A DNA stretch of 60,224 nucleotides, from positions 1 to 60,224 of the forward strand of contig JANPDE010000456.1 of NCBI GenBank assembly GCA_031431315.1, in the 5' to 3' direction. This stretch comes from Haliea sp. GTDB lineage: Bacteria > Pseudomonadota > Gammaproteobacteria > Pseudomonadales > Halieaceae. The notes below the pieces were generated by a model. It was not told the DNA's origin, did no database searches, and saw only the letters and a list, made by a program, of their open reading frames with translations. How positions within the stretch are numbered: the first letter of the stretch is position 1; each line of letters starts with the position of its first letter. The translations under genes were made by a program, and so were the position numbers. Of this stretch, positions 1 to 60,224 are shown one piece after another.

Positions 1-405
1 CGCGCGCGCCCTGGCGTTGCATCCCCAAACGGTGGCGAAATGGGTGTGCCTGGACAGGTGGTGTTCACAGGCGCAGTAACGCAGGATGAACTGCCGGACT
101 ATTACCGACTGGCCGACGTTTTCGTAATGCCGAGCACAGGAGAAGGGTTCGGGATAGCTTTCCTGGAGGCGGCGGCCTCCGGCTCACTGGTTGTTGGCTG
201 CGGCGTAGACGGCAGCCGGGACGCACTGCGGGAAGGGCAACTGGGCATCATGGCCACACCAAGCCCCAGCGGCGTTTTTGAAGCCGTTGACGGACTGCTC
301 TCCTGCGTTGCCGGCACCAATGCACAGAGCACTTTCTTCCAGCGGAAACTGTTCAATCAAAGATCTCAGGCCCTGCTTGGCGGAATAATCGGACAGAGTC
401 AGTGA
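1..405 (+). CDS. GT4 glycosyltransferase, C-terminal part (5' end outside window)
   Basis: DVFVMPSTGEGFGIAFLEAAASG is the GT4 E-x7-E motif; stop overlaps the wzt start. Confidence 0.85.
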   Translation, partial: RARPGVASPNGGEMGVPGQVVFTGAVTQDELPDYYRLADVFVMPSTGEGFGIAFLEAAASGSLVVGCGVDGSRDALREGQLGIMATPSPSGVFEAVDGLLSCVAGTNAQSTFFQRKLFNQRSQALLGGIIGQSQ

Positions 406-1664
406 GTAAATACGCCATACAGGTCGAAGGCCTCGGCAAGGAATACATTATTGGCGCAGCCGAGCAACGGCATGATTCTTTTCGCGAGATGCTGACTAGT
501 GCGTTGAACTCACCGCTACGGAAACTGCACAAATTGGGAGGCGTAGCAAGCGAGGACGAGCGGTTTTGGGCCCTTAGGGACGTCAGCTTCAACGTGGAGC
601 AAGGCGAGGTGCTGGGCATCATCGGTCGCAACGGTGCTGGCAAAAGCACACTGCTGAAGATATTGAGCCGAATAACGTCACCCACCGAGGGACGCATAGT
701 CACGAGGGGACGCGTTGCCAGTTTGCTGGAAGTGGGAACAGGCTTCCATCCTGAGTTGACGGGGCGGGAAAACATATTTCTTAATGGGTCGATACTTGGG
801 ATGAGCAAGGCCCGGATTCAATTGAAACTAGACGAAATCGTTGAATTCGCTGACATCGGAAAATTTCTAGACACCCCGGTAAAGCGATACTCCAGCGGCA
901 TGTACGTCCGATTAGCTTTCTCGGTTGCTGCGCACTTGGAACCAGACGTGCTACTGATCGATGAAGTGCTCGCTGTCGGCGACTCGAATTTCCAGAATAA
1001 ATGTCTTGGAAAAATGGGTGAAGTTGCGCGCGGTGGTCGAACAGTAATTTTTGTCAGTCATAACCTGAGCATGGTTCAAACCCTATGCAGTAAGGCAGTG
1101 TTGCTGGAGCGAGGTTTTCTTGTTTCTAATAGTTCAGTTCAGGAGGCCATCGGCGATTACCTAAGTGGACAAAAAGTAACAGATCTGGGTGCGTCGACAA
1201 AGCGTGAGGGTCGCCCAGGAAACGGCTGGATTCGCGTGACTGAAGTAAATCTTAGGATGAATGGACAGGATACAGGTGTCTTGCAGACCGGCAAGCCAGT
1301 TGCGATTCACATTGGTTACGCACTGAGAAAGCAGCTGGACTCGGCTGGCTTTCGCATTGAGCTCAAGACAGCGCTAGGCGAGTCGGTTTCAGCACTTAGT
1401 AACGACTATTCAGGAGCAGTCGTAAAGGTCGATGCAGCCCATGCCTCAGCAATCTGTTCGATTGATTCCCTTCCATTAGTCCCGGGACGGTATGCGCTTA
1501 CCATAATCTGCGGGGCACTTGGTGAATTGTCTGATGTTGTAAACGACGCGCTCGTTTTTGATGTGGTCGATGGGGATTTCTTTGGCGGAGGCAAGCTTCC
1601 GCCGAAAGGTAGTGGGCACGTGCTTATCCCGCACGAATGGACATACAGTAAAGGCACTGGGTGA
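402..1664 (+). CDS. wzt: Polysaccharide ABC transporter ATP-binding protein with C-terminal Wzt_C domain
   Basis: Walker A GRNGAGKST, GFHPELTGREN, YSSGM signature, LLIDE Walker B, about 170 aa C-terminal extension. Confidence 0.92.
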   Translation: MSKYAIQVEGLGKEYIIGAAEQRHDSFREMLTSALNSPLRKLHKLGGVASEDERFWALRDVSFNVEQGEVLGIIGRNGAGKSTLLKILSRITSPTEGRIVTRGRVASLLEVGTGFHPELTGRENIFLNGSILGMSKARIQLKLDEIVEFADIGKFLDTPVKRYSSGMYVRLAFSVAAHLEPDVLLIDEVLAVGDSNFQNKCLGKMGEVARGGRTVIFVSHNLSMVQTLCSKAVLLERGFLVSNSSVQEAIGDYLSGQKVTDLGASTKREGRPGNGWIRVTEVNLRMNGQDTGVLQTGKPVAIHIGYALRKQLDSAGFRIELKTALGESVSALSNDYSGAVVKVDAAHASAICSIDSLPLVPGRYALTIICGALGELSDVVNDALVFDVVDGDFFGGGKLPPKGSGHVLIPHEWTYSKGTG

Positions 1665-1709
1665 AATCTTGACTAATCACGTTTTACGCAATTTTGGGGG
1701 CCAATTAAC

Positions 1710-2717
1710 TTGATTTGCATAGTAATCACTACTATTCAGAACCAGACACCTTCCGTCGAGAGTCTGTGGAAGATCGCAAACATGTCCGGCGCTAAGTTGA
1801 TTGTCATTGGTGATGAAAAAGGCCCACTGAACTGGCAGTTAGAGGGAACGGAATGTTTAAACCTTGAAACACAGTCTGAACTTCCATTTTCTATTGCCCA
1901 AAAACTGCCATTTTGCAGCTACTCCCGAAAGAACCTTGGCTATCTGCTCGCGGCATCACGAGGAGCATCATGCATTTTTGAGACAGACGATGATAATGCG
2001 CCGCTTAGCTCGTGGAAGCCCAGATCGCCTCAAGTTCAGGTGAAACCGGTTGAATCGAAGGGTTGGATAAATGTATATCAACACTTTACCGATCAGCTGG
2101 TGTGGCCGAGGGGCCTTCCGCTCTCCGAGGTATCTCGAACCGGGACAACATCGCGCTTGCAGATCGGTTCACTGGAAAATCGGGTTGCACCGATTCAGCA
2201 AGCACTAGTATCGGGGTCGCCAGATGTTGACGCAATCTGGCGACTGGTTCTAGATAGACCACTTCATTTCGATGTAAATGACAGCCTATTTTTACCCGAG
2301 GGTGCCTGGTGTCCCTTCAACAGCCAAAGTACATGGTGGTTTCCGGAGGCGTATCCGTTAATGTACCTGCCCAGCTTCGTCAGTTTTCGGATGACGGATA
2401 TCTGGCGCAGTTTCGTTGCGCAGCGCTGTCTGTGGGAACTCGGTTACGGCGTGGTGTTTCATGCCCCGGAGATGTTCCAGGATCGCAATCCGCATAATCT
2501 GATGCGTGACTTCGAACAGGAAATTCCCGGCTATCTTGGGAATGAAGGCATCCGCTCAGTGCTGGAAGGGCTGTCGCTAAATACTGGCGCGGAAGAAGTA
2601 GGGAACAACTGCCATCGTTGCTACCAGGCCTTAGTCGAGGCGGGCTTCGTTCCAGCGGAGGAGATGCCGCTTCTGGATATGTGGCTATCCGACCTGAGCC
2701 GAGTTACAGCTGTTTGA
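1710..2717 (+). CDS. STELLO/DUF288-family putative glycosyltransferase
   Basis: IVITTI, VIGDEKGP, SYSRKNLGYL, ETDDDN, PDVDAIWRL, PFNSQST, FRMTDIWRS motifs of the STELLO/RGP-like family. Confidence 0.8.
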   Translation: MICIVITTIQNQTPSVESLWKIANMSGAKLIVIGDEKGPLNWQLEGTECLNLETQSELPFSIAQKLPFCSYSRKNLGYLLAASRGASCIFETDDDNAPLSSWKPRSPQVQVKPVESKGWINVYQHFTDQLVWPRGLPLSEVSRTGTTSRLQIGSLENRVAPIQQALVSGSPDVDAIWRLVLDRPLHFDVNDSLFLPEGAWCPFNSQSTWWFPEAYPLMYLPSFVSFRMTDIWRSFVAQRCLWELGYGVVFHAPEMFQDRNPHNLMRDFEQEIPGYLGNEGIRSVLEGLSLNTGAEEVGNNCHRCYQALVEAGFVPAEEMPLLDMWLSDLSRVTAV

Positions 2718-2742
2718 AGAGCCACTATGCTTTGAATTGCTT

Positions 2743-3230
2743 GTGACCCCCATATTCGGTCCAATCATTGAGGTTGGTGTGACCGTTCTGCTGCATGGAA
2801 GCAAGCTTAATGAGCATTTCGGCGCTGGGCCTGGGAGCCAAAGTACGCAGTGTTTACCGGGAGCCTTTACATAGATGAATATCCCCAGATTTGTGAGTCC
2901 CCATGATCAATATTTGGCGCAGTTTTGTGGCGCAACGTACTTTTTCGGGTGATGGGATATTGAGTATTTTTTCATGGCTCTGAATTGGCGGAGGAAAGCA
3001 ATTCCCATATCCCCATTCCGGAGTCAGAACTGGATCTGCCAGGCTACATTCGCAATCACGAGTTAAGCTCGCCTGTTGGAGAAGATGAACTCGCTTGCCG
3101 GATATGACTTTGTCTCAAGGAATCATGGAGTCATGGAAAAAAGTCCCATGAGACGTTGATGATCGCGTTGTTTTATGCCAAAGACAGTATCGGATTTGGG
3201 GTTTAAGGAGAATGGATCAAGCGCTAATGA
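2743..3230 (+). pseudogene. Degenerate duplicate of the 3' half of the upstream STELLO gene
   Basis: Fragments SQSTQCLPGAFT*MNIPRFVS, MINIWRSFVAQR and MGY*VFFHGSELAEESNSHIPIPESELDLPGYIRN align in order with SQSTWWFPEAYPLMYLPSFVS, MTDIWRSFVAQR and LGYGVVFHAPEMFQDRNPHNLMRDFEQEIPGYLGN; stops and frameshifts present; ends approximate. Confidence 0.85.
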
Positions 3231-3260
3231 GTATATTCAAAATGTTTTTGACGAATTTAA

Positions 3261-3605
3261 ATGACGAGTAAAATCGCCAATACAGATAAGGATTTCTGGC
3301 ACGGGTATATCGATTTCTATGAGAAATAGCTAGATTCGTTTGAATGTCGAACGATTCTAGAATTCGGTGTTTGGAAAGGTGAGTCGATTAGATGGCTGAG
3401 AACGCTTTATCCCGATAGCGAAACTTATGGTGTGGACATTCTGGCTCCGGTGCTCCGCTGGCCAACTGGCGAAGATATTGAGCATCATGAATGTGACCAA
3501 GATAACACAGATCAAACATGGAAAGTTAGCATGCCGCTGTGGTGCCTTGCTGTATTCAGAAGCAGATTCAATGTCGGCGATTCTCCGGATAAAGTAATTG
3601 GCTAG
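3261..3605 (+). pseudogene. Class I SAM-dependent methyltransferase pseudogene
   Basis: MTSKIANTDKDFWHGYIDFYEK*LDSFECRTILEFGVWKGESIRWLRTLYPDSETYGVDI...CDQD; in-frame TAG at 3327-3329; LEFGVxxG motif I; C-terminal half absent. Confidence 0.75.
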
Positions 3606-4383
3606 AACGATCACAGTTACTACTTCTTTGGGGACGAAGTGGGAAGCATATTCTCAGACATTGTTGAAAATGCATGTGCCAGAATGGCCAAGAGTCATCA
3701 TTGACGGGAGGTGTGATTGGACTCCTACAGGGTTCGTTACCAAAGTACTGAGTTTAGATTCTGACTATATCTGTCATGTTGATGAGGATTGTTTTGTATC
3801 GTCAAGAGAGGCGCTACTAAAACTAGTCGCCATTTTTGAAAATGACCCATCTGTGGTCGCCGCTGGTATACCTGATGGAGGCTACTACTATCGCGAAAGA
3901 AACCCTGCAGCGCTAAATCTATTTTTCATAATGTTCCGCACCGAGTCCTTAGCAAAGGCTTGGGCGCAATTGGAACGAGGTGAAGAATGCTCGTTTCAGC
4001 CTGAATATGCAAAGGAAGTCACCAGACAATGGCCAAACTTGGATTTAGGCCGGGTTAACTGTGATTTAGTAGAACCCTACTATCCTTTGTTTTGGAATAT
4101 GATTAAAAATGGCGGAAAATTTTTCTATCTGGGGGAAAAGCTCGATAGTAAACGATGGTCAAGTACTGTGCTACTCCCTTCAGGTGAAGCGATCGCTGAA
4201 CACATGTGGTATCTCCGAAATTGGTTTTCGAAAAAAACCATGCAAGGCCACGATAGCCGGAATGTCGATAGGTATCTGAATCTGCAAAGGCATCTACACA
4301 GAACGTATCTGACAAAGATCGAGTTTTGGTGGAATTTCGGGGTATTCAATTTACGCCGCTTTTATAGACGGCTCAGGCCATGA
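3598..4383 (+). CDS. Putative GT-A-fold glycosyltransferase-like protein
   Basis: DYICHVDEDCF DxD-like motif; operon context; AT-rich; TTG start uncertain. Confidence 0.5.
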   Translation: MARTITVTTSLGTKWEAYSQTLLKMHVPEWPRVIIDGRCDWTPTGFVTKVLSLDSDYICHVDEDCFVSSREALLKLVAIFENDPSVVAAGIPDGGYYYRERNPAALNLFFIMFRTESLAKAWAQLERGEECSFQPEYAKEVTRQWPNLDLGRVNCDLVEPYYPLFWNMIKNGGKFFYLGEKLDSKRWSSTVLLPSGEAIAEHMWYLRNWFSKKTMQGHDSRNVDRYLNLQRHLHRTYLTKIEFWWNFGVFNLRRFYRRLRP

Positions 4384-5315
4384 ATCACCGTAATACTAAG
4401 CTAGTAAGCATTGTCATACCTAGCTTCAACCAGGGCCGTTATCTATTGGAAACCCTGAATTCTTGTTTTTCTCAAAACTACCGTCCAGTTGAAATAATTG
4501 TCATCGACGGAGGTTCTAGCGATGAAACTATTGATATTTTATCAGCATATTCTGCAGCTGAACTTTTTTGGGTTAGCGAGCGCGACAACGGCGTGGTCGA
4601 TGCCGTGAACAAGGGCCTGAAGCGGGCTAAAGGGGACATCCTAACCATTCAAAGTTCCGACGATGTATTTCTGCCAGGCGCAGTTAGTGCGGCTGTGCAG
4701 AGATTAAACTCCTCACCTGAAGTGCATCTCGTGTACGGGGATGCAGAGCTGATTGATGAACACTCAAACCTTATAGGGCTAGATAAACAGCAAGGATTCG
4801 ATCTTTGTGAGTACCTCGGTCGTTTGCAGTACATCCCGCAACCGGGTACCTTTTTTACCCGCGAGGCGATGGGGATCACGGGTTTTTGGCGAGAGGAATT
4901 CAGCTACGCTGCCGACGCAGACTACTGGATGAGAATGCTCTGCCGGTTTCCGGCGGCCAATCTCCAAATGAAGGTCGCACAATATCGTTACCACTCGGCA
5001 CAAAGGGACACTCAAAGCGAAAAGATAGCCCGCGACTGGGTAGCGGCTGTCAAAAACCTGATCCAGTCCGACGTCCTTGTGCAGCGCGAGCGTAGATACG
5101 CCCGCATGGGGATCCAGTTAGCGAAGTACCGATACGCCCCGGTCGAGCGCTGGTGGTACCGAACCTGCAGGCTCTACAGGGCCGCAGCAATCAACCCCGC
5201 TGCAGTAATGCACCCCAACTTTCCAAAGCGTGAACTTTTGCCAGGGCGAGAGCCACTCTGGAAGCAAATGTCACGTTTAAAGCGAGCATTGGGCTTCCGC
5301 CCCCGCGGCGCCTAA
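4380..5315 (+). CDS. GT2 glycosyltransferase
   Basis: VSIVIPSFNQ, IDGGSSDET, AVNKGLKRAKGD, SSDD. Confidence 0.9.
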   Translation: MNHRNTKLVSIVIPSFNQGRYLLETLNSCFSQNYRPVEIIVIDGGSSDETIDILSAYSAAELFWVSERDNGVVDAVNKGLKRAKGDILTIQSSDDVFLPGAVSAAVQRLNSSPEVHLVYGDAELIDEHSNLIGLDKQQGFDLCEYLGRLQYIPQPGTFFTREAMGITGFWREEFSYAADADYWMRMLCRFPAANLQMKVAQYRYHSAQRDTQSEKIARDWVAAVKNLIQSDVLVQRERRYARMGIQLAKYRYAPVERWWYRTCRLYRAAAINPAAVMHPNFPKRELLPGREPLWKQMSRLKRALGFRPRGA

Positions 5316-6367
5316 TGACCTACGACCGAACGCTCAAGCAAAAAATCGCGGTGGTGGTCAAGGATTTTCCACGGTACATGAAGCTGGTGCGTCGGGGAAA
5401 TGACTATTTGGCCATCCGCAACAGAAATGAGTTGCTTGAACTTTCACCGGACGGCAGCGGATACCGCTGCGACTGGAAGTGGACTTCCGACCTGCACGCT
5501 CCAAAGCTATTTCCATTTATTGGTCGGCAGCTTTATCGGCGTGCATTCGGCAACCACCCCATCAACTTCTCGACTGCACCACCTGTTGTCGATCAACCCC
5601 CCGAAGTCACCTTCATCATCGGCCATCGCGGCTCGGAGCGGATACCGCTCCTTGAACTTACTTTGGCAAGCATTGCGGGGCAGCAAGATGTTGCCATCGA
5701 GTGCATCGTTGTCGAGCAGGACACCCAGCCAATATTGAAGGGATGTCTGCCTGAGTGGGTTCGATACGTTCACGCTCCGCCACCTGAACCACATGCTGCC
5801 TATAACCGCTCCATGGCTTTCAACCACGGTGCAAAGTTAGCCATGGGTACTCTACTGATACTGCATGACAACGATATGCCGGTCCCGCGAGATTACGCGG
5901 CGGCAAATCTGGCAAAGATCAGGGAGGGATACGAAGTCGTCAACCTGAAGCGTTTTATCTTTTACCTGGATCAACCGACCTCGGATAAAGTGAGTATTGC
6001 CAGCGGCATACCGAGCAATCCGGGTATCGAAGCCATTATGCAGAACTCCCAGGGCGGCGGCAGCATCGCCATCACGCGAACTGCGTATTTCGAAATAGGC
6101 GGCATGGACGAGTCCTTTGTTGGCTGGGGCGGTGAGGATAACGAGCTCTGGGAGCGGACTGAAACTCGTAAGCTCTATCCCTACGGCTTCATGCCACTAC
6201 TTCATCTGTGGCATGCGCCGCAACCTGGTAGGACCTCAAAGAGCTCAACTCAGACCAGTGAGCGGTATTGGGAGCTAGCCAAGATAGACCCGAAAACTCG
6301 GATTGAAAGTCTGAAGAAGCAAAATGCAATGCTAAATGCCGCAATAGCACCAGAACTGTCACAGTGA
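5315..6367 (+). CDS. GT2/GT7C-like glycosyltransferase
   Basis: YNRSMAFNHGA, HDND, GGMDESFVGWGGEDNE (galactosyltransferase C-terminal motif). Confidence 0.8.
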   Translation: MTYDRTLKQKIAVVVKDFPRYMKLVRRGNDYLAIRNRNELLELSPDGSGYRCDWKWTSDLHAPKLFPFIGRQLYRRAFGNHPINFSTAPPVVDQPPEVTFIIGHRGSERIPLLELTLASIAGQQDVAIECIVVEQDTQPILKGCLPEWVRYVHAPPPEPHAAYNRSMAFNHGAKLAMGTLLILHDNDMPVPRDYAAANLAKIREGYEVVNLKRFIFYLDQPTSDKVSIASGIPSNPGIEAIMQNSQGGGSIAITRTAYFEIGGMDESFVGWGGEDNELWERTETRKLYPYGFMPLLHLWHAPQPGRTSKSSTQTSERYWELAKIDPKTRIESLKKQNAMLNAAIAPELSQ

Positions 6368-7326
6368 GGAAAGTGTCTCCAGATACTCGTAAATGCCCAT
6401 ACTGTCAAGCCGGAGAAACTTTGCTGCTATTCGAGTTGGTTCCAGCGCAGTTCTGCAAAATAAATTGGACCTATTCACAAAATTGGAAAGGTATTCTCGA
6501 GACTGAATCTATCGACCAGCGATTTCCGGTGGTTGAGTGTTTTGCATGTGGATTTATTTTCGCTGGCAATTTGCCGTCCGACGAGTTTTTGCTCCGTGTT
6601 TATGATCATGTGATTGACCAGAACTTAGCTTTTCAAGCGTCCAAGGAACCTTCGGATATCTCGCGTCGGCTCAACTATCTGGCTCAGTCTATTCAGCTTC
6701 TCAAAAGGGTACAGAAACCGAAAGCACTCGATTTCGGCTTCGGGTACGCGATGACGTTGAGCTTGCTGGAGGTCATTGGGATGCACGCACTCGGGTTCGA
6801 TCCGAGCAAATCAAGAGTGAGCCGTGCTGAAGCGATCGGTCTGAATGTAACTCAATCATTTGATGCAGTACTGGCGCAAGGCCCCTTCGACCTTATTATC
6901 TGCGATAACGTGCTGGAGCATGTTCCGAACCCTCGTAACACGATTGTTGAGCTAGCGCGTGTGAGCGCAAAGGGCGCTGTAATGTATGTCAGTGTTCCCG
7001 CTTATGAGAAAGCGAAAATCAGGAACCTAAAAAGTGAGATTAAAAAAGGTATCTTGCAAGACATGGCACTTAATCCTTGGGAGCACCTGAACTACTTCAA
7101 TCTTCGCCACCTGGATGGCATGCTCGGTGATAGCGGCTATGTTCCAATAGGAAGCAGTGCATTGCCTGGACACCCAAATATAGGCTTACGAGCGGAGCCA
7201 TTTTTAAAGAAGAGACTCCTGAATAGCACCGCCAGTTGGCGAAGGCTGGTTTCATATGCGATCGGCGGTAAGTCAGTTGAATCGGTTGAGAACCGCTTTT
7301 ATCGTTTTGTGGGAAGCAACCACTAG
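6364..7326 (+). CDS. Class I SAM methyltransferase with N-terminal Cys (Zn) motifs
   Basis: CPYC...CFACG; ALDFGFGYA motif I; NVLEHVPNP. Confidence 0.8.
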   Translation: MRKVSPDTRKCPYCQAGETLLLFELVPAQFCKINWTYSQNWKGILETESIDQRFPVVECFACGFIFAGNLPSDEFLLRVYDHVIDQNLAFQASKEPSDISRRLNYLAQSIQLLKRVQKPKALDFGFGYAMTLSLLEVIGMHALGFDPSKSRVSRAEAIGLNVTQSFDAVLAQGPFDLIICDNVLEHVPNPRNTIVELARVSAKGAVMYVSVPAYEKAKIRNLKSEIKKGILQDMALNPWEHLNYFNLRHLDGMLGDSGYVPIGSSALPGHPNIGLRAEPFLKKRLLNSTASWRRLVSYAIGGKSVESVENRFYRFVGSNH

Positions 7327-9117
7327 ATGTGCGGGTTTGTTGGCTGGTCAATTTCCTCACCGGGCTCTATGGGGGCGGAGGTGCTCGAGGCTAGTCGCTT
7401 AGCGATTTCGCACCGGGGCCCGGATGACCACGGCGCCTTTTTGGATGAGCAGCGCGGAATCGCACTTGCACACAACCGGCTAAGCATCATTGACCTCAGC
7501 GAACATGGCCACCAGCCCATGGTAAATCCGGCAACCGGCGACGTGCTGGTGTTCAATGGCGAGATTTACAACTTCAGGGAGCTCAGGAAGCGGCTGGAAG
7601 CAGAGAGGCACATCTTCCATTCTGAGAGCGACACCGAGGTGCTGCTGTTGGCCTTCCAGCATTGGGGTATTGACTGTGTAAACCGGATCAAGGGAATGTT
7701 CGCCTTCGCCATCTGGTCGCCACGGCAGAACTCTCTCTTCCTGGCACGCGATCCGATGGGCATCAAGCCCCTTTACTACTGGACCATGAATGGAGACAAG
7801 GGGATCGTCTTCGCCTCCGAGGTCAAGGCATTTCTGGCCATCCCAGGCTTCGCACGAGCCATTAACCGCCATTCCCTGGACCAGTTCCTTGAATTTGGTT
7901 ATAGCATCGGCCAGAACACCATTTTCCAGAATGTATCCAGGCTGTTGCCCGGCACATGGATGCGCATCGAGGACGGCCGTATGGTTGAAAGCACCGTCTA
8001 TTTCGAGCCAGTTGTTCCCCTGAAGAACGGCCAGTTCGAGACTTCCGAGTTGGTTGAGAAAACCTACCACACGCTGGATCAGGTCGTCAGCGAACACCTT
8101 GTAGCGGATGTACCGGTGGGCATTCTACTATCCGGTGGCCTGGATTCCAGCCTCATCGCGGCGCTGGCAGCAAAACATGCGCCGATCCAGACGTTCACGA
8201 TGGGGTTTTCAGACTCACAAGTGGATGAGCGGCACTTTGGCCGGACTGTCAGTGAATTCATAGGCTCTAGTCACCACGAGCTGGAAATCAGGCCCGAAGA
8301 GATTATTGAAGACCTGGAACAGAACGTGCGGTCCTTCGACGACCTGTTTGCTGACTGGGGTCTGATCTCCACGCGCCTGTTGTACCAGAAATGCCGCGAG
8401 CAGGGCATCAAGGTGGTCATCGTTGGGGAGGGAGCTGATGAGTTGTTTGGCGGTTATGGCGTTTTCAAAAATGCGCTTCCGGGAGCATTGCGCGGTCCAA
8501 GGCAATGGCGGCTGTTTCAGCTTTACCGGCAATATGCCGGGCGGCGATACGGCCATTGTTTCGCGGACTTCTCCAGCTTGATGAAGGGCTACCTTAACGA
8601 GTCTGGTGGCGACTGGTTTCATGCCATCCGTATGTTTGAATCACGCAACCAGTTGCCCAACAATTATGTGATGAAGGTCGACAAGGCAAGCATGGCGGTT
8701 AGCGTCGAGGCCCGTGTGCCCTACCTTGATTCCCGGGTGGCGGAAATAGCATACAGTGTGCCAAGGGATCAGTTGATTGGGAAAGACAGTGCCAAGACCC
8801 TACTTCAGCAAGTGGCCCGGCAGTATGGCCTACTACCAGACGAGATAATCGATCGCCCCAAGTTTGGCGCACCACTGGCAGTATCCTGGATGGATGAATC
8901 CGCATCGTTCCGCGCCTACGCGCGCGGGGTGATACTGGATGATGCCGGTTGGGTGGACGAACTCGGGCTACGCGGCGCCATGCGCGACTATTTCGATAAG
9001 GGCAGGTCCGGTTATGCGTTCCCCCGCGCCATCAGCCATTTTCGCAACCTGGCGTGGCGACTCCTACTGTTGAACCTATGGTCACGGTCCTATTTGGAGC
9101 CACTGCGCAGTGCTTGA
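7327..9117 (+). CDS. asnB: Glutamine-hydrolysing asparagine-synthetase-family amidotransferase (probably sugar amidation)
   Basis: N-terminal MCG catalytic Cys, HRGPD, RLSIID, FNGEIYN, SDTEV, LSGGLDSS, GEGADELFGGY. Confidence 0.9.
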   Translation: MCGFVGWSISSPGSMGAEVLEASRLAISHRGPDDHGAFLDEQRGIALAHNRLSIIDLSEHGHQPMVNPATGDVLVFNGEIYNFRELRKRLEAERHIFHSESDTEVLLLAFQHWGIDCVNRIKGMFAFAIWSPRQNSLFLARDPMGIKPLYYWTMNGDKGIVFASEVKAFLAIPGFARAINRHSLDQFLEFGYSIGQNTIFQNVSRLLPGTWMRIEDGRMVESTVYFEPVVPLKNGQFETSELVEKTYHTLDQVVSEHLVADVPVGILLSGGLDSSLIAALAAKHAPIQTFTMGFSDSQVDERHFGRTVSEFIGSSHHELEIRPEEIIEDLEQNVRSFDDLFADWGLISTRLLYQKCREQGIKVVIVGEGADELFGGYGVFKNALPGALRGPRQWRLFQLYRQYAGRRYGHCFADFSSLMKGYLNESGGDWFHAIRMFESRNQLPNNYVMKVDKASMAVSVEARVPYLDSRVAEIAYSVPRDQLIGKDSAKTLLQQVARQYGLLPDEIIDRPKFGAPLAVSWMDESASFRAYARGVILDDAGWVDELGLRGAMRDYFDKGRSGYAFPRAISHFRNLAWRLLLLNLWSRSYLEPLRSA

Positions 9118-10084
9118 TGGGCTTGTCAGCACCATTATTCCGGTCTATAACCGACCAGCCCTGGTTGTGGATGCTATCAGGAGTGTGTTGGCGCAGAGCT
9201 ATCGCCCGATTGAGATTATCGTGGTCGACGACGGCTCGACCGATGATACAGGAGACGCAGTTGAGCAGATGATGGCTGTGCATCCGGAAATCAGCTTGCT
9301 GCGCCAGCCCAACTCCGGCCCAGGGCCGGCGCGACAAAAGGGAATTGAGGCTGCATCGGGTGAATTCATCCAGTTCCTGGACAGTGATGATTTACTTGCA
9401 CCCGAGAAATTTGAAAAGCAGGTAGGGCAGCTCAGAAAATATCCGGAATGCGGTGCCTGCTACGGCTGGACAATCAGATACTCACTCGGTAGCGCCAAAA
9501 ACACGACCCCCGTGAAGTGGACAGGAATGAAATTTGAATCAATGTTTCCCTCCTTCCTGTCAGATCGCTGGTGGGACACCTCGACTCCCCTCTACAGGGC
9601 AGAACTTATTCGCAACAATGGCCCATGGCTAAATTTGCGTCAGGAGGAAGATTGGGAATTTGACTGTCGCCTGGCCGCGAAGGGTGTTCTGCTTTCCATG
9701 GTGGAGGCTATCGTGTCCGAGACGCGTGTACTGCCTGAAAATAGATTGAGCTTAGCCGGCTCATCCGATCCGGCAATGCTCAGGGACCGCTGCGTGGTAC
9801 GAAGAAAAATTCTGAAGCACGCGGCAACTGCGGGGATCGAACCGCAAGAACCACACATGCGGCACTTTGTAGACAGTAGTTTCCTGGTCGCCCGGCAGTG
9901 CGCAGGGGTTGGTCTGGTGAAAGAAGCAGAGGAACTTGTACGGCATCTCAACAAGGCGGCACCCCGCAAACTCATGAGCCTGTATCTGCTAACTGGCAAA
10001 TACATCGGATTCCAGCGCACTACCCATATAGCCGAAGGCGCGCATCGAATCCTGCGCCGAGATAGGGAGCGCGCGGGGTTGTGA
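9110..10084 (+). CDS. GT2 glycosyltransferase
   Basis: STIIPVYNR, VDDGSTD, FLDSDD, EDWEF. Confidence 0.9.
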   Translation: MLDGLVSTIIPVYNRPALVVDAIRSVLAQSYRPIEIIVVDDGSTDDTGDAVEQMMAVHPEISLLRQPNSGPGPARQKGIEAASGEFIQFLDSDDLLAPEKFEKQVGQLRKYPECGACYGWTIRYSLGSAKNTTPVKWTGMKFESMFPSFLSDRWWDTSTPLYRAELIRNNGPWLNLRQEEDWEFDCRLAAKGVLLSMVEAIVSETRVLPENRLSLAGSSDPAMLRDRCVVRRKILKHAATAGIEPQEPHMRHFVDSSFLVARQCAGVGLVKEAEELVRHLNKAAPRKLMSLYLLTGKYIGFQRTTHIAEGAHRILRRDRERAGL

Positions 10085-11016
10085 ACAGTCAGCCGCTCGT
10101 CTCGGTGGTTATGGGTGTCTACAATGGTGAGCGGGAATTATCTGCCACGCTCGACAGCATCTTCAGCCAACAGGGTGTCGAGTTCGAATGCATTGTCGTG
10201 GATGACGGCTCGTCGGACGCGACCCGCTCGATTCTAGAACAGCGATCCACTCACGAGCCGAGGCTAAAGATACATCGATTGCCGCGCAGTGGATTGACTA
10301 AAGCACTGATCACTGGCTGTGCAGTAGCACAAGGCAAGTACATAGCGCGGATCGATGCCGGCGACCGGCTTTTGCCCCTGCGCCTGGTGAAGCAGTTTGA
10401 GTCACTGGAATCTAACTCCGATGTTGGCCTGGTGAGTTGCGGCACTCGCTTTATGAGCGCCGAAGGCGAGTGGCTCTATAGTATCTCACAGCAAGCGAAT
10501 GAACTCTCCCTGGGCTTAGACAGCTGCGACATCAAAACCGTTTGCGGCCCGTCCCACCACGGCAGCACTATGTTCAGGCGCTCACTGTATGAGGCCTTGG
10601 GCGGATATCGTGAAGTGTTCACAGTTGCCCAGGATTTGGATCTGTGGAAGCGCCTTCATGAGGTCTCCTGTGTGCTGGCCATGCCGGAGATTCTTTACGA
10701 AAGCCACATGTTTCCCGATTCGATCAGTGTGCGCAGGCGCGCTCTGCAACTGGCAGTCGCAGCGTTGATCCTGGAGGGTGCCCGATGCCGTCGGGCTGGC
10801 TTGCCCGAGCCAGACTACCGCGCGCTCATGCCAGAAAGACAAGAGCAAAACCCTGGAGCATCGCGCTATGAAATGGCCCGATACGACTATTTCGTCGGCG
10901 CCTGCCTGTCCAAAACAGACACAAGGGCGGCGGCTCGGCACTTCGGGCGCGCGTGGCGCCACTCACCCATGAACTTCAAGTACGGGTTGCGATACTGCAG
11001 GTCGTTGATCCAATGA
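10081..11016 (+). CDS. GT2 glycosyltransferase
   Basis: VSVVMGVYNG, VDDGSSD, ARIDAGD, QDLDLW. Confidence 0.9.
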   Translation: MNSQPLVSVVMGVYNGERELSATLDSIFSQQGVEFECIVVDDGSSDATRSILEQRSTHEPRLKIHRLPRSGLTKALITGCAVAQGKYIARIDAGDRLLPLRLVKQFESLESNSDVGLVSCGTRFMSAEGEWLYSISQQANELSLGLDSCDIKTVCGPSHHGSTMFRRSLYEALGGYREVFTVAQDLDLWKRLHEVSCVLAMPEILYESHMFPDSISVRRRALQLAVAALILEGARCRRAGLPEPDYRALMPERQEQNPGASRYEMARYDYFVGACLSKTDTRAAARHFGRAWRHSPMNFKYGLRYCRSLIQ

Positions 11017-11807
11017 AGCCACCCGTTTTCCAGGATTCATGGAGCGAAGAGGTCAAGCGGGTCTACGAACACGACATGCGAGAAATTTGGGATGCATCCA
11101 TCGCACCTCATATCCACAGTCAGTATCAATATTTGCTGGACTTTTACTTTTCGCTGATTACCGATCGCCAGTTTCTCGACATACTGGATGTCGGCTGCGC
11201 TCAAGCGACGCTGGCTATACTGCTGGCCGAAAAGGGTCATCGGGTGGCCGCTGTCGACATCCGACCCGAGTTTCTCGAATACGCAGCCTCGCGGCACACC
11301 CAAGGTGACATCCGGTTTGTCGCCGGAAACCTTTTCGAGGACGATCTGCTGGGCGAGACCTTCGACGTGATATTTGCCAACCAGATTATGGAGCACGTGC
11401 TTGACCCGCAACACAAAATTGAGCGACTGGCGCAATTCCTCAAACCAGGTGGTCGCCTGGTCATGACCACACCCAATGGCGCTTATCTTCGCAATAGTTT
11501 GCCTACATACCGGGAGTTTATGGCTAGCGGCACAGCGTTCAAGCAGAACACTGCTGACGCTGACGGACACGTGTTTGCCTTTACGCTCGATGAGCTTAGC
11601 GAGAAGGTAAAGCTCGCGGGTTTGCTGGTTGATACTGCCAGCTGGCTGGAAACCCCATTTGTGAACGGCCATATCAAGTTCAGGTATGTGATGCCACTCC
11701 TGCCCCGATGGATCGGTAGGGCGATTGATTCCACCATCCTGAGATTGCCCTTGCTGAATCGCCGGCTTGCCCACCAGCTGTATGTCGTTGCGAGAAAGCA
11801 AACGTGA
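11013..11807 (+). CDS. Class I SAM methyltransferase (UbiG-like fold)
   Basis: ILDVGCAQA, QIMEHV, LKPGGRLVMTTPN; ATG at 11013 overlaps the upstream TGA. Confidence 0.85.
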   Translation: MKPPVFQDSWSEEVKRVYEHDMREIWDASIAPHIHSQYQYLLDFYFSLITDRQFLDILDVGCAQATLAILLAEKGHRVAAVDIRPEFLEYAASRHTQGDIRFVAGNLFEDDLLGETFDVIFANQIMEHVLDPQHKIERLAQFLKPGGRLVMTTPNGAYLRNSLPTYREFMASGTAFKQNTADADGHVFAFTLDELSEKVKLAGLLVDTASWLETPFVNGHIKFRYVMPLLPRWIGRAIDSTILRLPLLNRRLAHQLYVVARKQT

Positions 11808-11819
11808 GCAGTCATTAAA

Positions 11820-12224
11820 TTGGCAGGCTCAAAACTACAGGTATATCGGGGTTTCATGCGCGCGCTGGCACTGCGCCTGCATGGTGCGAAGGTTGCTGCA
11901 AAACCCCGGGTCGATCGCTACCGTTATTTCGACAATCCTGCGGGCCTGACCACCGGTTCGCGCTCCCTGGTTGCGCCCGGATGCTTTATTACCGACCACA
12001 ACCACGCAATCGTCGCGCGAGTACGAATTGTCGATCAGGGAATTAGCACCAGTCCAGTAGCAATAGGTGAAGATGTCTGGATAGGAGCGGATGTTAGTAT
12101 ATTACCCGGTGTGCGGATTGGTTACGGCGCGGTTATTGGAGCAGGTTCTGTTGTTGCAAGGGATGTGCCTGCGTTCTGCATCGCCATTGGCTCGCCCGCC
12201 AGGTTTATCCGCGAACGCGATTAA
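11820..12224 (+). CDS. Hexapeptide-repeat (LbH) O-acetyltransferase, short and possibly degenerate
   Basis: ITDHNH, IGEDVWIGADVSILPGVRIGYGAVIGAGSVVARDVP, GSPARFIR. Confidence 0.75.
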   Translation: MAGSKLQVYRGFMRALALRLHGAKVAAKPRVDRYRYFDNPAGLTTGSRSLVAPGCFITDHNHAIVARVRIVDQGISTSPVAIGEDVWIGADVSILPGVRIGYGAVIGAGSVVARDVPAFCIAIGSPARFIRERD

Positions 12225-13148
12225 ATGACCGCAACCGGAAACCAGAATGGAGATGCGGCAATACAACCATCGCTTTCAATCGTAATACCTACCTTCAAAC
12301 GCGAACAGGTATTAATTGAGACGCTCGACCATTTGCTGCGGCTGGCACATCCGGCCAATGAGATACTGGTGATTGATCAAACCCTGCAGCATGCTCCCTC
12401 AACTGAAGAAAAGCTGGAGTTGCTGCATCGTGCTGGCAAAATTCGTTGGATTCGCCAGAATCCGCCGTCAATTCCGTCTGCCATGAACAGAGGAGCCCTG
12501 GACGCGCGTGGCGAAATCATCCTGTACCTGGACGATGACATCGTTCCCAATCCCGCGCTGCTGGAAAGCCATCTTGCGGTGCATTTGAAGCCACAGGGCA
12601 ATCTGGTAGCGGGTCGAGTTCTGCAACCCTGGCACCACAACGAGCACGATTCGGACCCGTTTACAAAAGCGGCGGGCGAATTCAAACAGGAGTTTATTGG
12701 CTGCAACTTTTCCATATCCCGAGGTCTGCTGATGAACCTGGGGGGCTTTGATGAGAATTTCAAGGGCGCGGCCTACAACTACGAGCGTGAGTTCGCAGAC
12801 CGCCTGCTCGAACATGGCCACACCATCTGGTATGAACCAACTGCCCTGATCCGCCACCTGCATCATTCCACCGGCGGCACTCGCAGCAAGGGCGACCACC
12901 TGACGAGCTGGAACCCGCGCCACCCGGTGGGAGCCTACTATTACCTGTTTGTCTCGCCGCGTGTGCGCCAGCGCATGGCCGCCGCACTCATGCGCCTGGT
13001 GCGCTCGGTGTTGACGCGCCATCACCTGAGAAGGCCCTGGTACATACCAGTGACGATCACTTCTGAGCTACAGGGTCTGCTCTGGGCCCTGTTGTTGCGT
13101 CTTAAAGGGCCGGCACTACCATTTCAGAAGTCGGGGGCGAAAGATTGA
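12225..13148 (+). CDS. GT2 glycosyltransferase (resembles the cyanobacterial HpsN type)
   Basis: SIVIPTFKRE, VIDQT, ILYLDDD, GGFDENF. Confidence 0.85.
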   Translation: MTATGNQNGDAAIQPSLSIVIPTFKREQVLIETLDHLLRLAHPANEILVIDQTLQHAPSTEEKLELLHRAGKIRWIRQNPPSIPSAMNRGALDARGEIILYLDDDIVPNPALLESHLAVHLKPQGNLVAGRVLQPWHHNEHDSDPFTKAAGEFKQEFIGCNFSISRGLLMNLGGFDENFKGAAYNYEREFADRLLEHGHTIWYEPTALIRHLHHSTGGTRSKGDHLTSWNPRHPVGAYYYLFVSPRVRQRMAAALMRLVRSVLTRHHLRRPWYIPVTITSELQGLLWALLLRLKGPALPFQKSGAKD

Positions 13149-14332
13149 ACGCCAGGAAACCCCGCCTGCTGATCGTCACCTCGCATCCCATCCAGTACCA
13201 GGTGCCCTGGTTCCAAGCGCTGCATGCGGATGGACGCCTGGACCTACAGGTATTGTTCCTGAGTTTACCCGGCGCATCACAGCAGGGCACGGGCTTCGGG
13301 CAGGCGTTCGAATGGGACATACCCTTGTTGGACGGTTATGCGTGGGCACTTGCTCCATCAGCCAAGGGTGGCATCCACGCAGGCTGGTGGGGCTTAAGTG
13401 TGTCATCCGCGGCAAACGATGTTTCGGCGCACACACCTGACGTGGTGCTGGTTTGTGGCTGGCAGAAACGCGGCATGCTGCAGTGCCTCCTGGCCGCTCG
13501 GCAACTGGGTTTGCCCTTGTTGCTTCGGGCCGAATCGAATGGCCTCGGGCCGTCCGGTGCGCTACGCAGCCTGAAAAACCGCTGGATTACACGCCATGCA
13601 GACCAACTGCTGCCAATTGGCAAAGCCAATCGCACGTTCTATGAGCGGTTGGGGCTGACTGCACGTATCGGGCCAGAGGTTACTTATTTTGTGGACAACG
13701 AGTTCTTCTCCAGCCGCAGTGCCCGGCAAAGTACAGGTTCTGCTGACGTTCGCAGCAAATTTGGAATTCCCGAGGCGGCCTGTTGCTTTCTCTTCGCGGG
13801 AAAGCTGGAGCCCAAGAAGCGTCCACAGGACCTGCTCACCGCGCTAGAGAATGTCCATCACAGCTCGGCTAGCCCGGTTCACCTGCTTATCGTCGGGTCC
13901 GGTCCGCTGGAAGCCCAGCTGCGCTACCAGGTGGAGGCCGCCCAGCTGCCGGTCACCTTCGCGGGGTTCCAGAACCAGACCGAGATGCCGGCCGCTTACG
14001 CAGCGGCCGACTGCCTGGTGCTACCTTCGGAGTACGGCGAAACCTGGGGCCTTGTAGTGAACGAGGCCATGGCCTGCGGCCTCCCGGCCATCGTCAGCGA
14101 TCACGTAGGTTGCGGGCCTGACCTCGTGCACCACAGAGAAACGGGGTTCAGGTTCAAATGCGGGGATGTCCGCGAGTTGGCCCAGGCAATGTGTGCCTTT
14201 TTGGCGTTCTCCGCCGAACAACGCCGTGCAATGGGTAGCCGCGCACAGCGTTTGGTCCTTGATAAGTATTCCATAGAGGCTGCGGTTGAGGGAACCATCA
14301 AGGCCGTTCAGAAGGTTGCCCGTGTTGTCTGA
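13145..14332 (+). CDS. GT4 glycosyltransferase
   Basis: HPIQY, FAGKLEPKKRP, ETWGLVVNEAMACGLP. Confidence 0.9.
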   Translation: MNARKPRLLIVTSHPIQYQVPWFQALHADGRLDLQVLFLSLPGASQQGTGFGQAFEWDIPLLDGYAWALAPSAKGGIHAGWWGLSVSSAANDVSAHTPDVVLVCGWQKRGMLQCLLAARQLGLPLLLRAESNGLGPSGALRSLKNRWITRHADQLLPIGKANRTFYERLGLTARIGPEVTYFVDNEFFSSRSARQSTGSADVRSKFGIPEAACCFLFAGKLEPKKRPQDLLTALENVHHSSASPVHLLIVGSGPLEAQLRYQVEAAQLPVTFAGFQNQTEMPAAYAAADCLVLPSEYGETWGLVVNEAMACGLPAIVSDHVGCGPDLVHHRETGFRFKCGDVRELAQAMCAFLAFSAEQRRAMGSRAQRLVLDKYSIEAAVEGTIKAVQKVARVV

Positions 14333-14341
14333 GCAAATAGC

Positions 14342-15766
14342 GTGATACTGCTCGCCGGCATCATAACGCTGGCCATATTACTGCTTGCACTTGCTGATTG
14401 GCGGCGCGCCCTGCTGGCAGTGATTGTTGTTGGGGTTTTGCAGGATGTTCTCAGGAAGCTGACACCGGGGGCCCCGGCATTCTATATCGTCTGGTCAATG
14501 GCTGTTTACCTCGCCGTGGTTGCCATAGCAATTCTCGGCCGCTCGCTGCCGCCGCTGCGGACCATTTACTTGCAAGATCGCCTGGTCAAAAACGCCTGGA
14601 TAGCTTTCTTTGTGCTGATCGCGCTGCAAATGCTCAATGCGCTGGCACGCACCGGCAACCCGGTGGTACCGCTTTTCGGCGCGATGTTCTACCTGGGCCC
14701 GGCCGCGGCCATGTTGGTGGCCTGCGGCTACTTCTCGGGTGAGCGGCAGCTAAGGAGATTTCTTGCCTTCTATGTGCTCGTTCTCTTGCCCACTTGCCTT
14801 ACCGTCTATTTGTCGCCTGCGTATGCGCATGCCTGGCCCATCCTGGCTGATGTGGGAATCTTTACCAGCAGCCAGATTCTGATCTATGACGTGGGAACCA
14901 TCCTGCAATCCTATGCCGGCATCCTGCGAACCGGGGAGATCGCCGCCTGGCATGCGGCCACCGTGGCAATCTTTCTGATCACATTCTCATTTACTGCACG
15001 GCGGCGCCGGCACTGGCTGATTACGGCAGTACTCGTAGCGCTGATGATCGGCGTCATCATACTTACAGGTCGCCGCAAAATGTTGATGGCCCTTGCGGTA
15101 TTTTTCGTCGTGCAATGGGCGCTGCTGGCATGGCTCAGGAAGGGCATGGGTAAGGTCGCTGTGCTCATCATCCTGGTGGGTACTCTGTCTTCCTACTCGC
15201 TGACCATGCTGGAGCCCTCATCCGCAAAAGGCCTGTATGTACAGCGTAGCGCTACCGTGTTTGGCGAAGCGGCGGAGCGCGTGGAGCTGGCTATAGATCT
15301 GATGAAATGGGCTTTCATCCGCTCCGGTGGCCTGGGCTTGGGGGCAGGCTCCGCCGCGCAGGGCGCCCGGTATGGCGGCGTTGACCCGTCCAAGCAAGTG
15401 GGTGGCGCGGCGGAATCGGGGCTCGGAATGTTAATGGGGGAGCTCGGCATATTGGGTGTCGTCGTCTCGATATGGCTGCTGGCAGTTATAAGCCGTAATA
15501 TTTTGCGTAATTTGAAGGCGCTGGCGTCAACAGAACCACGCCTCATGCTTTACCAGGTGTCGTTTATTTCCTTTCTGGTCGCCAACATGCTGACGTTCAC
15601 AGTGGCCACCCAGGTCTATGGTGATTTCTTTGTCCTGATAATTCTCGGAACGGTTGCCGGGTTCATGGTACGCATCAACAACCTGGCGTATACCAGAACC
15701 CTGGCATCGCGCCAGCGCCACGGCACTCAAGCGCGTGCCGTGCCCCCCTATCTCACCCGGCCCTGA
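14342..15766 (+). CDS. Polytopic membrane protein, Wzy polymerase/O-antigen-ligase-like
   Basis: Many hydrophobic segments, LTGRR motif, GLGLGAG...E...ELGILG loop typical of the Wzy_C/ligase superfamily. Confidence 0.6.
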   Translation: MILLAGIITLAILLLALADWRRALLAVIVVGVLQDVLRKLTPGAPAFYIVWSMAVYLAVVAIAILGRSLPPLRTIYLQDRLVKNAWIAFFVLIALQMLNALARTGNPVVPLFGAMFYLGPAAAMLVACGYFSGERQLRRFLAFYVLVLLPTCLTVYLSPAYAHAWPILADVGIFTSSQILIYDVGTILQSYAGILRTGEIAAWHAATVAIFLITFSFTARRRRHWLITAVLVALMIGVIILTGRRKMLMALAVFFVVQWALLAWLRKGMGKVAVLIILVGTLSSYSLTMLEPSSAKGLYVQRSATVFGEAAERVELAIDLMKWAFIRSGGLGLGAGSAAQGARYGGVDPSKQVGGAAESGLGMLMGELGILGVVVSIWLLAVISRNILRNLKALASTEPRLMLYQVSFISFLVANMLTFTVATQVYGDFFVLIILGTVAGFMVRINNLAYTRTLASRQRHGTQARAVPPYLTRP

Positions 15767-15768
15767 CC

Positions 15769-16959
15769 ATGCGCATCCTGCACGTAGTCCCTAGCTATCT
15801 CCCCGCCACCCGCTATGGCGGTCCGATCCAGTCCGTGCATGGCCTGTGCAAGGCGCTGGCGCAAGCCGGTCACGACGTGAGCGTGTTCACCACCAGCATT
15901 GACGGCGCTGGCAACTCGAGTGTCCCACTGGGACAGCCAGTGGACCTGGACGGCGTGCGGGTGTGGTACTTTGCTTCGCCCTTCCTGCGGCGACTGTTCT
16001 GGGCTCCAGGTATGAAAAGCGCTTTGCGCGAGCAAGTGGACCAGTTTGACCTGGTGCATTTGCACTCAGTTTTCCTGTGGCCCACCTGGGCGGCTGCGCG
16101 GACAGCCCGCAAGGCGGGAGTACCGTACCTGGTTGCGCCGCGCGGCATGCTGGTGAAGGATCTGCTGCGGCGCAAGAGTCGCGCTCTGAAAACCGCCTGG
16201 GTTTGCGTGATTGAGCGGCGCAACCTGGAACGGGCAGCGGGCATACATGTTACTGCGCCTGTTGAACAGGCGGAAATCGAGCAGTTCGGGTTCACTCTGC
16301 CGCGCTGCTATTACGTACCCAATGGGATAGAAGAAATTGACCTGCCGGCGCTGGACAAGGAGCATTGCGATCTGCTGCCGGGAGCTCCCTACGTCCTGTT
16401 CCTTGGCCGACTCAACTGGAAGAAAGGTCTGGACCGACTGGTGCAAGCCTGGCGGTTGGTTCCCGACAGGCTCCTGGTGATTGCCGGTAACGACGAGGAA
16501 AACTATCGCGCAGAGGTCGAACGCCTTGCGCGAGCGGAGGGGGTGATCGACCGTATCCGCTTCACCGGGCAGGTGACGGGTGTAGCCAAATGGCTGTTGT
16601 ATCGCAACGCCGAGTTGTTCGTGCTGCCGTCATATTCAGAGAACTTCGGCATCGTGGTACTGGAAGCCATGGCCATGGGTTGCCCAGTCGTGGTGACACC
16701 CGAGGTAGGCCTGGCCGCCACCTTGGCCGAGAGCGATTGCGGCCGGGTAGTCAGTGGCGAACCGGACCTTTTAGCCGCCACTATCAACGAGTTGTTGGCG
16801 AACGAGGACTTGCGCCATACGTTGGGCCGGAATGGGCAGGAAGTGGCCAATAGACAATTCCTGTGGCCAAGCGTTGCAAGGGAAATGGAAGCCGTTTACG
16901 CAGGCTTGATCAAGGGAGTTGCGTACGAGCCCTCTCACTTCGGTACCTCCCCCAAGTGA
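15769..16959 (+). CDS. GT4 glycosyltransferase
   Basis: YGGP, PRGML, FLGRLNWKKGLD, SYSENFGIVVLEAMAMG. Confidence 0.9.
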   Translation: MRILHVVPSYLPATRYGGPIQSVHGLCKALAQAGHDVSVFTTSIDGAGNSSVPLGQPVDLDGVRVWYFASPFLRRLFWAPGMKSALREQVDQFDLVHLHSVFLWPTWAAARTARKAGVPYLVAPRGMLVKDLLRRKSRALKTAWVCVIERRNLERAAGIHVTAPVEQAEIEQFGFTLPRCYYVPNGIEEIDLPALDKEHCDLLPGAPYVLFLGRLNWKKGLDRLVQAWRLVPDRLLVIAGNDEENYRAEVERLARAEGVIDRIRFTGQVTGVAKWLLYRNAELFVLPSYSENFGIVVLEAMAMGCPVVVTPEVGLAATLAESDCGRVVSGEPDLLAATINELLANEDLRHTLGRNGQEVANRQFLWPSVAREMEAVYAGLIKGVAYEPSHFGTSPK

Positions 16960-16982
16960 CTGTTGGTGCCGGGCAGAAAATC

Positions 16983-17771
16983 ATGGATTTAACTGTTGTA
17001 GTGCTTACCTACAATGAAGAGCCTAACATCTCCAGAAGTCTGCACAGTGTCAGATGGGCTGAACGCATCATTGTTATAGACAGCGGCAGTTCGGACCGCA
17101 CGGTCGCTATTGCCAATTCGTTTCCCAATGTCACCGTGGTTTCCAGGGTTTTTACCACTCACGCAGAACAGTGGAACTTTGGGCTGGAAGAAGTAAAAAC
17201 ACCCTGGACACTTGCGATGGATGCCGACTACCTGTTCCCCGAAACCGCGCCCGCTGCCATACGTTCTGCAATGCTCAAGGACAATGCAGGATTCAGCGCC
17301 GCCTTCCACTATCTGGTTTATGGAAGAAGGGTCAAAGGAAGCGTTCTACCGCCGAGGACAATTCTGTTTCGCACGGGACATGGCAGATACTGGCAAGACG
17401 GACATACCCAGCAACTGCAGTTGCAGGGGAGTCTTGGCCTGCTACCGTTTCATGTGTCGCACGACGACCGCAAGACCGTGTCGCGCTGGTTGCAATCCCA
17501 GATCAGCTACGCTCGCCAGGAAGCGGAGAAGATTACATCCCGCCCTGGCACCGGGCTGGGCCGCAATGACCGAATTCGAAAGGCCATCGTGCTCGCGCCG
17601 CCACTGATATTCCTGTTGGTGTATGTATTGCGTGGCGGGTTTCTCAGCGGTTGGCGCGGACTCTTCTACGCACTGCAGCGCCTGGTGGCCGAGTTACTGC
17701 TGAGTCTCTTTTTAATCGATGTGAAACTGCAATCGCTTGTCCAGCAAAGCGATTCGCAGGGATCGCAATGA
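16983..17771 (+). CDS. GT2 glycosyltransferase (WaaE-like)
   Basis: MDLTVVVLTYNEE, IDSGSSD, MDADY; start reassigned to the ATG at 16983. Confidence 0.85.
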   Translation: MDLTVVVLTYNEEPNISRSLHSVRWAERIIVIDSGSSDRTVAIANSFPNVTVVSRVFTTHAEQWNFGLEEVKTPWTLAMDADYLFPETAPAAIRSAMLKDNAGFSAAFHYLVYGRRVKGSVLPPRTILFRTGHGRYWQDGHTQQLQLQGSLGLLPFHVSHDDRKTVSRWLQSQISYARQEAEKITSRPGTGLGRNDRIRKAIVLAPPLIFLLVYVLRGGFLSGWRGLFYALQRLVAELLLSLFLIDVKLQSLVQQSDSQGSQ

Positions 17772-17805
17772 ATGTGCCCATGACTGGGTCGACAGGGAAA
17801 TCACC

Positions 17806-19563
17806 ATGTCGGTAATACTCGGGCTGAATGCCTTCCATCCCGACTCAGCTGCCTGCCTTGTGGTGGACGGCAAGCTGCTGGGCGCCGTTGCGGAGGAACG
17901 CCTGGGTGAACGCCTCAAGCACAGTTCAGCGTTTCCAGCATATGCTATTCGCCATCTGCTGGAAGATTCTGGTCTGCGTCTTCGCGACGTAACCCACGTT
18001 GCGATGGCGCGCGACACCAATGCTAACCGTGCCGCAAAGATGTTATACGTGGCGCAAAAACCGATAAAAGCTGTCGGCGCGGTGGTAGAACACCTCAGTC
18101 GTAGTCGTAGAACCAAGAGCACCATACAGCAACTGGCCGAAGTCTGTGACGAGGACCCAGCTGCGGTCAGGTTCGAAACCGTTGGCGTTGAACATCACCT
18201 GGCCCACGTGGCCAGCGCCTATTATCTCTCACCCTTCGAGGAACTGACGGCGGGCTTTTCCTACGACGCATCCGGTGATTTCGCCAGCATGATGGCGGCC
18301 CGGTGCGAAGGTAGCCGCATAGAAGTGCTGGACCGGGTAACGCTGCCGGATAGCCTTGGTTTCTTCTACACCGCGTTATGCCAGTTCATCGGTTTCGACG
18401 GTTTTGGAGAGGAATATAAGGTGATGGGCCTGGCGCCCTATGGAGAAGACCGCTACGCAGATGTCATACGGCAACTGGTGCGACTTGAGCATGACAGCTG
18501 GTACCGGCTTGGCAAGGGCTTTTTTGGCATGCATGAAGGTGCCGAAAGCGGCGCGGTTGACGAGCGGAACCAGATTGTGATGGACCGGTTGTATTCGCGC
18601 CGTTTGCAGGATTTACTGGGAGAACCCCGGTTGCGCAATGATCCATTGACACAACGTGAGAAGGACATCGCAAGGTCCACCCAGGTGCGCTTCGAGGAGG
18701 CCGCCCTCCACTGTATGCGTCGGTTACACGCGCTGGTTTCGACCGGGCGCCTGGCGATGGCAGGCGGCTGTGCCCTTAACGGGGTGGCAAACGCACGCAT
18801 CCTGCGCGAAACCCCCTTTGTCACCCCCTACCTGCAGGCGGCCGCGTCCGACGATGGCGCCTGCATGGGTGCAGCGTTCTGGGTCTGGCACAACGTATTG
18901 GGCCGGACCGAACGCTTTCATATGAAACATGCTTTCTGGGGCCCCGGTTACTCGGATGAACGGATGCGTAACGTTGCCGAAGGCAGCGGCTTTCCCTTGC
19001 AGGCCTGCAGGGACGAGAGTGAACTCGTTGACGTAGCGGCAGGAATGATCGCCGAAGGCATGGTTGTAGGCTGGTACCAGGGCCGCAGCGAGTGGGGACC
19101 GCGCGCGCTCGGTAACCGCTCGATTCTGGCCAACCCGACCCTGCCCACGATGAGAGACACCATCAATGCCAAGATCAAGCGTCGCGAGTCCTTCAGGCCT
19201 TTTGCTCCCAGCGTTCTCAAGGAGGACGTAGCAACTTACTTCGAGCAGACCGTAGACAGCCCGTTCATGATGCACGTGGTCAAGATCAGGCCCGAATGGC
19301 GTGAGCGTTTGCCGGCCGTCACTCATGTGGACGGCACCGGGCGGTTGCAAACTGTGGAGCAGGACAACAATCCGCTTTATCACCGGTTGATCACCGCGTT
19401 CCGGCGCAGGACAGGTATTGGCCTTGTACTCAACACCAGTTTCAACGAGAACGAACCGGTAGTTGACACGCCGGAACAGGCATTCGATTGCTTTCGGCGC
19501 ACGGACATGGACGCGCTGTGCCTGGGTCGTTATGTGTTGGTGAAGGAGCGGATTGCTGAATGA
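17806..19563 (+). CDS. NodU/CmcH-family O-carbamoyltransferase
   Basis: ILGLNAFHPDSAA, EER, EHHLAH, EYKVMGLAPYG, AGGCALN, EWGPRALGNRS, LNTSFN. Confidence 0.92.
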   Translation: MSVILGLNAFHPDSAACLVVDGKLLGAVAEERLGERLKHSSAFPAYAIRHLLEDSGLRLRDVTHVAMARDTNANRAAKMLYVAQKPIKAVGAVVEHLSRSRRTKSTIQQLAEVCDEDPAAVRFETVGVEHHLAHVASAYYLSPFEELTAGFSYDASGDFASMMAARCEGSRIEVLDRVTLPDSLGFFYTALCQFIGFDGFGEEYKVMGLAPYGEDRYADVIRQLVRLEHDSWYRLGKGFFGMHEGAESGAVDERNQIVMDRLYSRRLQDLLGEPRLRNDPLTQREKDIARSTQVRFEEAALHCMRRLHALVSTGRLAMAGGCALNGVANARILRETPFVTPYLQAAASDDGACMGAAFWVWHNVLGRTERFHMKHAFWGPGYSDERMRNVAEGSGFPLQACRDESELVDVAAGMIAEGMVVGWYQGRSEWGPRALGNRSILANPTLPTMRDTINAKIKRRESFRPFAPSVLKEDVATYFEQTVDSPFMMHVVKIRPEWRERLPAVTHVDGTGRLQTVEQDNNPLYHRLITAFRRRTGIGLVLNTSFNENEPVVDTPEQAFDCFRRTDMDALCLGRYVLVKERIAE

Positions 19564-19647
19564 GAGGATTGTCCGGGTTTGCAGCGCAATGGGGCGGGGA
19601 GTCAGTGCCTCGGCGAGCAGGGGGCAGTGGTATGGCAAGGATTCGGC

Positions 19648-20538
19648 GTGACTCTCTTTGATACGATCAGATTCATCACAAGCCACCCGTTAAATCGTGA
19701 GCACAGAATCAATGCAATCATCCGCTTTGCAAAGTGGCAGATTTCGAGTCGGCTGGCTCCGGGGGCAATCGTCTACGACTGGATCAACGGCTCCAGGTTA
19801 CTGGTTAAAACCGGGGAAACGGGATTAACTGGAAACATCTACACAGGCCTTCATGAGTTTCCTGAGATGGGTTTCGTGCTGCATTTCTTGCGGGACGAAG
19901 ACCTCTTTGTTGATGTTGGCGCAAACGTTGGTTCATACACGATTCTTGCGTGTTCTGCAGTGGGAGCCAGAGGAGTCGCGTTTGAACCGATTCCTGGCAC
20001 TTACGGGAGACTTGTCGAGAACATGCGCCTCAATCATTTGGACGGTAAAGTGTTATGCGTGAACCAAGGCGTAGGCGCCCAGCCCGGAGAAATGGCCTTC
20101 AGCAGCGACAGCGACACGACAAACCACGCGCTGGCAGCTGGCGAGCAGCATGACTGCAGTGTGACTGTCCAATTAACTTCATTGGATATCGCCCTGCAAG
20201 GAATGTCCCCGTCCCTGATAAAGATTGATGTTGAAGGTTACGAGTCTCAAGTCCTTGAAGGTGCGCAACAGATTCTAAAGAACCAGGCGCTAAACGCCGT
20301 TATAGTAGAGTTGAACGGGAGCGGAAGCCGCTATGGATTTGATGAGTCGAAGATAATCGAATTGATGCTCAATCACGGCTTTCTAACGTATTCATACGAC
20401 CCGCTGATTCGAACACTTACCAATCTTGACGGCAAGAACTTGAATTCAGGCAATACTATCTTCATCCGCAATAGACCATTCGTCGAAGAGAGACTAACAA
20501 CCGCGCCAAAGGTGGCTGTTCATGGCAGGCAATTCTAA
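19648..20538 (+). CDS. FkbM-family methyltransferase
   Basis: FVDVGANVG, AFEP, IKIDVEGYE; start reassigned to GTG 19648. Confidence 0.88.
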   Translation: MTLFDTIRFITSHPLNREHRINAIIRFAKWQISSRLAPGAIVYDWINGSRLLVKTGETGLTGNIYTGLHEFPEMGFVLHFLRDEDLFVDVGANVGSYTILACSAVGARGVAFEPIPGTYGRLVENMRLNHLDGKVLCVNQGVGAQPGEMAFSSDSDTTNHALAAGEQHDCSVTVQLTSLDIALQGMSPSLIKIDVEGYESQVLEGAQQILKNQALNAVIVELNGSGSRYGFDESKIIELMLNHGFLTYSYDPLIRTLTNLDGKNLNSGNTIFIRNRPFVEERLTTAPKVAVHGRQF

Positions 20539-21510
20539 ACACCAGTCCAAGGTTTCAACTTTCTCTTCAGGAACGATTAGCAAGTCACTCGAATATCCCT
20601 CAAAATCGCTTGCTGAAAAGATGAAGTGGTTATTCACGCGCCTATAAACGCGATAGTTGAGAGGTTTCATGTAATCAATAACATCCGTGTAGGACTGACT
20701 ATGCCACGCCAGACAATATTCCATGAACTCTCCGAAAATAATTGGTCGCGAACGGGAGAGCATATTTTTTGCACCCTTGAGCACGTTTAAATCATACCCA
20801 TCAACGTCAATTTTAATAAGAGATACCTCTGTTGAAATAAAGCCTTTCTCGATTAAGTTATCCAATGTTGTAATAGCCAGGGGCACTCTTTCAGCTGGAT
20901 AGTCCGAATTATCAGAAAGTATATTGGCCGTGCCAGTTCCTTGACCTTCTTTTAGATTTCCCTCGATCTGTATTTGAACTTCCTTTTCAATATCACCAAC
21001 TCCTTTCGCAATCGCAAGGATCGTCTCCTCCAGGCCATTGAGTCTAATATTATGCTGAAGTCGCTCAACATTCGCCGATACCGCTTCTACGCAGTAAATC
21101 TCAGGATCTGCCCGATCCCTCTCAGCCACGAGTTTTGAGAATGGAAGAGCAATCAATCCAATATTTGCACCCACGTCGATAAAGCAGCCCTCGCCATTGA
21201 ACAAGCGGACTAGAAAACGGGTTGTGTCTTTTTCATACTCGTTCATGAAATATGCCCACCGTTCATGCCGACTGTGAAAATCCAGAAGAGCTAGATATGT
21301 AGCGGGCGAATCGATGGAGACGGTCTTGAGCATGTGATGATTCTCAAGCCTGAGAAGTTTCATCGCCATTTCAGCAGCTCTGACTTTTCCTCGGAAATTC
21401 GGCAATGCATGGCATATATCCGCGATTGACCTGAGAATAGAACTGTTGAGAGGCAAAAACAGAGAGTCCGCTCTTAGGCCCTTCCTGTCTTCGGGACGAA
21501 TAGTCACCAT
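20494..21510 (-). CDS. FkbM-family methyltransferase
   Basis: FIDVGANIG, IKIDVDGYD; ATG 21510 preceded by AGGAGA; AT-rich. Confidence 0.85.
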   Translation of the reverse strand: MVTIRPEDRKGLRADSLFLPLNSSILRSIADICHALPNFRGKVRAAEMAMKLLRLENHHMLKTVSIDSPATYLALLDFHSRHERWAYFMNEYEKDTTRFLVRLFNGEGCFIDVGANIGLIALPFSKLVAERDRADPEIYCVEAVSANVERLQHNIRLNGLEETILAIAKGVGDIEKEVQIQIEGNLKEGQGTGTANILSDNSDYPAERVPLAITTLDNLIEKGFISTEVSLIKIDVDGYDLNVLKGAKNMLSRSRPIIFGEFMEYCLAWHSQSYTDVIDYMKPLNYRVYRRVNNHFIFSASDFEGYSSDLLIVPEEKVETLDWCLELPAMNSHLWRGC

Positions 21511-21544
21511 AATTTCTCCTGATGATTCATCTGCGGCCAACTCA

Positions 21545-22048
21545 CTAACCCGGCGCTGCCAGCACGTCCCGGTCCAGCGCCACGCTGGTGCTGCGGCCCA
21601 GCAGTTCTATCAGCAGCAGCGCCCGGTCTTCGCTCTGGGGCATCTGGTAGACGCCGCTCAGCCCGGCGAAGGGGCCATCCAGAATATCCAGGGTGTCGCC
21701 GGGCTGGTGCGGCCAGGTCTCTCCCTGGCGTAGCCGGCTCTCGGGGTCTTCACACTGCCGGAGATAGTCGATCACGCTGGCCGGCACCGGCCGCAGCAGC
21801 TGGCCAAAGCGCACCAGTCCCGCCACGCCCTGGGTGGAGCGTACCGGGGCGAGACTGCTCTCGCCCGGGTCGACACGCATGAACAGGTAGCGCGGGAACA
21901 GGGGCTCCACCACCTTCGTCCACTTATCTCTTCTACGTTTGCGTAGCAGGACTTTCGGCAGATAGGTTTCAAAGTGCTGCCGTTGCAGGTGCAGCTCTGC
22001 AATGGCTTCTTGCCTGGGCTTGGTATGTACTGCGTACCAGCACTTCAT
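21545..22048 (-). CDS. rfaH: RfaH/NusG-family transcription antiterminator
   Basis: WYAVHTKPRQE, EPLFPRYLF, VRSTQGV, KOW motif GDTLDILDGPFAG, LIELLGR. Confidence 0.88.
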   Translation of the reverse strand: MKCWYAVHTKPRQEAIAELHLQRQHFETYLPKVLLRKRRRDKWTKVVEPLFPRYLFMRVDPGESSLAPVRSTQGVAGLVRFGQLLRPVPASVIDYLRQCEDPESRLRQGETWPHQPGDTLDILDGPFAGLSGVYQMPQSEDRALLLIELLGRSTSVALDRDVLAAPG

Positions 22049-22152
22049 ACCGTGTAATTCATGGGGCTTCCCGCAGTGTGCAGTACGGTCTCATCCGAGA
22101 CTTCCTGGGAAATCACATCGGGCGATAAGATTACGGTCTGATTGAGGTTCAT
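22045..22152 (-). pseudogene. Truncated PqqD/RRE (lasso B1) remnant, 35 codons
   Basis: MNLNQTVILSPDVISQEVSDETVL matches 22 of the first 24 aa of the PqqD at 42665-42946, then diverges; stop overlaps the rfaH ATG. Confidence 0.85.
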
Positions 22153-22185
22153 GTCTTTATGTGCAGGTGCCACTGTACGCACCAC

Positions 22186-22223
22186 AGTGTACCGCAGCGG
22201 GAAAGTCAGACAACACGTAATGA
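22186..22223 (-). promoter_or_regulatory. Putative sigma70 promoter TTGTCT-N16-TACACT with upstream TCATTA
   Basis: Same motifs and spacing recur upstream of the PqqD paralog at 42979-43016. Confidence 0.5.
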
Positions 22224-22269
22224 CAGGACACAGTGCCCGCAAGAGATGGCCCTGATAATTTGGCGTGCT

Positions 22270-23193
22270 TCATCTACTGCTGGTTGCTGTCCGGGTGTGA
22301 GCACAAATCGCCGTATAGGTTTCGTGCATCCGTTCCATGTTCCAGGGGCGGCTCACCCGGTACACCAGGCTTTGGTCTGCCAGCTGGGCCAGCCAGCGCA
22401 GGCGCTGCTCCTGCAGGAAGTGGAAGCTGAACAGGTAGTTGGGCAGCAACTGCTCGAATTTGCGGAAGCCGGTGACTTCGGTGATCTCGATGCCGGCATG
22501 CGGCCCGGTCTGGTCGAGTGCGTAAAAGGCGTGGATCGGCCGCGCCTGCCGGGCAAAGTGCTCTATCGGGTTGCCCAGCACTTCAAACTGGCGGAAGGGC
22601 CGGTGGTGCGGGTGCGAAGGCACTGCATAATAGCGCCCTTGCTCGAGGAAGGTGGCCACCTTGTCGTCCGACAGCATGGGGTGGCCCTGCCTGAGGAAGT
22701 AGTCCCCCAGCGTGGACTTACCCCCCATGGAAGGCGCGATGAACAAAATTGGCTGCTCGTCCACCTCCACCGCGGCTGCGTGTATGAAGTCATAGCCCCG
22801 CTCCAGAGTGAGGTGCAGGGGCAGGAAGATGTGGACAAACCAGAAGACGAGTAAGGCCCGGTTACCCTCGTCACCGAGTTGGTAATAGATGACGGAGTCG
22901 CCCCCGGTCCAGCTGAAGTTCGCCACGCCTTCCACCTGCAGACACCACGGCTGGCCTGCGGCGCTGCGGGCCGCTTCGCGGTCGGTGCGCAGGTACAGCT
23001 CGCGGCCGTGGGTTGAATAGAAGGGCATGGTCTCGGCCAAGTACTCCGGGCGCGGCGCCGTCGCATCGGTGCCCGCCCGCCTCAACTCCAGCGTGCTATG
23101 CTCGCCCGGCGCTACTGCGCTCACCGGCGTCGGGCGATCAAATAGCGCAAATTCGCAGTCAACCTTCACCCCGTAGAGGCAGTGCTCAATCAT
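22270..23193 (-). CDS. HPr-kinase-related kinase (lasso peptide kinase-like)
   Basis: IHAAAV, Walker A variant APSMGGKSTL, LSDD; ATG 23193 overlaps the B2 stop. Confidence 0.8.
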   Translation of the reverse strand: MIEHCLYGVKVDCEFALFDRPTPVSAVAPGEHSTLELRRAGTDATAPRPEYLAETMPFYSTHGRELYLRTDREAARSAAGQPWCLQVEGVANFSWTGGDSVIYYQLGDEGNRALLVFWFVHIFLPLHLTLERGYDFIHAAAVEVDEQPILFIAPSMGGKSTLGDYFLRQGHPMLSDDKVATFLEQGRYYAVPSHPHHRPFRQFEVLGNPIEHFARQARPIHAFYALDQTGPHAGIEITEVTGFRKFEQLLPNYLFSFHFLQEQRLRWLAQLADQSLVYRVSRPWNMERMHETYTAICAHTRTATSSR

Positions 23194-23699
23194 GCGCGCC
23201 GCTCCCAGCTGAAGGTCGAAACCACGGTGAACTGCTCGTGGCCCGCCCTGCCATTCACAATATCGTCGCCACATTGCAACCAGGCATGGGCGGAAAGGCC
23301 CGTGGGGTCGTCAGTACGTTCACAGCCCCGGCGCACCCCCAGGTAAAACTGGCCGGGTATGTTGCGCTTCGCCAGCAGGCGCTGCGCCACCAACACCTGT
23401 GTCAGGCATAAGCTCTGCCAGGGGGTCACTCTACTGGCGGCGGCGACCAGCCGGCCTATGGCCATCGCCTCGTCGCGCATCCGCGGCGGCAGGGCAGGCG
23501 GCGGCATGGCGAGGAGATGGTGCTGCAATTTCCTGGACAGGCGCTTGAAGGAGACCAGCAGGACAGCCGCCCGGTACCAGCCCAGCATGAACCAGGCCTG
23601 CGCCAGCAGGAGCTTGTGGCGGGTGGGCAGGGCGGTGAATTTCTGCAGCCTGTAGGGCATGGGTGGCGCAGGTGGGCCTGTGTTGTGTAGGCTGGCCAC
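23190..23699 (-). CDS. Lasso peptide B2 leader peptidase (transglutaminase-like)
   Basis: SLCLTQ, LGVR, AHAWLQCGD giving a Cys-His-Asp triad; alternative start ATG 23660. Confidence 0.9.
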   Translation of the reverse strand: MASLHNTGPPAPPMPYRLQKFTALPTRHKLLLAQAWFMLGWYRAAVLLVSFKRLSRKLQHHLLAMPPPALPPRMRDEAMAIGRLVAAASRVTPWQSLCLTQVLVAQRLLAKRNIPGQFYLGVRRGCERTDDPTGLSAHAWLQCGDDIVNGRAGHEQFTVVSTFSWERRA

Positions 23700-23787
23700 T
23701 TTAGCAAAAGCACTAGTGCAATAGAATCAGCTGGTGACGTACTGCGGGATTTTGTTTCCCGAGCATACCCCACAAGGATACACACCA

Positions 23788-25611
23788 TTGAGTGGCTTCA
23801 TTGCTATGGTCAACGCCAGTGGCGCAACAGTTGACCGCAACTTGCTGGAAACGCTGACCGCTTCATTGCAGTGCCGCGGTCCTGACCGCCAGCAGATATG
23901 GGCGGACGGCCCGGTTGGGCTTGGCCATACGCTGTTTCGCACCACCCGTGAGGCACAGTACGAAAACCAGCCGGCAAGCCTTGACGGCATGGTGTGGGTC
24001 ACTGGCTGCATACGGGTTGATGGCCGCCAGGCGCTTGTCGAGGAACTGCGCCTGAATACGCCACTTTCACTCGCAAGCACCCCCGATTCAGAACTGGTGC
24101 TGCACGCCTACCACACTTGGGGTGAGCACTGCCTGGATCACCTGCTGGGTGACTTTGCCTTTGCCTTGTGGGACGGACACAAACGGCAGTTGTTTTGCGC
24201 GAGGGACCGCTTCGGCATGCGGCAGCTTTACCACGCCCAGGTGGGCGACACCTGCATTATCAGCAACAGCATGCATTGCATGCGCCAACACCCCGCCATT
24301 TCCAGTGAGCTGAACGATCAGGCCATCGGAGATTTTCTGTTGTTCGGTGACCACATCTGGACCGATAAATCCCAGACGGCCTTCAATGACGTAAAAACCT
24401 TACCACCCGCTCATCAACTGACTTTCTGCGCCGACAGAACGACAATCGGGCGCTATTGGGATCTCCCGACGGATGTGCCCTTGCTCAAGTATCGTCGCGA
24501 AGAACAATACCTGGAGCATTTTCGATCCGTATTCACCCAGGCAGTGGACGATCGCTTGCGTTGTGATGACGTGGTGATTTCGATGAGCGGGGGGATGGAC
24601 TCCTCCGCGATAGCCGCCACCGCCACAAAAATTCGCCAGCAAGGCGGCCGGGATTTTGGCCTGCAGGCGATTACTGTCGTGTATGACAAACTGCATCACT
24701 GTCAGGAAAGACATTACTCCGGCCTGGTGGGGGAGCACCTTGGTGTTCCGATTCAATACATCGTCGCAGATCATCACCCGCTGCTGGCGCCTGCGATGCA
24801 ATGGACGCGTCCACTAGAGTACTATCAGCCCAGCATATGGATAGAGATGGCCCAACAAACCCTGCTATCCGCGCGCGTTATGCTGATCGGCGCTGCCGGC
24901 GACAATCTGCTGTGCTATTGGCCGTTCTTACCCACTATGGCGGAGGCCAACCCACTGCAGACGCTGCGCCAGATTTTCCAACTCAAAGCCCGCTACGGAA
25001 GAATGCCCGGGCTGGGAACGGGGTTGAAAGCCCGCTGGAAAAGGATGGCAGGTAAACCGGCCGGAAAAAGAAATCCCCCTTACCCCTATCCACCCTGGCT
25101 GAATCAAGACCTGGCAGACAGGTTTGCAATGCAGGATCGATGGGATGCTCTATGGGCAACCTTGTTTACTGGCGCAACCAGGCATGGGCTGCATCGTGAC
25201 GCGCTGATGTCACCCAACTGGAACACGGACGATTTGGCTATGACCGGGTCTTTAATAGCGCCTGAACAGCGCGACCCTTATCTGGATCTCAGGCTGGTAA
25301 ATTTCGTGCTGTCCCTTCCGCCCATGCCATGGCTGTATCAAAAACATATCCTGCGACAAGGCGTCAAAAACTTATTACCAACAGCTGTTATAGAAAGACC
25401 GAAGCAGGCTTTGGGTGATTTGGCGAGTTCACTTATCGGACAAGCGGCATTCGATACGCAGCCTCCGAGTGGTGACCTGGATAAAGTTGACCTGGATAAA
25501 TATGTTAACGCAGCTGCTTTCAGAAAAGCCATTGCTGGGATTGGTGATGGAGGCCTGAATTATGTAAACCTGCGGCCCCCGATATTAAGACAGTGGCTCC
25601 AAATGCTATGA
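23788..25611 (+). CDS. Lasso cyclase (asparagine-synthetase-like) C1
   Basis: TTG start after AAGGA gives MSGF, with Ser in place of the catalytic Cys; RGPD, GDFAFALWD, SMSGGMDSS, RDPYLD; adjacent to B2 and a precursor. Confidence 0.85.
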   Translation: MSGFIAMVNASGATVDRNLLETLTASLQCRGPDRQQIWADGPVGLGHTLFRTTREAQYENQPASLDGMVWVTGCIRVDGRQALVEELRLNTPLSLASTPDSELVLHAYHTWGEHCLDHLLGDFAFALWDGHKRQLFCARDRFGMRQLYHAQVGDTCIISNSMHCMRQHPAISSELNDQAIGDFLLFGDHIWTDKSQTAFNDVKTLPPAHQLTFCADRTTIGRYWDLPTDVPLLKYRREEQYLEHFRSVFTQAVDDRLRCDDVVISMSGGMDSSAIAATATKIRQQGGRDFGLQAITVVYDKLHHCQERHYSGLVGEHLGVPIQYIVADHHPLLAPAMQWTRPLEYYQPSIWIEMAQQTLLSARVMLIGAAGDNLLCYWPFLPTMAEANPLQTLRQIFQLKARYGRMPGLGTGLKARWKRMAGKPAGKRNPPYPYPPWLNQDLADRFAMQDRWDALWATLFTGATRHGLHRDALMSPNWNTDDLAMTGSLIAPEQRDPYLDLRLVNFVLSLPPMPWLYQKHILRQGVKNLLPTAVIERPKQALGDLASSLIGQAAFDTQPPSGDLDKVDLDKYVNAAAFRKAIAGIGDGGLNYVNLRPPILRQWLQML

Positions 25612-25624
25612 AGCAAAGCGGCTT

Positions 25625-25795
25625 CTATGATCCCTGGCCGGGGGGAATCATAGTTCCCATGCTGTTGCCGGGGGTGTCATTTATGGTGTCAGGGCCGTTA
25701 TTCTGCGTAGTACGCGTTATGGACCCGAATGAGGTCAATGTAGGGGTGTCGTATGATTTTTTACAGGGTTTGCGAGTATCTGTTTCAGGTGTCAT
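25625..25795 (-). CDS. Lasso precursor A1 (56 aa); predicted core NNGPDTINDTPGNSMGTMIPPGQGS
   Basis: Leader YDTPTLTSFGSITRTTQ fits YxxPxLxxxGxxxxxT with Thr at -2; Asp9 acceptor; AAGGGA upstream. Confidence 0.85.
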   Translation of the reverse strand: MTPETDTRKPCKKSYDTPTLTSFGSITRTTQNNGPDTINDTPGNSMGTMIPPGQGS

Positions 25796-25931
25796 CGTTG
25801 CGGTCCCTTGCAGATTTTGCACGGTGTCTGACTGATGGTCCCAGCAAAGCCGGTCGTTTGCAAGGAAAGCCCTGCACAGGACCCCACCAAATTTCCAGTA
25901 TACGATTTTGAAAGCCGGGTTGGGTTGTGCA

Positions 25932-27074
25932 CTAACTAAATCGCTCAACCAGATCCTGCACAAACCGCAATGCTTCCGTATGTTCCTTGAAAAGCGCTCT
26001 ACGCTGCTCCTGTAATTCAGACGCAAGGTGCTCCACAGTCGATTCACCGTTCATCCGGCCGAGCAGCCAGAGCGCAGCCTCGCCTTTTGTACCGAGCGCC
26101 GGATGGTAATGCAGTGTTTTCTTTTGCATGTCTTCGAGCCTGACTGGTTGCGATAAAAACGAACTCTGGCGTTGGTGCTGGTCGCCCAGACGCGTGCTCC
26201 AGGACCATTCCCCCCGCTCAGGCCGCTTCAGGCTGAATCCGAGGCGATCTCCCTTTACCACCGGCAGCGGTTGGGCCAGGGGCATGAAGACCTGGTTCCA
26301 GTGGGTTTTGCAGCTTTCCCCGTCGGTCGACAGCCACTCGTCCACCAGCCGCATCTGGAACCAGCCCATCCAGCCGTGGCAAACTCCATTGCGCTGAACA
26401 GTGACTTCCACCTGGCTGTCGCATGCGGCTTTTGTCGCCGTGTTGAAATCCAGCTCCAACACCGCGACGGGCTCGGCCAGCCGCTGGGCCTGCATATGCT
26501 TCGCGCTGTCATGCCGCATGTAGTTTGCCGCGTAGGCCCGCAGCGCGCTGTAATCCAGCTCCGGCAAACCCTGCTCGTTACACACCCGGGGGAAGTCACC
26601 CCAGGACGCGACATGCTTGTCGTAGTAGGCGGGCGCAGTAACGGGAACGACTTCCATTCTCCCGCGGTCGGGAATCAGCCGGCCGCCGGGTGCCAGATAA
26701 TGGTCGCGGGCGTAAAAGAGCGATGGCAGCAGGTCTTCGCTGAGCAGGAAATTGCCGGTGAACACCGACACGATGACATCGACCCTGGTATCAAGCTGCA
26801 GTTCCTCCGCCCGGGCACGGATACATTCCACCGCGTCGAGCTGATTGTCGGCTGCGACGGTGCGGGCCACTTCAACGGCGACCGTGGGTTCAACCAGGTA
26901 CACCTTCGCTGCCCCCAGCCGCGCGGCAATAAGCCCGAGAACTCCAAGTCCCGCCCCCAGGTCCATGACCGTCGTGTCCGGGGTAATTACCTTTTTCAGG
27001 GCGCTGGTGTAGGCGGCATTGCGGGTGCCGTCAAACACCATGCCGCGGTGCCCCACTACATCTTTATAACTCAT
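25932..27074 (-). CDS. PRMT-fold (protein arginine methyltransferase-like) SAM methyltransferase
   Basis: HRGMVFDGTRNAAY, VMDLGAGLG, VYLVE, VDVIVS, ARDHYLAPGGRLIP and THWNQ align with PRMT1 motifs. Confidence 0.85.
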   Translation of the reverse strand: MSYKDVVGHRGMVFDGTRNAAYTSALKKVITPDTTVMDLGAGLGVLGLIAARLGAAKVYLVEPTVAVEVARTVAADNQLDAVECIRARAEELQLDTRVDVIVSVFTGNFLLSEDLLPSLFYARDHYLAPGGRLIPDRGRMEVVPVTAPAYYDKHVASWGDFPRVCNEQGLPELDYSALRAYAANYMRHDSAKHMQAQRLAEPVAVLELDFNTATKAACDSQVEVTVQRNGVCHGWMGWFQMRLVDEWLSTDGESCKTHWNQVFMPLAQPLPVVKGDRLGFSLKRPERGEWSWSTRLGDQHQRQSSFLSQPVRLEDMQKKTLHYHPALGTKGEAALWLLGRMNGESTVEHLASELQEQRRALFKEHTEALRFVQDLVERFS

Positions 27075-27207
27075 GATTTTCCGGCGCTTCCTTCAACTAT
27101 CATGGCGGGTAGCTTTCGTACTGCCCTTTTGTGTACGCTGGCCACTCTACCAAGCGCCTCCTGCAAAGACAAAAAGAGTCACTCTGGCGGCGCAGCTCGG
27201 GACCACC

Positions 27208-28833
27208 ATGAATTTCTCGGTACTGCTGACCTACATCACCCCGCATCGCCGCGTGCTTATGGCGGTGCTGGGCCTGTTGCTGGCGGGCAGCCTGGTGTCG
27301 CTGGCCAACCCCTGGATGGCGGGGCTGCTGACCGCCAGTGTGTTGGGCCAGGGTGAGCATGAGCCGAAGCTGATCCTGGCCCTGTGGCTTGGCCTGATGG
27401 CCACAACCAGTCTGATCGGCTTTTTTACCAGCTACCGCATTGGCACCACGGGGGAGCAACTGACAGCGGGGCTGCGCGAGCGGCTTCACCAGCACCTGCA
27501 GGCACTGCCCCTGGCTTACTACCAGCGGCGTCGGCCGGGCGAAACGCTGACCCTGCTCAGTGCCGACGCCGCCATTATCAGCAGTTTTGTGACCGCCACC
27601 CTGGTGCAGCTGCTGCCTGCCCTGCTCACCTTTATCGGGGCCTTTATCCTGATGGCATGGCTGGCCCCTGTCATCGCCCTGCTGGTCGTGCTGTTCCTGC
27701 CGGCCTACGTGCTTGCAATGAAGATCATGGGGCGGCAGCTGCGGCCACTGTCACGCGCATGGGTCGATGCTAACAGCCGCGTGGTGTCGGTGGTACAGGA
27801 AAACCTCGACATGCTGCCCGCCATCAAGGCCTTTACCCGCGAACAACACGAGCAGGGGCGATTTGAAGCGGTCAACCGGCAATTGCTGGCGCTATCGCAA
27901 CGGCAGCTGCGCTTACAGTCCCTGCTCTCACCCGCGATCGGCCTGCTGGGCGGGATCGGGCTTGTCGCCCTGCTGTGGATGGGCACCGCGCAGATAGAAA
28001 GCGGCCAGTTGGCGCCGTCACAGATGGTCAGCCTGCTGCTCTATGCCATGCTCCTGATGAGCCCGCTGAGCACCCTGGCCGACATTTACGGGCAGGTGCA
28101 GCGCACCCGCGGCAGCGCCGAGCGGATCATCGAATTCCTGGGGGAGCAACCTGAACCGGCGGATGAGGGCAACCGGGTGCTCGACCATGTAAAGGGCCGC
28201 ATAGAGTTCCGCGATGTCAGCTTCGGCTACCCGGGGCGCCCGCCCGTGCTCAGCCACTTCAACCTGGAGATATCCGCCGGTGAAACACTGGCGCTCACCG
28301 GCCCCAATGGCGCGGGCAAATCCACGCTCGCCCACCTGCTGATGCGCTTCGCCGACCCGGACGAAGGCGCCGTGATGATCGATGGCGTGGACACCCGCGC
28401 GGCCACCATCACCAGTGTGCGTGCCCAGATCGGCCTGGTGGCGCAGAATGTACTGCTGCTCAACGGCAGCGTGGCCGAGAATATCGCCTATGGGGAACCG
28501 ACAGTGAGCCGGGAAAAAATCGAGGCCGCCGCCAAAGCCGCCCATGCCCATGCCTTTATCACGCAACTGCCCGATGGTTACGATACGGTGATCGGCGACC
28601 AAGGCGTAAGGCTCTCTGGCGGCCAGCGCCAGCGCATATCACTGGCCCGCACCCTGCTGAAGGACCCGCCCATCCTCATCCTGGATGAGGCCACAGCCAT
28701 GTTCGACCCTGAGGGGGAGAAGGCGTTTATTGAAGAGTGTCGGGAGATGTTGGGGCGCAAGACGGTGATTTTAATTACTCATCGGCCAGCCAGTTTGGCG
28801 TTGGCGGACAGGACGATTAGAATTGAAACATGA
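27208..28833 (+). CDS. ABC exporter, fused TMD-NBD (lasso D-like)
   Basis: Hydrophobic N-terminal domain; GPNGAGKST, LSGGQRQR, LILDEAT. Confidence 0.9.
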   Translation: MNFSVLLTYITPHRRVLMAVLGLLLAGSLVSLANPWMAGLLTASVLGQGEHEPKLILALWLGLMATTSLIGFFTSYRIGTTGEQLTAGLRERLHQHLQALPLAYYQRRRPGETLTLLSADAAIISSFVTATLVQLLPALLTFIGAFILMAWLAPVIALLVVLFLPAYVLAMKIMGRQLRPLSRAWVDANSRVVSVVQENLDMLPAIKAFTREQHEQGRFEAVNRQLLALSQRQLRLQSLLSPAIGLLGGIGLVALLWMGTAQIESGQLAPSQMVSLLLYAMLLMSPLSTLADIYGQVQRTRGSAERIIEFLGEQPEPADEGNRVLDHVKGRIEFRDVSFGYPGRPPVLSHFNLEISAGETLALTGPNGAGKSTLAHLLMRFADPDEGAVMIDGVDTRAATITSVRAQIGLVAQNVLLLNGSVAENIAYGEPTVSREKIEAAAKAAHAHAFITQLPDGYDTVIGDQGVRLSGGQRQRISLARTLLKDPPILILDEATAMFDPEGEKAFIEECREMLGRKTVILITHRPASLALADRTIRIET

Positions 28834-28843
28834 TACCGAGTGA

Positions 28844-30580
28844 TTAGTTTAAATCCATCGACATGTTCAAAACCAGAATGGACCTTATCGCGGTAGTTAT
28901 ATCCACTATCAGTTCCTCCGGCGTTCCTGATTCTCTACGCGCTATTTTGTCCAGCAAAATATTTAGTTTAGCCCAGTCAATAAACGGGTTGTCCCTCGCG
29001 CCGGCCGGATGATCCGCATGCCACCGGGACAGGGCATCAACGCATATCTGAATGGCTTTCGCTATACGAACGGGTTCATTTTTGTGGATTGAAGCCCAGA
29101 CCTCCTGTGGTAAAAGGTCTCGTACTACATAGCGAAAAAGATATCGGGGATGGCCCTTGCGACGAAACATTTGTGCAGGTAGTCCCAACGCAAATTCCAC
29201 AATTCGCTTATCTAACAGCGGATAACGATACTCCACGCCAGCCCGCCGACCAGAGGCAGCCCAGGACTCCAGTCGACATAACACATGTCCCGCTTCCCAA
29301 TAGGCCAGCTGACTCTTTCGAACGGAATACCTGGGGTGCTGATCTACCGCGAAGGGCAGTGCACGAGCGCATTCAGCCAGGGCAGCAGACGCGGCACCCA
29401 GATAATCGGGTACGACCTGCCTTGAGATTAATCTCCGGGGCAGAAATGGCATCAATAGTTCGCGGCAAGCCAACGAAAAAAAGCTGCGAAAATGGTGATC
29501 ATTTTCGGCAGTCGCATGCCAAAGGTCGCGCAGGGTCGACAGCAGATTTCCCGCTAAAAGAGTTTCCGCATAGCGTTGATTTCCGTAATGTGTAATCAAC
29601 TCATCGCCGCCCCAGCCGGACAGAATTATTGAGCCTCCACTCGCGACTACTTCTTCCCTGACTGCGAACTCATACCAGCAATCCGCGGTATCACCGCCTG
29701 CTATGTTCAAATTCCGGAGCAACGACAGCATGCTGTCACTGTTGAATTCACAATAGTGCAAGTCAATATCGTACCGATTGGCTACGGATATCCCGGTGGC
29801 CCATTCCGGGTCGAGTGCCTCGGATGCGTTTTGCGGGGGAGCCAACCAACTGTATCCGGTGACAGAGGGTCCAGCTTTAGTCGCCTGCATTGCTGCCAGT
29901 GCTGCGATTGCAGAGGAATCGAGCCCGCCACTGAGGTGGACAGCCAGAGCGCCATGCCTGGGGATCCGGCAAGCAACCGCCTCCAGTAGTAGCTGGTGCA
30001 GCCTATCGGCGTAATCCTTCAGGGTAGGCAACATTACTCCAGGGCTATCCTCGGGGCGCCAGTAGATCCATTCCCTGATTTGACTGTCCTCGACGGTCAT
30101 GGCGCTGGCCCGGGGGAGCTTTCTTACTTTGTCGAAAAATGTCAGTCTGGAATCACGCAACTCACCATCGCGTAGATATAACGCCACCGCTTCGCGACAA
30201 ACACGCTTGGGTACAGGGCCACAATTTGTAATCGCAGATATGTCATCGGAGACAATCGCTGTAGCGTCATCTGCAAAGAAGTAGAAAGGCACTACGCCAA
30301 TATGGTCTCGGGCACAGAACACCCAATCATTAACCGGATCATCAATTGCGAACGCAAAATCACCCAGCAGGAATTCAGGGGTTTTTACTCCCCATTTCTG
30401 GTATGCAAGGAGGATAAGGGCATCATCAGAAAGGGCGTTAAGCGCCAGTGAAGGTATGCACAGCAGCTGGGCTAACTCGGCTCGATTGTCCAGCCGCGCT
30501 TTCGCGTCTATCGTTAGGGTTCTGGTAGCGGGAAGTGCAATTGAACGATGGGATCGTTGCCTCGCGAAACGGCCGAACAT
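28844..30580 (-). CDS. Lasso cyclase (asparagine-synthetase-like) C2
   Basis: No N-terminal Cys and shortened Ntn domain; ARLDNR, GDFAF, HLSGGLDSS, SGWGGDE, RYPLLDKR; 36 bp downstream of precursor A2. Confidence 0.85.
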   Translation of the reverse strand: MFGRFARQRSHRSIALPATRTLTIDAKARLDNRAELAQLLCIPSLALNALSDDALILLAYQKWGVKTPEFLLGDFAFAIDDPVNDWVFCARDHIGVVPFYFFADDATAIVSDDISAITNCGPVPKRVCREAVALYLRDGELRDSRLTFFDKVRKLPRASAMTVEDSQIREWIYWRPEDSPGVMLPTLKDYADRLHQLLLEAVACRIPRHGALAVHLSGGLDSSAIAALAAMQATKAGPSVTGYSWLAPPQNASEALDPEWATGISVANRYDIDLHYCEFNSDSMLSLLRNLNIAGGDTADCWYEFAVREEVVASGGSIILSGWGGDELITHYGNQRYAETLLAGNLLSTLRDLWHATAENDHHFRSFFSLACRELLMPFLPRRLISRQVVPDYLGAASAALAECARALPFAVDQHPRYSVRKSQLAYWEAGHVLCRLESWAASGRRAGVEYRYPLLDKRIVEFALGLPAQMFRRKGHPRYLFRYVVRDLLPQEVWASIHKNEPVRIAKAIQICVDALSRWHADHPAGARDNPFIDWAKLNILLDKIARRESGTPEELIVDITTAIRSILVLNMSMDLN

Positions 30581-30616
30581 CTAGCAGCTATCTTTTTACC
30601 ACCTCGAAAATCGTTA

Positions 30617-30805
30617 TCAGGAACAGCCGAGGGTCATCTGACCAGGAGCGCACGGTGCCAAAAAATTGAAGAAGTTTTCGCCACCCGGAATAAAGGTACC
30701 ATTTGCAGTTTCACTCAAGCCTAAAGTGCTTACAACGGGCGTAGTCCACACTTTTTTGGTCACGGGTCCCGAGTCGCGGCGCTCAATGTTTACTTGATTA
30801 CTCAT
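30617..30805 (-). CDS. Lasso precursor A2 (62 aa); predicted core NGTFIPGGENFFNFLAPCAPGQMTLGCS
   Basis: Leader KKVWTTPVVSTLGLSETA is paeninodin-like (KKxWxxPxxxxLxxxxT) with Thr at -2; Glu9 acceptor; GAGGTGA RBS. Confidence 0.82.
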   Translation of the reverse strand: MSNQVNIERRDSGPVTKKVWTTPVVSTLGLSETANGTFIPGGENFFNFLAPCAPGQMTLGCS

Positions 30806-30942
30806 GGCTCACCTCTCACCTTTCACCGCTCACGAAATTCCATCTCGTAGTCTACACAATACTTACTCAAATCCTATAGCACAAAAAATCGGTACTGCCA
30901 ACTTAACTTCTCAGGTCCTGGAGTCATTGGGGTCTCAGCTCT

Positions 30943-30954
30943 CAAGCTACCGCC
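30943..30954 (-). promoter_or_regulatory. ops element (RfaH recruitment site) GGCGGTAGCTTG
   Basis: Exact GGCGGTAGnnTG match, intergenic, on the coding strand about 140 nt upstream of precursor A2; rfaH homolog in the cluster. Confidence 0.55.
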
Positions 30955-31049
30955 CTTCTCCATTCGGTACGCCCTCGGATTCCTGTAGTGCTCTGAATGG
31001 TGGGCGCCTTTTGTGCGTTTATCCTGGAAGTCCCTCGCGCATAGTCTGA

Positions 31050-32156
31050 TCAGTAACAGTGCTCAAGCGCGCTGTGCATTGCAGCGGCAACGTTATCTAC
31101 CTCTGACATCGACAGGTGCGGCCCAATGGGCAGACTTAATACTTCGCGCGCCAGGCGATCGGCGACCGGCCACTTGCCGGCACTGCCATGTATTTCGACA
31201 TAAGCTTTTTGCCTGAAGGGTGGAATCGGATAGTGAATCAGTGTCGCGATGCCTGCGTCGCTGAGTCGCGCTTGCAATTCATCCCTGTGTGTCGAGGAAA
31301 TGACATAGAGGTGCCATGCGTGTACTGACTCGGGACTCGCCTCCGGCAATGTCAGTGGCAGGCCCGCCAGCTTTGCTGCATAGCGTTGCGCAATTAGCGC
31401 TCGCCTGTCGTTCCATGACCGAAGATGGCGCAGCTTCACCGAGAGAATGGCGGCCTGTATCGGATCGAGACGGCTGTTTACCCCTTTTTCGTCATTCACA
31501 TACTTTCTTGATGACCCGTAGTTGCGCAGTTCACTAATACGCCGGGCAAGGCCTTCATCATCCGTGGTAATTGCCCCGGCATCGCCAAACGCGCCCAGGT
31601 TCTTGCCGGGGTAAAAGCTCCAGGCCACGATATCGGCTGACTTGCCGATCATGGTTCCGCCAGTGGCAGCGCCGTGCGCCTGCGCTGCGTCTTCTACCAT
31701 GCGCAGCCTATGCTTGAGACATATTTTTCGCAGCGCCGGGATATCCGCTGGATGGCCGTAAAGGTGCACCGGCAGTAACACCTTGGTGCGGGTTGTGATG
31801 GCGGCTTCCACCAAAATCGGGTCAATACAGTGTGTGACCGGGTTTGCCTCGACAGGCACAATCGTTGCGCCAACCGCGCTCACCGCGAGCCAGGTCGCGA
31901 TATACGTATTGGCGGGGACGATGACTTCATCACCGGGACCTATGTCCAGCGCGCGCAGGGAGAGAACCAGGGCGTCGAGACCGTTGCCAACGCCAACGCA
32001 GTATCTGGAGGTCACAAACTCGGCAAATTCGCGTTCAAATGCCGTAACCTCATCTCCCAAGATATACCACCCCGAGTCCAGAACGCGTGCGACGGCCTCA
32101 TCAATCTCGGCTTTCAATTCAGTGTAGGTGCTTCTTAACTCGAGAAAGGGTATCAA
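31050..32156 (-). CDS. DegT/DnrJ/EryC1/StrS sugar aminotransferase (FdtB/QdtB-like)
   Basis: [36 protein letters not shown] (PLP Lys). Confidence 0.92.
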
Positions 32157-33046
32157 TGTCCTACACCTTTCTCACGCAGGTAATCGCCGTAATTCCGTAT
32201 GTAATCCTTGGGGTCATAGTAATTCGATGCAAATACCAGCAGCACGCCATCTGCCGAGTACTTGTACTGATTCGCCCATACGCCGGGAGGAATGTAGAGT
32301 CCCAGCGTTGGCGAATCGAGTAATATCTCTTCGCGATTAACACCATCATCAACAACGACACTGACAGACCCTGTCACGCAGGTCAAAAATTGCTGGCACT
32401 CGCGGTGCGCATGCTCACCTCTGGTTTCCGCGCTGGGCACATCGTAGACAAGGAAATAGCGCTTTGGCCTGAATGGGACGTTCCGGGAAAATTCACCGAC
32501 GGAAAGATCACCGCGTAAATCACGTATCCGCTTGAACCGGTGGATAGTCACACCGGCAACTGAACAGGTGTTGACTCCAGGCTCTTCCGAAGCTTGAACG
32601 GGCGCATTGGCAAGATCGCTGCTGCCGCCACTTGAATAGCCGATGATGACGCCCGGGTTGCCGTGCACAATGGCATAAGGCGGAATGCACCTGGAAACAA
32701 TTGTGCCTGGCGCTATTCTTGCGTTCATGCCAATGGTAATACCGCAGATCAGTACACTGCCGGCTCCTACATGGACATTGGGCTCGATGGTTATCGCTGC
32801 AGGAGTGGCTGCGGCGCCAGTGTCGTGAAAGTCATTGGCGATGCAGACTCCAGGCTCCAAGGTGCAGTTTTCGCCAATCTCCAACGTGCCAATCAACGTA
32901 ATACCGCCCAGCAAAACAGCTCCCTTGGCAATAGAGATGTCACCATCGATATAACAATTCGGGCCTACGTTTGCATCAGCATCGATATGTACTCTGGGTG
33001 AGATATAAGACGATGGATGATGGCCGACGGGTGACTGCTCTTTCAT
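32153..33046 (-). CDS. WxcM-like bifunctional LbH acetyltransferase / cupin 3,4-ketoisomerase
   Basis: N-terminal hexapeptide repeats; C-terminal DLRGDL, RGEHAH, YIRNY of the FdtA cupin. Confidence 0.85.
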
Positions 33047-33085
33047 GTTAAAGTCCAGCGCTTCTCTATGGCGATTTTCTGCAGC

Positions 33086-34390
33086 CTACCGGCCGACGCA
33101 ACTGTAGTGGAATCCGTGCGCCTGCATCGTGCTCCGTTCGTAAACATTGCGCAGATCCACGAACACATTGCCTCGCATCAACGATTTCAATCGGGCCAGA
33201 TCGAGCCCGCGGTACTGATTCCACTCCGTCATCAGGACGATGGCATCGGCATCACGGACAGTATCGTCGATGCTGTTCGCGTACTCAATGGTATCCCGTA
33301 ATTCCTTGCGGGCTTCATCCATGCCATGCGGATCGTGGGCCTTTATGCTTGCCCCCTGTGTGACCAGGGCGGGCAGAATTGTCAGGGAGGGTGCATCTCG
33401 CATGTCGTCAGTCTCGGGTTTAAACGTCAGCCCCAGTACTGCGATTGTCTTATGCGCCACACTGCCACCCAGCGCGTCTTGTATTTTCACCACCATGCGG
33501 GATTTCTGTGCGGTATTCACTGCGACAACCGCCTCCACGATTCGAGTGGGGGTGCCGGCCTCCTGGGCCATACGGATCATCGCCTGGGTGTCCTTGGGAA
33601 AGCAGGAGCCGCCATAGCCTGGCCCCGGATGCAGAAATTTCTTGCCAATGCGTGCGTCCAGCCCCATGCCTCTTGCCACCGCGTGGACATCGGCGCCAGT
33701 TTTTTCGCACAATTGCGCCACTTCATTAATGAAGCTGATTTTTGTCGCCAGGAAGGCGTTGGCTGCGTATTTGGTGATCTCAGCGCTTTCCAGGTCAGTC
33801 ACCAGGATGGGAGCCTCGATCAGGTACAGCGGCCGGTACAGTTCACGCAGCAGGGTTTCGGCCCGTTTATTCTCCACACCCAGCACGACGCGATCCGGGC
33901 GCATGAAATCGTTGATCGCCGAGCCCTCGCGCAAAAATTCGGGGTTGGAAGCGACATCGAAGTCGGCTGTCGGGTTGGCCTGTTGTATGACGCGCTTTAC
34001 CTCCCGGGCGGTTCCCACCGGCACAGTGGATTTATCCACAATAATGGTGTAACCCTGCAGGTGCTCGGCAATTTGACAAGCAGCGGCATACACATATTTA
34101 AGATCGGCGTGGCCATCGCCACGGCGGGTCGGTGTACCAACGGCAATGAAAATAAGATCTGCGTCGCCAATCCAGTCCTGGAATTTTGTAGAGAACTGCA
34201 GGCGTCCGGCCTGCATATTGCTGTGCACCAGATCTTCGAGGCCGGGTTCGTAGATCGGTATCTTGCCATGTTGCAGGGCAGCAATCTTTTCGGCATCCAC
34301 ATCCAGGCAGGTGACATTGGCGCCAAACTCGGCAAAGCAGGCCCCGGACACCAGTCCCACATAGCCCGCACCGATCATCACAACATTCAT
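33086..34390 (-). CDS. ugd: UDP-glucose 6-dehydrogenase
   Basis: [36 protein letters not shown]. Confidence 0.95.
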
Positions 34391-35403
34391 GGTTGTTCCT
34401 TGTGCATGTATTGCAGATACCAGGCGATAAAATTGTTGATGCCATCCTGCACCGGCGTTTGCGGCCGGTAGTCGACAGCCTCGATCAGGTCCTCAATATC
34501 CGCATAGGTGGCTGCCACATCGCCTGGCTGCATCGGCAGCAAATCCTGCTGCGCGGTTCTTCCCAGCGCCTTTTCTATTGCCGCGATAAAATCGGTCAAT
34601 AACACCGGTTTACTATTGCCAATGTTGTACAAACGGTAGGGAGCGCTGCTGGTACCGGGGTCTGGGAAGTTGGCATCCCAGGCGCGATTGGCAGTGGCAG
34701 GCGCATCGGTGACGCGGATTATGCCCTCGACGATATCGTCCACGTACGTGAAATCACGCTGCATCGCGCCGTTGTTGAATACCTTGATGGGTTCTCCTGC
34801 CAGAATGGCTTTGGTGAACAGGAAGAGCGCCATATCGGGTCGTCCCCAAGGGCCGTACACCGTGAAAAAGCGCAGGCCCGTCGTGGGAATGCCGTATAGG
34901 TGTGAATAGGTGTGAGCCATCAGTTCATTGGCCTTCTTGCTCGCGGCGTACAGCGAGATCGGATGGTCCACGTTGTCGTGCACGGAAAAAGGCATCGCAC
35001 CGTTCATGCCGTAGACGGAACTGCTGCTGGCGTACACCAGGTGACCGATGTGGTGGTGTCGACAGCATTCCAGCACATTCATGAACCCCACAATATTGCT
35101 GTCGATATAAGCGTGGGGGTTTTCCAGCGAATAACGCACACCGGCCTGGGCGGCGAGATTGATCACGGCGTCAAAGCGGTTGTGGGCAAATAATTCCACC
35201 ATGGCAGCTCGGTCCTGCAGGTCGGCGCGAATGAAACGAAAGCCACCCTGCTTTTGTAGCCTTGCCAGGCGTGCTTCCTTCAGGCTGACAGCGTAATAGT
35301 CGTTGAGGTTGTCCAGGCCAGTGACGGTGTCGCCGCGCGCCAGTAACTTGTCGCTGAGGTGATAGCCAATAAAGCCGGCAGCGCCGGTGACCAGAATATG
35401 CAT
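34387..35403 (-). CDS. UDP-glucuronate 4-epimerase (CapI/Uge-like)
   Basis: [36 protein letters not shown]. Confidence 0.92.
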
Positions 35404-35574
35404 TGGGGTGACTCTATTACGCGAGCTTGGTGCTGCATGATAAATTGTTTTGTCTGCTTTTGCATTGCATCAGAGTGTGCGCTGCCGCCCGAAATGGTGC
35501 ACCAGGGCTTCCCACATGGTGCAAACGGATATACTCTCAGTCGCTTGGTGCAATGACAATCCGGGACGAATGGA

Positions 35575-36591
35575 ATGGCCGGAACCGTATTGGTGACAGG
35601 TGGCGCAGGGTACATTGGTAGTCACGCATGTGTGGCGCTAATGGAAGCCGGTTATAAGGTGGTGATACTCGACAACCTTTGCAATAGCAGCGTGGTTGTC
35701 CTGCAGCGCCTGCAGGAAATCTGTGGTACGGCACCCATCTTCATTCGGGGAGATGTTCGCGATCAGGCTTGCCTGGAGCAGATTTTTCGCACCCATACCA
35801 TAGTTGCGGTGTTGCACTTTGCCGGCCTGAAGGCGGTCGGCGAGTCAGTGTCCATGCCACTGGAGTACTATGACAACAATGTCGCGGGCTCGCTTGCACT
35901 ACTGGCTGCCATGCGCCATGCCGGGGTTACGAACCTGGTGTTCTCCTCTTCCGCCACGGTGTATGGGGACCCGGCTACGGTTCCTATCCGCGAAGATTTT
36001 GCCCTCGCCCCAACCAGCCCGTACGGCCGCACCAAACACATGGTGGAAGTCATATTGGCGGACTGGCACCATGCGAATCCCGACTGGAGCATAGGCCGCT
36101 TACGTTATTTCAACCCGGTCGGAGCGCACCCCAGCGGACGTATTGGCGAGGATCCCCGGGGTTTCCCCAACAACCTGATGCCGTTTGTGGCGCAGGTGGC
36201 CGTGGGCCAGCGCGATAAGTTGTATGTCTTCGGCAATGACTATGCGACCCCGGATGGCACCGGTGTGCGCGACTATATCCACGTGATGGATCTGGTGGAT
36301 GGGCATGTCGTTGCATTGGATCACGTCTGCCAGCAAGGTGGATTGCATACCATTAATCTGGGTACCGGCAACGGCGTATCGGTGCTGGAAATGGTGGGTG
36401 CCTTCGAGCGCGCAAGTGGGAAATCAGTTCCCTACGAGATTGTCGCGCGTCGCCCCGGCGATATCGCTGCCTGCTGGGCTGACCCCGGCCTGGCGCTGCA
36501 ACTATTGCGGTGGAAGGCTACCCGCACACTGCAACAAATGTGTGAAGACGCCTGGCGTTGGCAAGCGGGCAATCCCACGGGCTACGCATGA
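35575..36591 (+). CDS. galE: UDP-glucose 4-epimerase
   Basis: GGAGYIGSH, HFAGLKAVGES, FSSSATVYG, YGRTK, LRYFNPVGAH. Confidence 0.95.
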   Translation: MAGTVLVTGGAGYIGSHACVALMEAGYKVVILDNLCNSSVVVLQRLQEICGTAPIFIRGDVRDQACLEQIFRTHTIVAVLHFAGLKAVGESVSMPLEYYDNNVAGSLALLAAMRHAGVTNLVFSSSATVYGDPATVPIREDFALAPTSPYGRTKHMVEVILADWHHANPDWSIGRLRYFNPVGAHPSGRIGEDPRGFPNNLMPFVAQVAVGQRDKLYVFGNDYATPDGTGVRDYIHVMDLVDGHVVALDHVCQQGGLHTINLGTGNGVSVLEMVGAFERASGKSVPYEIVARRPGDIAACWADPGLALQLLRWKATRTLQQMCEDAWRWQAGNPTGYA

Positions 36592-37355
36592 CGGCGTTTA
36601 CCCTCTCCAAACTGCTGTCACTGCTGATTTATCCCCTCAGCCTGAGTCTGCTGCTGTGCGTACTGGCCCTGATTTTTTCCGGTTTGCGCTGGCCCCGTCG
36701 CAGTTTCTATACCTTGTTGCTGGCTGTCAGCTGGTTATACCTGTGCTCCACGGCCATGTTTGCGAACTTTCTCACGGGCACGCTGGAGCGCGGATTTGTG
36801 CCCCGTGCCATGTCGGCCATCGGCACGGCGGACGCCATTGTGCTGCTGGGTGGCGCCATGCGTGGCGATACCCACATGGGCACATTGCCCGATCTCAACC
36901 AGCACGCCGACCGACTGGTGCAAGCCGTCGCACTGTATAAGGCGGGCAAAGCGCCAGTCGTAGTGCTGACCGGAGGCGGAGTTGAAGGTGCGCGGCCAGA
37001 GGCCCAGCAGATGAAAGACCTGCTGGTCATCATGGGTGTGCCGTCGCAGCATATCGTGCTGGAAAACCAGAGCCGCGACACCCACGACAATGCCGTCTAT
37101 TCGGCGCGATTGCTCAAGGCCAGGGGTATGCACCGTATCCTGCTGGTGACATCCGCCTATCACATGCGACGCTCACTGGCACTGTTCGAGGCGCAGGGGC
37201 TGGAGGTAGTGCCAGCGCCGACGGATTACCAACAACTGGTAGCCAAACAGGTCTTGCCTGATTGGCTGCCCGTCGTCAGCAACCTGTCCCAGTCTACCAA
37301 TGCCCTACACGAAATCGTGGGTTTTTGGGTCTACCGCTGGCAGGGCTGGCTGTAG
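36588..37355 (+). CDS. YdcF/ElyC (DUF218) envelope protein
   Basis: AIVLLGG, ENQSRDTHDNA, LVTSAYHMRRS, HEIVG; ATG overlaps the galE stop. Confidence 0.88.
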   Translation: MTAFTLSKLLSLLIYPLSLSLLLCVLALIFSGLRWPRRSFYTLLLAVSWLYLCSTAMFANFLTGTLERGFVPRAMSAIGTADAIVLLGGAMRGDTHMGTLPDLNQHADRLVQAVALYKAGKAPVVVLTGGGVEGARPEAQQMKDLLVIMGVPSQHIVLENQSRDTHDNAVYSARLLKARGMHRILLVTSAYHMRRSLALFEAQGLEVVPAPTDYQQLVAKQVLPDWLPVVSNLSQSTNALHEIVGFWVYRWQGWL

Positions 37356-37356
37356 C

Positions 37357-37767
37357 CTAGTGACAGTGGCGTATCTTGTATTCGCTGTAACTCAAGCCCG
37401 TCCAGCGCCGGAAGGCGCGGTAGAAGCTGTTAACCTCCAGGTAGCCTAATTCATCCGCGAGGCACTTGCCGGGGCGCCACATGGCGCGCAACACCTGCTC
37501 ACAGCGGTATTGCCGGGCGCGGTCCAGCAGGAACTGGTAGCAGGTGTGATCGGCACGCAGACGACGGCGCAGGGTGGTGCTGCTCATACCCAGCGATTCT
37601 GCGACGGAATCGGCGCGCAGGCGGGCCAGATCGCCACCGAGCAGTATCTGCAGCACCCGGTCTGTCGTGCGGGAGAGGGCGAGGTACCCGGGTTTTTCGG
37701 GCGGCGGGAGGGTATCTTCCCCGCCGTGGTGCGATAAAAGTGATTGTTCCATAGCCATAACTTCCAT
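37357..37767 (-). CDS. Small AraC-family HTH protein without a sensor domain
   Basis: VAESLGMSSTTLRRRL...LADELGYLEVNSFYRAFRRWTG; start uncertain. Confidence 0.8.
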   Translation of the reverse strand: MEVMAMEQSLLSHHGGEDTLPPPEKPGYLALSRTTDRVLQILLGGDLARLRADSVAESLGMSSTTLRRRLRADHTCYQFLLDRARQYRCEQVLRAMWRPGKCLADELGYLEVNSFYRAFRRWTGLSYSEYKIRHCH

Positions 37768-38095
37768 GTTGTGGTTTCCAGGGGTGTGTTGCCTACCGCG
37801 TGACCCGGTGTCTCTTGTCTCTGGTCTCTGGTCCTGCGCTAATCCCTGCGCTGGGTCAACGGTAACTATCAAGTTAGCACAAAATCACCGTTTTAAAAGA
37901 TGCACGGGTGGACTGAACGAATTTGGTTATTTTGTCCGCCTGCTGCCAGCGCCATCTCTATCACTACATTGACACAGTGACGTTCAGCAGCATCCTATAA
38001 TGGTGGCATGATGCAAATTACGCCCATACCATCGGTGACCACTTTGCTGCCGGCAGCCGTGTAGCAAGTCAAAGTGGACATAAATCCACTACCCA

Positions 38096-40153
38096 TCATG
38101 GAGCGACAATGCGTTGAATGAGTAAGTTCTTTGACAGAAACTTTGAAGCAGATGGGGTCAAGTGACCATAGTCGAAAGTTGTAATGGAGCTCTTGATATC
38201 ATCTTCCGTATAAGTAAGGCAACCCTCGGCGTCACAAAAAAGACTGATAACGTCGACAAATTCCGCAGCTTTGGTTTTACCAAACTCCCGCAACAATTGC
38301 TTGTTGGCCTCCATTATGTCCTGATCGATACCGATGAAAGTGCGCCTCGGCTTTGTAGCCCATAACTGCCGAGCTAAAATCTTTGGCAAATCCGCTGTCC
38401 ATTGCGGTGTAGGGCCTAGAAAGAGTATTTTTTTGACTCCCAGGCTTTCCAACTTTTCAGCCATTTCCGACATTGTTTTTGCGGAGTGCAAACGACTTTG
38501 TGCGATCACGACTACATCGGGTTTGGCGTCGCTAATCGTTTTGACCGCGAAGTAATTTGACTGGGCGCACTGCCTCTCTTTCGATGGAAATTTAATTCCC
38601 GGGTTTGGAGGGCATGCCGACGAAGCAACCTGTAGAACCTGCCAATTTTTTGGAATGTATTGGATCACTCCCGCGTACAACGCTTGCGCGTGTGAATCAC
38701 CCCATATCAGTACTGATTTATTAAATTGTAGATCTCGTTGGTAACAAGACGATGCAATCGCTTCAAGCGGTCTACTATTGGCCACGCCGCCCTCCGGCAC
38801 CTTCCCGGTTTCCTCATATTCCTTGTAATTGAAAAAGGCACATTCAGAGCGCCATGCAGAGCCCATGTTCACCTTCTTGAAATACTTCCACGTAGGGAAA
38901 CTGTTGCTGAAGTAACTGATGAATTCTTCCCGATCTTTGGTTCTATATGACAATCCATCTTTGCTATATGTGTAGTAGCCAGCACTGCCCATAATGACCA
39001 TGAACACTACAAGTACAGACACCTTAGTTCCGGTATCCCGGCCTGACCGTATGGGACTTTCGACTAGCTTGTAAGTGAGCCACGCCAGAGCGATGGCAAG
39101 TAGAACTGCGGCCATTCGGGTACTTCGGTCAGGAACATGGCTTTCAATAATCCGGGCAAAAGACAATAACGGCCAATGCCACAAATACAGTGGAAAGCTT
39201 ATCAAGCCAAACCAAACTGCTACCCGGTTTGACAGCAGGGATCGATTAACCCACGCGTTTGGGCCAGATAAAATAAGGAGTACAGCCCCCAATACCGGAG
39301 CAATCGCCCAGATACCGGGAAAATTTAACTCCTTATTGATGCACCAAAATCCGTACACAAGAATGGCCAGGCCTGCGAATGCGAGCGCATTGGAAAAATA
39401 GTCATTGGTCTTGTCCCGACCCACTGCAGAGGCTGCCCAGTTGTTAAGCTTTGCCTTAACGGAGTTGGTAGCGTCCTTTCTATAAAGCATCACCCACGCC
39501 AACAGACTGCCACCTAACAGTTCCCAAAATCGGGTCTGCGGAGAGTAGAAAGTCGCTACAGCATCCGCCCTGACTCCTGCAACGTTGAGATAAAAAGACA
39601 CCGCAGCGACAATTAGCGTCACAGTCAGAATATTAAACTTCTGCTTCCATGTAAGCCAAAGCAAAAAGGGCCAGAAAATATAAAACTGTTCCTCGATACC
39701 CAGGCTCCACAAGTGTAATAACGGCTTGGTTTCCGCCGAGTTGTCAAAGTATCCCAGCTCATTCCATAAGACGAGGTTAGAAACGAAGCCAGCTCCAGCG
39801 GCGATATGTTTTCCCAGTTGTTTGAATTCGTCAGCAAATAATGTAACCCAGCCGAAGGCGTAGCTCGCGGTTAACACCAATAGAAGGGCCGGAAATATAC
39901 GTTTTATACGGCGCGCGTAGAACGTAGCAAAGCTGAACGTGCCTCTATCCAGATTTTCAAAGATAATCGTTGAAATTAAATAGCCGGAGATGACAAAAAA
40001 GACATCGACGCCTATGAAGCCACCTTTCATCCAGCTTGGGAAGGCGTGAAATGTGACTACAGAGAGTACAGCTATCGCTCTAAGGCCGTCGATGTCGGGT
40101 CTATATTTAGGGTGAGACAGGTCTGAATCGTTGTGGCCATCCTGGATCCGCAT
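38096..40153 (-). CDS. OafA-like acyltransferase-3/SGNH O-acetyltransferase
   Basis: YRPDIDGLRAIAV, GVDVFFVISGYLI, HLWSLGIEEQFY, GDSHA, DYGHL. Confidence 0.92.
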   Translation of the reverse strand: MRIQDGHNDSDLSHPKYRPDIDGLRAIAVLSVVTFHAFPSWMKGGFIGVDVFFVISGYLISTIIFENLDRGTFSFATFYARRIKRIFPALLLVLTASYAFGWVTLFADEFKQLGKHIAAGAGFVSNLVLWNELGYFDNSAETKPLLHLWSLGIEEQFYIFWPFLLWLTWKQKFNILTVTLIVAAVSFYLNVAGVRADAVATFYSPQTRFWELLGGSLLAWVMLYRKDATNSVKAKLNNWAASAVGRDKTNDYFSNALAFAGLAILVYGFWCINKELNFPGIWAIAPVLGAVLLILSGPNAWVNRSLLSNRVAVWFGLISFPLYLWHWPLLSFARIIESHVPDRSTRMAAVLLAIALAWLTYKLVESPIRSGRDTGTKVSVLVVFMVIMGSAGYYTYSKDGLSYRTKDREEFISYFSNSFPTWKYFKKVNMGSAWRSECAFFNYKEYEETGKVPEGGVANSRPLEAIASSCYQRDLQFNKSVLIWGDSHAQALYAGVIQYIPKNWQVLQVASSACPPNPGIKFPSKERQCAQSNYFAVKTISDAKPDVVVIAQSRLHSAKTMSEMAEKLESLGVKKILFLGPTPQWTADLPKILARQLWATKPRRTFIGIDQDIMEANKQLLREFGKTKAAEFVDVISLFCDAEGCLTYTEDDIKSSITTFDYGHLTPSASKFLSKNLLIQRIVAP

Positions 40154-40236
40154 GACTTAATCCTTTCTTACTAACAGGCTTTCAAGCTTGACGCGTTTTG
40201 CCGAAGGTCAACGCAATGCTGCCCACATTGCCTTTG

Positions 40237-40506
40237 TTCACCGACTTGAGAACGGCCGCCGCGTCATTGCGCTTTGGTAACAGCTTGCAGGGTAGCGCGT
40301 TCATGCCCCATATACGCTTTACGGTTGGGTATATGGTCGTATGGTCACTTTAGCTATATTTCGATTTGTGGGGAAGCATTGAGGTAGCGGCTTGTGGGCC
40401 CCACCAGCGTGTTGTAGATGTTGATGACGTAAATAACTAAGCCCACTAACAGCAGCGAAAATGCGATGAGACAACTCCCCGTACACAGTCCCTCGTTCGT
40501 CTGCAT
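40237..40506 (-). pseudogene. lemA: LemA-family pseudogene (5' part)
   Basis: LVIYVINIYNTLV...RYLNASPQIEI*LK*PYDHIPN RKAYMGHERATLQAVTKA, then frameshifted NDAAAVLK; matches LemA YNxLV..NAxxQIxVQLKRRYDLIPN..KxYMxHE; stops at 40354-40356 and 40345-40347. Confidence 0.85.
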
Positions 40507-40520
40507 TTCAATTACTTTTC

Positions 40521-42668
40521 CTAAGCCGATGAGACCTCGACCGATACCCCGTTCACCGCGGCGTTCCCCGACAGTGCGTCCAGCACCAGATCATCGGTGA
40601 TGTCGTTGCAGCTTACGCCTGCATGGCGCGCCGCGACAGACAGTCGTATCCCTGCGCGGTCATGTCCGAAGCCGTGCGGCAGGCTGACCACGCCGGGCAT
40701 GATTTCCTCAGTGGCTTCCACGACAACCTGCAGTGTCCCCACACGCGAACGCACGCTGACTTCACTGCCTTGGGCAATGCCCCGCTGCTGCAGGTCATCA
40801 GGGTGCATCAACAGCGTACAGCGATTCTTGCCCTTCACGAGTCGCCGGTAGTTGTGCATCCAGGAGTTATTGGAACGCACATGACGGCGGCCAATCAATT
40901 GCAGCGGTCGCAGTTGCGGTTGATTGGATAATGCTGCTGCGGTGATGGGAAACTCACGGCGCACGCGGGCGAGGTCTGCCAGGGGTTCCGGCGTGTCACA
41001 ACGGATAGTCTTATCTTTGGTTTGCAGGCGAGCGGGCAATTGTGGTTGTAGCGCACCGAGGTCGATCCCGGAAGGATGCTCGCGTAATTTTGCCAGCGAC
41101 ATACCCTGCGTCGCATAGGGGCCGAATTGCAGTCCCAGATCGATGATCTGCGCCGGTGCCACGCTTGGCTGTGGTTCATTGCCCAACAACTGCGCCACGC
41201 GATTGCCCAACTCCGTGAAGATTTCCCAGTCGTGCAGGGCGCCGGCGGGCTTGTCGAAAACAGCTTCATTGAACCGCGCGGTATTGCGCACAGCATTGGC
41301 ATGAAAGGCAAGGTCGTAGTGATCGTGCTCCAGCGGCGATGTGGGCGGCAGAATAATGTCCGCGTGGCGCGTGGTTTCATTGAGATACGGGTCCAGCGAC
41401 ACCATGAATTCAAGCTGCGCCAGGGCTTCATCCAGTTGCCGTCCGTTGGGCGTGGACATGACCGGGTTGCCGGCGCCCGTGAATAGCGCGCGAATCTGGT
41501 GCTCTCCCGGCGTGGTGATCTCTTCGGCGAGTGTGGAAGCGGGAAACTCGCGATCGAATTCCGGCAGGCCGCGCACGCGACTGTGGTGGCGGGCAAAACC
41601 GCCGGGACTGCTGGTGCTCACCTGGTCTATCGCGGGCAGGGTGAAAAGCGAGCCGCCCGGAAGATCCAGATTGCCGGTGGCTATATTGATCAACTGAATC
41701 AGCCACTGGTTAAGGGCGCCATAGGCCTGGGTGGAAACGCCCATGCGGCCGTAGCAGATGGCCGCCCCGGCAGCGGCAAACTCCCGAGCCAGCCGGCGGA
41801 TGGTGTCGGCATCGATCTGCGTGTGCTGCGCGGCGTACTCCGCAGTGAAATCGTCAATGGCGTGACGCACCACGTCCAGCCCGCTGGTGAAATCGCGCAG
41901 GTGTGCGGTATCGTCCAGACCTTCACTCAGGATGGTGTGCAACACTGCCAGCAGGAACAGCGCGTCAGTGCCGGGCTTGATAAAATGGTGTTCACTGGCG
42001 ATTTGCGCGGTTTCCGTATGGCGTGGATCTAGCACGACCAACTTGCCGCCGCGCGCCTGCAGCGCCTTGATACGCTTTTTCACGTCCGGCACTGTCCAGA
42101 TACTGCCATTGGAAGCAATGGGATTGGCACCCAGCATCAGGAGGTAGTCGCTGCGGTCAATATCGGGTATGGGAAACAGGAACTTGTGGCCGAACAACCA
42201 CAGGGCTGCCAGATGGTGGGGCAGTTGATCCACCGAGGTGGCGGAGAAGCGGTTATTGGTGCGCAAGTGCCTGAACAGGTTGCCCTGGTGGGTCAGCATG
42301 CCGTGGTTGTGCACGGAGGGATTGCCCATATAGACGCCGATGGCGTGCACGCCGTTTTTTTCGTGCACAGCAACCAGTCCCTGTGCCGCGCTGTCCAGTG
42401 CCTCGTCCCAGCTGATCTCCTGCCATTGCATTTCCCCAGCAGCATTGGTAGTGCGCCGCAGCGGTTGCCGCAGGCGGTCCGGGTCCTCGTGGAAATCCTG
42501 CAAGGCCATCGCCTTGGGACAGACGTGGCCACGGCTCAGTGGGTCATTTTTGTCGCCCTTGATTGAGAGGATTTGATCGCCCTCGGTTTCTATCACCAAT
42601 CCGCAGATCGCCTCGCACAGGTGGCAGGCCCGAAAATGTGTTTTTCGTTCTGCGGACGCCTGACTCAT
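40521..42668 (-). CDS. Molybdopterin (bis-MGD) oxidoreductase with N-terminal 4Fe-4S motif, substrate unknown
   Basis: CHLCEAICG...GHVCPK, GANP, ETTRHADIILP, C-terminal molydopterin-binding domain (VSLPHGFG). Confidence 0.88.
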   Translation of the reverse strand: MSQASAERKTHFRACHLCEAICGLVIETEGDQILSIKGDKNDPLSRGHVCPKAMALQDFHEDPDRLRQPLRRTTNAAGEMQWQEISWDEALDSAAQGLVAVHEKNGVHAIGVYMGNPSVHNHGMLTHQGNLFRHLRTNNRFSATSVDQLPHHLAALWLFGHKFLFPIPDIDRSDYLLMLGANPIASNGSIWTVPDVKKRIKALQARGGKLVVLDPRHTETAQIASEHHFIKPGTDALFLLAVLHTILSEGLDDTAHLRDFTSGLDVVRHAIDDFTAEYAAQHTQIDADTIRRLAREFAAAGAAICYGRMGVSTQAYGALNQWLIQLINIATGNLDLPGGSLFTLPAIDQVSTSSPGGFARHHSRVRGLPEFDREFPASTLAEEITTPGEHQIRALFTGAGNPVMSTPNGRQLDEALAQLEFMVSLDPYLNETTRHADIILPPTSPLEHDHYDLAFHANAVRNTARFNEAVFDKPAGALHDWEIFTELGNRVAQLLGNEPQPSVAPAQIIDLGLQFGPYATQGMSLAKLREHPSGIDLGALQPQLPARLQTKDKTIRCDTPEPLADLARVRREFPITAAALSNQPQLRPLQLIGRRHVRSNNSWMHNYRRLVKGKNRCTLLMHPDDLQQRGIAQGSEVSVRSRVGTLQVVVEATEEIMPGVVSLPHGFGHDRAGIRLSVAARHAGVSCNDITDDLVLDALSGNAAVNGVSVEVSSA

Positions 42669-42946
42669 GGGGCAATCTGCAGTCGAATAAGGCCGCGCTG
42701 GCAGGCATCCGTGAGAAAGGCTTCAAGATCGGCGCCCAGTTGCGGTCCCTCAACCTCGTATTCTTCCAGCAGGGTGTTGTAGATGATGCGCAACTCACCG
42801 CTTTCCCGGATCAACTGCCAGATGCGCGTGCTCACCGCGTCCAGGCCGAAGTAGCACTCGCTTTCCAGGTCGAGTAGTACGGTTTCGCCGGAAACTTCCT
42901 GGTAGATCACGTCTGGTGAAAGGATTACGGTTTGATTCAGGTTCAT
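42665..42946 (-). CDS. PqqD-family RiPP recognition element (lasso B1), 93 aa
   Basis: QEVSGETVLLDLESECYFGLDAVSTRIWQLI...EEYEV...DLEAFL; GGAGGAG upstream; stop overlaps the oxidoreductase ATG. Confidence 0.9.
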   Translation of the reverse strand: MNLNQTVILSPDVIYQEVSGETVLLDLESECYFGLDAVSTRIWQLIRESGELRIIYNTLLEEYEVEGPQLGADLEAFLTDACQRGLIRLQIAP

Positions 42947-42978
42947 AGCGTGTAAGTGTCTCCTCCAATACACGTAGT

Positions 42979-43016
42979 AGTGTAGCGCACCCACAATTCT
43001 GAACAACTCATAATGA
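42979..43016 (-). promoter_or_regulatory. Putative sigma70 promoter TTGTTC-N16-TACACT with upstream TCATTA
   Basis: Conserved with 22186-22223. Confidence 0.5.
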
Positions 43017-43075
43017 TTGCCCGAACTATTAAGGGTGGATAGACTCAACCCATAACCAGGGAGCGATTTCATACG

Positions 43076-43984
43076 ATGTTGAACGCTATTGCCGAACTCA
43101 ACCGCATTACCTCAGGACCGCGACCCTTGTCCGAAGCCGATCTGCTGCGCCTCGTTGTGTTGCGACATGAAATTGGGGCCAAGCATGTTCGCAACACGGG
43201 TGCGCCACTGCCAACCACGCCGACGCAGGACCTTTTTCCCGGTGTCGTGGGGGCGCCTGAGATCTCCGGAGCCGAGTTGACCGCCGCGCATGTGGCCTCG
43301 GGCCTGCGCCACCATGGCGCCCTCGTGGTCAGGGGTCTGGTGGCGCCAGCGGAGGTTGAGCGGCTCTGTGGCCTCATTGATGGTCGAGACTGGTCCCAGC
43401 CGCTGGTTCCGACCGACGAACAGGGCCAGCCGAGCCAGGGTTCCGCCCCCATGAAGTGCTCGGCGGCCGCGTTGCAGGGGCTGGTGGAGGCCTACCACAA
43501 TGCGGGCATGGGCGCTGTGATGACGGACTACCTTGGCGAAGCCCCTGTGTTGCTGTCCGAGCGGCTACAGATAGACCGGCAGATACTAAAGTTAGGGCTG
43601 CCGTGGCATCAGGACGGTGCTTTCTTCGGGGGCAACATTCGTGCCGTGAACAGTTTTCTCTCTCTGGACGAGTGCGGCACTGATGTCACGGGGCTGTCGG
43701 TGGTGACGCGTCGCCTGGATGAGGTCTTGGGGGTCGAGGCCGGTCAGCGTGCTCCGCTGAGCTACGGCAATTCCTTCGACCACAAGGAAGTGGTTGCCAT
43801 GGCCGGCATCGGTCGGGTTGTTACGCCGATCCTCGGGCCTGGCGACGCCATTTTTATTGACGAGATGACCCTGCACCGCACGGCCAAACCGCCGAAAAAC
43901 CCCCGGCCCCGTACGTGGGCGGTAACCTGGTTTTGCGCGCCGTCGCGGTTTCCGGAGCAACGTCACCCGCTCTGGTTTGGTTGA
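43076..43984 (+). CDS. PhyH-like Fe(II)/2-oxoglutarate dioxygenase
   Basis: PWHQDG (HxD), PGDAIF, LHRT and a downstream Arg. Confidence 0.8.
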   Translation: MLNAIAELNRITSGPRPLSEADLLRLVVLRHEIGAKHVRNTGAPLPTTPTQDLFPGVVGAPEISGAELTAAHVASGLRHHGALVVRGLVAPAEVERLCGLIDGRDWSQPLVPTDEQGQPSQGSAPMKCSAAALQGLVEAYHNAGMGAVMTDYLGEAPVLLSERLQIDRQILKLGLPWHQDGAFFGGNIRAVNSFLSLDECGTDVTGLSVVTRRLDEVLGVEAGQRAPLSYGNSFDHKEVVAMAGIGRVVTPILGPGDAIFIDEMTLHRTAKPPKNPRPRTWAVTWFCAPSRFPEQRHPLWFG

Positions 43985-44244
43985 AGGCTCCTACGCAACA
44001 CTGCCAGGCCAAGCCGAATAGCATGGTTGTTAAGGAGGGCCGGACTATGTCACTATCGGAAAGAGTTATGAATATTGATGTGAGTCTCTACCAAATGCTA
44101 CAGACTTTAATTTTAGCGATTTTCGAAAAAATCCCACTAAATCAAGAATTGGATAATAGGGCATTGATTGAAATCGGGAACGATTTTGTAATCAACAGTT
44201 TTTACTCGAATAAACGTTGGGGGCTCTACTGAAATATCCATTCC

Positions 44245-45471
44245 GTGGTTTTTCTCCTCTTATTCATCGCGATCTTTTTATTGGGCTTTCCGATTTGGGT
44301 TGATATCCTCTTAGCCTTTCTTATTCGTTTCATACTTAAAAAAAATGCCTTTCAAATTGGATTTACGGCAGTCTTACTATTCATTTTAATTGTTGTTTTA
44401 AATGCCATGAATTCCAATCTTGCAACAAAGAGGGCTCCCGCTTTTTATCGCGAAACTGAAAAATGGGGACGCTTTCGCGAAATTGAAAAATGGGGAAGTT
44501 ACACCACGATATTTGAAAAAAATGTAAACGACACTATCGAACAACCCTATGGTGATCTTTATACACTCGAACTCGACAATCCTCTGCGAGAAGAATTGAA
44601 AGAACCACGTACTGTTGAATTTATCACAGACGAATTTGGCTACCGAAACGAGCCTTCACGGCTCAAAAAATCATCAGTCATTCTTGTGGGAGATTCTTTC
44701 ACACTGGGATCTGGGATTACTCAAGAAGAAGACCCCGCACACACCTTACAAAAATTCATGAAGCCCGTGGTTGGTTCTATTGCTTTTCCTGCGGGACCCG
44801 AGATTTACGAAAAATTCATAGAAGATTTTTTGCCCCACGCAAAATCAGATGCGAAATTTTACGTTTTTTACTTTGAAGGAAATGATTTCAGCTTTCCTGA
44901 AAATCAGACGGCCACCTTTAAGCAACCCATTAGTGAATTGTTGTTTGATAAGTATGAAGCCCTAGAATTGTGGAAAGGCGGGATTTTGAGTCGTATTCAT
45001 AAAAGGAACAATATTATTTTTAGAAAAGTTCGTGCCGCTAGTTACCGAATCAATCGCAAGTTGTTCAAACCTCCAGACCCACTAGTTGAATACATAAAGA
45101 TTGGCGATAAGCTGGTTGGGTTTTATCAGCATTACATTTACATGACTCTCAGTAGCGGAATTACGACATACATATTCAATGATCGGAATGTGCTAAATCG
45201 TGTTGGGGGTATCTTTTTCATTCCAACAAAATACAGAGTTTACTCGGATGTTACAGGCGTAAAGCTTGGTAATAACGATGCTTTTGAGTATTTAAGTAAC
45301 GAATATGGAAATCTCGGTATCCCAGTTTACGACCTTACAAAATGTTTGAAAGACGAAGCAGATAAACTACTTCCACAAGGTAAATATGTCTTCTGGCGAG
45401 GTGACACGCATTGGAACAACCACGGAATTTTAGCTGCGATGAAATGTGTGGCTAGCGATGTGGGTTCTTAA
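44245..45471 (+). CDS. Membrane-anchored SGNH/AlgJ-AlgX-like protein
   Basis: Two N-terminal TM segments, GYRN, GDSFT, EGND, DTHWNNHG; strongly AT-rich. Confidence 0.7.
   Translation: MVFLLLFIAIFLLGFPIWVDILLAFLIRFILKKNAFQIGFTAVLLFILIVVLNAMNSNLATKRAPAFYRETEKWGRFREIEKWGSYTTIFEKNVNDTIEQPYGDLYTLELDNPLREELKEPRTVEFITDEFGYRNEPSRLKKSSVILVGDSFTLGSGITQEEDPAHTLQKFMKPVVGSIAFPAGPEIYEKFIEDFLPHAKSDAKFYVFYFEGNDFSFPENQTATFKQPISELLFDKYEALELWKGGILSRIHKRNNIIFRKVRAASYRINRKLFKPPDPLVEYIKIGDKLVGFYQHYIYMTLSSGITTYIFNDRNVLNRVGGIFFIPTKYRVYSDVTGVKLGNNDAFEYLSNEYGNLGIPVYDLTKCLKDEADKLLPQGKYVFWRGDTHWNNHGILAAMKCVASDVGS
44448..44496 (+). repeat. In-frame tandem duplication, 27-bp period
   Basis: tcgcgaaactgaaaaatgggga and tcgcgaaattgaaaaatgggga (21/22 identical), encoding RETEKWG and REIEKWG. 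Confidence 0.9.
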
Positions 45472-45669
45472 TCGAGTTCGCGACGGGACCGCTCAGTATT
45501 CTCGGTTGCTGTAATGCCTCGCAATGGGATACCGCATTTGTGGCCCGGCGCTGTATTTAAGTATAAGACCTTGTCTGGCATGGGTCAGAGGTTTGCGTCT
45601 GAGCGCGGTAGAGCCTAATTGGGTAGAGCCGAGCCTTAGAATCTTATGGGATGACTTAAAACATTGATG

Positions 45670-45756
45670 TGGTGCCCAGAAGAGGACTTGAACCTCCACG
45701 CCCTTGCGAGCACCAGCACCTGAAGCTGGCGTGTCTACCAATTTCACCATCTGGGC
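45670..45756 (-). tRNA. tRNA-Leu(CAG)
   Basis: GCCCAGA...TGGTAGAC...CCAGC-TTCAGGT-GCTGG, long variable arm, GTTCAAGTC, TCTGGGC-A-CCA; 87 nt. Confidence 0.97.
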
Positions 45757-45928
45757 AGAGCAGATTCTCGTGGCGATCAGAGCCGGCTGAAGAATCTGAG
45801 GGCGGCGACTTTACTTTTCCCGCGCGGCTTTGTCAATGCCCGATGATGCGGGGCAGGCTCTCCTCGCGTATACTTCTGGAATACCTATAAACCCCCACTA
45901 ACTTTTCATTACAGAAGACCCAAGCCCT

Positions 45929-48298
45929 ATGGCCAAAAAAGGCAAGATTGCCGACCCCCATGCCGCGCGTGAAGCGGCACGTTACGAAAACCCGATTCCC
46001 AGCCGCGAGGTTATCCTCGACCTATTGACCGCTGCCGAGAAGCCGCTAGCTCACACCGATATTGCAAGTACCCTGGGCCTGGCTGAGGCGGAGCAAATAG
46101 ACGCGCTGCAAAAACGCCTGCGGGCCATGGAGCGGGACGGCCAGTTGATGGTCAATCGCCGTGGCGCCTACGGTCTGGTAAACAAGATGAATCTGCTGCA
46201 CTGCCGGGTGCAGGGACACCGCGATGGTTACGGCTTTGCCATGCCGCTGGCGGAGGGCGGGGACATTTACCTCAGCTCGCGGCAGATGCATTTCGTGTTC
46301 GACGGTGACGAGGTGTTGGTGCAGGTGACCGGAGAAGATCGCCGGGGACGCCTTGAAGGCAAGGTGGTGGAAGTCCTGCAGCGCAAGCATAAATCTGTGG
46401 TGGGTCGTTACCAGGAGGAGAGCGGTATCGGGTTTGTTATTCCCGACAATGGCCGCCTCACCCAGCAGATACTCATTCCGCCAAGGGAAAAGGGCCTGGC
46501 GCGGTCGGGGCAGATTGTCACTGTGGAGATTACCGACTATCCCACCCGGCAGCTCGGCGCCAAGGGACGCATTGCCGAGGTGCTGGGCGATCACCTGGAC
46601 CCCGGCATGGAAATTGATGTGGCCATTCGCTCCCACGGGATTCCCTTTGAGTGGCCGGAGGATGTTCTGGCGGAATCCGCGCGCCTGGAAGCGGAGCCGC
46701 TGGACGAGGACAAGCAACACCGGATCGATTTACGCAAATTGCCGTTTGTCACCATCGACGGCGAGGATGCGCGAGATTTTGATGACGCGGTCTATTGTGA
46801 GGAGGCCAAAGGAGGAAGCTGGCGCCTGTGGGTAGCGATCGCCGATGTCTCGCACTATGTATGGCCCGGCTCGGCCCTCGATCAGGAGGCGGCGCTGCGC
46901 GGTAATTCGGTCTATTTCCCGGGGCGGGTGGTGCCCATGTTGCCGGAAGCCCTGTCCAATGGCTTGTGTTCGCTAAAGCCTGCGGTGGATCGGCTCGCGA
47001 TGGTGTGCGAGATGGAATTGAGCGCCGCAGGCGTACTGTCCAAATACCGTTTCTATGAGGCGGTCATTCACTCGCACGCGCGTCTGACCTACACCCAGGT
47101 GGGCGAAGTACTGGAGCAGGGCAGTTGCCCGCAGGTCGACAAGCGCCGGGTGGCGGATCTCAAGCGCCTGCACAGCCTCTACCACGTGTTGCGCGCGGCC
47201 AGGGACAAGCGCGGTGCGATCGATTTCGACACGGTGGAAACCCGTATCATCTTCGACGAGCACCGCAAGATTGAAGCTATCGTGCCAGTGGTGCGCAACG
47301 ACGCGCACAAGTTGATTGAAGAGTGCATGCTGTGCGCCAACGTTGCCACGGCGCGCTTTTACGAGGCCAACGAGTTGCCTATTCTCTACCGGGTGCACGA
47401 GGGCCCCGGCGAGGAAAAGCTGGAGGGGCTGCGCCAGTTTCTCGGAGAACTGGGCCTGAATCTCGGCGGCGGCGTTAAACCCACTCCCGTCGATTACCAG
47501 CAACTCCTGCTGCAGATCGGCGATCGCGAGGATGCCCATGTAATCCAGACCATGCTGCTGCGTTCATTAAGCCAGGCGGTGTACCAGCCGGAAAACAAAG
47601 GCCACTTTGGCTTGCACTTTGAAGCCTACGCCCATTTCACCTCACCCATCCGTCGCTACCCCGATCTACTGGTGCACCGGGGCATACGGCATCTCATCCG
47701 CAGTGGCAGCGGTGCGAAAGGCGTACTGCGCATTGAAGGCGCCAAATCCATCCCGGCCAAAAAAGTATTTCCCTACGACATGCAGGCCATGTTGGTAAAT
47801 GGCGAACATTGCTCCATGACCGAGCGCCGTGCGGACGATGCCACGCGCGAGGTGGATTCCTGGCTCAAGTGTGAGTACCTGCAGGAGCATGTCGGGGCGC
47901 AGTTCGATGGGGTGATCAGCGCTGTAACCAGTTTTGGTTTGTTTGTGGAACTCAAGGATCTGTACATCGAGGGATTGGTGCATATAACGGCCCTGCCCGG
48001 CGACTACTATAACTTCGACCGGAACCGTCAGCGCCTCACCGGTGAGCGTACCGGGCGCAGTTTCCAACTCGGGGGGACGGTTCGGGTGCAAGTGGCCCGG
48101 GTCGACCTTGATGATCGCAAGATCGACCTTGAACTGATCGAGGCCACGCCTGCGCCTGCAGGTAATGTTAGGGCTAAGGCAAAAAAATCCGCCGACAAAC
48201 CCGCCGATAAGGACTCCAGGAAGGGTGCCAAGAAGGATAAAAAATCCAGTTCTGCCCGTAAGCCAAAAAGTAAGACCGGCCTGCGGCGGCGCCGCTGA
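45929..48298 (+). CDS. rnr: Ribonuclease R
   Basis: FVTIDGEDARDFDDA, HFTSPIRRYPDL, S1 domain, basic tail. Confidence 0.97.
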   Translation: MAKKGKIADPHAAREAARYENPIPSREVILDLLTAAEKPLAHTDIASTLGLAEAEQIDALQKRLRAMERDGQLMVNRRGAYGLVNKMNLLHCRVQGHRDGYGFAMPLAEGGDIYLSSRQMHFVFDGDEVLVQVTGEDRRGRLEGKVVEVLQRKHKSVVGRYQEESGIGFVIPDNGRLTQQILIPPREKGLARSGQIVTVEITDYPTRQLGAKGRIAEVLGDHLDPGMEIDVAIRSHGIPFEWPEDVLAESARLEAEPLDEDKQHRIDLRKLPFVTIDGEDARDFDDAVYCEEAKGGSWRLWVAIADVSHYVWPGSALDQEAALRGNSVYFPGRVVPMLPEALSNGLCSLKPAVDRLAMVCEMELSAAGVLSKYRFYEAVIHSHARLTYTQVGEVLEQGSCPQVDKRRVADLKRLHSLYHVLRAARDKRGAIDFDTVETRIIFDEHRKIEAIVPVVRNDAHKLIEECMLCANVATARFYEANELPILYRVHEGPGEEKLEGLRQFLGELGLNLGGGVKPTPVDYQQLLLQIGDREDAHVIQTMLLRSLSQAVYQPENKGHFGLHFEAYAHFTSPIRRYPDLLVHRGIRHLIRSGSGAKGVLRIEGAKSIPAKKVFPYDMQAMLVNGEHCSMTERRADDATREVDSWLKCEYLQEHVGAQFDGVISAVTSFGLFVELKDLYIEGLVHITALPGDYYNFDRNRQRLTGERTGRSFQLGGTVRVQVARVDLDDRKIDLELIEATPAPAGNVRAKAKKSADKPADKDSRKGAKKDKKSSSARKPKSKTGLRRRR

Positions 48299-48300
48299 GC

Positions 48301-49068
48301 GTGCAGTACGTCTACGGCATTCACGCTGTGGAAAGCCTGCTGCGTCAGAATCCCAAAGCGCTGCAGCGCCTGCTGCTGCAGGCGGGGCGCGCTGACAAGC
48401 GTATTAATGCCCTGCTGGAGTTGGCCCAAAACCAGGGCGTTCCTGTGGTGCGGGAGCCGCGCGCTGGTCTGGATAAAATCGTCAGCGGGCGCCACCAGGG
48501 GGCGGTCGCCCTGTTGTTGGATGGTACTGCGCGAGGAGAGACTGGTGCCTCCAACCTGTGGCACGAGGCCGATCTGCTGCAGGCCGTGGAGGATAAAGTC
48601 GGCCCCGTGTTGATCCTGGTGCTGGACGGCGTCACGGATCCGCATAACCTGGGGGCCTGCCTGCGCAGCGCCGATGCGGCGGGCGTGGACGCGGTAGTTG
48701 TACCCAGGGACAACTCGGCGGACCTGACCGCGGTGGTGCGCAAGGTGGCCTGTGGTGCGGCGGAAGTGGTGCCCTTCGTCAGGGTCACTAATATCACGCG
48801 CACGCTGCAGGCCCTGCAGGCGCTCGGTGTGTGGCTCTACGGCACCGATGACGAGGCAGAAAAATCCATATATGACAGTGACTTAACAGCTTCGCTTGCA
48901 CTGGTAATGGGCGCCGAGGGCAAGGGCATGCGGCGCTTGACGCGCGAGCAGTGCGATTATCTCGTCCGCCTGCCCATGGCCGGCTCGGTAAGCAGTCTCA
49001 ACGTCTCGGTGGCAACGGGCATCGTCCTGTTCGAGGCAGTGCGACAGCGCGTCACGATGGGCAAATAA
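48301..49068 (+). CDS. rlmB: 23S rRNA G2251 2'-O-methyltransferase
   Basis: YGIHAV, LDGVTDPHNLGACLRSA, GAEGKGMR, SLNVSVA; follows rnr. Confidence 0.95.
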   Translation: MQYVYGIHAVESLLRQNPKALQRLLLQAGRADKRINALLELAQNQGVPVVREPRAGLDKIVSGRHQGAVALLLDGTARGETGASNLWHEADLLQAVEDKVGPVLILVLDGVTDPHNLGACLRSADAAGVDAVVVPRDNSADLTAVVRKVACGAAEVVPFVRVTNITRTLQALQALGVWLYGTDDEAEKSIYDSDLTASLALVMGAEGKGMRRLTREQCDYLVRLPMAGSVSSLNVSVATGIVLFEAVRQRVTMGK

Positions 49069-49142
49069 TCTCCTTGTCACCCTTTACCAAACTGGGTAAA
49101 CTTCGCTCCCTCAAAATTTGCCCGGCTATTTCACGGCCGATT

Positions 49143-49185
49143 CTCCTTGCTACACCATTCGTGGGTAGCATTAACCCGTAAGGAG
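49143..49185 (+). promoter_or_regulatory. S6:S18 ribosomal protein leader (rpsF autoregulatory RNA)
   Basis: CTCCTT pairs with the SD AAGGAG, inner GCTAC/GTAGC stem, CCCG in the internal loop, directly before rpsF. Confidence 0.75.
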
Positions 49186-49193
49186 CTTACAGT

Positions 49194-49637
49194 ATGCGAC
49201 ATTACGAAATCGTATTCATGGTCCATCCGGACCAGTCTGAACAAGTGCCCGGTATGATCGAGCGCTATACCTCAGCAATCCAGAAAGACGGCGGTCAGGT
49301 GCATCGCCTTGAAGATTGGGGGCGCCGCCAATTGGCCTATCCGATCAACAAAATCCATAAGGCACATTATGTGTTGATGAACGTGGAGGCATCCAATGAT
49401 GCCATGGAAGAACTGACGACCACTTTCCGTTATAACGACGCCGTCATCCGCAACCTGGTGATTCGCCGCGATGAGCCTGTCACTGAAGAATCTTTCATCA
49501 TGAAGGCGGAGAAAGAGAATCGCGAGCGCAAGAGCCGTTACGAGGAACGTCAGGCGGCCGACGCGGCCAAAGCTGAAGTGGTCGGCAGCGGTGACGCTGA
49601 CGACGATGTGGCCGACGACGAGGCGGACGACGTATAA
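49194..49637 (+). CDS. rpsF: 30S ribosomal protein S6
   Basis: [35 protein letters not shown]. Confidence 0.98.
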
Positions 49638-49684
49638 GTTTTCCCTGTCACGTAACGAATATCGAGGTTTAGAGGAGTATCACC

Positions 49685-49912
49685 ATGGCACGTTTTTTCC
49701 GTCGCCGTAAGTTTTGTCGCTTTACAGCCGAAGGCACCAAGGAAATCGATTACAAGGATCTGGAAACGCTGAAGGCATATGTGTCCGAGACCGGCAAGAT
49801 TGTACCCAGCCGTATTACCGGCACCAAGGCCAAGTATCAGCGTCAGTTAGGCACCGCTATCAAGCGCGCGCGTTTCCTGTCCCTGCTGCCGTACACGGAT
49901 TCGCACCTGTAA
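49685..49912 (+). CDS. rpsR: 30S ribosomal protein S18
   Basis: [29 protein letters not shown]. Confidence 0.98.
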
Positions 49913-49945
49913 CAAACCCTTGATCCGCGCATCGGCCAGTCGAGG

Positions 49946-50863
49946 TTGTTCTTGAAGGGCTTGGCAGAATTTGTCATGCGCGGACGCTTGCAGGCGCTGC
50001 TGGTGATAGTGGCTGGCGCTGGCAGTCTGTTATTTTGCTGGATCAGCGCTGCTGCACTGGCGCTGGTTACCCTGCGCAAAGGCGCGGGATCGGGTGCCTG
50101 GTTGTTTATGTGGGCAGTGTTACCGGCGGGCACGCTGCTGTACGCCTTTGGGGACAGCGGGCCGTTGGCGTTGCTGGTCGGCACCATGGTGCTGGCACTG
50201 GTGTTGCGCAGCACGGTAAACCTGCCGCTGGCAGTGCTGGCAGGGGTTGGCGTAGGTGCGGCGACCGGATTGGCCATGATGGCCTTCTCCGGTGAATACC
50301 TGGACCAGTTGGTGGCTTATTTCGGTGAGTTCCTGGCTGGTCTGGAACAACAGTGGTCCAAGGGTGGGCAGGCGGTGGAGATGCCCAGGCCTGTAGCGTC
50401 GCAGATAGCCGGGATGCTCGGCGCGGGAACCGCCATGATGTCGGTGCTGTGCCTGCTGCTGGCACGCTACTGGCAGGCCGCCCTGTATAACCCGGGCGGT
50501 TTTGGTGCAGAGTTCAAGGCACTGTACTACCCTGCGACGGTGAGTTCGGTGTTGGTGGTAGCGGCCCTGGCGCTGGCTAGCCTGGGCGTGCAGTACCGCA
50601 CATGGGCAATGATTTGCCTGATTCCGTTAACCTTCGCGGGCCTGGCGTTAGTCCACACGCACATTGAGTTACGTGGGCGGGGCAGGGGCTGGTTGACGGG
50701 GTTTTACATCGCCTGGTTGATCTTTGACCCCGTAAAACTGATGGTCGTGTTTTTCGCTATCGCCGACAGCTGGTTGAATTTTCGCCAGCGCTGGTCCAAG
50801 GGATTGGGACCACAAGTGAGTAAACGCGAAGAGCACAACGATAGAGACGATAAAGACATTTGA
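49946..50863 (+). CDS. DUF2232/YybS-like membrane protein
   Basis: Polytopic; ARYWQAALYNPGGF; position between rpsR and rplI; start approximate. Confidence 0.75.
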   Translation: MFLKGLAEFVMRGRLQALLVIVAGAGSLLFCWISAAALALVTLRKGAGSGAWLFMWAVLPAGTLLYAFGDSGPLALLVGTMVLALVLRSTVNLPLAVLAGVGVGAATGLAMMAFSGEYLDQLVAYFGEFLAGLEQQWSKGGQAVEMPRPVASQIAGMLGAGTAMMSVLCLLLARYWQAALYNPGGFGAEFKALYYPATVSSVLVVAALALASLGVQYRTWAMICLIPLTFAGLALVHTHIELRGRGRGWLTGFYIAWLIFDPVKLMVVFFAIADSWLNFRQRWSKGLGPQVSKREEHNDRDDKDI

Positions 50864-50901
50864 AGTAGTGGGAGATTGCTCCCCGAAGAGAGGAACGTAA
50901 A

Positions 50902-51351
50902 ATGGAAGTCATATTGCTGGAGAACGTCAGCAACCTGGGCAAGCTCGGTCAGACCGTGCAGGTGAAAGCCGGTTTCGGCCGCAACTATCTGATTCCACAG
51001 GGCAAGGCGGTACGCGCCACTACGGCCAATACCGCCGCATTCGAAGCGCGTCGCGCGGAGCTGGAAGCTGCGGCAGCAGGCCAACTGACGGTCGCCCAGC
51101 AGCGTGCCGATGCGCTCAACGCATTGGGCCAGATCTCCATCAGGGCCAACGCGGGTGAGGAAGGCAAGCTATTCGGCTCTGTCGGCACCAGGGATATTGC
51201 GGAGGCTATTCAGGCACAGGGTTGCGAGGTGGACAAGTCTGAAGTTCGACTGCCCAGTGGACCGCTGCGGGAACTGGGCGAATATGAAATCGCTGTCCAG
51301 GTCCACGGAGACGTTACCGCGCTGGTCGCCATCGCGGTAATCCAGGAGTAA
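50902..51351 (+). CDS. rplI: 50S ribosomal protein L9
   Basis: MEVILLE...[23 protein letters not shown]. Confidence 0.98.
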
Positions 51352-51393
51352 ACCTCCGCTATTTGTTCTCTGCGGGGAACAATTCCCACCCGG

Positions 51394-51425
51394 CACTGCA
51401 CCGGCCATTCCTGACCGGTGCAGTG
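51394..51425 (+). terminator. Strong hairpin after rplI, probable terminator
   Basis: CACTGCACCGG-N10-CCGGTGCAGTG 11-bp inverted repeat followed by TGTTATT. Confidence 0.55.
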
Positions 51426-51535
51426 TGTTATTCGCAGGGTGCAGCGACGCCGCCGGTGGTTAGCGGGTGCGTTTTCACTTTTGCTGATTGCTCATTTCCG
51501 CTAGTCTGTGTACCCCCTTAAAAATAATTCCTGTT

Positions 51536-52948
51536 ATGGCCGACCCGGAGTACCCCAGCAACGTATCTGAATTCCGCCACCCGGGCGAACCCGAGCTTGC
51601 GCGGATCAAAATGCAGCCACACTCCATTGAAGCGGAGCAATCGGTGTTGGGCGGCCTGTTATTGTCAGCTGACAGCTGGGATGCGGCCGCCGAATTCGTG
51701 GGCGCCAGTGATTTTTATCGCCCGAGCCATCGCCTCATCTTTCGCCAGATCTTGCAACTTGCCGAGGCATCGGAGCCGGTCGATGTCATTACCGTAGCGG
51801 ACAAACTCCAGGCCAGAGGTGAACTGGACGCGGCGGGGGGGCTGCCCTATCTGGCAGAGCTGGCCCAGAACACACCCAGCGCCTCCAATATCCGGGCCTA
51901 TGCCCAGGTGGTGCGTGAACGCGCCAGTTTGCGCAAGTTGATCGAGGCGGCACAGGAGATCGCCGAGAGCGGATTTAATCCTGAGGGACGCAAGTCGGCA
52001 GAACTGATTGACCAGGCAGAACGCCGGATCATGCAAATCGCCGAGGAGGGGACCCGGGCCGGTGGGCCGCAGGACATCAATCCACTACTGAAATCGGCGC
52101 TGGGGCGCATTGACGAACTGTTCCATTCCGGTGGTGAAATCACCGGCCTCAGTACCGGATTTATCGAATTGGATCGCATGACGTCGGGATTGCAGGATTC
52201 CGACCTCGTCATCGTTGCGGGACGGCCCTCTATGGGCAAGACCAGCTTCGCCATGAATCTGGTGGAGCACGCGGTATTGACGCAGAAAAAACCCATTCTG
52301 GTCTTCAGTATGGAAATGCCGGCCGATTCCCTGATTATCCGCATGCTGTCTTCTGTCGGCCGCATCGACCAGACGCGCCTGCGCAATGGCAAACTGGAGC
52401 AGGAGGACTGGTCCAAGTTGACTGTTGCAGTGAACAAGCTCAAGGATGTGCCCCTGTTTATTGATGATACGCCCGCGCTCACGCCGACCGAGGTGCGCAG
52501 CCGCGCCCGCCGGGTGGCGCGCGAGAATGGCGGGTTGGGCATGATCATGGTGGACTACCTGCAACTGATGCAGGTAGCGGGCTCGTCAGAAGGCCGTACG
52601 GCGGAAATCTCCGAAATATCACGCAGTCTCAAGGCCATTGCCAAGGAATTCAAGGTGCCGATGGTGGCATTGTCCCAGCTGAACCGCGCACTGGAACAGC
52701 GCCCCAACAAGCGCCCGGTGAACTCGGACCTGCGGGAGTCGGGCGCGATTGAGCAGGATGCCGATCTCATCATGTTCATCTATCGCGATGAGGTCTACCA
52801 CGAGGAGTCGGAAGAGAAGGGCATCGCGGAAATCATTATCGGCAAGCAGCGCAACGGCCCCATCGGTATCTGTCGCCTGGCATTCATGGGCCAGTACACG
52901 CGGTTTGAAAATCTCGCGCGCGGTTCCCGCGATGACTACAAACCTTAG
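51536..52948 (+). CDS. dnaB: Replicative DNA helicase
   Basis: PHSIEAEQSVLG, GRPSMGKT, FSMEM, DYLQLM, LSQLNR, DLRESGAIEQDAD; no intein. Confidence 0.97.
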   Translation: MADPEYPSNVSEFRHPGEPELARIKMQPHSIEAEQSVLGGLLLSADSWDAAAEFVGASDFYRPSHRLIFRQILQLAEASEPVDVITVADKLQARGELDAAGGLPYLAELAQNTPSASNIRAYAQVVRERASLRKLIEAAQEIAESGFNPEGRKSAELIDQAERRIMQIAEEGTRAGGPQDINPLLKSALGRIDELFHSGGEITGLSTGFIELDRMTSGLQDSDLVIVAGRPSMGKTSFAMNLVEHAVLTQKKPILVFSMEMPADSLIIRMLSSVGRIDQTRLRNGKLEQEDWSKLTVAVNKLKDVPLFIDDTPALTPTEVRSRARRVARENGGLGMIMVDYLQLMQVAGSSEGRTAEISEISRSLKAIAKEFKVPMVALSQLNRALEQRPNKRPVNSDLRESGAIEQDADLIMFIYRDEVYHEESEEKGIAEIIIGKQRNGPIGICRLAFMGQYTRFENLARGSRDDYKP

Positions 52949-53017
52949 AGATCTCCCAGACTGTGCTCTGTCCAGAGGCCAGACACCACGGTCGGTTTGC
53001 TCGCGTAGCGCGATCTG

Positions 53018-53569
53018 ATGGCCACAGGGCCAGCCATGGAATCTCTGAAACTGAACATTGTCGATCCAATGCAGCTGTTCAATTCCATGGACCCTGCACC
53101 GTTTCATGAGCGTGATCTCGATGCCCAGGTGGTCGATTATATTGTCGATTGGGCGCAGGAGGTCGCATCCAATGCGCCGCTGGGACTGGTGGTGACCGTG
53201 CAGCATGAATTGGCGCCTGCATACAGTGCCGGTTTGATCCGCGACGCCGTGCATATGAGTTTCCAACGGCGTGCGCTGGCAAAACGGCGTGCACTGAAAA
53301 GACTCCTCAGGGAAGGCCGTATCAGTATGGTCATCGGGATTGCCTTCCTGGCACTGGCGATTTTCGTCAGCGATTATCTCGGTGGACTGATCGCCAATAA
53401 AAACTACGCCTGGCTACTGCAGGAGAGCGTGGTGATTGGCGGCTGGGTCGCGCTGTGGCATCCCTTGAATATATTTTTGTACGACTGGTGGCCTATCCGG
53501 GCAGAGAAACGCTTGTTTGAACGACTGGGCGAGATGCAGGTGCAGGTGGTCAGTACCGATAAAGACTAA
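53018..53569 (+). CDS. Conserved hypothetical membrane protein (2 TM)
   Basis: QLFNSMDPAPF...GWVALWHP...YDWWP; two hydrophobic segments. Confidence 0.6.
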   Translation: MATGPAMESLKLNIVDPMQLFNSMDPAPFHERDLDAQVVDYIVDWAQEVASNAPLGLVVTVQHELAPAYSAGLIRDAVHMSFQRRALAKRRALKRLLREGRISMVIGIAFLALAIFVSDYLGGLIANKNYAWLLQESVVIGGWVALWHPLNIFLYDWWPIRAEKRLFERLGEMQVQVVSTDKD

Positions 53570-54237
53570 AGCCCTGTTTGCTCCCGCAGCTGGTGCAAGT
53601 GGGCCAGTTGCTCCTCGCGAGAAAGCGGCTCAGCACGCTTTCGTTCCAGGGCCGCGGGCTCCGGCACTGCGAGCGATTCACCGCGCAGTACCTGCGCGCA
53701 ATACCGGTCGTAGTGCGCCTTGAATACCGGCCAGCTCGTGCGCTCAGTGTTGTTGGCGAGGAAATACCAGTCACTGTCGCGACCGGCCAGGTAAACAGCC
53801 GGGTGACTCCAGCGCTGGGCGGATTTGGGCGAGGGCGCGCGACAGGCTTCCACGTACGCGTCATGGGCCGGTGGCAAGCCCAGATCAGCCAGGCCCTGCT
53901 GGCAGCATTCCAGCATTCTGTTCAGTGTGGGCAGATACTCACTGTGTTCGATGGCGTGCCTGGCGCCCTTGAGAATATGTTCCACCGGATAATCTGCGAG
54001 TGACTCCAGCCACAGTTTCTTGATTTGGTGCAGCTGCTGTGCATCGGGGAAAGCGGCGTAATACTGGTTGTGGTAGTTCAGGCGGAACAGGGCGAAGATC
54101 TGGTTGAGCGCTTCAATGTGCGCCTCAGTTGCCGGCCTGCGAGTGGTCTCACTCGGCCCAGGAGGTGTCGGTGAGGTCTTGCTGGAGGCTGCGATCCCTT
54201 GTGCGACCCGTTGTACTAGTTCCCGGCTGTCCGGCAT
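53566..54237 (-). CDS. Lambda replication protein P-like (helicase-loader-like) protein
   Basis: INQ/LNQIFA...KKLW...YLPTL...C...LGLPPAHDAYVEAC...WSHPAVYLA pattern of the P family; ATG 54237. Confidence 0.7.
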   Translation of the reverse strand: MPDSRELVQRVAQGIAASSKTSPTPPGPSETTRRPATEAHIEALNQIFALFRLNYHNQYYAAFPDAQQLHQIKKLWLESLADYPVEHILKGARHAIEHSEYLPTLNRMLECCQQGLADLGLPPAHDAYVEACRAPSPKSAQRWSHPAVYLAGRDSDWYFLANNTERTSWPVFKAHYDRYCAQVLRGESLAVPEPAALERKRAEPLSREEQLAHLHQLREQTGL

Positions 54238-54358
54238 GGCTGTGTCCCGTGTGTTCAATCTGGTGACGTCTGGCCCAGTGGCGCTTCACATGCTGTATAA
54301 ATTTGCTGTTCCAGGAGGTATGCGCCTGGTTGCTGTCCTTCCAGTATACGATGAACTG
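54149..54358 (-). pseudogene. C-terminal remnant of a DnaT-like / lambda-O-like protein
   Basis: Open frame QFIVYWKDSNQAHTSWNSKFIQHVKRHW...RSLQQDLTDTSWAE* with no start, preceded by TGA; overlaps the P-like gene start. Confidence 0.7.
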
Positions 54359-54394
54359 TCAGAATAGGGGTATCGGCGCGACCGGACAGCAGGG

Positions 54395-54511
54395 GATATC
54401 TACCGCCCTACCGACAAATCCTCCACTGAAACCGTTCAGGTCAAGATGAAAGAGGACAACACACAGCACTGCAATTGCACGGAGGCCATCGATATCGGCG
54501 CTGTATTTCAA
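54395..54511 (-). pseudogene. 5' fragment of an acyltransferase-3 (oafA-like) gene
   Basis: TTG start after GGGAG; LKYSADIDGLRAIAVLCVVLFHLDLNGFSGGFVG..VDI matches the N-terminus of the 38096-40153 product. Confidence 0.85.
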
Positions 54512-54564
54512 TAGACCAATGACTCCCAACAATGATGCTGGAGTCAGCGCCAGGATCAGCTGCC

Positions 54565-54612
54565 TGCACCAATGCATGTCATCGAGCAGTGCGTATGTAC
54601 GAATACAGTGCA
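54565..54612. promoter_or_regulatory. Tandem NtrC-like binding sites
   Basis: TGCAC-N7-TGTCA (54565-54581) and TGTAC-N7-GTGCA (54596-54612), centres 31 bp apart. Confidence 0.6.
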
Positions 54613-54683
54613 TAGCAAATAAATGCCCCCGAGAATTCGTGAAGAAAAACACATAACGCATTGATATTAATACTATATCCAAA

Positions 54684-54700
54684 TTGGCATGGCGATTGCT
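54684..54700 (+). promoter_or_regulatory. Sigma54 (-24/-12) promoter
   Basis: TTGGCATGGCGATTGCT has GG-N10-GC with TGGCA and TTGC consensus, upstream of the NrtA-like gene. Confidence 0.8.
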
Positions 54701-54701
54701 T

Positions 54702-54727
54702 GTGTCTGAGCATAGTGTCTGAGCATA
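54702..54727 (+). repeat. Perfect 13-bp tandem repeat GTGTCTGAGCATA x2
   Basis: Read directly; spans the expected transcription start. Confidence 0.9.
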
Positions 54728-54766
54728 TTGGTTGTTTTCATGGTGACGGTAAGCACGAGGTTCAAC

Positions 54767-56146
54767 ATGTCAGCGGTATTCAGCAAGAGACAGTCTTCCC
54801 CAACACTCGCTATCCTTGCAGCAGCACTGTGTGTATGCGCACTGCTGGTGAGCATACAGGCCACCGCTAGTGATATGCCGGAAAAATGGGAGCTGAAGTT
54901 CGGCTTTATAAAACTCACCGACATGGTGCCGTTGGCAGTAGCGTATGAGAAAGGCTTTTTTGAAGATGAAGATCTGACCGTAACGCTGGAGGCGCAGGCC
55001 AACTGGAAGGTGCTATTTGATCGTGTTTCCTCCGGAGAGTTGGATGGCGCGCACATGTTGGCTCCGATGCCCTTGGGCACTGCAACCGGTGCGCTAGGAA
55101 GCACCCCGATCATAACGCCGTTCACTATGTCGTATAACGGCGCGGCGATTACCGTATCAAACGAGGTGTGGGCTCAAATGCGACCCGGCGTCGCGCTGGA
55201 TGGGGATAAGCCAAAACACCCTGTCAGTGCGGCTACCTTAAAGCCTGTACTGGAGAGCTACGCCAAGAGCGGCAAGAACCTCAATCTCGGTATGACGTTC
55301 CCCGTTGGCACACACAATTATATGTTGCGTTACTGGTTAGCTGCAGGTGGCATCAATCCAGGTTTGTATGCTCCTGAAAAAGGAGACAGCAGCGGCACCG
55401 TGGGTGCGCAGGCCTTCTTATCTGTCGTGCCGCCACCGCAAATGGTGCCGACCATGGAGGCGGGTACTACCGCAGGCTATTGCGTGGGTGAACCCTGGAA
55501 TCAACAGGCGGTTGCCAAAGGCCTTGGTGTGCCGGTGATTACCAGCGAACAAATATGGGCCGGTGGCTCCGATAAAGTCTTCGGTATCCGCGAAGATTTC
55601 TATACCAAGTATCCCAATACAACCATCCGCACCGTCAAAGCCCTGATCAGAGCCTCGCAATGGCTGGATGCTAACAACAATGGCAATAGGCCTGAGGCGG
55701 TCAAAATGATTTCGCGGCCGATCTATGTGGGTGCGGACGAAAAGGTCATTGCCAACAGCATGACCGGTACCTTTGAGTTCGAAAAAGGCGACAGGCGGGC
55801 TATTCCTGAATTCAACACATTTTTCAAAGAGGTCTATGGCATTCCCTACTATTCCGATGCCATTTGGTGGATGACACAAATGCGTCGCTGGGGACACATC
55901 GCCGCACCGCAATCCGATAATTGGTATATGGGCATGGCGAAGAAGGCGTATCGCCCCGACGTCTATCTGCTAGCAGCAAAAGAACTGATTGCAGAAGGAA
56001 CCATGCAAGCGAGTGATTTCCCCGATCTTGCCCAGGAAGATTTTGTACAAGCACCACAAGCAAGTCGGCTGGACGGCGCGGTATTTGATGCGCTCAAACC
56101 AAACCAGTTTATTGATGGCTTTGCCATTGGTCTGAAGGGCGAGTAA
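54767..56146 (+). CDS. CmpA/NrtA-family nitrate/nitrite/cyanate ABC substrate-binding protein
   Basis: Signal peptide, GFIKLTD, LDGAHML, GYCVGEPWN; ATG 54767 after GAGG. Confidence 0.9.
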   Translation: MSAVFSKRQSSPTLAILAAALCVCALLVSIQATASDMPEKWELKFGFIKLTDMVPLAVAYEKGFFEDEDLTVTLEAQANWKVLFDRVSSGELDGAHMLAPMPLGTATGALGSTPIITPFTMSYNGAAITVSNEVWAQMRPGVALDGDKPKHPVSAATLKPVLESYAKSGKNLNLGMTFPVGTHNYMLRYWLAAGGINPGLYAPEKGDSSGTVGAQAFLSVVPPPQMVPTMEAGTTAGYCVGEPWNQQAVAKGLGVPVITSEQIWAGGSDKVFGIREDFYTKYPNTTIRTVKALIRASQWLDANNNGNRPEAVKMISRPIYVGADEKVIANSMTGTFEFEKGDRRAIPEFNTFFKEVYGIPYYSDAIWWMTQMRRWGHIAAPQSDNWYMGMAKKAYRPDVYLLAAKELIAEGTMQASDFPDLAQEDFVQAPQASRLDGAVFDALKPNQFIDGFAIGLKGE

Positions 56147-57100
56147 ATGAAGCAGACCAGTTTTATGCTTGTCGCTGATCGCGCTATCAGGAATCTTGGC
56201 CTCCCTCTGATAGGTATAACCGTCTTTCTGAGCGTGTGGCAGTTCACATCTGGCCGTATCGACACCTCTTTAGGAAAATTCCCTGGTCCGGCCATGGTAT
56301 GGGAGCAGGCCGGCGGCTTGCTGCAAGAATTCAGGGATGAAAAAATACGCGAGGTAGATTTCCATGCGCGACAGGAAAAACGTAACGCCAAGCTGAAGAT
56401 ACAACGTCCAGACACGGCGATACAAATGCGGTCCTACAGTGGAGCTCCTACGTTTCCGCAGCAGATTGCGACCAGTCTTAAGACTGTATTTACCGGCTTT
56501 ACATTAGCTGCGGTGATAGCCATTCCTTTAGGGATTGTTATCGGACTGAGCAGTGCGGTCTACAAAGCGATAAACCCGATTATCCAGTTGTTCAAACCAG
56601 TGTCACCGCTGGCATGGCTGCCGCTGGTTACCATCGTCGTCAGTTCGGTATACATCAATGTCATTGATGGCATGCCAAAGTCCTATGTCACCTCCGCATT
56701 TGTAGTGATGCTCTGTTGCTTGTGGCCGACGGTTATCAATACGGCAGTGGGTGTGACTTCCGTTAGCAGTGATTGGGTCAACGTCAGCAAAGTACTGCGG
56801 CTGAATTTCTTTCGCCATATTCGATACATTATTTTTCCGGCCGCTGTACCCATGATTTTTACTGGCCTTCGACTCTCACTAAGTACTGCATGGATGGTGC
56901 TTATCGCCGCGGAAATGTTGTCGCAAAATCCAGGTCTCGGGAAATTTGTGTGGGATGAATTTCAAAACGGGAATAGCAATTCCCTGGGTAGAATCATGGT
57001 AGCCGTATTGACGATCGGCTTGATCGGCTATGCGCTGGATCGCGGCATGTTGTTCCTGCAGCAGCATTTCTCATGGGACAAACAGGCACTCCTGCGTTAG
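56147..57100 (+). CDS. Nitrate/cyanate ABC permease (NrtB-like)
   Basis: PVSPLAWLP, WPTVINTAVG, FTGLRLS, AAEML, GLGKFVWDE. Confidence 0.9.
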   Translation: MKQTSFMLVADRAIRNLGLPLIGITVFLSVWQFTSGRIDTSLGKFPGPAMVWEQAGGLLQEFRDEKIREVDFHARQEKRNAKLKIQRPDTAIQMRSYSGAPTFPQQIATSLKTVFTGFTLAAVIAIPLGIVIGLSSAVYKAINPIIQLFKPVSPLAWLPLVTIVVSSVYINVIDGMPKSYVTSAFVVMLCCLWPTVINTAVGVTSVSSDWVNVSKVLRLNFFRHIRYIIFPAAVPMIFTGLRLSLSTAWMVLIAAEMLSQNPGLGKFVWDEFQNGNSNSLGRIMVAVLTIGLIGYALDRGMLFLQQHFSWDKQALLR

Positions 57101-57150
57101 TGATAGAAAAAACCGGGTCGCACGGAAATATCTTCTGACACGAGGTTGCT

Positions 57151-58023
57151 ATGAAAACACTTTTGGAACTCACTCAGGTCGGTATTGATTTCAAGACTGA
57201 AAAGGGCATTTTTAGTGCGCTGAAAAATGTCAATATTAGAATCCAGGAGGGCGAGTACGTCACGCTCATAGGCCACTCCGGGTGCGGTAAGTCGACGGTG
57301 TTGAATATTGTTGCCGGGTTGTTGCAGGCAACAAGCGGGGGTGTTGTGCTGGATGGCAGGGAGGTCAATGCGCCAGGCCCAGAGCGGGCGGTCGTATTTC
57401 AAAATCACTCGTTGCTGCCATGGCTAACGGCTTATCAGAATGTTGAGTTGGCCGTCAGAGAAGTGTTTCGCGGCAAGAAATCAGCGGCGCAAATGAAGGA
57501 GTGGATTGAATACAATCTACAGTTAGTCCACATGCAACATGCCAGTAACAAATTACCGCATGAAATCTCCGGCGGCATGAAGCAGCGCGTTGGTATCGCC
57601 AGGGCACTTGCCATGCAACCGCAAGTGCTGCTTATGGATGAGCCTTTCGGGGCGTTGGATGCGCTGACTCGAGCGCATTTGCAAGACTCTTTGATGGATA
57701 TACAGAACACCTTGAAAAATACCGTCATCATGATTACCCATGACGTTGACGAGGCGGTATTACTGTCTGACCGTATCGTCATGATGACGAATGGCCCTTC
57801 CGCTACTATCGGCGAGATTCTTAACGTCAATTTGCCACGCCCAAGAGCGCGATTAGCCTTGGCGGATGACCCACAGTACAACCACCTGCGGCATGAAGTG
57901 TTGCGGTTTCTATACGAAAAAAATGTCAAGGTTGAGGATATTTTCAGTCAAGCAAAAAAGTCGACAGCGTTGGCCTCAGTCCAGCAGGCTAACGCAATAC
58001 CCCGACTACCTAAAGTGTCTTGA
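57151..58023 (+). CDS. Nitrate/cyanate ABC ATPase (NrtC/D-like)
   Basis: GHSGCGKST, ISGGMKQR, MDEPFGALDALTR, MMTNGP. Confidence 0.92.
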   Translation: MKTLLELTQVGIDFKTEKGIFSALKNVNIRIQEGEYVTLIGHSGCGKSTVLNIVAGLLQATSGGVVLDGREVNAPGPERAVVFQNHSLLPWLTAYQNVELAVREVFRGKKSAAQMKEWIEYNLQLVHMQHASNKLPHEISGGMKQRVGIARALAMQPQVLLMDEPFGALDALTRAHLQDSLMDIQNTLKNTVIMITHDVDEAVLLSDRIVMMTNGPSATIGEILNVNLPRPRARLALADDPQYNHLRHEVLRFLYEKNVKVEDIFSQAKKSTALASVQQANAIPRLPKVS

Positions 58024-58091
58024 GCATCAACATAGCACCTAATTTACAAACATTGGAATACCAACTTTTGAATCACTCGTAGGGGAATTCA

Positions 58092-59435
58092 ATGCGCCTG
58101 ATTTTTCTTGAAAAAATAACTTGCTTACTTGTCGTCGGTTTCCTGTTGTCCTCGGTAACGGTACTGTCTAGTGAAGACATCGTTGCGGCTGCGACCTCTG
58201 GAGTATTTACCGGGAATGCGCGGCTTCGTTATGAAGATGTCGACGATGATGCGTTTATCAAGAGCGCAGAGGCACTGACGCTGCGTACGCGCTTGGCCTA
58301 TGAGACGGCACCTTTCTATGCCTTTACGCTATTAACAGAGGGAGAGAACGTATCCCACATTAGCGGCGTCGACAACTATCAATTGCCTGCGCCACCGGTA
58401 CCGGCGAGTGACGAACATGCTGTCATAGCCGATCCCGAAGGCTCGGAGCTGAATCGTTTCCAGTTGCGTTACCGTGGTATTAGCAAGGCCGATCTAATCC
58501 TTGGACGGCAATACTTGAACTATGACAACCAGCGCTGGATTGGGAACGTGGGATTTCGTCAAAATGATCAAACCTTTGATGCTTTCAGTGCAGTATATAA
58601 AGGCATAGATGACTTCATCTTCCAATACGCGTATTCCACGCGTGTAAATGGCATTACGCCGGAGTTTAACGCTAACACAAAAGACAATCTGGTAAACATC
58701 AGTTACAACGGGTTTACCTGGGGAAAATTTATCGCCTATTCCTACAAGCTGCAAAATGAAGACAATACGTTGAACCTTCCTCCAACTCAGATAGACGTCA
58801 ACCCGGGTTTGCGCTATGTCAACAATGACAGTGTGGGTCTGCGCTTCGACGGTGCTTACAACCTGCCAACGACAGTACCGTTGCGAGCGGTATATCGCGC
58901 TGAGTATGCCTATCAAGAGGCAAAGGTATATGACAAGCCGAACGAGGAGAATAGCTATGACGCCGACTACAAGCTGGCAGAGTTGGGCCTTGTCTGGGGT
59001 TTTGGTGAAGGCGAGTTTGCACTTTCACCGTTGTTGGGTTACGAATCTTTAGGGTCTGACGATGGTCGTTATGGTTTGCAAACACCCTACGCTACCAAAC
59101 ATACGTTCAATGGCTGGGCGGATCAATTCCTGGTGACCCCCAAAGACGGCTTGATCGACCAGTATGTGTTACTTGGTTTTGATTGGAATACCTATGCCAT
59201 CAAAACGATGTTGCAATACCATGACTATGAATCCGAGAGCGACAATCTCGTCACTCAATCTGAGCTCAATCTGGGCTCTGAAACGAGCCTGCAGGTCACC
59301 AAAACGTTTGGACCAAAGTGGACAGTCGGCGCTAAATATTCTGACTATCAGCAGGCGGGCAACGCCAAGGATGTCGCGGCTTCCGGAAAGAAAGATGTTG
59401 ATAAAATATGGCTTTGGGTAGAGTTCAATTTTTAG
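58092..59435 (+). CDS. Alginate-export-family outer-membrane beta-barrel porin
   Basis: Signal peptide, RLRYE, GRQ...DNQRWIGNVGFRQNDQTFDA, ATKHTFNGWAD, C-terminal Phe. Confidence 0.8.
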   Translation: MRLIFLEKITCLLVVGFLLSSVTVLSSEDIVAAATSGVFTGNARLRYEDVDDDAFIKSAEALTLRTRLAYETAPFYAFTLLTEGENVSHISGVDNYQLPAPPVPASDEHAVIADPEGSELNRFQLRYRGISKADLILGRQYLNYDNQRWIGNVGFRQNDQTFDAFSAVYKGIDDFIFQYAYSTRVNGITPEFNANTKDNLVNISYNGFTWGKFIAYSYKLQNEDNTLNLPPTQIDVNPGLRYVNNDSVGLRFDGAYNLPTTVPLRAVYRAEYAYQEAKVYDKPNEENSYDADYKLAELGLVWGFGEGEFALSPLLGYESLGSDDGRYGLQTPYATKHTFNGWADQFLVTPKDGLIDQYVLLGFDWNTYAIKTMLQYHDYESESDNLVTQSELNLGSETSLQVTKTFGPKWTVGAKYSDYQQAGNAKDVAASGKKDVDKIWLWVEFNF

Positions 59436-59614
59436 CGGAGCTTTTGCGCACCCACTCAACAGCACCATCTGTGTGATGCCCATAGTGATGTAATACATGA
59501 AAAAACGTAGTTGTGAATATCCCGAGGACACCCGCAGCCGACCATCCTCCCACTTTCCTCGAGCCCCAAAGTGTGCAATAAATCCAATGTCAGGTTCTGA
59601 ACAGGCTGCTGTAT

Positions 59615-59971
59615 ATGAGGCAAGAGCAATTCCCACTTGAAGACCGCATCCGGCGTCACAGGATTGATAACTGTCCCTGCTGTACTCGAATGTTGCCACT
59701 GACATTTCATCACCTGATTCCGAAGAAGGTGCATCGTCGCAGGCACTTTTCTCTACGCTACGATCGCGACATACTCAACCAGGGAATCTATATCTGTACG
59801 GACTGCCACCAGCACATCCACGCGACCTATGATGAGATGCGGCTTGCAACTGATTACAGCGCACCCGAAGCACTCATAGGGGACCCCGTGCTGCAGCGTC
59901 ATTTCCGATGGCTGGCCAGGCAACGTCGGCGCTCCTCACTATCTCTCGATGAGCGAGGCACGCTCCCGTAA
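59615..59971 (+). CDS. Small HNH-like Cys/His protein (YisB-like)
   Basis: CPCC..LTFHHLIPK...ICTDCHQHIH. Confidence 0.6.
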   Translation: MRQEQFPLEDRIRRHRIDNCPCCTRMLPLTFHHLIPKKVHRRRHFSLRYDRDILNQGIYICTDCHQHIHATYDEMRLATDYSAPEALIGDPVLQRHFRWLARQRRRSSLSLDERGTLP

Positions 59972-60060
59972 TATAATGCAATACATTCGCCGTTTTCGTT
60001 GCCAGCACGCGAGAGCGGCCGTTGTTCGATCCGGATCTTCCCGATAGCCGTAGTACGTAT

Positions 60061-60224
60061 ATGAATAAACCTGTGTTGATATTGGTGCTGGGGGATCAGT
60101 TGACCCTCGGGCGTGGTGCCCTCCGGAATGCCCGTCCAGGCATCGACACCATCGTAATGGCCGAAGTGAGGGAAGAGGCCTGCTATGTACGCCACAATCG
60201 GCATAAGATCACACTGATTTTTGC
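60061..60224 (+). CDS. Cryptochrome/photolyase-related (DPRP, PhrB/CryB-type) protein, 5' part
   Basis: MNKPVLILVLGDQL...MAEVREEACYVRHNRHKITLIF; runs off the window; not in the ORF track. Confidence 0.85.
   Translation, partial: MNKPVLILVLGDQLTLGRGALRNARPGIDTIVMAEVREEACYVRHNRHKITLIF

Follow-up and report, generated by a model that had tools for sequence, protein, structure and literature searches.

What does this locus make, and what does its methyltransferase modify? The window (the whole stretch of DNA analysed, 60,224 nucleotides) comes from a Halieaceae genome and holds, from 21545 to 30954, a block of genes that constitutes a lasso peptide cluster with two precursors and two cyclases, kinase-bearing like those of paeninodin and SyanK. 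An earlier note on this DNA had listed the parts of the block and left the target of the methyltransferase unnamed; it is in this enzyme that the novelty of the cluster lies.

Components of the lasso cluster

Profile searches and motif positions recovered every component that the earlier note had named, and its claim of a lasso biosynthetic cluster was borne out by profiles, tree and alignment, which gave two precursor/cyclase pairs. B2, an RRE protein (B1), asparagine-synthetase-like (AsnB-like) cyclases lacking the N-terminal Cys and precursors with a leader/core motif are all present. The B2 leader peptidase (23190..23660, minus strand) scored above the cut-offs of both PF13471 and NF033537 (88 bits against 33 for the latter) and carries Cys85, His125 and Asp132/133 as its Cys-His-Asp catalytic residues, with no match among solved structures. 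The HprK-like peptide kinase (22270..23193, minus strand) matched HprK-related families only weakly (TIGR04352, E 7e-5; none above cut-off) and retains the His-Lys-Asp-Asp motif (His138, Lys159 and Asp176-Asp177); with the Ser-ending cores of A1 and A2, this motif places the cluster in the paeninodin/SyanK type, the weakness of the kinase profile matches notwithstanding. The MsbA-like ABC exporter (D; 27208..28833, plus strand) matched PF00664 and PF00005 and has a dN/dS of 0.16 relative to its homologue in L001. A scan for promoters and terminators gave chance-level counts (3 against 4.8, and 11 against 9.7).

The cyclases C1 (23788..25611, plus strand, 607 aa, TTG start) and C2 (28844..30580, minus strand, 578 aa) both have the lasso cyclase family NF033535 as their best match, at 314 and 260 bits (below its cut-off of 525), ahead of the asparagine synthetase profile at 199 and 157 bits. 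Neither begins with Met-Cys, C1 carrying Ser where the catalytic Cys would be; both keep the SGGxDS loop and match only asparagine-synthetase-type enzymes among solved structures. The dN/dS of C1 is 0.18 relative to L021. In the cyclase tree, C2 lies in a starred clade with cyclases that adjoin A2-type precursors, and it is likely that C1 pairs with A1 and C2 with A2. The short N-terminus of C2 was considered as possible damage; this was rejected because the alignment shows the L022 homologue to have the same.

Precursor A1 (25625..25795, minus strand, 56 aa) matched NF033528 (lasso_cyano) weakly, at E 2e-6, and its predicted core of 25 aa starts with Asn-Asn-Gly-Pro, would form a ring between Asn1 and Asp9, ends in Ser and has two Met residues in the tail but neither Arg, Lys nor Cys. 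Precursor A2 (30617..30805, minus strand, 62 aa) is supported by a five-member alignment, in which the leader residues K, W, P, L and T and the core residues G2, E9, two Phe and the first Cys are invariant; its predicted core of 28 aa starts with Asn-Gly-Thr-Phe, would form an Asn1-Glu9 ring, likewise lacks Arg and ends in Ser, with two tail Cys and one Met. The two tail Cys, which define class IV lasso peptides, occur in A2 and four relatives, and we predict a class IV-like tail disulfide. The pattern shared by A1 and A2, [YW]xxPxL in the leader, Thr at −2 and Asp or Glu at core positions 7-9, is kept in the relatives of both precursors, in agreement with the conservation that the earlier note had asked about. 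Counted by hand, strict leader matches in the window and in related loci number 18, of which 15 have the acid at core 7-9, in a search that demanded no acid (p about 4e-6 at an assumed rate of 0.3), and the precursors are therefore more than chance matches.

A truncated B1 gene (22045..22152, minus strand) is homologous over its first 24 codons alone; there it is 92% identical in amino acids to an intact B1 in the same window and has a dS of 0.06 relative to the module-linked B1 of L001. Because the linked copy is truncated, B1 must come from the intact gene 12 kb away (42665..42946, minus strand; PF05402, 57.9 bits; match to TbiB1, 5v1u, E 3e-11), which likely acts in trans. A remote B1 is common among relatives. 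Mis-assembly at the remnant is unsupported, as a contig of run X2, possibly the assembly's own source, spans the junction with rfaH without differences. All genes other than this remnant are full-length with intact motifs and show purifying selection, with dN/dS of 0.10-0.20 reflecting past rather than current selection.

According to PMC9266682, paeninodin-type systems (PadeK/ThcoK, the proteobacterial SyanK and PsmK of pseudomycoidin) share with this cluster the split B1/B2, cyclase, ABC exporter, HprK-like His-Lys-Asp-Asp kinase and cores ending in Ser. Unlike them, the present cluster has a gammaproteobacterial host, two precursor/cyclase pairs, a remote B1, no linked nucleotidyltransferase, cores starting with Asn, Met-bearing tails and a PRMT-fold methyltransferase. 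Class IV lasso peptides such as pandonodin have a tail-tail disulfide (PMC13352647), as predicted for A2, and for an Asn at ring position 1, as in A1 and A2, the reported precedent is metanodin (PMC12670498); both likenesses are ones of feature, and in A2 a phospho-Ser and possibly a sulfonium would come on top. The pairing of a kinase with a PRMT-fold methyltransferase was not found in the lasso peptide reviews consulted, in keeping with the earlier description of the tailoring combination as unfamiliar.

Fold and pocket of the methyltransferase

The SAM methyltransferase (25932..27074, minus strand, 380 aa) matches PF22528 (PRMT_C, 45 bits), and its structure model (pLDDT 94) has the PRMT fold: Foldseek gave E 1e-25 to PRMT6/2/3, superposition on PRMT3 gave Z 32.4 with an rmsd of 1.8 A over 289 residues, against Z 14.7 for the next other fold, and the top 15 structural matches were all PRMTs in a comparison that did not contain LopH itself. 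With eukaryotic PRMT3, CARM1, PRMT2 and PRMT6 it shares the Rossmann and beta-barrel domains (Z 30-32, 25-27% identity), the second double-E Glu and the THW loop. It differs from them in having Val in place of the first Glu, a helical C-terminal tail, a bacterial, lasso-linked setting and local cores without Arg.

The two double-E glutamates chelate the guanidine of Arg (PMC9469100). In this enzyme the second is kept as Glu113 and the first is Val104, a position occupied by Val (105) or Ala (4) in the 109 homologues, among which E113, H258 and W259 are invariant and Thr-His-Trp is kept. Glu at the first position was found in none of 91 rows from lasso-linked loci, and all 11 Glu-retaining bacterial PRMT-like proteins lack B1, B2 or kinase neighbours. 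Lasso genes accompany the methyltransferase in 27 of 28 metagenome loci of at least 8 kb and in 66 of 80 loci overall. Arg as substrate was rejected because the first Glu is Val or Ala in 109/109 and Arg in cores shows no association with the enzyme (see below). No plasmid match to the methyltransferase was found at E 1e-20. Its bacterial PRMT-like homologues are currently labelled PrmA or RNA methylase.

For the extra C-terminal tail of about 70 aa, a full RRE was not shown (hhalign probability 0.9%), though weak hints persist. PqqD matches in 9 of 40 methyltransferase tails were weak (E 0.0025-0.08), under the cut-off and confined to the helical half, and the tail of this cluster's own enzyme was not among the nine; when it was modelled as a single sequence, Foldseek gave no match at E 0.001, and the model was at odds with that of the full protein. 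Complex prediction for the methyltransferase, SAM and the A1 precursor scored 0.01, which is evidence neither way.

Methionine-bearing cores co-occur with the methyltransferase

Across related loci, the PRMT-fold enzyme co-occurs with Met-bearing cores. Of the 36 loci with the enzyme, 33 had cores with Met, as did 2 of the 19 without it, and Met ranked first among the 20 residues for association (p 2e-9, kinship ignored). Arg showed none (15/36 against 8/19), and Lys occurred in 8/36 with the enzyme and 12/19 without it. The Met residues lie in the tails of 35 of 43 cores from enzyme-bearing loci, as compared with 3 of 24 from the others; for two of these three, the genome encodes the enzyme elsewhere, and the third sits on a contig of 2.9 kb. 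The same contrast was seen within the family alone (16/18 against 1/10) and within one genus (4/4 against 0/5). Leaders have no Met excess, and the kinase is found both with the methyltransferase (30/36) and without it (18/19). There are exceptions: L068 has Met in the ring only, and L130, with a variant loop containing Asp, has none. Several clusters have an additional, second precursor without Met.

Enzyme-bearing loci were gathered by the methyltransferase and enzyme-less loci by B2, with precursors called by a pattern of our own, so that core counts cover loci with a precursor call, which many enzyme-bearing loci did not give; the enzyme-less group includes incomplete genomes, in which absence is provisional. 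A shorter, distant PRMT-like gene is present in G136 and G738. In a cyclase tree of 52 loci, there are 9 changes in each of the two traits, Met and enzyme, with 49 rows in agreement; an independent-pairs test found five pairs on starred branches, 3.7 changing the same way, none the opposite way and 1.3 tied (sign test p 0.125, underpowered at five pairs). Three rows were kept out of the tree, L093 and L028 because their precursor calls are likely spurious and L026 because its cyclase is a short fragment; all three stay in the per-core and per-locus counts.

Since the enzyme occurs almost only beside Met-tailed peptides, Met is its likely target, and the best reading of these comparisons is that it is a peptidyl-Met S-methyltransferase that would make cationic sulfonium tails. 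Peptidyl-Met S-methylation is known only from longipeptin A, a lasso peptide with an S-methyl-Met sulfonium (PMC10664482) counted among the few RiPP S-methylations (PMC11285071), and a different fold has been proposed there: LopH, the tentatively assigned enzyme, is predicted to resemble a domain of human MTHFR. Longipeptin A also differs in coming from an actinobacterial P450 cluster and in having one Met, as compared with up to 11 tail Met in related cores. StspM/LasF and the PIMT homologues LihM/TceM likewise use SAM to tailor lasso precursors or products; their O-methylation falls on the C-terminus or a ring Asp, and they are not described as PRMT-like in the sources consulted.

By analogy with established lasso biochemistry, the remote B1 would bind the leaders, B2 would cut two residues past the leader Thr, C1 would close Asn1-Asp9 of A1 and C2 Asn1-Glu9 of A2, with the A2 tail also forming its disulfide, the kinase would phosphorylate the C-terminal Ser of the precursor and the ABC pump would export the products. 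The step proposed here for the first time is SAM-dependent methyl transfer to the Met sulfur, which would give an S-methylmethionine sulfonium, a permanent positive tail charge that may replace the Lys/Arg tails of enzyme-less clusters. We put at slightly better than even the chance that the cluster makes two exported lasso peptides with predicted C-terminal Ser phosphorylation and likely S-methylation of tail Met by the PRMT-fold enzyme. Against this, a C-terminal Ser occurs in only 13/36 enzyme-bearing loci. A broader proposal, somewhat short of even, is that the enzyme represents a widespread bacterial branch of the PRMT fold, turned into an iterative peptidyl-Met S-methyltransferase, whose poly-sulfonium tails (up to 11 Met) replace Lys/Arg and tether the peptides to anionic polysaccharide, and that sediment, freshwater and soil bacteria make a large and so far undescribed group of such sulfonium lasso peptides; the idea that the tails bind anionic surface polysaccharide is speculative and comes from gene position. 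Sequencing runs with small word shares were left out of the habitat inference, and RNA run X20 held fragments from relatives only.

If Met is the target, a substrate would be assigned to an uncharacterised bacterial PRMT-like family mislabelled PrmA/RNA methylase, a single Glu-to-Val change would be shown able to turn the PRMT scaffold away from guanidinium and towards thioether, the one-off modification of longipeptin A would become common and a tool enzyme for putting sulfonium groups on peptides would be at hand. S-methyl-Met peptides of marine and sediment Halieaceae would, more speculatively, touch organosulfur cycling.

Alternative readings and the polysaccharide setting

One could envision a working lasso cluster whose methyltransferase acts on an Asn/Gln amide, the C-terminal carboxylate, the phosphate that the kinase installs, the thiol of a Cys or a substrate other than a peptide; in those lineages the Met-rich tails would then have a different purpose, either to bind metal or to scavenge oxidants. 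Asn is found in 34 of the 36 enzyme-bearing loci, most of which have the kinase, PMC9266682 gives C-terminal O-methylation as a known lasso modification, Met-rich segments are known to bind copper, and the tree-corrected Met test is not significant. However, loci without the enzyme have Asn (18/19), Ser, a C-terminal Ser and the kinase equally often or more often, Cys occurs in only 15/36 enzyme-bearing loci, and Met is common with the enzyme and rare without it, even within a single genus. Asn is near-universal in both groups, so an amide target is possible; as a whole we consider this explanation rather unlikely. It seems improbable to us that the cluster is in decay and yields nothing in this strain: the B1 remnant, the partial copies in the family (L001 and L014-L018 have B2, ABC and methyltransferase genes with no precursor or cyclase nearby) and the frame-split cyclases of L020, L026 and L037 would fit, but the other genes are intact and have been under selection, and an intact B1 lies within reach. 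Least probable is that C1 and C2 serve the glycan locus as sugar amidotransferases (the AsnB/WbpS/TIGR03108 type) and that the short open reading frames are incidental. The proteins are asparagine-synthetase homologues in a glycan locus with TIGR03108 matches; against this, they lack the N-terminal Cys, match the lasso cyclase family best and fall into cyclase clades that each adjoin a conserved precursor type of their own, and the genome's four Cys-bearing AsnB proteins form a clade of their own (SH-aLRT 100). In the grouping that the earlier note had named as a possible refutation, C1 and C2 fell outside the Cys-bearing clade, and we rejected the amidotransferase assignment on this placement.

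The surface-polysaccharide setting itself stands, with glycan genes on both flanks; family relatives carry the cluster beside exopolysaccharide genes. Such placement is already published, paeninodin-like clusters in Bacilli often lying inside capsular polysaccharide loci (PMC13381572). It is very unlikely, in our estimate, that the peptides are co-regulated with the envelope glycan, or perhaps attached to it, through RfaH/ops and glycosyl- or nucleotidyltransferases, a scenario compatible with tail-Met S-methylation. Consistent with it are an ops-consensus match of doubtful function (30943..30954, minus strand) about 140 nt upstream of A2, the presence in 9 of 20 family loci of O-antigen-ligase-like genes, with genes for export close by, the glycosylated phospho-Ser that PMC9266682 reports for pseudomycoidin, and, elsewhere in the genome, another PqqD accompanied by a GT2 and a nucleotidyltransferase fragment. 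Against it, ops matches are at chance level genome-wide (12 found, 13.8 expected) and are not conserved upstream of the precursors in relatives, and C1 and the ABC gene are on the opposite strand. In addition, rfaH (21545..22048, minus strand; TIGR01955, 147 bits against a cut-off of 144.5) comes straight after ugd, without intervening lasso genes, in G020, the closest relative, and searches with this query did not recover it from 3 of the 5 genomes examined. We therefore rejected RfaH as part of the lasso module; it belongs to the flanking sugar-nucleotide operon. Of the earlier interpretation, the lasso identity and the unusual enzyme combination were supported, and RfaH co-regulation was not. 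The end coordinate that the earlier note gave for the block, 30954, is the edge of the ops-consensus match.

Composition and identity of the lasso block

Every component that the earlier note had listed for a two-precursor lasso cluster (21545..30954) is present in the window. From right to left, the genes are precursor A2 (−), cyclase C2 (−), the exporter ABC (+), the PRMT-fold methyltransferase (25932-27074, −; 380 aa), precursor A1 (−), cyclase C1 (+), leader peptidase B2 (−), the kinase (−), a remnant of the RRE protein gene B1 (−) and rfaH (−); an intact B1 copy lies at 42665-42946. The mixed orientation is kept in related fetched loci, with the methyltransferase and ABC divergent and C2 and A2 behind them in L020 and L022, and with C1 and A1 convergent in L021, L026, L027 and L030. 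Compared with the nearest relatives, C1, the methyltransferase, ABC, B2, the kinase and the intact B1 have dN/dS ratios of 0.10-0.20. The assembly that holds the contig is 4.6 Mb long and 95.5% complete; over half of the sampled words occur in three runs of one freshwater-sediment study, two of which may be its source.

We regard the block as very probably a real lasso cluster, as had been proposed. The B2 score exceeds its family cut-off, and C1 and C2 score highest to the lasso cyclase model, yet below its cut-off. A quick tree built from 29 proteins places the genome's four Cys-bearing asparagine synthetases in a clade of their own (SH-aLRT 100), and C1 and C2 both fall outside it, in separate starred clades, which speaks against their grouping with amidotransferases; a Met-Cys start was found in 0 of 25 cluster cyclases. 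The precursors are conserved in relatives. With a leader pattern free of any acidic requirement, the window and related loci yielded 18 strict matches; counted by hand, 15 of them carry Asp or Glu at core position 7-9. A2 and four relatives all have the leader Thr and Glu9, a pair of Cys in the tail and Ser as last residue, which fits the class IV lasso pattern as defined in PMC13352647. Asn as first core residue, as in A1 and A2, has a precedent in metanodin (PMC12670498). A His-Lys-Asp-Asp motif is present in the kinase and Ser is the last residue of each core, features shared with paeninodin-type systems (PMC9266682). The monoisotopic masses calculated for the predicted products are 2453.06 for the A1 lasso and 2533.03 for its phosphorylated form, and 2869.27 for the A2 lasso with its disulfide and 2949.23 for that lasso when phosphorylated.

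Elsewhere in the window, a long Wzm/Wzt-type glycan locus (402-20538) contains many GT2/GT4 genes and several methyltransferases, together with an AsnB that has the Cys (7327-9117) and a NodU-like carbamoyltransferase (17737-19563). A PhyH-like dioxygenase-fold gene (43076-43984, +) is divergent from the intact B1 and has five paralogue matches in other parts of the genome.

The methyltransferase and the methionine content of the cores

The methyltransferase model (pLDDT 94, from a 109-sequence alignment) matches eukaryotic PRMTs across residues 1-306. The C-terminal 70 residues are helical, with only weak PqqD matches in 9 of 40 homologues. In PRMTs, the first glutamate of the double-E motif chelates the arginine guanidine (PMC9469100); at this position the 109 homologues have Val (105) or Ala (4), whereas Glu113 and, in the THW loop, His-Trp do not vary. 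Arg is absent from both window cores. With a carboxylate lost and a hydrophobic residue gained, the pocket would suit a neutral thioether. Lasso genes are carried by 27 of the 28 metagenome loci that reach 8 kb or more and by 66 of all 80, in a scan whose patterns favour the subfamily of this methyltransferase. At all 11 more distant bacterial PRMT-like proteins that keep the Glu, B1, B2 and kinase neighbours are absent, and the only synthetase nearby is Cys-bearing.

One precursor rule was applied to all fetched loci, and enzyme-bearing loci were compared with enzyme-free controls from B2 searches of the family, order and class. Because many enzyme-bearing loci gave no precursor, the association covers loci with precursor calls. 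Tail Met was present in 35 of 43 cores with the enzyme versus 3 of 24 without, and Met made up 15.9% versus 2.9% of tail residues (background about 2.3%). For two of the three Met-bearing exceptions, the enzyme is encoded elsewhere in the genome; with these two reassigned to the enzyme group, 33/36 versus 2/19 loci have a Met-bearing core. Met showed the strongest association among the 20 residues. Lys behaved oppositely (8/36 loci with the enzyme, 12/19 without; uncorrected p 0.004), and neither Arg nor Asn differed between enzyme-bearing (n=36) and enzyme-free (n=19) loci. The difference held within the family (16/18 versus 1/10) and within a single genus (4/4 versus 0/5), where a profile search found no enzyme in the five negative genomes, four of which are 92-99% complete. 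Fisher p values are too strong because kin loci are not independent: on a 52-locus cyclase tree, the enzyme and Met traits each need 9 changes and 49 rows are concordant, but just 5 independent pairs lie on starred branches (sign test p 0.125).

These comparative data point to Met S-methylation by this uncharacterised tailoring enzyme; judged from sequence, Met is somewhat more probable than not as its target. Combined with the much firmer assignment of the cluster, this leaves roughly an even chance that both hold. The Lys anticorrelation and the position of the genes lead us to speculate that sulfonium tails would take the place of Lys/Arg tails and would bind anionic polysaccharide. Met S-methylation is documented for the lasso peptide longipeptin A, in which it is tentatively assigned to LopH, an enzyme with a fold other than PRMT (PMC10664482; PMC11285071). 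Searches of a literature library that covers few subscription journals listed no paper on this cluster or on a lasso enzyme with a PRMT fold. The metanodin work cloned clusters of the split-B type whose methyltransferases are unspecified (PMC12670498), and the family could appear in its figures or supplements, or in other genome-mining tables. What is already known is the general cluster type and its kind of neighbourhood; what is new is the tailoring enzyme.

Some precursors (L020:3506, L022:4942, L034:7339, L087:14160) have (Met-Gly)n or poly-Met tails with 7-11 Met, resembling Gly-Met-rich chaperonin tails and copper-binding segments. Stand-alone bacterial PRMT-like proteins at L120-L127 and L131-L133 retain THW and the two glutamates of the double-E motif, and in three copies from Halieaceae the loop is nearly identical to that of eukaryotic type I PRMTs; these stand-alone proteins are candidate true bacterial arginine methyltransferases. 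In another lasso-linked PRMT-like subtype (L128, L129, L130), the first double-E position holds Asp and THW is missing; the copy at L129 is part of an open frame of 581 aa, and Met is absent from the core at L130.

Genomic context, RfaH and related loci

B2 was found in 41 and the methyltransferase in 29 of 251 family genomes (E 1e-30 for the latter), with named methyltransferase homologues in Halioglobus and Pseudohalioglobus (Halieaceae). The surroundings of the methyltransferase were fetched for 20 family loci, of which 12 lie by purA and 9 by an O-antigen-ligase-like gene. That paeninodin clusters lie together with capsule loci in Bacilli has already been published (PMC13381572).

The nearest relative, G020, carries an ABC-methyltransferase-B2-kinase-B1 module at tRNA-Leu (about 90% DNA identity) without precursor or cyclase, and its rfaH directly follows ugd. 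The lasso block of the window, along with two sugar genes, is thus an insertion between ugd and rfaH. By dS to the G020 B1, the remnant (0.06, over 24 codons only) is closer than the intact copy (0.79). The proposal that RfaH co-regulates the cluster with the envelope glycan was not supported. The genome has 12 matches to the ops consensus, including the one at 30954 upstream of A2, versus 13.8 expected, and no ops match was seen upstream of precursors in relatives. Given this and the ugd-rfaH adjacency in G020, we leave RfaH out of the lasso system. An identical ops-type 12-mer occurs in six family loci (L030:14851, L156, L161, L163, L165, L166); that of L030, just ahead of O-antigen-ligase/export genes downstream of the lasso module, is probably the real RfaH site.

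Near tRNA-Leu (45670-45756), the window has low-GC acyltransferase-3/SGNH and AlgX-like genes (38096-40153 and 44245-45471), and the G020 locus (L001) has LemA/M48-like genes and the lasso module at the corresponding positions, which suggests an insertion hotspot. At a second site in the genus (L014-L018; genomes G031, G026, G015, G025, G027), only ABC and B2 are found, in two cases also with a methyltransferase cut to about 320 aa; precursor and cyclase lie elsewhere (L026, L032, L186, L187), and the cluster appears split across the genome. On a 1.9-kb contig of the window's own genome (L189; G000:C2:1-1612), a second PqqD-family gene follows a GT2 glycosyltransferase and the end of an NTP_transf_5-like nucleotidyltransferase; by analogy with pseudomycoidin, these could act on phosphorylated peptides. 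In a three-cyclase cluster of one complete Halieaceae genome, an RRE and a radical SAM gene (L033:5159-6447) lie directly upstream of B2. Small ORFs that match Peptidase_S74 (intramolecular chaperone) lie in or beside clusters (L029:6137-6511, L031:12604-13023, L037:13109-13657, L015:12087-12953), the matches being to two scanned in-cluster ORFs and L015; the L029 match is in the same frame as, and downstream of, a lasso-like leader and Gly-rich core.

Follow-up and report, generated by a model that had tools for sequence, protein, structure and literature searches.

The window, i.e., the whole stretch of 60,224 nucleotides analysed here (positions 1 to 60,224 of contig JANPDE010000456.1 from Haliea sp.), raises the question of whether a short peptide hidden within an over-long open reading frame (ORF) is the precursor of a lasso peptide and, if so, whether a ring starting with asparagine may stay threaded on a tail that offers no aromatic plug. 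The gene concerned and its ribosome-binding site are as follows.

25625..25795, minus strand: precursor A1, 56 amino acids (aa) plus stop, consisting of a 31-aa leader and a 25-aa predicted core with a C-terminal Ser
25804..25809, minus strand: Shine-Dalgarno-like AAGGGA, 8 nt upstream of the A1 ATG

By translation, A1 is the in-frame end of a 140-aa ORF starting at a GTG (25625-26047). The sequence-only reading had proposed a 56-aa peptide with its own ribosome-binding site inside this ORF, and this is borne out, as the translation returns the leader and the 25-residue core quoted there and AAGGGA precedes the ATG. The GTG has only GGA upstream and lies 116 nt within a methyltransferase gene. 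An orthologue of A1 from a metagenome (P0114, 89% identical) is likewise over-called, at 100 aa, and its N-terminal extension follows two other reading frames of the window; thus, the extension of A1 is not conserved. The 140-aa ORF was considered as a real gene and rejected for its weak ribosome-binding site, its overlap with the methyltransferase gene and the unconserved frame of its extension.

A strict pattern combining the leader, Met and an Asp or Glu at position 9 matched once in the 4.6-Mb genome, namely at A1, and had no match in 60 mononucleotide-shuffled windows. A1 also matches the NCBIfam lasso peptide family NF033528 (E 3.7e-7, 30 bits), although below its 33-bit cut-off, and carries the features of class II lasso precursors: a YxxPxL leader motif with Thr at -2, and an acceptor Asp or Glu at core positions 7-9, here Asp9. 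Leader motifs, the NF033528 match and the adjoining cyclase and B2 peptidase all agree with the earlier assignment to the lasso type. A1 is almost certainly a real precursor gene, and most likely encodes the precursor of a kinase-type lasso peptide with an Asn1-Asp9 ring. A protein search with A1 alone as query gave no matches, and a DNA search of 306 family genomes returned, besides the window, only a weak 29-base match. Promoter and terminator scans stayed at chance level (2 versus 4.2 and 11 versus 8.3, respectively). A profile search places A1 in a family of 8154 representatives at E up to 0.001, not all of them verified. Counts given below out of 148 representatives and 120 matches refer to the top-scoring 150 and 120 matches of a profile built from 45 precursors; since this profile itself held members with Asn1 and Asp10, both are biased samples, and one acidobacterial clade is dominant in the 120-protein set.

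The predicted cut site follows from the leader.

25703..25753, minus strand: leader recognition stretch, with Tyr-17, Pro-14, Leu-12, Gly-8 and Thr-2

The lasso leader register given in the accessible text of PMC10368454 comprises Tyr-17, Pro-14, Leu-12 and Thr-2, and A1 fits all four positions with Asn at +1 and Asp at +9. The Asn1-Asp9 register proposed earlier is therefore the best one by all four residues, and Asp9 is moreover the main acceptor of the family (117 of 148 representatives in the biased sample). Cleavage giving an Asn1 start is, as judged from these motifs, highly probable, and an Asn1-Asp9 ring is predicted with nearly the same confidence. Acceptor positions were also counted in a leader-only scan unfiltered for the acceptor, which covered 78 cyclase loci (80 of 564 confirmed C1-homologue loci minus the repeats L037 and L065). 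Among its 72 matches, Asp or Glu was the acceptor at position 9 in 44, at position 10 in 23, at position 8 in four and at position 7 in none.

Alternatively, cleavage could be shifted, by one residue to start at Asn2 with an eight-residue ring or by two to start at Gly with a seven-residue ring. Gly is dominant at position 1 of known lassos, as far as the accessible part of PMC13060267 goes, Asn is frequent at position 2 (15/90 cores), and a one-residue shift would turn the relatives G220 and G122, which have Asp10, into ordinary nine-residue rings. However, either shift loses Thr-2 and displaces Tyr-17, Thr is found at -1 in none of 25 Asp10-only precursors, and what separates Asp9 from Asp10 relatives is a single residue within the ring, not a change in the leader. 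A one-residue shift would leave Asn as the first residue anyway. Shifted cleavage seems very improbable, and the Asn1-Asp9 register is retained below.

The enzyme expected to close this ring is encoded next to A1.

23788..25611, plus strand: cyclase C1 with an asparagine-synthetase fold, convergent on A1 and likely its cognate enzyme

C1 scores above the cut-off of PF00733, while its best NCBIfam match, the lasso cyclase NF033535, reaches 314 bits and stays below the cut-off of 525. In a FastTree phylogeny of 87 cyclases, which carries SH-like support only and covers loci that have a precursor no more than 2.5 kb away and a cyclase match of at least 280 aa, C1 falls in a clade with 100% support, and each of the nine other cyclases of this clade has a precursor of the same type facing or following it. 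C1 is thus the likely cognate cyclase of A1. The 10 precursors of the C1 clade show seven different first residues (Ala in three, Asn in two, and Val, Gln, Lys, Thr and Ser), and position 1 is, on these predicted cores, free.

Asn1 had been called rare, and this applies to characterised lassos but not to the family. It is predicted in 5/90 locus-anchored cores and in 20 of the 148 top representatives (50% clustering; biased sample), and the LassoPred table of predictions holds seven rows with Asn1 cores for six of the 400 possible Asn-start prefixes looked up. There is also a published precedent, metanodin, which the accessible text of PMC12670498 describes as the first lasso peptide to start with Asn; it was made in E. 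coli, its MS/MS interlocked fragments support threading, its acceptor is Asp, and its tail contains His and no Phe, Trp or Tyr.

The ring itself is unchanged among the alleles found.

25676..25702, minus strand: predicted macrolactam ring Asn1-Asp9, identical in X4, X5, X6 and P0114

The X4/X5 alleles, from contigs of sequencing runs of other studies as is X6, differ from A1 by nine changed codons and X6 by ten; the changes are confined to the leader and to positions 13, 16 and 17 of the core, and ring positions 1-9 carry no substitution in X4/X5 and X6, which are few alleles of low depth. The core of P0114 differs from that of A1 at positions 13 and 17 only.

Ring size is less uniform among relatives. 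The nearest relative of C1, that of G220 (72%), is paired with a precursor in which Asp10 is the only acceptor, as it is in one of the two precursors of G122. Asp10-only cores make up 23/72 wide matches, 26/148 representatives and 46/120 closer matches, the latter two being the biased samples, and near-identical Asp9 and Asp10 cores are set apart by a single ring residue. Mapped on the 87-cyclase tree, the Asp10 label changes 14 times, with at least 11 changes forced by well-supported branches. Asp10-only precursors were seen at L145:10100-10600, at L146:2050-2560 and in the 23 wide matches (within L038-L116), scattered across the cyclase tree. According to the accessible parts of reviews, natural rings range from 7 to 9 residues, ten being reached only in engineered fusilassin, and a literature search on natural ten-residue rings found only the mention of this engineered peptide. 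Relatives of A1, as opposed to A1 itself, may therefore form ten-residue rings if their predicted cut sites are right.

The second part of the question concerns the tail, and one position in particular.

25652..25654, minus strand: core position 17, Thr in A1, Phe in X4/X5 and Tyr in P0114, a candidate plug

The A1 tail is free of Phe, Trp, Tyr, His, Arg and Lys. The earlier statement that there is no aromatic plug thus stands for the A1 allele but does not extend to other alleles, which carry Phe17 (X4/X5) or Tyr17 (P0114). Tails without Phe, Trp or Tyr are the family majority (50/90 cores; 113 of 148 representatives in the biased sample), and the novelty claimed for Asn1 and for the aromatic-free tail mostly fails, as both have a published precedent and each is common in the family; all features flagged earlier are either precedented or ordinary among family members. 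Tails that lack His, Arg and Lys as well are found in 10/90 family cores, six of these 10 in the C1 clade. Steric locks are usually aromatic, and their replacement tends to stop maturation or permit unthreading, according to the accessible text of PMC13352647. Position 17, being Phe or Tyr in other alleles and Thr in A1, is thus marked as the likely lock, with the Thr17 of A1 probably an odd allele; the Phe17 evidence consists of one low-depth contig in each of X4 and X5, two runs of one study. With the lack of a plug limited to the A1 allele, the threading question is real yet narrower, and nature provides alleles with which it could be tested.

It could be speculated that the Asn1-Asp9 ring forms but that the Thr17 allele does not stay threaded, leaving a branched-cyclic peptide, either as a plug-loss variant or in a family that needs no threading. 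The ring of nine residues, a tail with Met, Ile or Gln as its largest residues, the Phe or Tyr at position 17 elsewhere, the C1-clade share of tails without Phe, Trp, Tyr, His, Arg and Lys, and the common Asp10 precursors, which predict still wider rings, all speak for this. On the other side, metanodin threads without Phe, Trp or Tyr, though with one His (PMC12670498, accessible text), in solved lassos 17 of the 20 residue types occur above the ring and 14 below (PMC12214591, accessible text), and Phe17 is known from a single low-depth contig per run. A branched-cyclic product is therefore considered unlikely, and stable threading of the A1 allele is, on balance, favoured from its predicted core. 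The nine-residue-ring lassos fusilassin and cellulassin unthread on heating, and AlphaFold-type tools fail on the lasso topology, as stated in the accessible part of the LassoPred report.

Besides A1 and C1, the window contains the following lasso genes.

23190..23660, minus strand: B2 leader peptidase with the conserved Cys and His-Ala-Trp, the single PF13471 member of the genome
22045..22152, minus strand: truncated RRE remnant of 35 codons, its first 24 residues 92% identical to the intact RRE
42665..42946, minus strand: intact RRE (B1, PF05402), 93 aa, 17 kb from A1
27073..28833, plus strand: ABC exporter (D)

Both B2 (PF13471) and the RRE (PF05402) score above cut-off, the RRE not being adjacent to A1. 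Among B2 homologues, the Cys is conserved in 33/33 and His-Ala-Trp in 32/32. RRE and leader are the textbook binding pair. The RRE is duplicated in the window, with the remnant before rfaH and the intact copy 20 kb further. A misassembly of the order B2-C1-A1-methyltransferase was considered and rejected, as contigs of X4, which come from another study, bridge the B2/C1, C1/A1 and A1/methyltransferase junctions.

Dispersal of this kind might indicate that the pathway has decayed in the source genome and that A1 is not matured. The truncated RRE, the scrambled gene orientations and the 5' end of B2 could be read in this way, the latter differing from that of three metagenome relatives (L014, L015 and L016) in which the methyltransferase gene directly precedes B2 with no A1 or C1 between them. 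However, an intact RRE is present, all enzyme reading frames of the A1 cluster are open, and the B2/C1 junction is common to X4 and X6, with the same divergent layout in G220. Furthermore, a C1 homologue occurs in 4/47 genus relatives, each facing a precursor (one of them frameshifted), and all four keep B2 and the RRE elsewhere, so that dispersed lasso genes appear normal here. Decay is accordingly regarded as improbable, and a working Asn1-Asp9 pathway remains the preferred reading. The G035 precursor (L011:8700-8880) has a one-base frameshift and the G036 cyclase (L013) is broken; both genomes have other split genes too, and a sequencing error is possible.

A large surface-polysaccharide locus (window positions 1-21540 and 31050-40153) surrounds the lasso genes and includes glycosyltransferases, a carbamoyltransferase, FkbM methyltransferases, RfaH and sugar-nucleotide enzymes. 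A 302-aa ORF adjoining the intact RRE (43076-43984, plus strand) has no Pfam match at 1e-5 but contains His-x-Asp and a later His, a pattern typical of Fe(II)/2-oxoglutarate dioxygenases.

Two putative tailoring enzymes belong to the cluster.

22270..23193, minus strand: HprK-like kinase with His-Lys-Asp-Asp residues, family match weak (E 7e-5)
25932..27074, minus strand: PRMT-fold methyltransferase with Val in place of the first Glu of the double-E loop

In kinase homologues, the His, the Lys and the second Asp are conserved in 16/16 and the first Asp in 15/16. Lasso kinases with His-Lys-Asp-Asp act on the linear precursor and phosphorylate its C-terminal Ser (PMC9266682, accessible text), and a terminal Ser is present in eight of the 10 C1-clade precursors (Ser25 in A1) and a penultimate Ser in the other two, while only 19/90 cores of the wider family end in Ser. 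As the related kinase BsfK modifies Ser3 (PMC10368454, accessible text), the site could differ; phospho-Ser on the A1 product is predicted with a somewhat better than even chance. In L015, an intact RRE lies between B2 and rfaH without a kinase, and an X3 contig skips 22230-23204; the kinase thus looks like a variable insert.

The best PDB match of the methyltransferase is PRMT2 (E 2.9e-26), its THW loop is aligned, and it is closest to eukaryotic PRMTs. The double-glutamate loop has a catalytic role in PRMTs. Its first Glu is Val in 20/49 and Asp in 29/49 homologues, and never Glu. Two PRMT-like subtypes accompany such clusters, one with Val and the THW kept (20/49) and one with Asp and a Tyr-containing stretch replacing THW (29/49), as sampled at 25932-27074 of the window, L031-L033, L039-L112 and L146-L162. 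Neither the A1 core nor that of A2, the second precursor of the window, contains Arg, which excludes arginine methylation of either core by sequence; together with the missing catalytic Glu, this makes the methyltransferase unlikely to be arginine-directed. Should A1 be among its substrates, the enzyme would more probably modify an amide side chain or a carboxylate. A literature search on lasso peptides and arginine methyltransferases found no relevant paper.

A second precursor-cyclase pair lies beside the first.

28844..30580, minus strand: second cyclase-like protein C2, likely the partner of A2, sharing ~31% identity with C1 over 213 aa
30617..30805, minus strand: second precursor A2, 62 aa, with shorter leader spacing, a Glu acceptor, two tail Cys and a C-terminal Ser

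A2 has a 15-residue spacing from the leader Trp to the cut and Glu9. Its tail cysteines, Cys18 and Cys27, are kept in 7/7 homologues, which suggests a class IV-like tail disulfide. Position +1 is Asn in the window and in none of the seven homologues (Ser in four, Thr in three), whereas Gly2 is invariant, and thus a Gly1-Glu8 register is also possible for A2. Two precursor-cyclase pairs side by side were likewise seen in L146 (G122), L151, L152, L153 and L040, the latter (Leptolyngbya) having both leader types as in the window. Elsewhere in the A1 precursor family, Met-rich tails recur among gammaproteobacterial members, L157:3500-4000 and L153 contain precursors with long Gly-Met repeat tails, and P0122 and P0124 carry four or five tandem lasso-leader-like repeats, with P0122 ending in a further domain.

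Taken together, the A1 product is proposed, with a probability of roughly 60%, to be cut after Gln-1 and closed between Asn1 and Asp9 by C1, with the remote RRE, kinase, B2 and exporter taking part, giving a threaded but heat-labile lasso. This draws on the ORF itself, the motifs of its leader, the catalytic residues present in the enzymes, the conservation of the precursor-cyclase pairing and a ring unchanged across alleles. First, the RRE encoded 17 kb away would bind the A1 leader, upon which the kinase would phosphorylate the linear precursor, most likely at the terminal Ser25. B2 would then cleave between Gln-1 and Asn1, C1 would adenylate Asp9 and join it to the alpha-amine of Asn1 around the pre-folded tail, and the ABC transporter would export the product. 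Near position 17, Phe or Tyr would hold the tail in other alleles; in A1, a weaker hold would come from Met15, Met18, Ile19 and the kink at Pro20-Pro21, and this is why the A1 allele is expected to be threaded yet heat-labile. Against the proposal, C1 reaches 314 of 525 bits and A1 30 of 33 bits of the NCBIfam cut-offs, the adjoining RRE is truncated and the intact copy lies far off, the genes do not share one orientation, and leaders of two types would depend on a single B2 and a single RRE. In addition, four clusters with split B and tailoring enzymes gave a product in E. coli in 0/4 cases, according to the accessible text of the metanodin study (PMC12670498).

A broader and more tentative idea, given less than an even chance, is that the C1 lineage is bound neither to a particular first residue nor to one ring size and natively closes nine- and ten-residue rings around tails free of an aromatic lock. 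Thr17, Phe17 and Tyr17 would then form a natural series from branched-cyclic or labile to locked, and the PRMT-fold enzyme would add a non-arginine decoration of undescribed chemistry. If true, a cyclase tolerating any first residue and both ring sizes would be a useful engineering enzyme, and acceptor filters set to positions 7-9 in genome mining would overlook between about one fifth and one third of the A1 precursor family. A1 itself would be the second characterised Asn1 lasso and the first product of a family that comprises thousands of precursor clusters and for which no characterised product was found. The remaining value lies in the natural alleles at position 17, a ready test of threading in aromatic-free lassos with nine-residue rings, and in a cyclase lineage possibly able to close ten-residue rings.

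Among known systems, the predicted 'lasso_cyano' family NF033528 shares the leader type and Asp9 with A1, which scores 30 bits against its cut-off of 33. Cyanobacterial members appear in the LassoPred predicted set, as far as its accessible part goes; literature searches found no characterised member, nor anything on 'cyanobacterial lasso' or on lasso, cyanobacteria, HPr kinase and methyltransferase combined. The following comparisons refer to the accessible texts of the papers cited. The Bsf system of Bradymonas sediminis (PMC10368454) resembles that of A1 in Tyr-17/Pro-14/Leu-12, a kinase, split B and a Gram-negative host. BsfA differs in having Ile-2, a Gly1-Asp8 ring and phospho-Ser3, and its mature lasso was never detected. 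Metanodin (PMC12670498), from a soil metagenome and a Steroidobacteraceae-like host, has in common with A1 the Asn1, the Asp acceptor, Thr-2, a nine-residue ring (in metanodin by reading of the text), a tail without Phe, Trp or Tyr, a precursor missed by automatic annotation and a gammaproteobacterial host. However, its cluster is of the classical ABC type with a fused B, encodes an isopeptidase and lacks tailoring enzymes. For A1, B1 and B2 are split and dispersed, a kinase, an exporter and a PRMT-like enzyme are encoded as well, and the tail has 16 residues with Ser at its end. The two tails show no evident similarity. Finally, the paeninodin, ThcoA, SyanA and pseudomycoidin clusters (PMC9266682, PMC8498205) share with A1 the split B1/B2, an HprK-like kinase with His-Lys-Asp-Asp, a C-terminal Ser and an ABC exporter, phosphorylation being a prediction in A1. 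Unlike this group, A1 has a Tyr-to-cut spacing of 17 residues and Gly-8, its RRE is remote, and its surroundings include a PRMT-like methyltransferase and a second precursor-cyclase pair.

Follow-up and report, generated by a model that had tools for sequence, protein, structure and literature searches.

Introduction

The lasso peptide systems closest to the one described here are the paeninodin, pseudomycoidin and bsf clusters. They have A, B1, B2, C and D genes, an HPr-like kinase, and precursor cores that end in Ser, as does our cluster (PMC9266682, PMC10368454). However, the available text of these sources mentions no PRMT-fold enzyme, whereas our cluster encodes one, together with two cyclases and two precursors. 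Tailoring that depends on S-adenosylmethionine (SAM) is also known from lasso clusters. StspM and LasF form a C-terminal ester, while TceM and LihM are PIMT-like enzymes of aspartimide formation (PMC9266682). All are O-methyltransferases from families other than that of our enzyme, whose best Pfam, PDB and fold matches are PRMT-type. A first-pass annotation of this DNA had listed these two types as the known lasso methyltransferases, and left out longipeptin A, in which Met is S-methylated (PMC10664482).

Longipeptin A, from Longimycelium tulufanense, carries an S-methylated tail Met, and the sulfonium is described as surviving in the lasso tail (PMC10664482). This is the product chemistry that we predict here. 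The enzyme responsible is unproven. The tentatively assigned LopH was modelled on an MTHFR-related domain (6fcx), whereas our enzyme has a PRMT fold; note that LopH is compared by its published description. Furthermore, the LopH system yields one sulfonium alongside P450 cross-links, while the cores considered here contain 1–11 Met. In a literature search for Met sulfonium in RiPPs, longipeptin A stood alone among the matches listed.

In the literature covered, PRMT-fold enzymes are enzymes of arginine methylation. In PRMT1, two glutamates neutralise the guanidinium group (PMC8619983), and we follow that source in defining the SAM motifs and the double-E loop. A search for PRMT joined with lasso peptides or RiPPs found no such report, in a collection without most subscription journals or supplementary material such as tables of RODEO co-occurrence. 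For the Asn N-methyltransferases AerE and PoyE, which target D-Asn, the published account is of a GenN/PrmC-like fold and a Tyr-Asp-Na+ site. We considered AerE as a possible PRMT-like RiPP enzyme; the available text names GenN and PrmC as relatives, and neither PRMT nor arginine (PMC9060474). Against the structural model described below, PrmC has a Z score of 12.1, versus 32 for PRMT3, and AerE, absent among the matches listed, was compared by description. An N-methyltransferase pocket can act on peptidyl Met, as described for SETD3 when Met is put at its target site in an actin peptide (PMC8537074). Unlike our enzyme, SETD3 has a SET fold, works here on an engineered substrate and is no RiPP enzyme.

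Results

A lasso peptide cluster encodes a PRMT-fold methyltransferase

We refer to the whole stretch of DNA analysed, 60,224 nucleotides from Haliea sp., as the window. Unless stated otherwise, features are on the minus strand. The methyltransferase, P0001, is a single open frame of 380 aa (25932–27074). As first annotated, it lies directly upstream of precursor A1 on the same strand; A1 starts 136 bases downstream. A1 (25625–25795; 56 aa) matches NCBIfam lasso_cyano with an E value of 3.7e-7 and 30 bits, where the cut-off is 33. Its predicted 25-aa core (25628–25702) has Asp9, Met15, Met18 and a C-terminal Ser. We inferred the cleavage site from Thr(-2), and core boundaries throughout were placed likewise. 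The second precursor, A2 (30617–30805; 62 aa), has a WxxPxV leader and a predicted 28-aa core (30620–30703) with Glu9, Met23, two Cys and a C-terminal Ser. Both agree with the general lasso precursor pattern, namely a YxxPxL leader, Thr(-2), and Asp or Glu at core position 7–9. Both predicted cores are free of Arg, as had been claimed, and also of Lys. This is not a trait of the family, since Arg occurs in 19 of 32 cores from loci with the same enzyme type (Val-type, see below).

Cyclase C1 is asparagine-synthetase-like (23734–25611, plus strand) and C2 is located at 28844–30580. The best family for both is NF033535, with scores under its cut-off of 525 (E 2e-93 and 314 bits for C1; E 5e-77 and 260 bits for C2). 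Leader peptidase B2 (23190–23699) matches NF033537 with 88 bits, above the cut-off of 33, and PF13471. The ABC exporter gene (27073–28833, plus strand) is divergent from the methyltransferase. A further gene (22270–23274) has weak HprK-related matches (best E 7e-5). By analogy with PadeK (PMC9266682), it may encode an HPr-kinase-like tailoring enzyme; the A1 and A2 cores both end in Ser.

The window holds two near-identical RRE copies, 20 kb apart. In the truncated B1/RRE gene (22081–22152), the first 24 codons alone match RRE, compared with a full-length RRE in a related locus (L001). The intact copy (42665–42946; 93 aa) is a PqqD-family RRE (PF05402, 58.9 bits) and, judged from its sequence, a candidate B1 that would act from 12 kb away. 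It precedes a gene (40521–42668) whose N-terminus matches that of the gene following the RRE in L001. Together, the two copies and this match suggest rearrangement of the cluster.

The cluster is set within a polysaccharide region, with glycosyltransferase and nucleotide-sugar genes, and rfaH (21545–22048) directly behind the lasso genes. Related clusters often adjoin O-antigen-ligase-like, polysaccharide-export and purA genes, labels that we assigned by reading translations. Contigs of close relatives covered A1 (214 nt with 5 differences, run X1) and the junction between A1 and the methyltransferase (X2), and in run X3 29 of 30 bins were covered; such contigs do not demonstrate transcription. 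In the RNA runs, only 6–8% of words matched. Promoter and terminator scans gave counts at chance level.

P0001 has a PRMT core and an altered double-E loop

The PRMT hallmarks are all found in the 380-aa frame, in the order first reported: H9-M12-D15-R18-Y22, DLGAGLG (38–44), VYLVE, VDVIVS, LAPGGRLIP and the THW loop (T257-H258-W259). SAM motifs I, post-I, II and III are present. The match to PRMT_C is above cut-off (E 1e-11), and the best 60 of 64 PDB sequence matches are all PRMTs. An AlphaFold model, built from 43 homologues, has a pLDDT of 92.4. It superposes on 15 PRMT entries with Z scores of 24–32, while the next fold has a Z score of 13.6; Foldseek was concordant. The best match is PRMT3, with a Z score of 32.0 and an rmsd of 1.9 across 291 residues, where the Rossmann and beta-barrel core aligns, so the PRMT fold first proposed from motifs alone is borne out by the model. 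Type I PRMTs (PRMT1, 2, 3, 6 and CARM1; PDB 2fyt, 5fub and 5is8) share this core, motifs I, post-I, II and III, Glu2 and the THW loop (Z 28–32, 25–27% identity). In contrast to these enzymes, P0001 is bacterial, embedded in lasso clusters, has FTGN in place of WMGY, and carries an additional C-terminal helical tail.

The double-E loop (26736–26765) is altered. The segment SVFTGNFLLSE pairs, residue by residue, with the double-E loop of PRMT2 (phmmer, E 3e-26). This places V104 (26763–26765) at Glu1 and E113 (26736–26738) at Glu2, and upholds the earlier reading that Glu1 has become Val while Glu2 is kept. We examined this position in the best 120 of 468 homologues; residue 104 was Val in 115 of them, Ala in five and Glu in none. 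In the same 120, E113, H258 and W259 occur without exception, and Asp114 is near-invariant. P0001 thus lacks one of the two glutamates (E144 and E153 of PRMT1) by which PRMTs are defined. Hence, despite the scaffold, a classification as arginine methyltransferase would be misplaced.

The tail (25935–26177; residues ~305–380), which the first-pass annotation had overlooked, forms three helices beyond the range matched by PRMTs. It weakly resembles the helical half of PqqD/RRE, having helices only and no beta-sheet. PqqD is the top structural match, with a Z score of 6.9 and an rmsd of 1.8 across 48 residues, and weak Pfam matches to PqqD, at E<=5, occur in the tails of 13 of 42 members (best 7e-4). 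A role of the tail as a working RRE that binds the leader is at most tentative. Of the three-helix bundle plus three-stranded sheet of an RRE, the sheet is absent, Foldseek gave no match below E 0.001, and profile comparison with the co-located B1 proteins was not significant (hhalign probabilities of 0.06% and 0.7%).

Loss of Glu1 coincides with lasso peptide genes

Loci were classed according to which residue occupies Glu1, a criterion independent of the peptides. The sample comprised 20 family genomes with close matches, 80 of 290 confirmed metagenome loci, 20 loci anchored on B2 and 20 further regions; cyclase, B2 or precursor genes were counted as lasso genes. Among loci of at least 8 kb, lasso genes were found in 25 of 27 with Val or Ala, in all six with Asp, and in none of 22 with Glu. 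The two Val exceptions have the methyltransferase near a contig end. For loci of any size, the numbers are 41/55, 17/24 and 1/42, respectively. The suggestion that the Glu to Val change tracks lasso neighbourhoods is therefore confirmed, and fold, Glu1 loss and linkage together tie a repurposed PRMT scaffold to lasso loci. We conclude that this is a real, conserved and apparently uncharacterised family of lasso tailoring enzymes.

Among the query and the best 150 representatives at 50% identity, Glu1 is Asp in 59, Val in 51, Glu in 22, Ala in eight, Cys in two and Asn in two, with seven gaps. In a quick tree of 56 rows, the sampled Val, Ala and Cys proteins form one clade (SH-aLRT 100), to which P0001 belongs. 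The Glu group includes stand-alone bacterial genes of the same family, with an intact SEWMG..E loop, and probably also takes in eukaryotic PRMTs.

Met in the core accompanies the methyltransferase

Precursors were found with a profile of leader sequences only, and identical cores were counted once. Among 55 Val-type loci, 24 had a detected precursor and 31 had none, many of the latter being on short contigs. The share of Met among core residues is 12.5% in 32 Val-type cores, versus 2.2% in 14 Asp-type and 2.2% in nine methyltransferase-free cores. Put differently, Met is present in 29/32 Val-type and 5/23 control cores (Fisher p 4e-7, kinship ignored). Of the Val-type cores, the three that lack Met each belong to a second precursor, at a locus where the other core has Met. 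Hence, counted by locus, a Met core occurs in 24/24 Val-type cases versus 5/23 controls. Both cores in the window conform; Met had not been considered in the first-pass annotation. The Met content of the cyclases is alike (2.0% versus 1.7%).

Note that the idea of Met arose from the first 21 loci. Outside this discovery subset, a Met core was present in 10/10 Val-type loci (p 3e-5 versus controls, kinship ignored). In genomes G1075 and G175, the Val-type gene is beside B2 and the precursor is elsewhere; as predicted beforehand, each core has four Met. A core with four Met also occurs in G1087, which carries the methyltransferase, while G1086 has a split methyltransferase gene and a core truncated to eight residues. 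Met cores without a Val-type gene in the locus are those of L132 (a 2.9-kb contig), Asp-type loci L086, L099, L105 and L113, and L193. At Val-type loci L037, L040, L042, L047, L056 and L073, no precursor was detected.

Most Met residues (79/90) lie beyond core residue 9, and an acidic residue occupies the lasso ring position (core residue 7–9) in 30/32 Val-type cores. Lys shows the reverse pattern to Met, being found in 11/32 Val-type and 20/23 control cores; His is depleted less. On average, cores have 0.9 Lys plus Arg and 3.0 Met with the enzyme, versus 2.6 and 0.39 without. For Asn, Gln, Arg, Asp and Cys there is no significant difference between Val-type and control cores.

Independent pairs and the nearest sister cluster

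Kinship was controlled on a tree of nearest cyclases with 47 rows. A further 16 precursors were excluded, since no cyclase frame of 300 aa or more lay within 2.5 kb of them, and three rows were coded positive because a Val-type gene occurs elsewhere in the same genome. Over 8 independent pairs, the presence of Met agreed with that of the enzyme in 6.1 and opposed it in 0.2 (median p 0.031, range 0.016–0.375). The median p stays at 0.031 if L193 is coded negative or the three rows are left out, and becomes 0.0625 with strict same-locus coding, 0.125 without Asp-type rows and 0.25 if at least two Met are counted. The result is modest, would fail correction for the 13 residues tested, and uses rows that overlap the discovery set. 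In the same test, the remaining 12 residues showed no such association with the enzyme. The presence of at least two Lys plus Arg runs opposite to the enzyme (4.5 versus 0.2 pairs, p 0.125).

The nearest sister cluster, L134, has a cyclase 73% identical and the same gene order. The methyltransferase is absent, and could not be found in the 85%-complete genome; both cores are Met-free. Finally, we clustered frames from 23 Val-type and 16 control loci. No other gene family was specific to Val-type loci, the two further families that emerged being apparently the methyltransferase gene's own antisense frames.

Discussion

A predicted peptidyl-Met S-methyltransferase

We propose, with a probability of roughly 60%, that P0001 is a peptidyl-Met S-methyltransferase, on a PRMT fold, that makes sulfonium lasso peptides. 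The argument is from sequence and modelled structure, and the support is correlative. Counting against it are the Met cores at loci without a Val-type gene, and those Val-type loci where a precursor or cyclase was not detected. The enzyme would transfer the methyl group of SAM to Met sulfur in the peptide tail, at Met15 and Met18 of A1 and possibly Met23 of A2. The product would be an S-methylmethionine sulfonium lasso peptide with a permanent positive charge. In the pocket, Val or Ala replaces the carboxylate that pairs with guanidinium, which would leave a non-polar slot for the thioether. Such an acceptor requires no deprotonation, and hence no base. The reported rates of uncatalysed methylation are close, at 1.2e-9 per M per s for a thioether versus 3.3e-9 per M per s for imidazole (bioRxiv 10.1101/2021.03.17.435195). 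The retained Glu113, with nearby aromatics F105, F109 and W259, may stabilise the cationic product. Methylation would probably be iterative, because Met-Gly runs in some cores contain as many as 11 Met. The positive charge of the sulfonium would substitute for the tail Lys and Arg of clusters without the enzyme.

Other acceptors have to be weighed against this. The near-invariance of Glu113, Asp114 and His258 means that an N- or O-acceptor fits too, since these residues could provide a base or anchor. The enzyme might thus act on the precursor at a backbone amide, the terminus or a side chain adjacent to Met, with Met serving for recognition or selected otherwise, such as for metal binding. 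This draws on the same linkage and co-variation as our proposal. However, the residues flanking Met vary (Gly, the most frequent, accounts for 32 and 28 of 90, and many others are present), the C-terminal residues of Val-type cores are highly varied, and the trade-off with Lys and Arg is left unexplained. We consider it unlikely. The first-pass annotation had suggested, among other acceptors, the side-chain amide of Asn or Gln, perhaps within a shared PGQ or at an Asn. This is the kind of site that AerE, PoyE and PbtM1 methylate. Amide N-methyltransferases do occur in RiPPs (PMC11285071) and Asn, in 27/32 Val-type cores, would nearly always offer a target. Yet Asn is as common without the enzyme (23/23), Gln is no better a marker (15/32 versus 11/23), and independent pairs gave no signal for Asn, at least two Asn, Gln, or at least three Asn plus Gln. 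Furthermore, PGQ is present in just 1/32 Val-type cores, and AerE is described as a different kind of enzyme (see Introduction). N-methylation of Asn or Gln is hence very unlikely.

The remaining alternatives place the substrate outside the core tail. P0001 could still methylate arginine, or lysine, in the leader, a biosynthetic protein or other cell proteins. It retains the H-M-D-R helix, Glu2 and the THW loop, and Arg is available both in leaders and in the 19 Val-type cores noted above. Against this, Glu is never found at Glu1 in the best 120 of 468 homologues, relatives with an intact double-E loop stand alone, away from lasso loci, and Val-type cores are depleted in basic residues rather than enriched. 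We regard such activity as hardly probable. Methylation of a small molecule or sugar, for instance free methionine, as by MmtN, or surface polysaccharide, is just as improbable. It would make the enzyme a hitch-hiker in a shared locus, which suits the surrounding glycosyltransferase, nucleotide-sugar and rfaH genes, and the persistence of the gene at L171 without cyclase or precursor. Conversely, the enzyme has kept an architecture for peptide binding, with the complete PRMT barrel and the THW loop, and presence of the enzyme predicts peptide composition across independent pairs.

If peptidyl-Met S-methylation is the correct reading, one pocket change would be able to convert an N-methyltransferase scaffold to an S-methyltransferase. 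Met sulfonium formation in ribosomal peptides would gain an assignable enzyme, one that might also serve as a biocatalyst to introduce sulfonium groups site-selectively. A sulfonium is diagnostic in MS/MS, where dimethyl sulfide (62 Da) is lost. A broader version, to which we give even odds, is that a bacterial PRMT lineage was rewired as an iterative Met S-methyltransferase for poly-sulfonium lassos (~10 Met), replacing Lys and Arg, while Asp-type enzymes perhaps moved separately toward Lys-rich cores.

Related loci and distribution

The precursor tails of L032, L034 and L045 have long Met-Gly repeats, with 9–11 Met. These are reminiscent of Met-rich copper-binding segments. Precursors homologous to A2 adjoin related cyclases in L043, L045 and L134. 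Like A2 itself, they have a leader that begins with Trp and a core that is rich in Phe, holds two Cys and ends in Ser, and their cyclases form a clade of their own. These A2-type precursors may be a disulfide-containing lasso subgroup. A further weak match to the leader profile (16.9 bits) lies outside the window, on contig C362 of genome G000.

Named homologues of P0001 are chiefly from Halioglobus and other Halieaceae, and Val-type genes occur in cultured Halioglobus maricola and Pseudohalioglobus lutimaris. The source genome has one copy, and a pattern scan of genome contigs with the single P0001 protein returned one locus. Searches at order and class level (400 and 399 scored genomes) found no new Val-type member. 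Their two strong matches were to Val-type genomes that the family search had turned up before, and the others fetched were Glu-type or not classed as Val-type. No relative was found on plasmids, or on viral contigs (0/41 candidates).

In several same-genus genomes (L171–L175 and L187–L190) the cluster is split, with B2 and exporter on one contig and cyclase and precursor on another; the methyltransferase accompanies either part. L171 retains the methyltransferase although neither a cyclase nor a precursor lies nearby, and its 80%-complete genome has no close cyclase. The Asp-type enzymes are a PRMT-fold sister clade in lasso loci (L082, L086, L089, L091, L093, L094, L099, L105, L106, L108, L112, L113, L127, L131 and L139), in which Glu1 is Asp, and Glu2 and THW are lost. 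Core Lys occurs at 13/14 loci, in many cases close to the end in a Lys-Thr or Lys-Asn pair. This hints that the acceptor differs and may be, for example, Lys. Other bacterial homologues (L025–L031 and L161–L167), of ~330 aa, found in several genomes of the family and away from RiPP genes, have an intact double-E loop and THW but no helical tail. These may be genuine arginine methyltransferases of bacteria. Finally, a 655-aa frame in L168 (G108:C15), where the double-E loop is intact, and in G127:C4 matches residues 1–137 of P0001 only, and may be the PRMT Rossmann part fused to another part.

Follow-up and report, generated by a model that had tools for sequence, protein, structure and literature searches.

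The window, by which we mean the whole stretch of 60,224 nucleotides analysed here (Haliea sp., contig JANPDE010000456.1), contains a set of genes predicted to make lasso peptides. At one end lies A2, a small precursor gene for which a preliminary description had proposed an Asn1-Glu9 lasso with two cysteines in its tail. The features to which we refer are the following.

22045..22152, minus strand: truncated PqqD/RRE (B1) stub, homologous over its first 24 codons and then running into rfaH
22270..23274, minus strand: HPr-kinase-like peptide kinase K (weak TIGR04352/TIGR04355 matches; His165, Lys186 in GKST, Asp202-Asp203 region)
23190..23699, minus strand: leader protease B2 (NF033537, 88 bits, above the cut-off of 33; PF13471; Cys98 and His138 motifs)
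23734..25611, plus strand: cyclase C2, paired with A1-type precursors (NF033535, 314 bits; in a clade separate from C1)
25625..25795, minus strand: second precursor A1 (NF033528, 30 bits, cut-off 33)
25932..27074, minus strand: SAM methyltransferase (MT) with a PRMT-like C-terminal domain (PF06325, PF22528)
27073..28833, plus strand: ABC exporter, a fused permease/ATPase (PF00664 and PF00005)
28844..30580, minus strand: cyclase C1, asparagine-synthetase-like, 578 aa (NF033535; SGGLDS motif)
30805-30617, minus strand: precursor A2, 62 aa, with leader at 30805-30704 and core at 30703-30620 (assigned from homologs, selection and the family alignment)
30707..30709, minus strand: Thr(-2) codon of the A2 leader, invariant in 26/26 precursors, with a synonymous change in three further contigs
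30677..30703, minus strand: predicted macrolactam ring Asn1-Glu9 (Glu9 in 26/26)
30620..30652, minus strand: Cys18...Cys27-Ser28, a predicted disulfide loop and terminal Ser, the latter a putative phosphate site
42665..42946, minus strand: intact PqqD/RRE, the likely B1, 12 kb from A2 (PF05402, above cut-off; putative role)
45670..45756, minus strand: tRNA-Leu(CAG), here 15 kb from A2

The genes of the module (23734-30805) alternate in orientation (C1 -, ABC +, MT -, A1 -, C2 +, B2 -), and their order differs among relatives, which suggests frequent shuffling. All module genes except B1 have open frames and keep their catalytic motifs. The module interrupts a large polysaccharide locus (402-21540 and 31050-36591) that includes glycosyltransferase-like genes, FkbM methyltransferases, a NodU-like carbamoyltransferase, DegT, WxcM, a UDP-glucose dehydrogenase and a true AsnB-type amidotransferase (7327-9117). 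RfaH passes the TIGR01955 cut-off, which fits a gammaproteobacterial host.

A2 is a 62-aa open reading frame on the minus strand (30617-30805) with an ATG and a stop codon, a GAGG element just 5' of the ATG, and the C1 gene beginning 37 nt past its stop. By motif reading, the C-terminal 28 aa form a core in which Glu9 is the sole acidic residue, cysteines occupy positions 18 and 27, and Ser28 is last; the minus-strand translation bears out the earlier account of a 28-aa core with both cysteines outside the predicted ring. Of the Phe-rich loop described with it, the residues themselves (Phe11, Phe12 and Phe14) are present, and their placement in the loop or the tail is putative.

Seven homologs of A2 have 68-77% identity. 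The gene is under purifying selection: across five DNA copies dN/dS is 0.24 in the core, compared with 0.20-0.21 for the neighbouring cyclase C1, and 0.20 in the leader motif, against 0.91 in the first 16 codons. Both Cys codons show synonymous variation only in these copies. Thr(-2), Asn1 and Cys18 are likewise retained, amid synonymous changes, in three additional contigs, which come from three further studies. At metagenome loci A2 is followed by C1 in four of four cases (87-93% identity), and the metagenomes in which this DNA is best represented are from freshwater sediment, two of them being its possible source. Because 16 of the 28 core positions are invariant among the eight closest homologs, invariance of the cysteines at this distance is weak evidence alone and the case rests on more distant members. 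Of the 56,505 stop-to-stop segments of 40-130 aa that the genome contains, two matched the family pattern, and the A2 frame is one of the two; the figure is to be read as a background estimate only, the pattern having been derived from the family itself. Against the paeninodin-family leader model NF033524, A2 gave a weak match (13.8 bits, under the cut-off of 27), and 11 of 25 family members matched at E<=0.1, the best at 2.7e-05. The ESM Atlas gave unnamed clusters at 0.90, to be taken as no more than a lead. Alignment of A2 to the genus found it in 0 of 47 other genomes, and solved structures gave no match for its core and only ribosomal-protein noise for the family profile; an 11-residue match among genome contigs (L027) was judged spurious. 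No promoter-like site rose above chance, and a single RNA run, uninformative because its contigs derive from a relative, gave no cover over A2.

Distant members were added through a profile search of protein representatives. A C1-clade profile detected 21 of 306 family genomes at E<=1e-60, and the loci around these matches held 11 intact A2-type precursors and one that is frameshifted. A precursor profile, with 20 candidates scored per genome, recovered exactly those 12 genomes and one other (G000), having been built from the very genomes that it recovered. We dropped from the counts the L026 precursor (a duplicate of P0009), the frameshifted G189 precursor, the tandem P0015, and the long repeat proteins P0012-14 and P0016; P0017 was retained and is possibly an artefact. 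The 26 distinct sequences, in which the register was fixed by the leader motif alone, fall into 12 core lineages, with 12 of the sequences belonging to the A2 lineage. Only P23, L28, T33 and E43 are invariant in a MAFFT alignment of 25 precursors. An A2-type precursor occurs in 13 of the 306 family genomes and adjoins a C1-type cyclase in all 13; decayed copies are also seen in relatives, the G189 precursor being frameshifted and G210 having a short cyclase frame. Comparative sequence evidence confirms A2 as a real, conserved gene; it has a cyclase of its own and encodes a putative lasso-peptide precursor whose family is uncharacterised. Its lasso identity, as originally proposed, is supported by Thr(-2), Glu9, the adjacent cyclase and B2.

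P0015 (92 aa) consists of two tandem leader-plus-core units, each with Thr(-2) and Glu9; it ends in Ser and is possibly a multi-core lasso precursor. A distant A2 homolog (P0011) and a 53% C1 homolog (P0026) are each recorded with a longest contig of 44,563 bases, which suggests that they are neighbours. On a 1.9-kb contig (G000:C2:1190-1615, L002), a PqqD domain is fused to a C-terminal leader-like segment, possibly a self-docking precursor.

The best NCBIfam match of C1 is to the lasso cyclase model NF033535 (260 bits, below the cut-off of 525), versus 156 bits for AsnB. C1 is without the N-terminal Cys; since the short N-terminus is common to its close homologs and the AlphaFold model is confident throughout (pLDDT 89.7), it is not a recent truncation. 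Its closest organism-named homologs are from Halioglobus sp. (Halieaceae). In a quick tree the cyclases beside A2-type precursors form one clade (9 of 9 intact ones tested, SH-aLRT 100), apart from 16 cyclases beside Cys-free Y-x-x-P precursors, a grouping that is partly a product of how the cyclases were found. Members of this C1 clade occur chiefly in the bacterial family searched, with three weak matches among 399 other genomes of the class, and the class-wide search of these 399 found no clear precursor at the three loci. As a single query against 60 relatives, C1 returned only generic asparagine-synthetase matches (<=35% identity over long stretches); a search of genome contigs gave no confirmed relative, and among solved structures its sequence matched asparagine and beta-lactam synthetases, an amidotransferase and nothing else.

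The second precursor, A1, is of the Y-x-x-P leader type, with a predicted Asn1-Asp9 ring, a core without Cys, and a Ser end. Elsewhere (L071, L073, L080 and L109), Y-type precursors with long Gly/Met repeat tails lie beside C2-like cyclases, and one genome, G146 (L088), has at least three cyclase genes. Neither the A2 nor the A1 core contains Arg. The PRMT-like methyltransferase (PF22528) recurs in many such lasso modules; two genus relatives with a shorter methyltransferase have no precursor or cyclase nearby. A literature search gave no link between arginine methyltransferases and lasso peptides, and a trial of the methyltransferase C-terminus as an RRE was rejected (BLAST E 0.24, hhalign probability 0.3%).

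The B1/RRE gene beside the kinase is a 24-codon stub, with the intact copy 12 kb from A2. The stub is 96% identical in nucleotide sequence to the PqqD gene of G020, a genome of the genus, and 79% identical to the intact copy, a mismatch that marks a transfer breakpoint inside the B1 gene. In G020, rnr, the tRNA, ABC, MT, B2, K and PqqD form an uninterrupted run and the locus lacks any precursor or cyclase; the B2/K/MT/ABC genes of G020 are 90% identical to those here, versus 83-86% for the flanks. GC3 is 0.51-0.53 for A2 and C1 versus 0.72-0.82 for B2, ABC and MT. In three close relatives A2 lies 275-385 nt behind tRNA-Leu; in the window, the corresponding slot (43076-45471) holds a PhyH-like dioxygenase and a low-GC AlgX/SGNH-like gene. 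We infer that a G020-like lineage was the source of this copy of the module, which now relies on its host's PqqD, and that precursor-cyclase cassettes plug into a shared B2-K-MT-ABC chassis. Five of the seven other B2-bearing genus genomes (G020 apart) were without cyclase or precursor in the region examined, and one other has a cyclase-like fragment; loss of the cluster by decay, or use of its chassis for something else, is thus common. At L036 (G020:C27) and L037-L041, B2 and ABC, with or without MT, K and PqqD, stand in regions read to contain no precursor or cyclase, and these loci are either relic clusters or a chassis with another substrate.

Thr(-2), corresponding to T33, and Glu9 are each present in 26 of 26 family precursors, so that a ring from residue 1 to Glu9 is well supported and the proposed cleavage register, checked across the family, holds. 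Residue 1 itself varies (S 14, T 6, G 2, N 2, D 1 and V 1). Thus, of the Asn1-Glu9 ring originally proposed, the Glu9 acceptor stands as a family trait and Asn1 does not: it is incidental to the family, which usually has Ser or Thr here, and is a residue of the A2 sub-lineage only (2/26). Nor is Asn1 without published precedent, since metanodin, from a gammaproteobacterial metagenome cluster, has experimentally supported Asn1 with Thr(-2) (PMC12670498), the latter described as a conserved recognition residue (PMC10368454).

The cysteines are conserved as a pair. Two are present in 21 of 26 precursors, none in five, and a single one in none; by lineage, seven have two and five have none. All lie outside the ring, the ring Cys that is a feature of class I and class III being absent in 26/26, so the pair described earlier is borne out in homologs. 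Across the 12 lineages the Poisson chance of finding no odd Cys count is 0.0007, a value calculated for kin that are not independent. Where a pair is present, the first Cys falls at 18-21, after two to four aromatic residues, and the second follows with 4 to 8 residues between. This two-or-none distribution with variable spacing reads as a disulfide signature. We consider a tail-tail Cys18-Cys27 disulfide, the hallmark of class IV (PMC13352647, PMC9266682), to be likely. The position of the first Cys, together with spacings of only 4 residues (3/21) and the three Cys-free members that are complete at 16-18 residues, suggests that threading is probably finished before the first Cys, with the disulfide ring as an add-on below.

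The catalytic His, Lys and Asp-Asp residues of PadeK and ThcoK (PMC9266682) are present in kinase K, and the motif is kept in relatives, though the kinase also accompanies precursors without a terminal Ser. The Ser at the end of the A2 core is conserved: 22 of 26 A2-type precursors, from 8 of the 12 lineages, end in Ser, and 4 of 26 end otherwise. A kinase of at least 51% identity is found in 11 of the 13 precursor-bearing genomes versus 7 of the 293 others, genomes that as kin are not independent. At L069, L076 and L080 there is a second, more distant kinase gene (27-38% identity).

We considered how else the ring and the cysteines might be arranged. Thr1, Val1 and Asp1 are unusual nucleophiles, and with Gly at residue 2 in 23 of 26 members (S 2, R 1) they speak for cleavage one residue later. 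The product would then have a Gly1-Glu8 ring like that of the felipeptins (PMC7689547). This register, however, would move the invariant Thr to -3, leave a variable residue at -2 (Thr in 1/26) and require three members to start with Ser or Arg; given also the metanodin precedent, we regard it as very improbable, and Asn1-Glu9 as the best reading of the predicted A2 ring. A different concern is that the cysteines stay free, bind metal or are modified, e.g. by methylation, leaving a class II peptide. Family scans of the module genes found no oxidoreductase, and the module methyltransferase has no evident substrate. On the other hand, the strict two-or-none distribution at variable spacing speaks against it, and the LP2006 and pandonodin clusters are likewise without an oxidoreductase in the accessible text of PMC9266682. 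A DsbB gene is present in the genome. Nor is there a thioether-forming lyase among the annotated module genes, for which reason thioether or lanthipeptide-like chemistry was also rejected. Free or modified cysteines are, in our estimation, improbable. Finally, lasso loops of up to 20 aa exist (PMC13352647), so that threading after Cys18 is conceivable in A2, where the Cys spacing (8) is the widest of any lineage. The tail would then thread between the two cysteines, leaving Cys18 on the loop side and Cys27 on the tail side; a disulfide between them would lock the lasso covalently, outside the four classes. Between the cysteines, however, there is no aromatic residue in A2 or in 11 of the 21 pairs, a spacing of 4 as in some relatives would be too small to encircle the ring, and the Cys-free relatives stop at 16-18 residues. 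We give this lock hardly any credence, nor more to its elaboration into a phosphoserine beside the locking Cys in a two-cyclase line that uses one RRE and protease for two leader types. The Asn1-Glu9 ring and the tail-tail Cys18-Cys27 disulfide, taken jointly, are the probable structure of the product. Calculated monoisotopic masses are 2889.29 Da for the linear core, 2871.28 Da once the ring is closed, 2869.27 Da with the disulfide in addition and 2949.23 Da with a phosphate as well, whereas a disulfide-bearing Gly1-Glu8 product would have 2755.22 Da.

The phosphate is less secure. That Ser28 is phosphorylated by K has, on the motifs and their distribution, slightly better than an even chance. 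The same lasso and disulfide could instead carry an unmodified Ser28, K acting on precursors of the second type or on a Ser/Thr at an internal position; BsfK, for instance, phosphorylates core Ser3 of its substrate (PMC10368454). Three of the seven kinase genomes without an A2-type precursor have Y-type precursors only, ending in Ile, Met or Phe (L108, L109 and L110), and the remaining four comprise one Ser-ending precursor, two short contigs, and G020, which has the kinase and no precursor at the locus. Against this reading, the terminal Ser common to most of the family is retained even after Pro-Pro insertions, and the one intact member that ends in Pro (L077) has a kinase of only 29-30% identity. 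An unphosphorylated Ser28 is thus a possible but rather unlikely outcome, and the combination of ring, tail-tail disulfide and Ser28 phosphate is put forward tentatively, at somewhat less than an even chance. It could also be that A2 is intact and its product not made in this strain, because the module moved in with B1 cut off. The stub, the 79% DNA identity of the intact PqqD to it, and the decayed copies in G189 and G210 fit such a history, as do two positions at which the intact PqqD differs from four of four close family homologs that otherwise share them (Tyr for Ser at 15, Ser for Gly at 39). Yet the other module genes are open with their catalytic motifs present, PqqD lies away from the cluster in all four family cases found, and B1 acts in trans as a separate protein (PMC5067487). 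A silent A2 is accordingly a decidedly unlikely state of affairs.

On the preferred reading, in which A2 would work as a predicted class IV lasso whose leader and kinase are of the paeninodin type, we can propose a biosynthetic route. The stand-alone PqqD/RRE would bind the W-x-x-P-x4-L leader, and K may, at little better than even chance, phosphorylate the C-terminal Ser of the linear precursor in the manner of PadeK, ThcoK and SyanK. B2 would cut two residues after the invariant Thr, a register taken from conservation, whereupon C1 would adenylate Glu9 and close the ring about the tail, the likely plugs being Phe11/Phe12 and Phe14/Leu15. The disulfide could form spontaneously or through housekeeping Dsb proteins and would provide a second lock below the ring. 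Export would fall to the ABC transporter, and the A2 product is most likely a secreted or envelope-associated peptide.

How does this peptide compare with known lasso peptides? Class IV members include LP2006, pandonodin from the proteobacterium Pandoraea, and felipeptins A1/A2 (PMC7689547, PMC9266682). In its accessible text a 2020 review states that classes I, III and IV come only from Actinobacteria, yet lists pandonodin (PMC7549694), and this statement explains why the preliminary description saw class IV as mainly actinomycete. With pandonodin already proteobacterial (PMC7689547, PMC13352647), a class IV peptide from a gammaproteobacterium loses the surprise first attached to it, and the host range of A2 is not unexpected. 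Pandonodin (Pandoraea norimbergensis; PDB 6Q1X) is like A2 in having a long C-terminal part and one tail-tail disulfide (predicted for A2), and its cluster, as described, is also without a dedicated oxidoreductase. It has 33 aa and a panABCD cluster for which the available accounts give no tailoring genes (PMC13352647, PMC7689547, PMC7549694). A2, in contrast, is 28 aa long and has a predicted Asn1-Glu9 ring of 9 residues, split B1/B2, a kinase, a methyltransferase and a second precursor/cyclase pair; the A2 core and profile had no sequence match to pandonodin among solved structures. The actinomycete felipeptins and LP2006 share with A2 the two Cys outside the ring, and the felipeptins also a two-precursor cluster (PMC7689547). 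Felipeptins are, however, 17-18 aa long, with Gly1-Glu8, Cys13-Cys17, one cyclase and a flavin oxidoreductase (PMC7689547), whereas in A2 the predicted disulfide spans 10 residues, the cyclase belongs to a clade of its own and the chain ends in Ser.

The phosphorylated peptides of the paeninodin group (paeninodin, ThcoA, SyanA and pseudomycoidin) resemble A2 in their NF033524-type leader, split B, His-Lys-Asp-Asp kinase and C-terminal Ser (PMC9266682). Paeninodin itself is described as class II without a disulfide (PMC9266682), A2 scores under the NF033524 cut-off and, unlike this group, there is no nucleotidyltransferase among the annotated module genes. Metanodin (metagenomic, Steroidobacterales) has, like A2, Asn as first ring residue, Thr(-2) and an uncultured gammaproteobacterial host, but its ring closes on Asp and its cluster is a classical ABC one, with neither disulfide nor kinase mentioned in the available text (PMC12670498). 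The bsf cluster of Bradymonas sediminis likewise combines a Gram-negative host with split B1/B2, a kinase and an ABC transporter, and differs in Ile(-2), Ser3 phosphorylation and the presence of a nucleotidyltransferase (PMC10368454). The tail-disulfide lasso design is itself rare but known. In literature drawn mostly from outside subscription journals, we found neither a lasso with both disulfide and phosphate nor a paper on the A2 family. The novelty of A2 lies in its family, which is uncharacterised and occurs in aquatic bacteria, and for which a disulfide combined with a phosphate is predicted.

Since nothing points to an activity or a target of A2, its interest is chemical and biosynthetic. 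Only four class IV peptides appear as characterised in the available text of reviews (LP2006, pandonodin, and felipeptins A1 and A2), and a 2026 review describes the contribution of the tail disulfide and its formation as still unexplained. The A2 family offers at least seven Cys-pair core lineages, a natural series of disulfide spans with 4 to 8 residues between the cysteines, and the Cys-free short relatives on the same cyclase clade provide a natural test of what the tail disulfide contributes and how it forms. If Ser28 is phosphorylated, A2 would join two decorations that have so far been reported separately. The C1 clade also seems to tolerate any of Ser, Thr, Asn, Gly, Val or Asp as the first core residue, a breadth that would help engineering.
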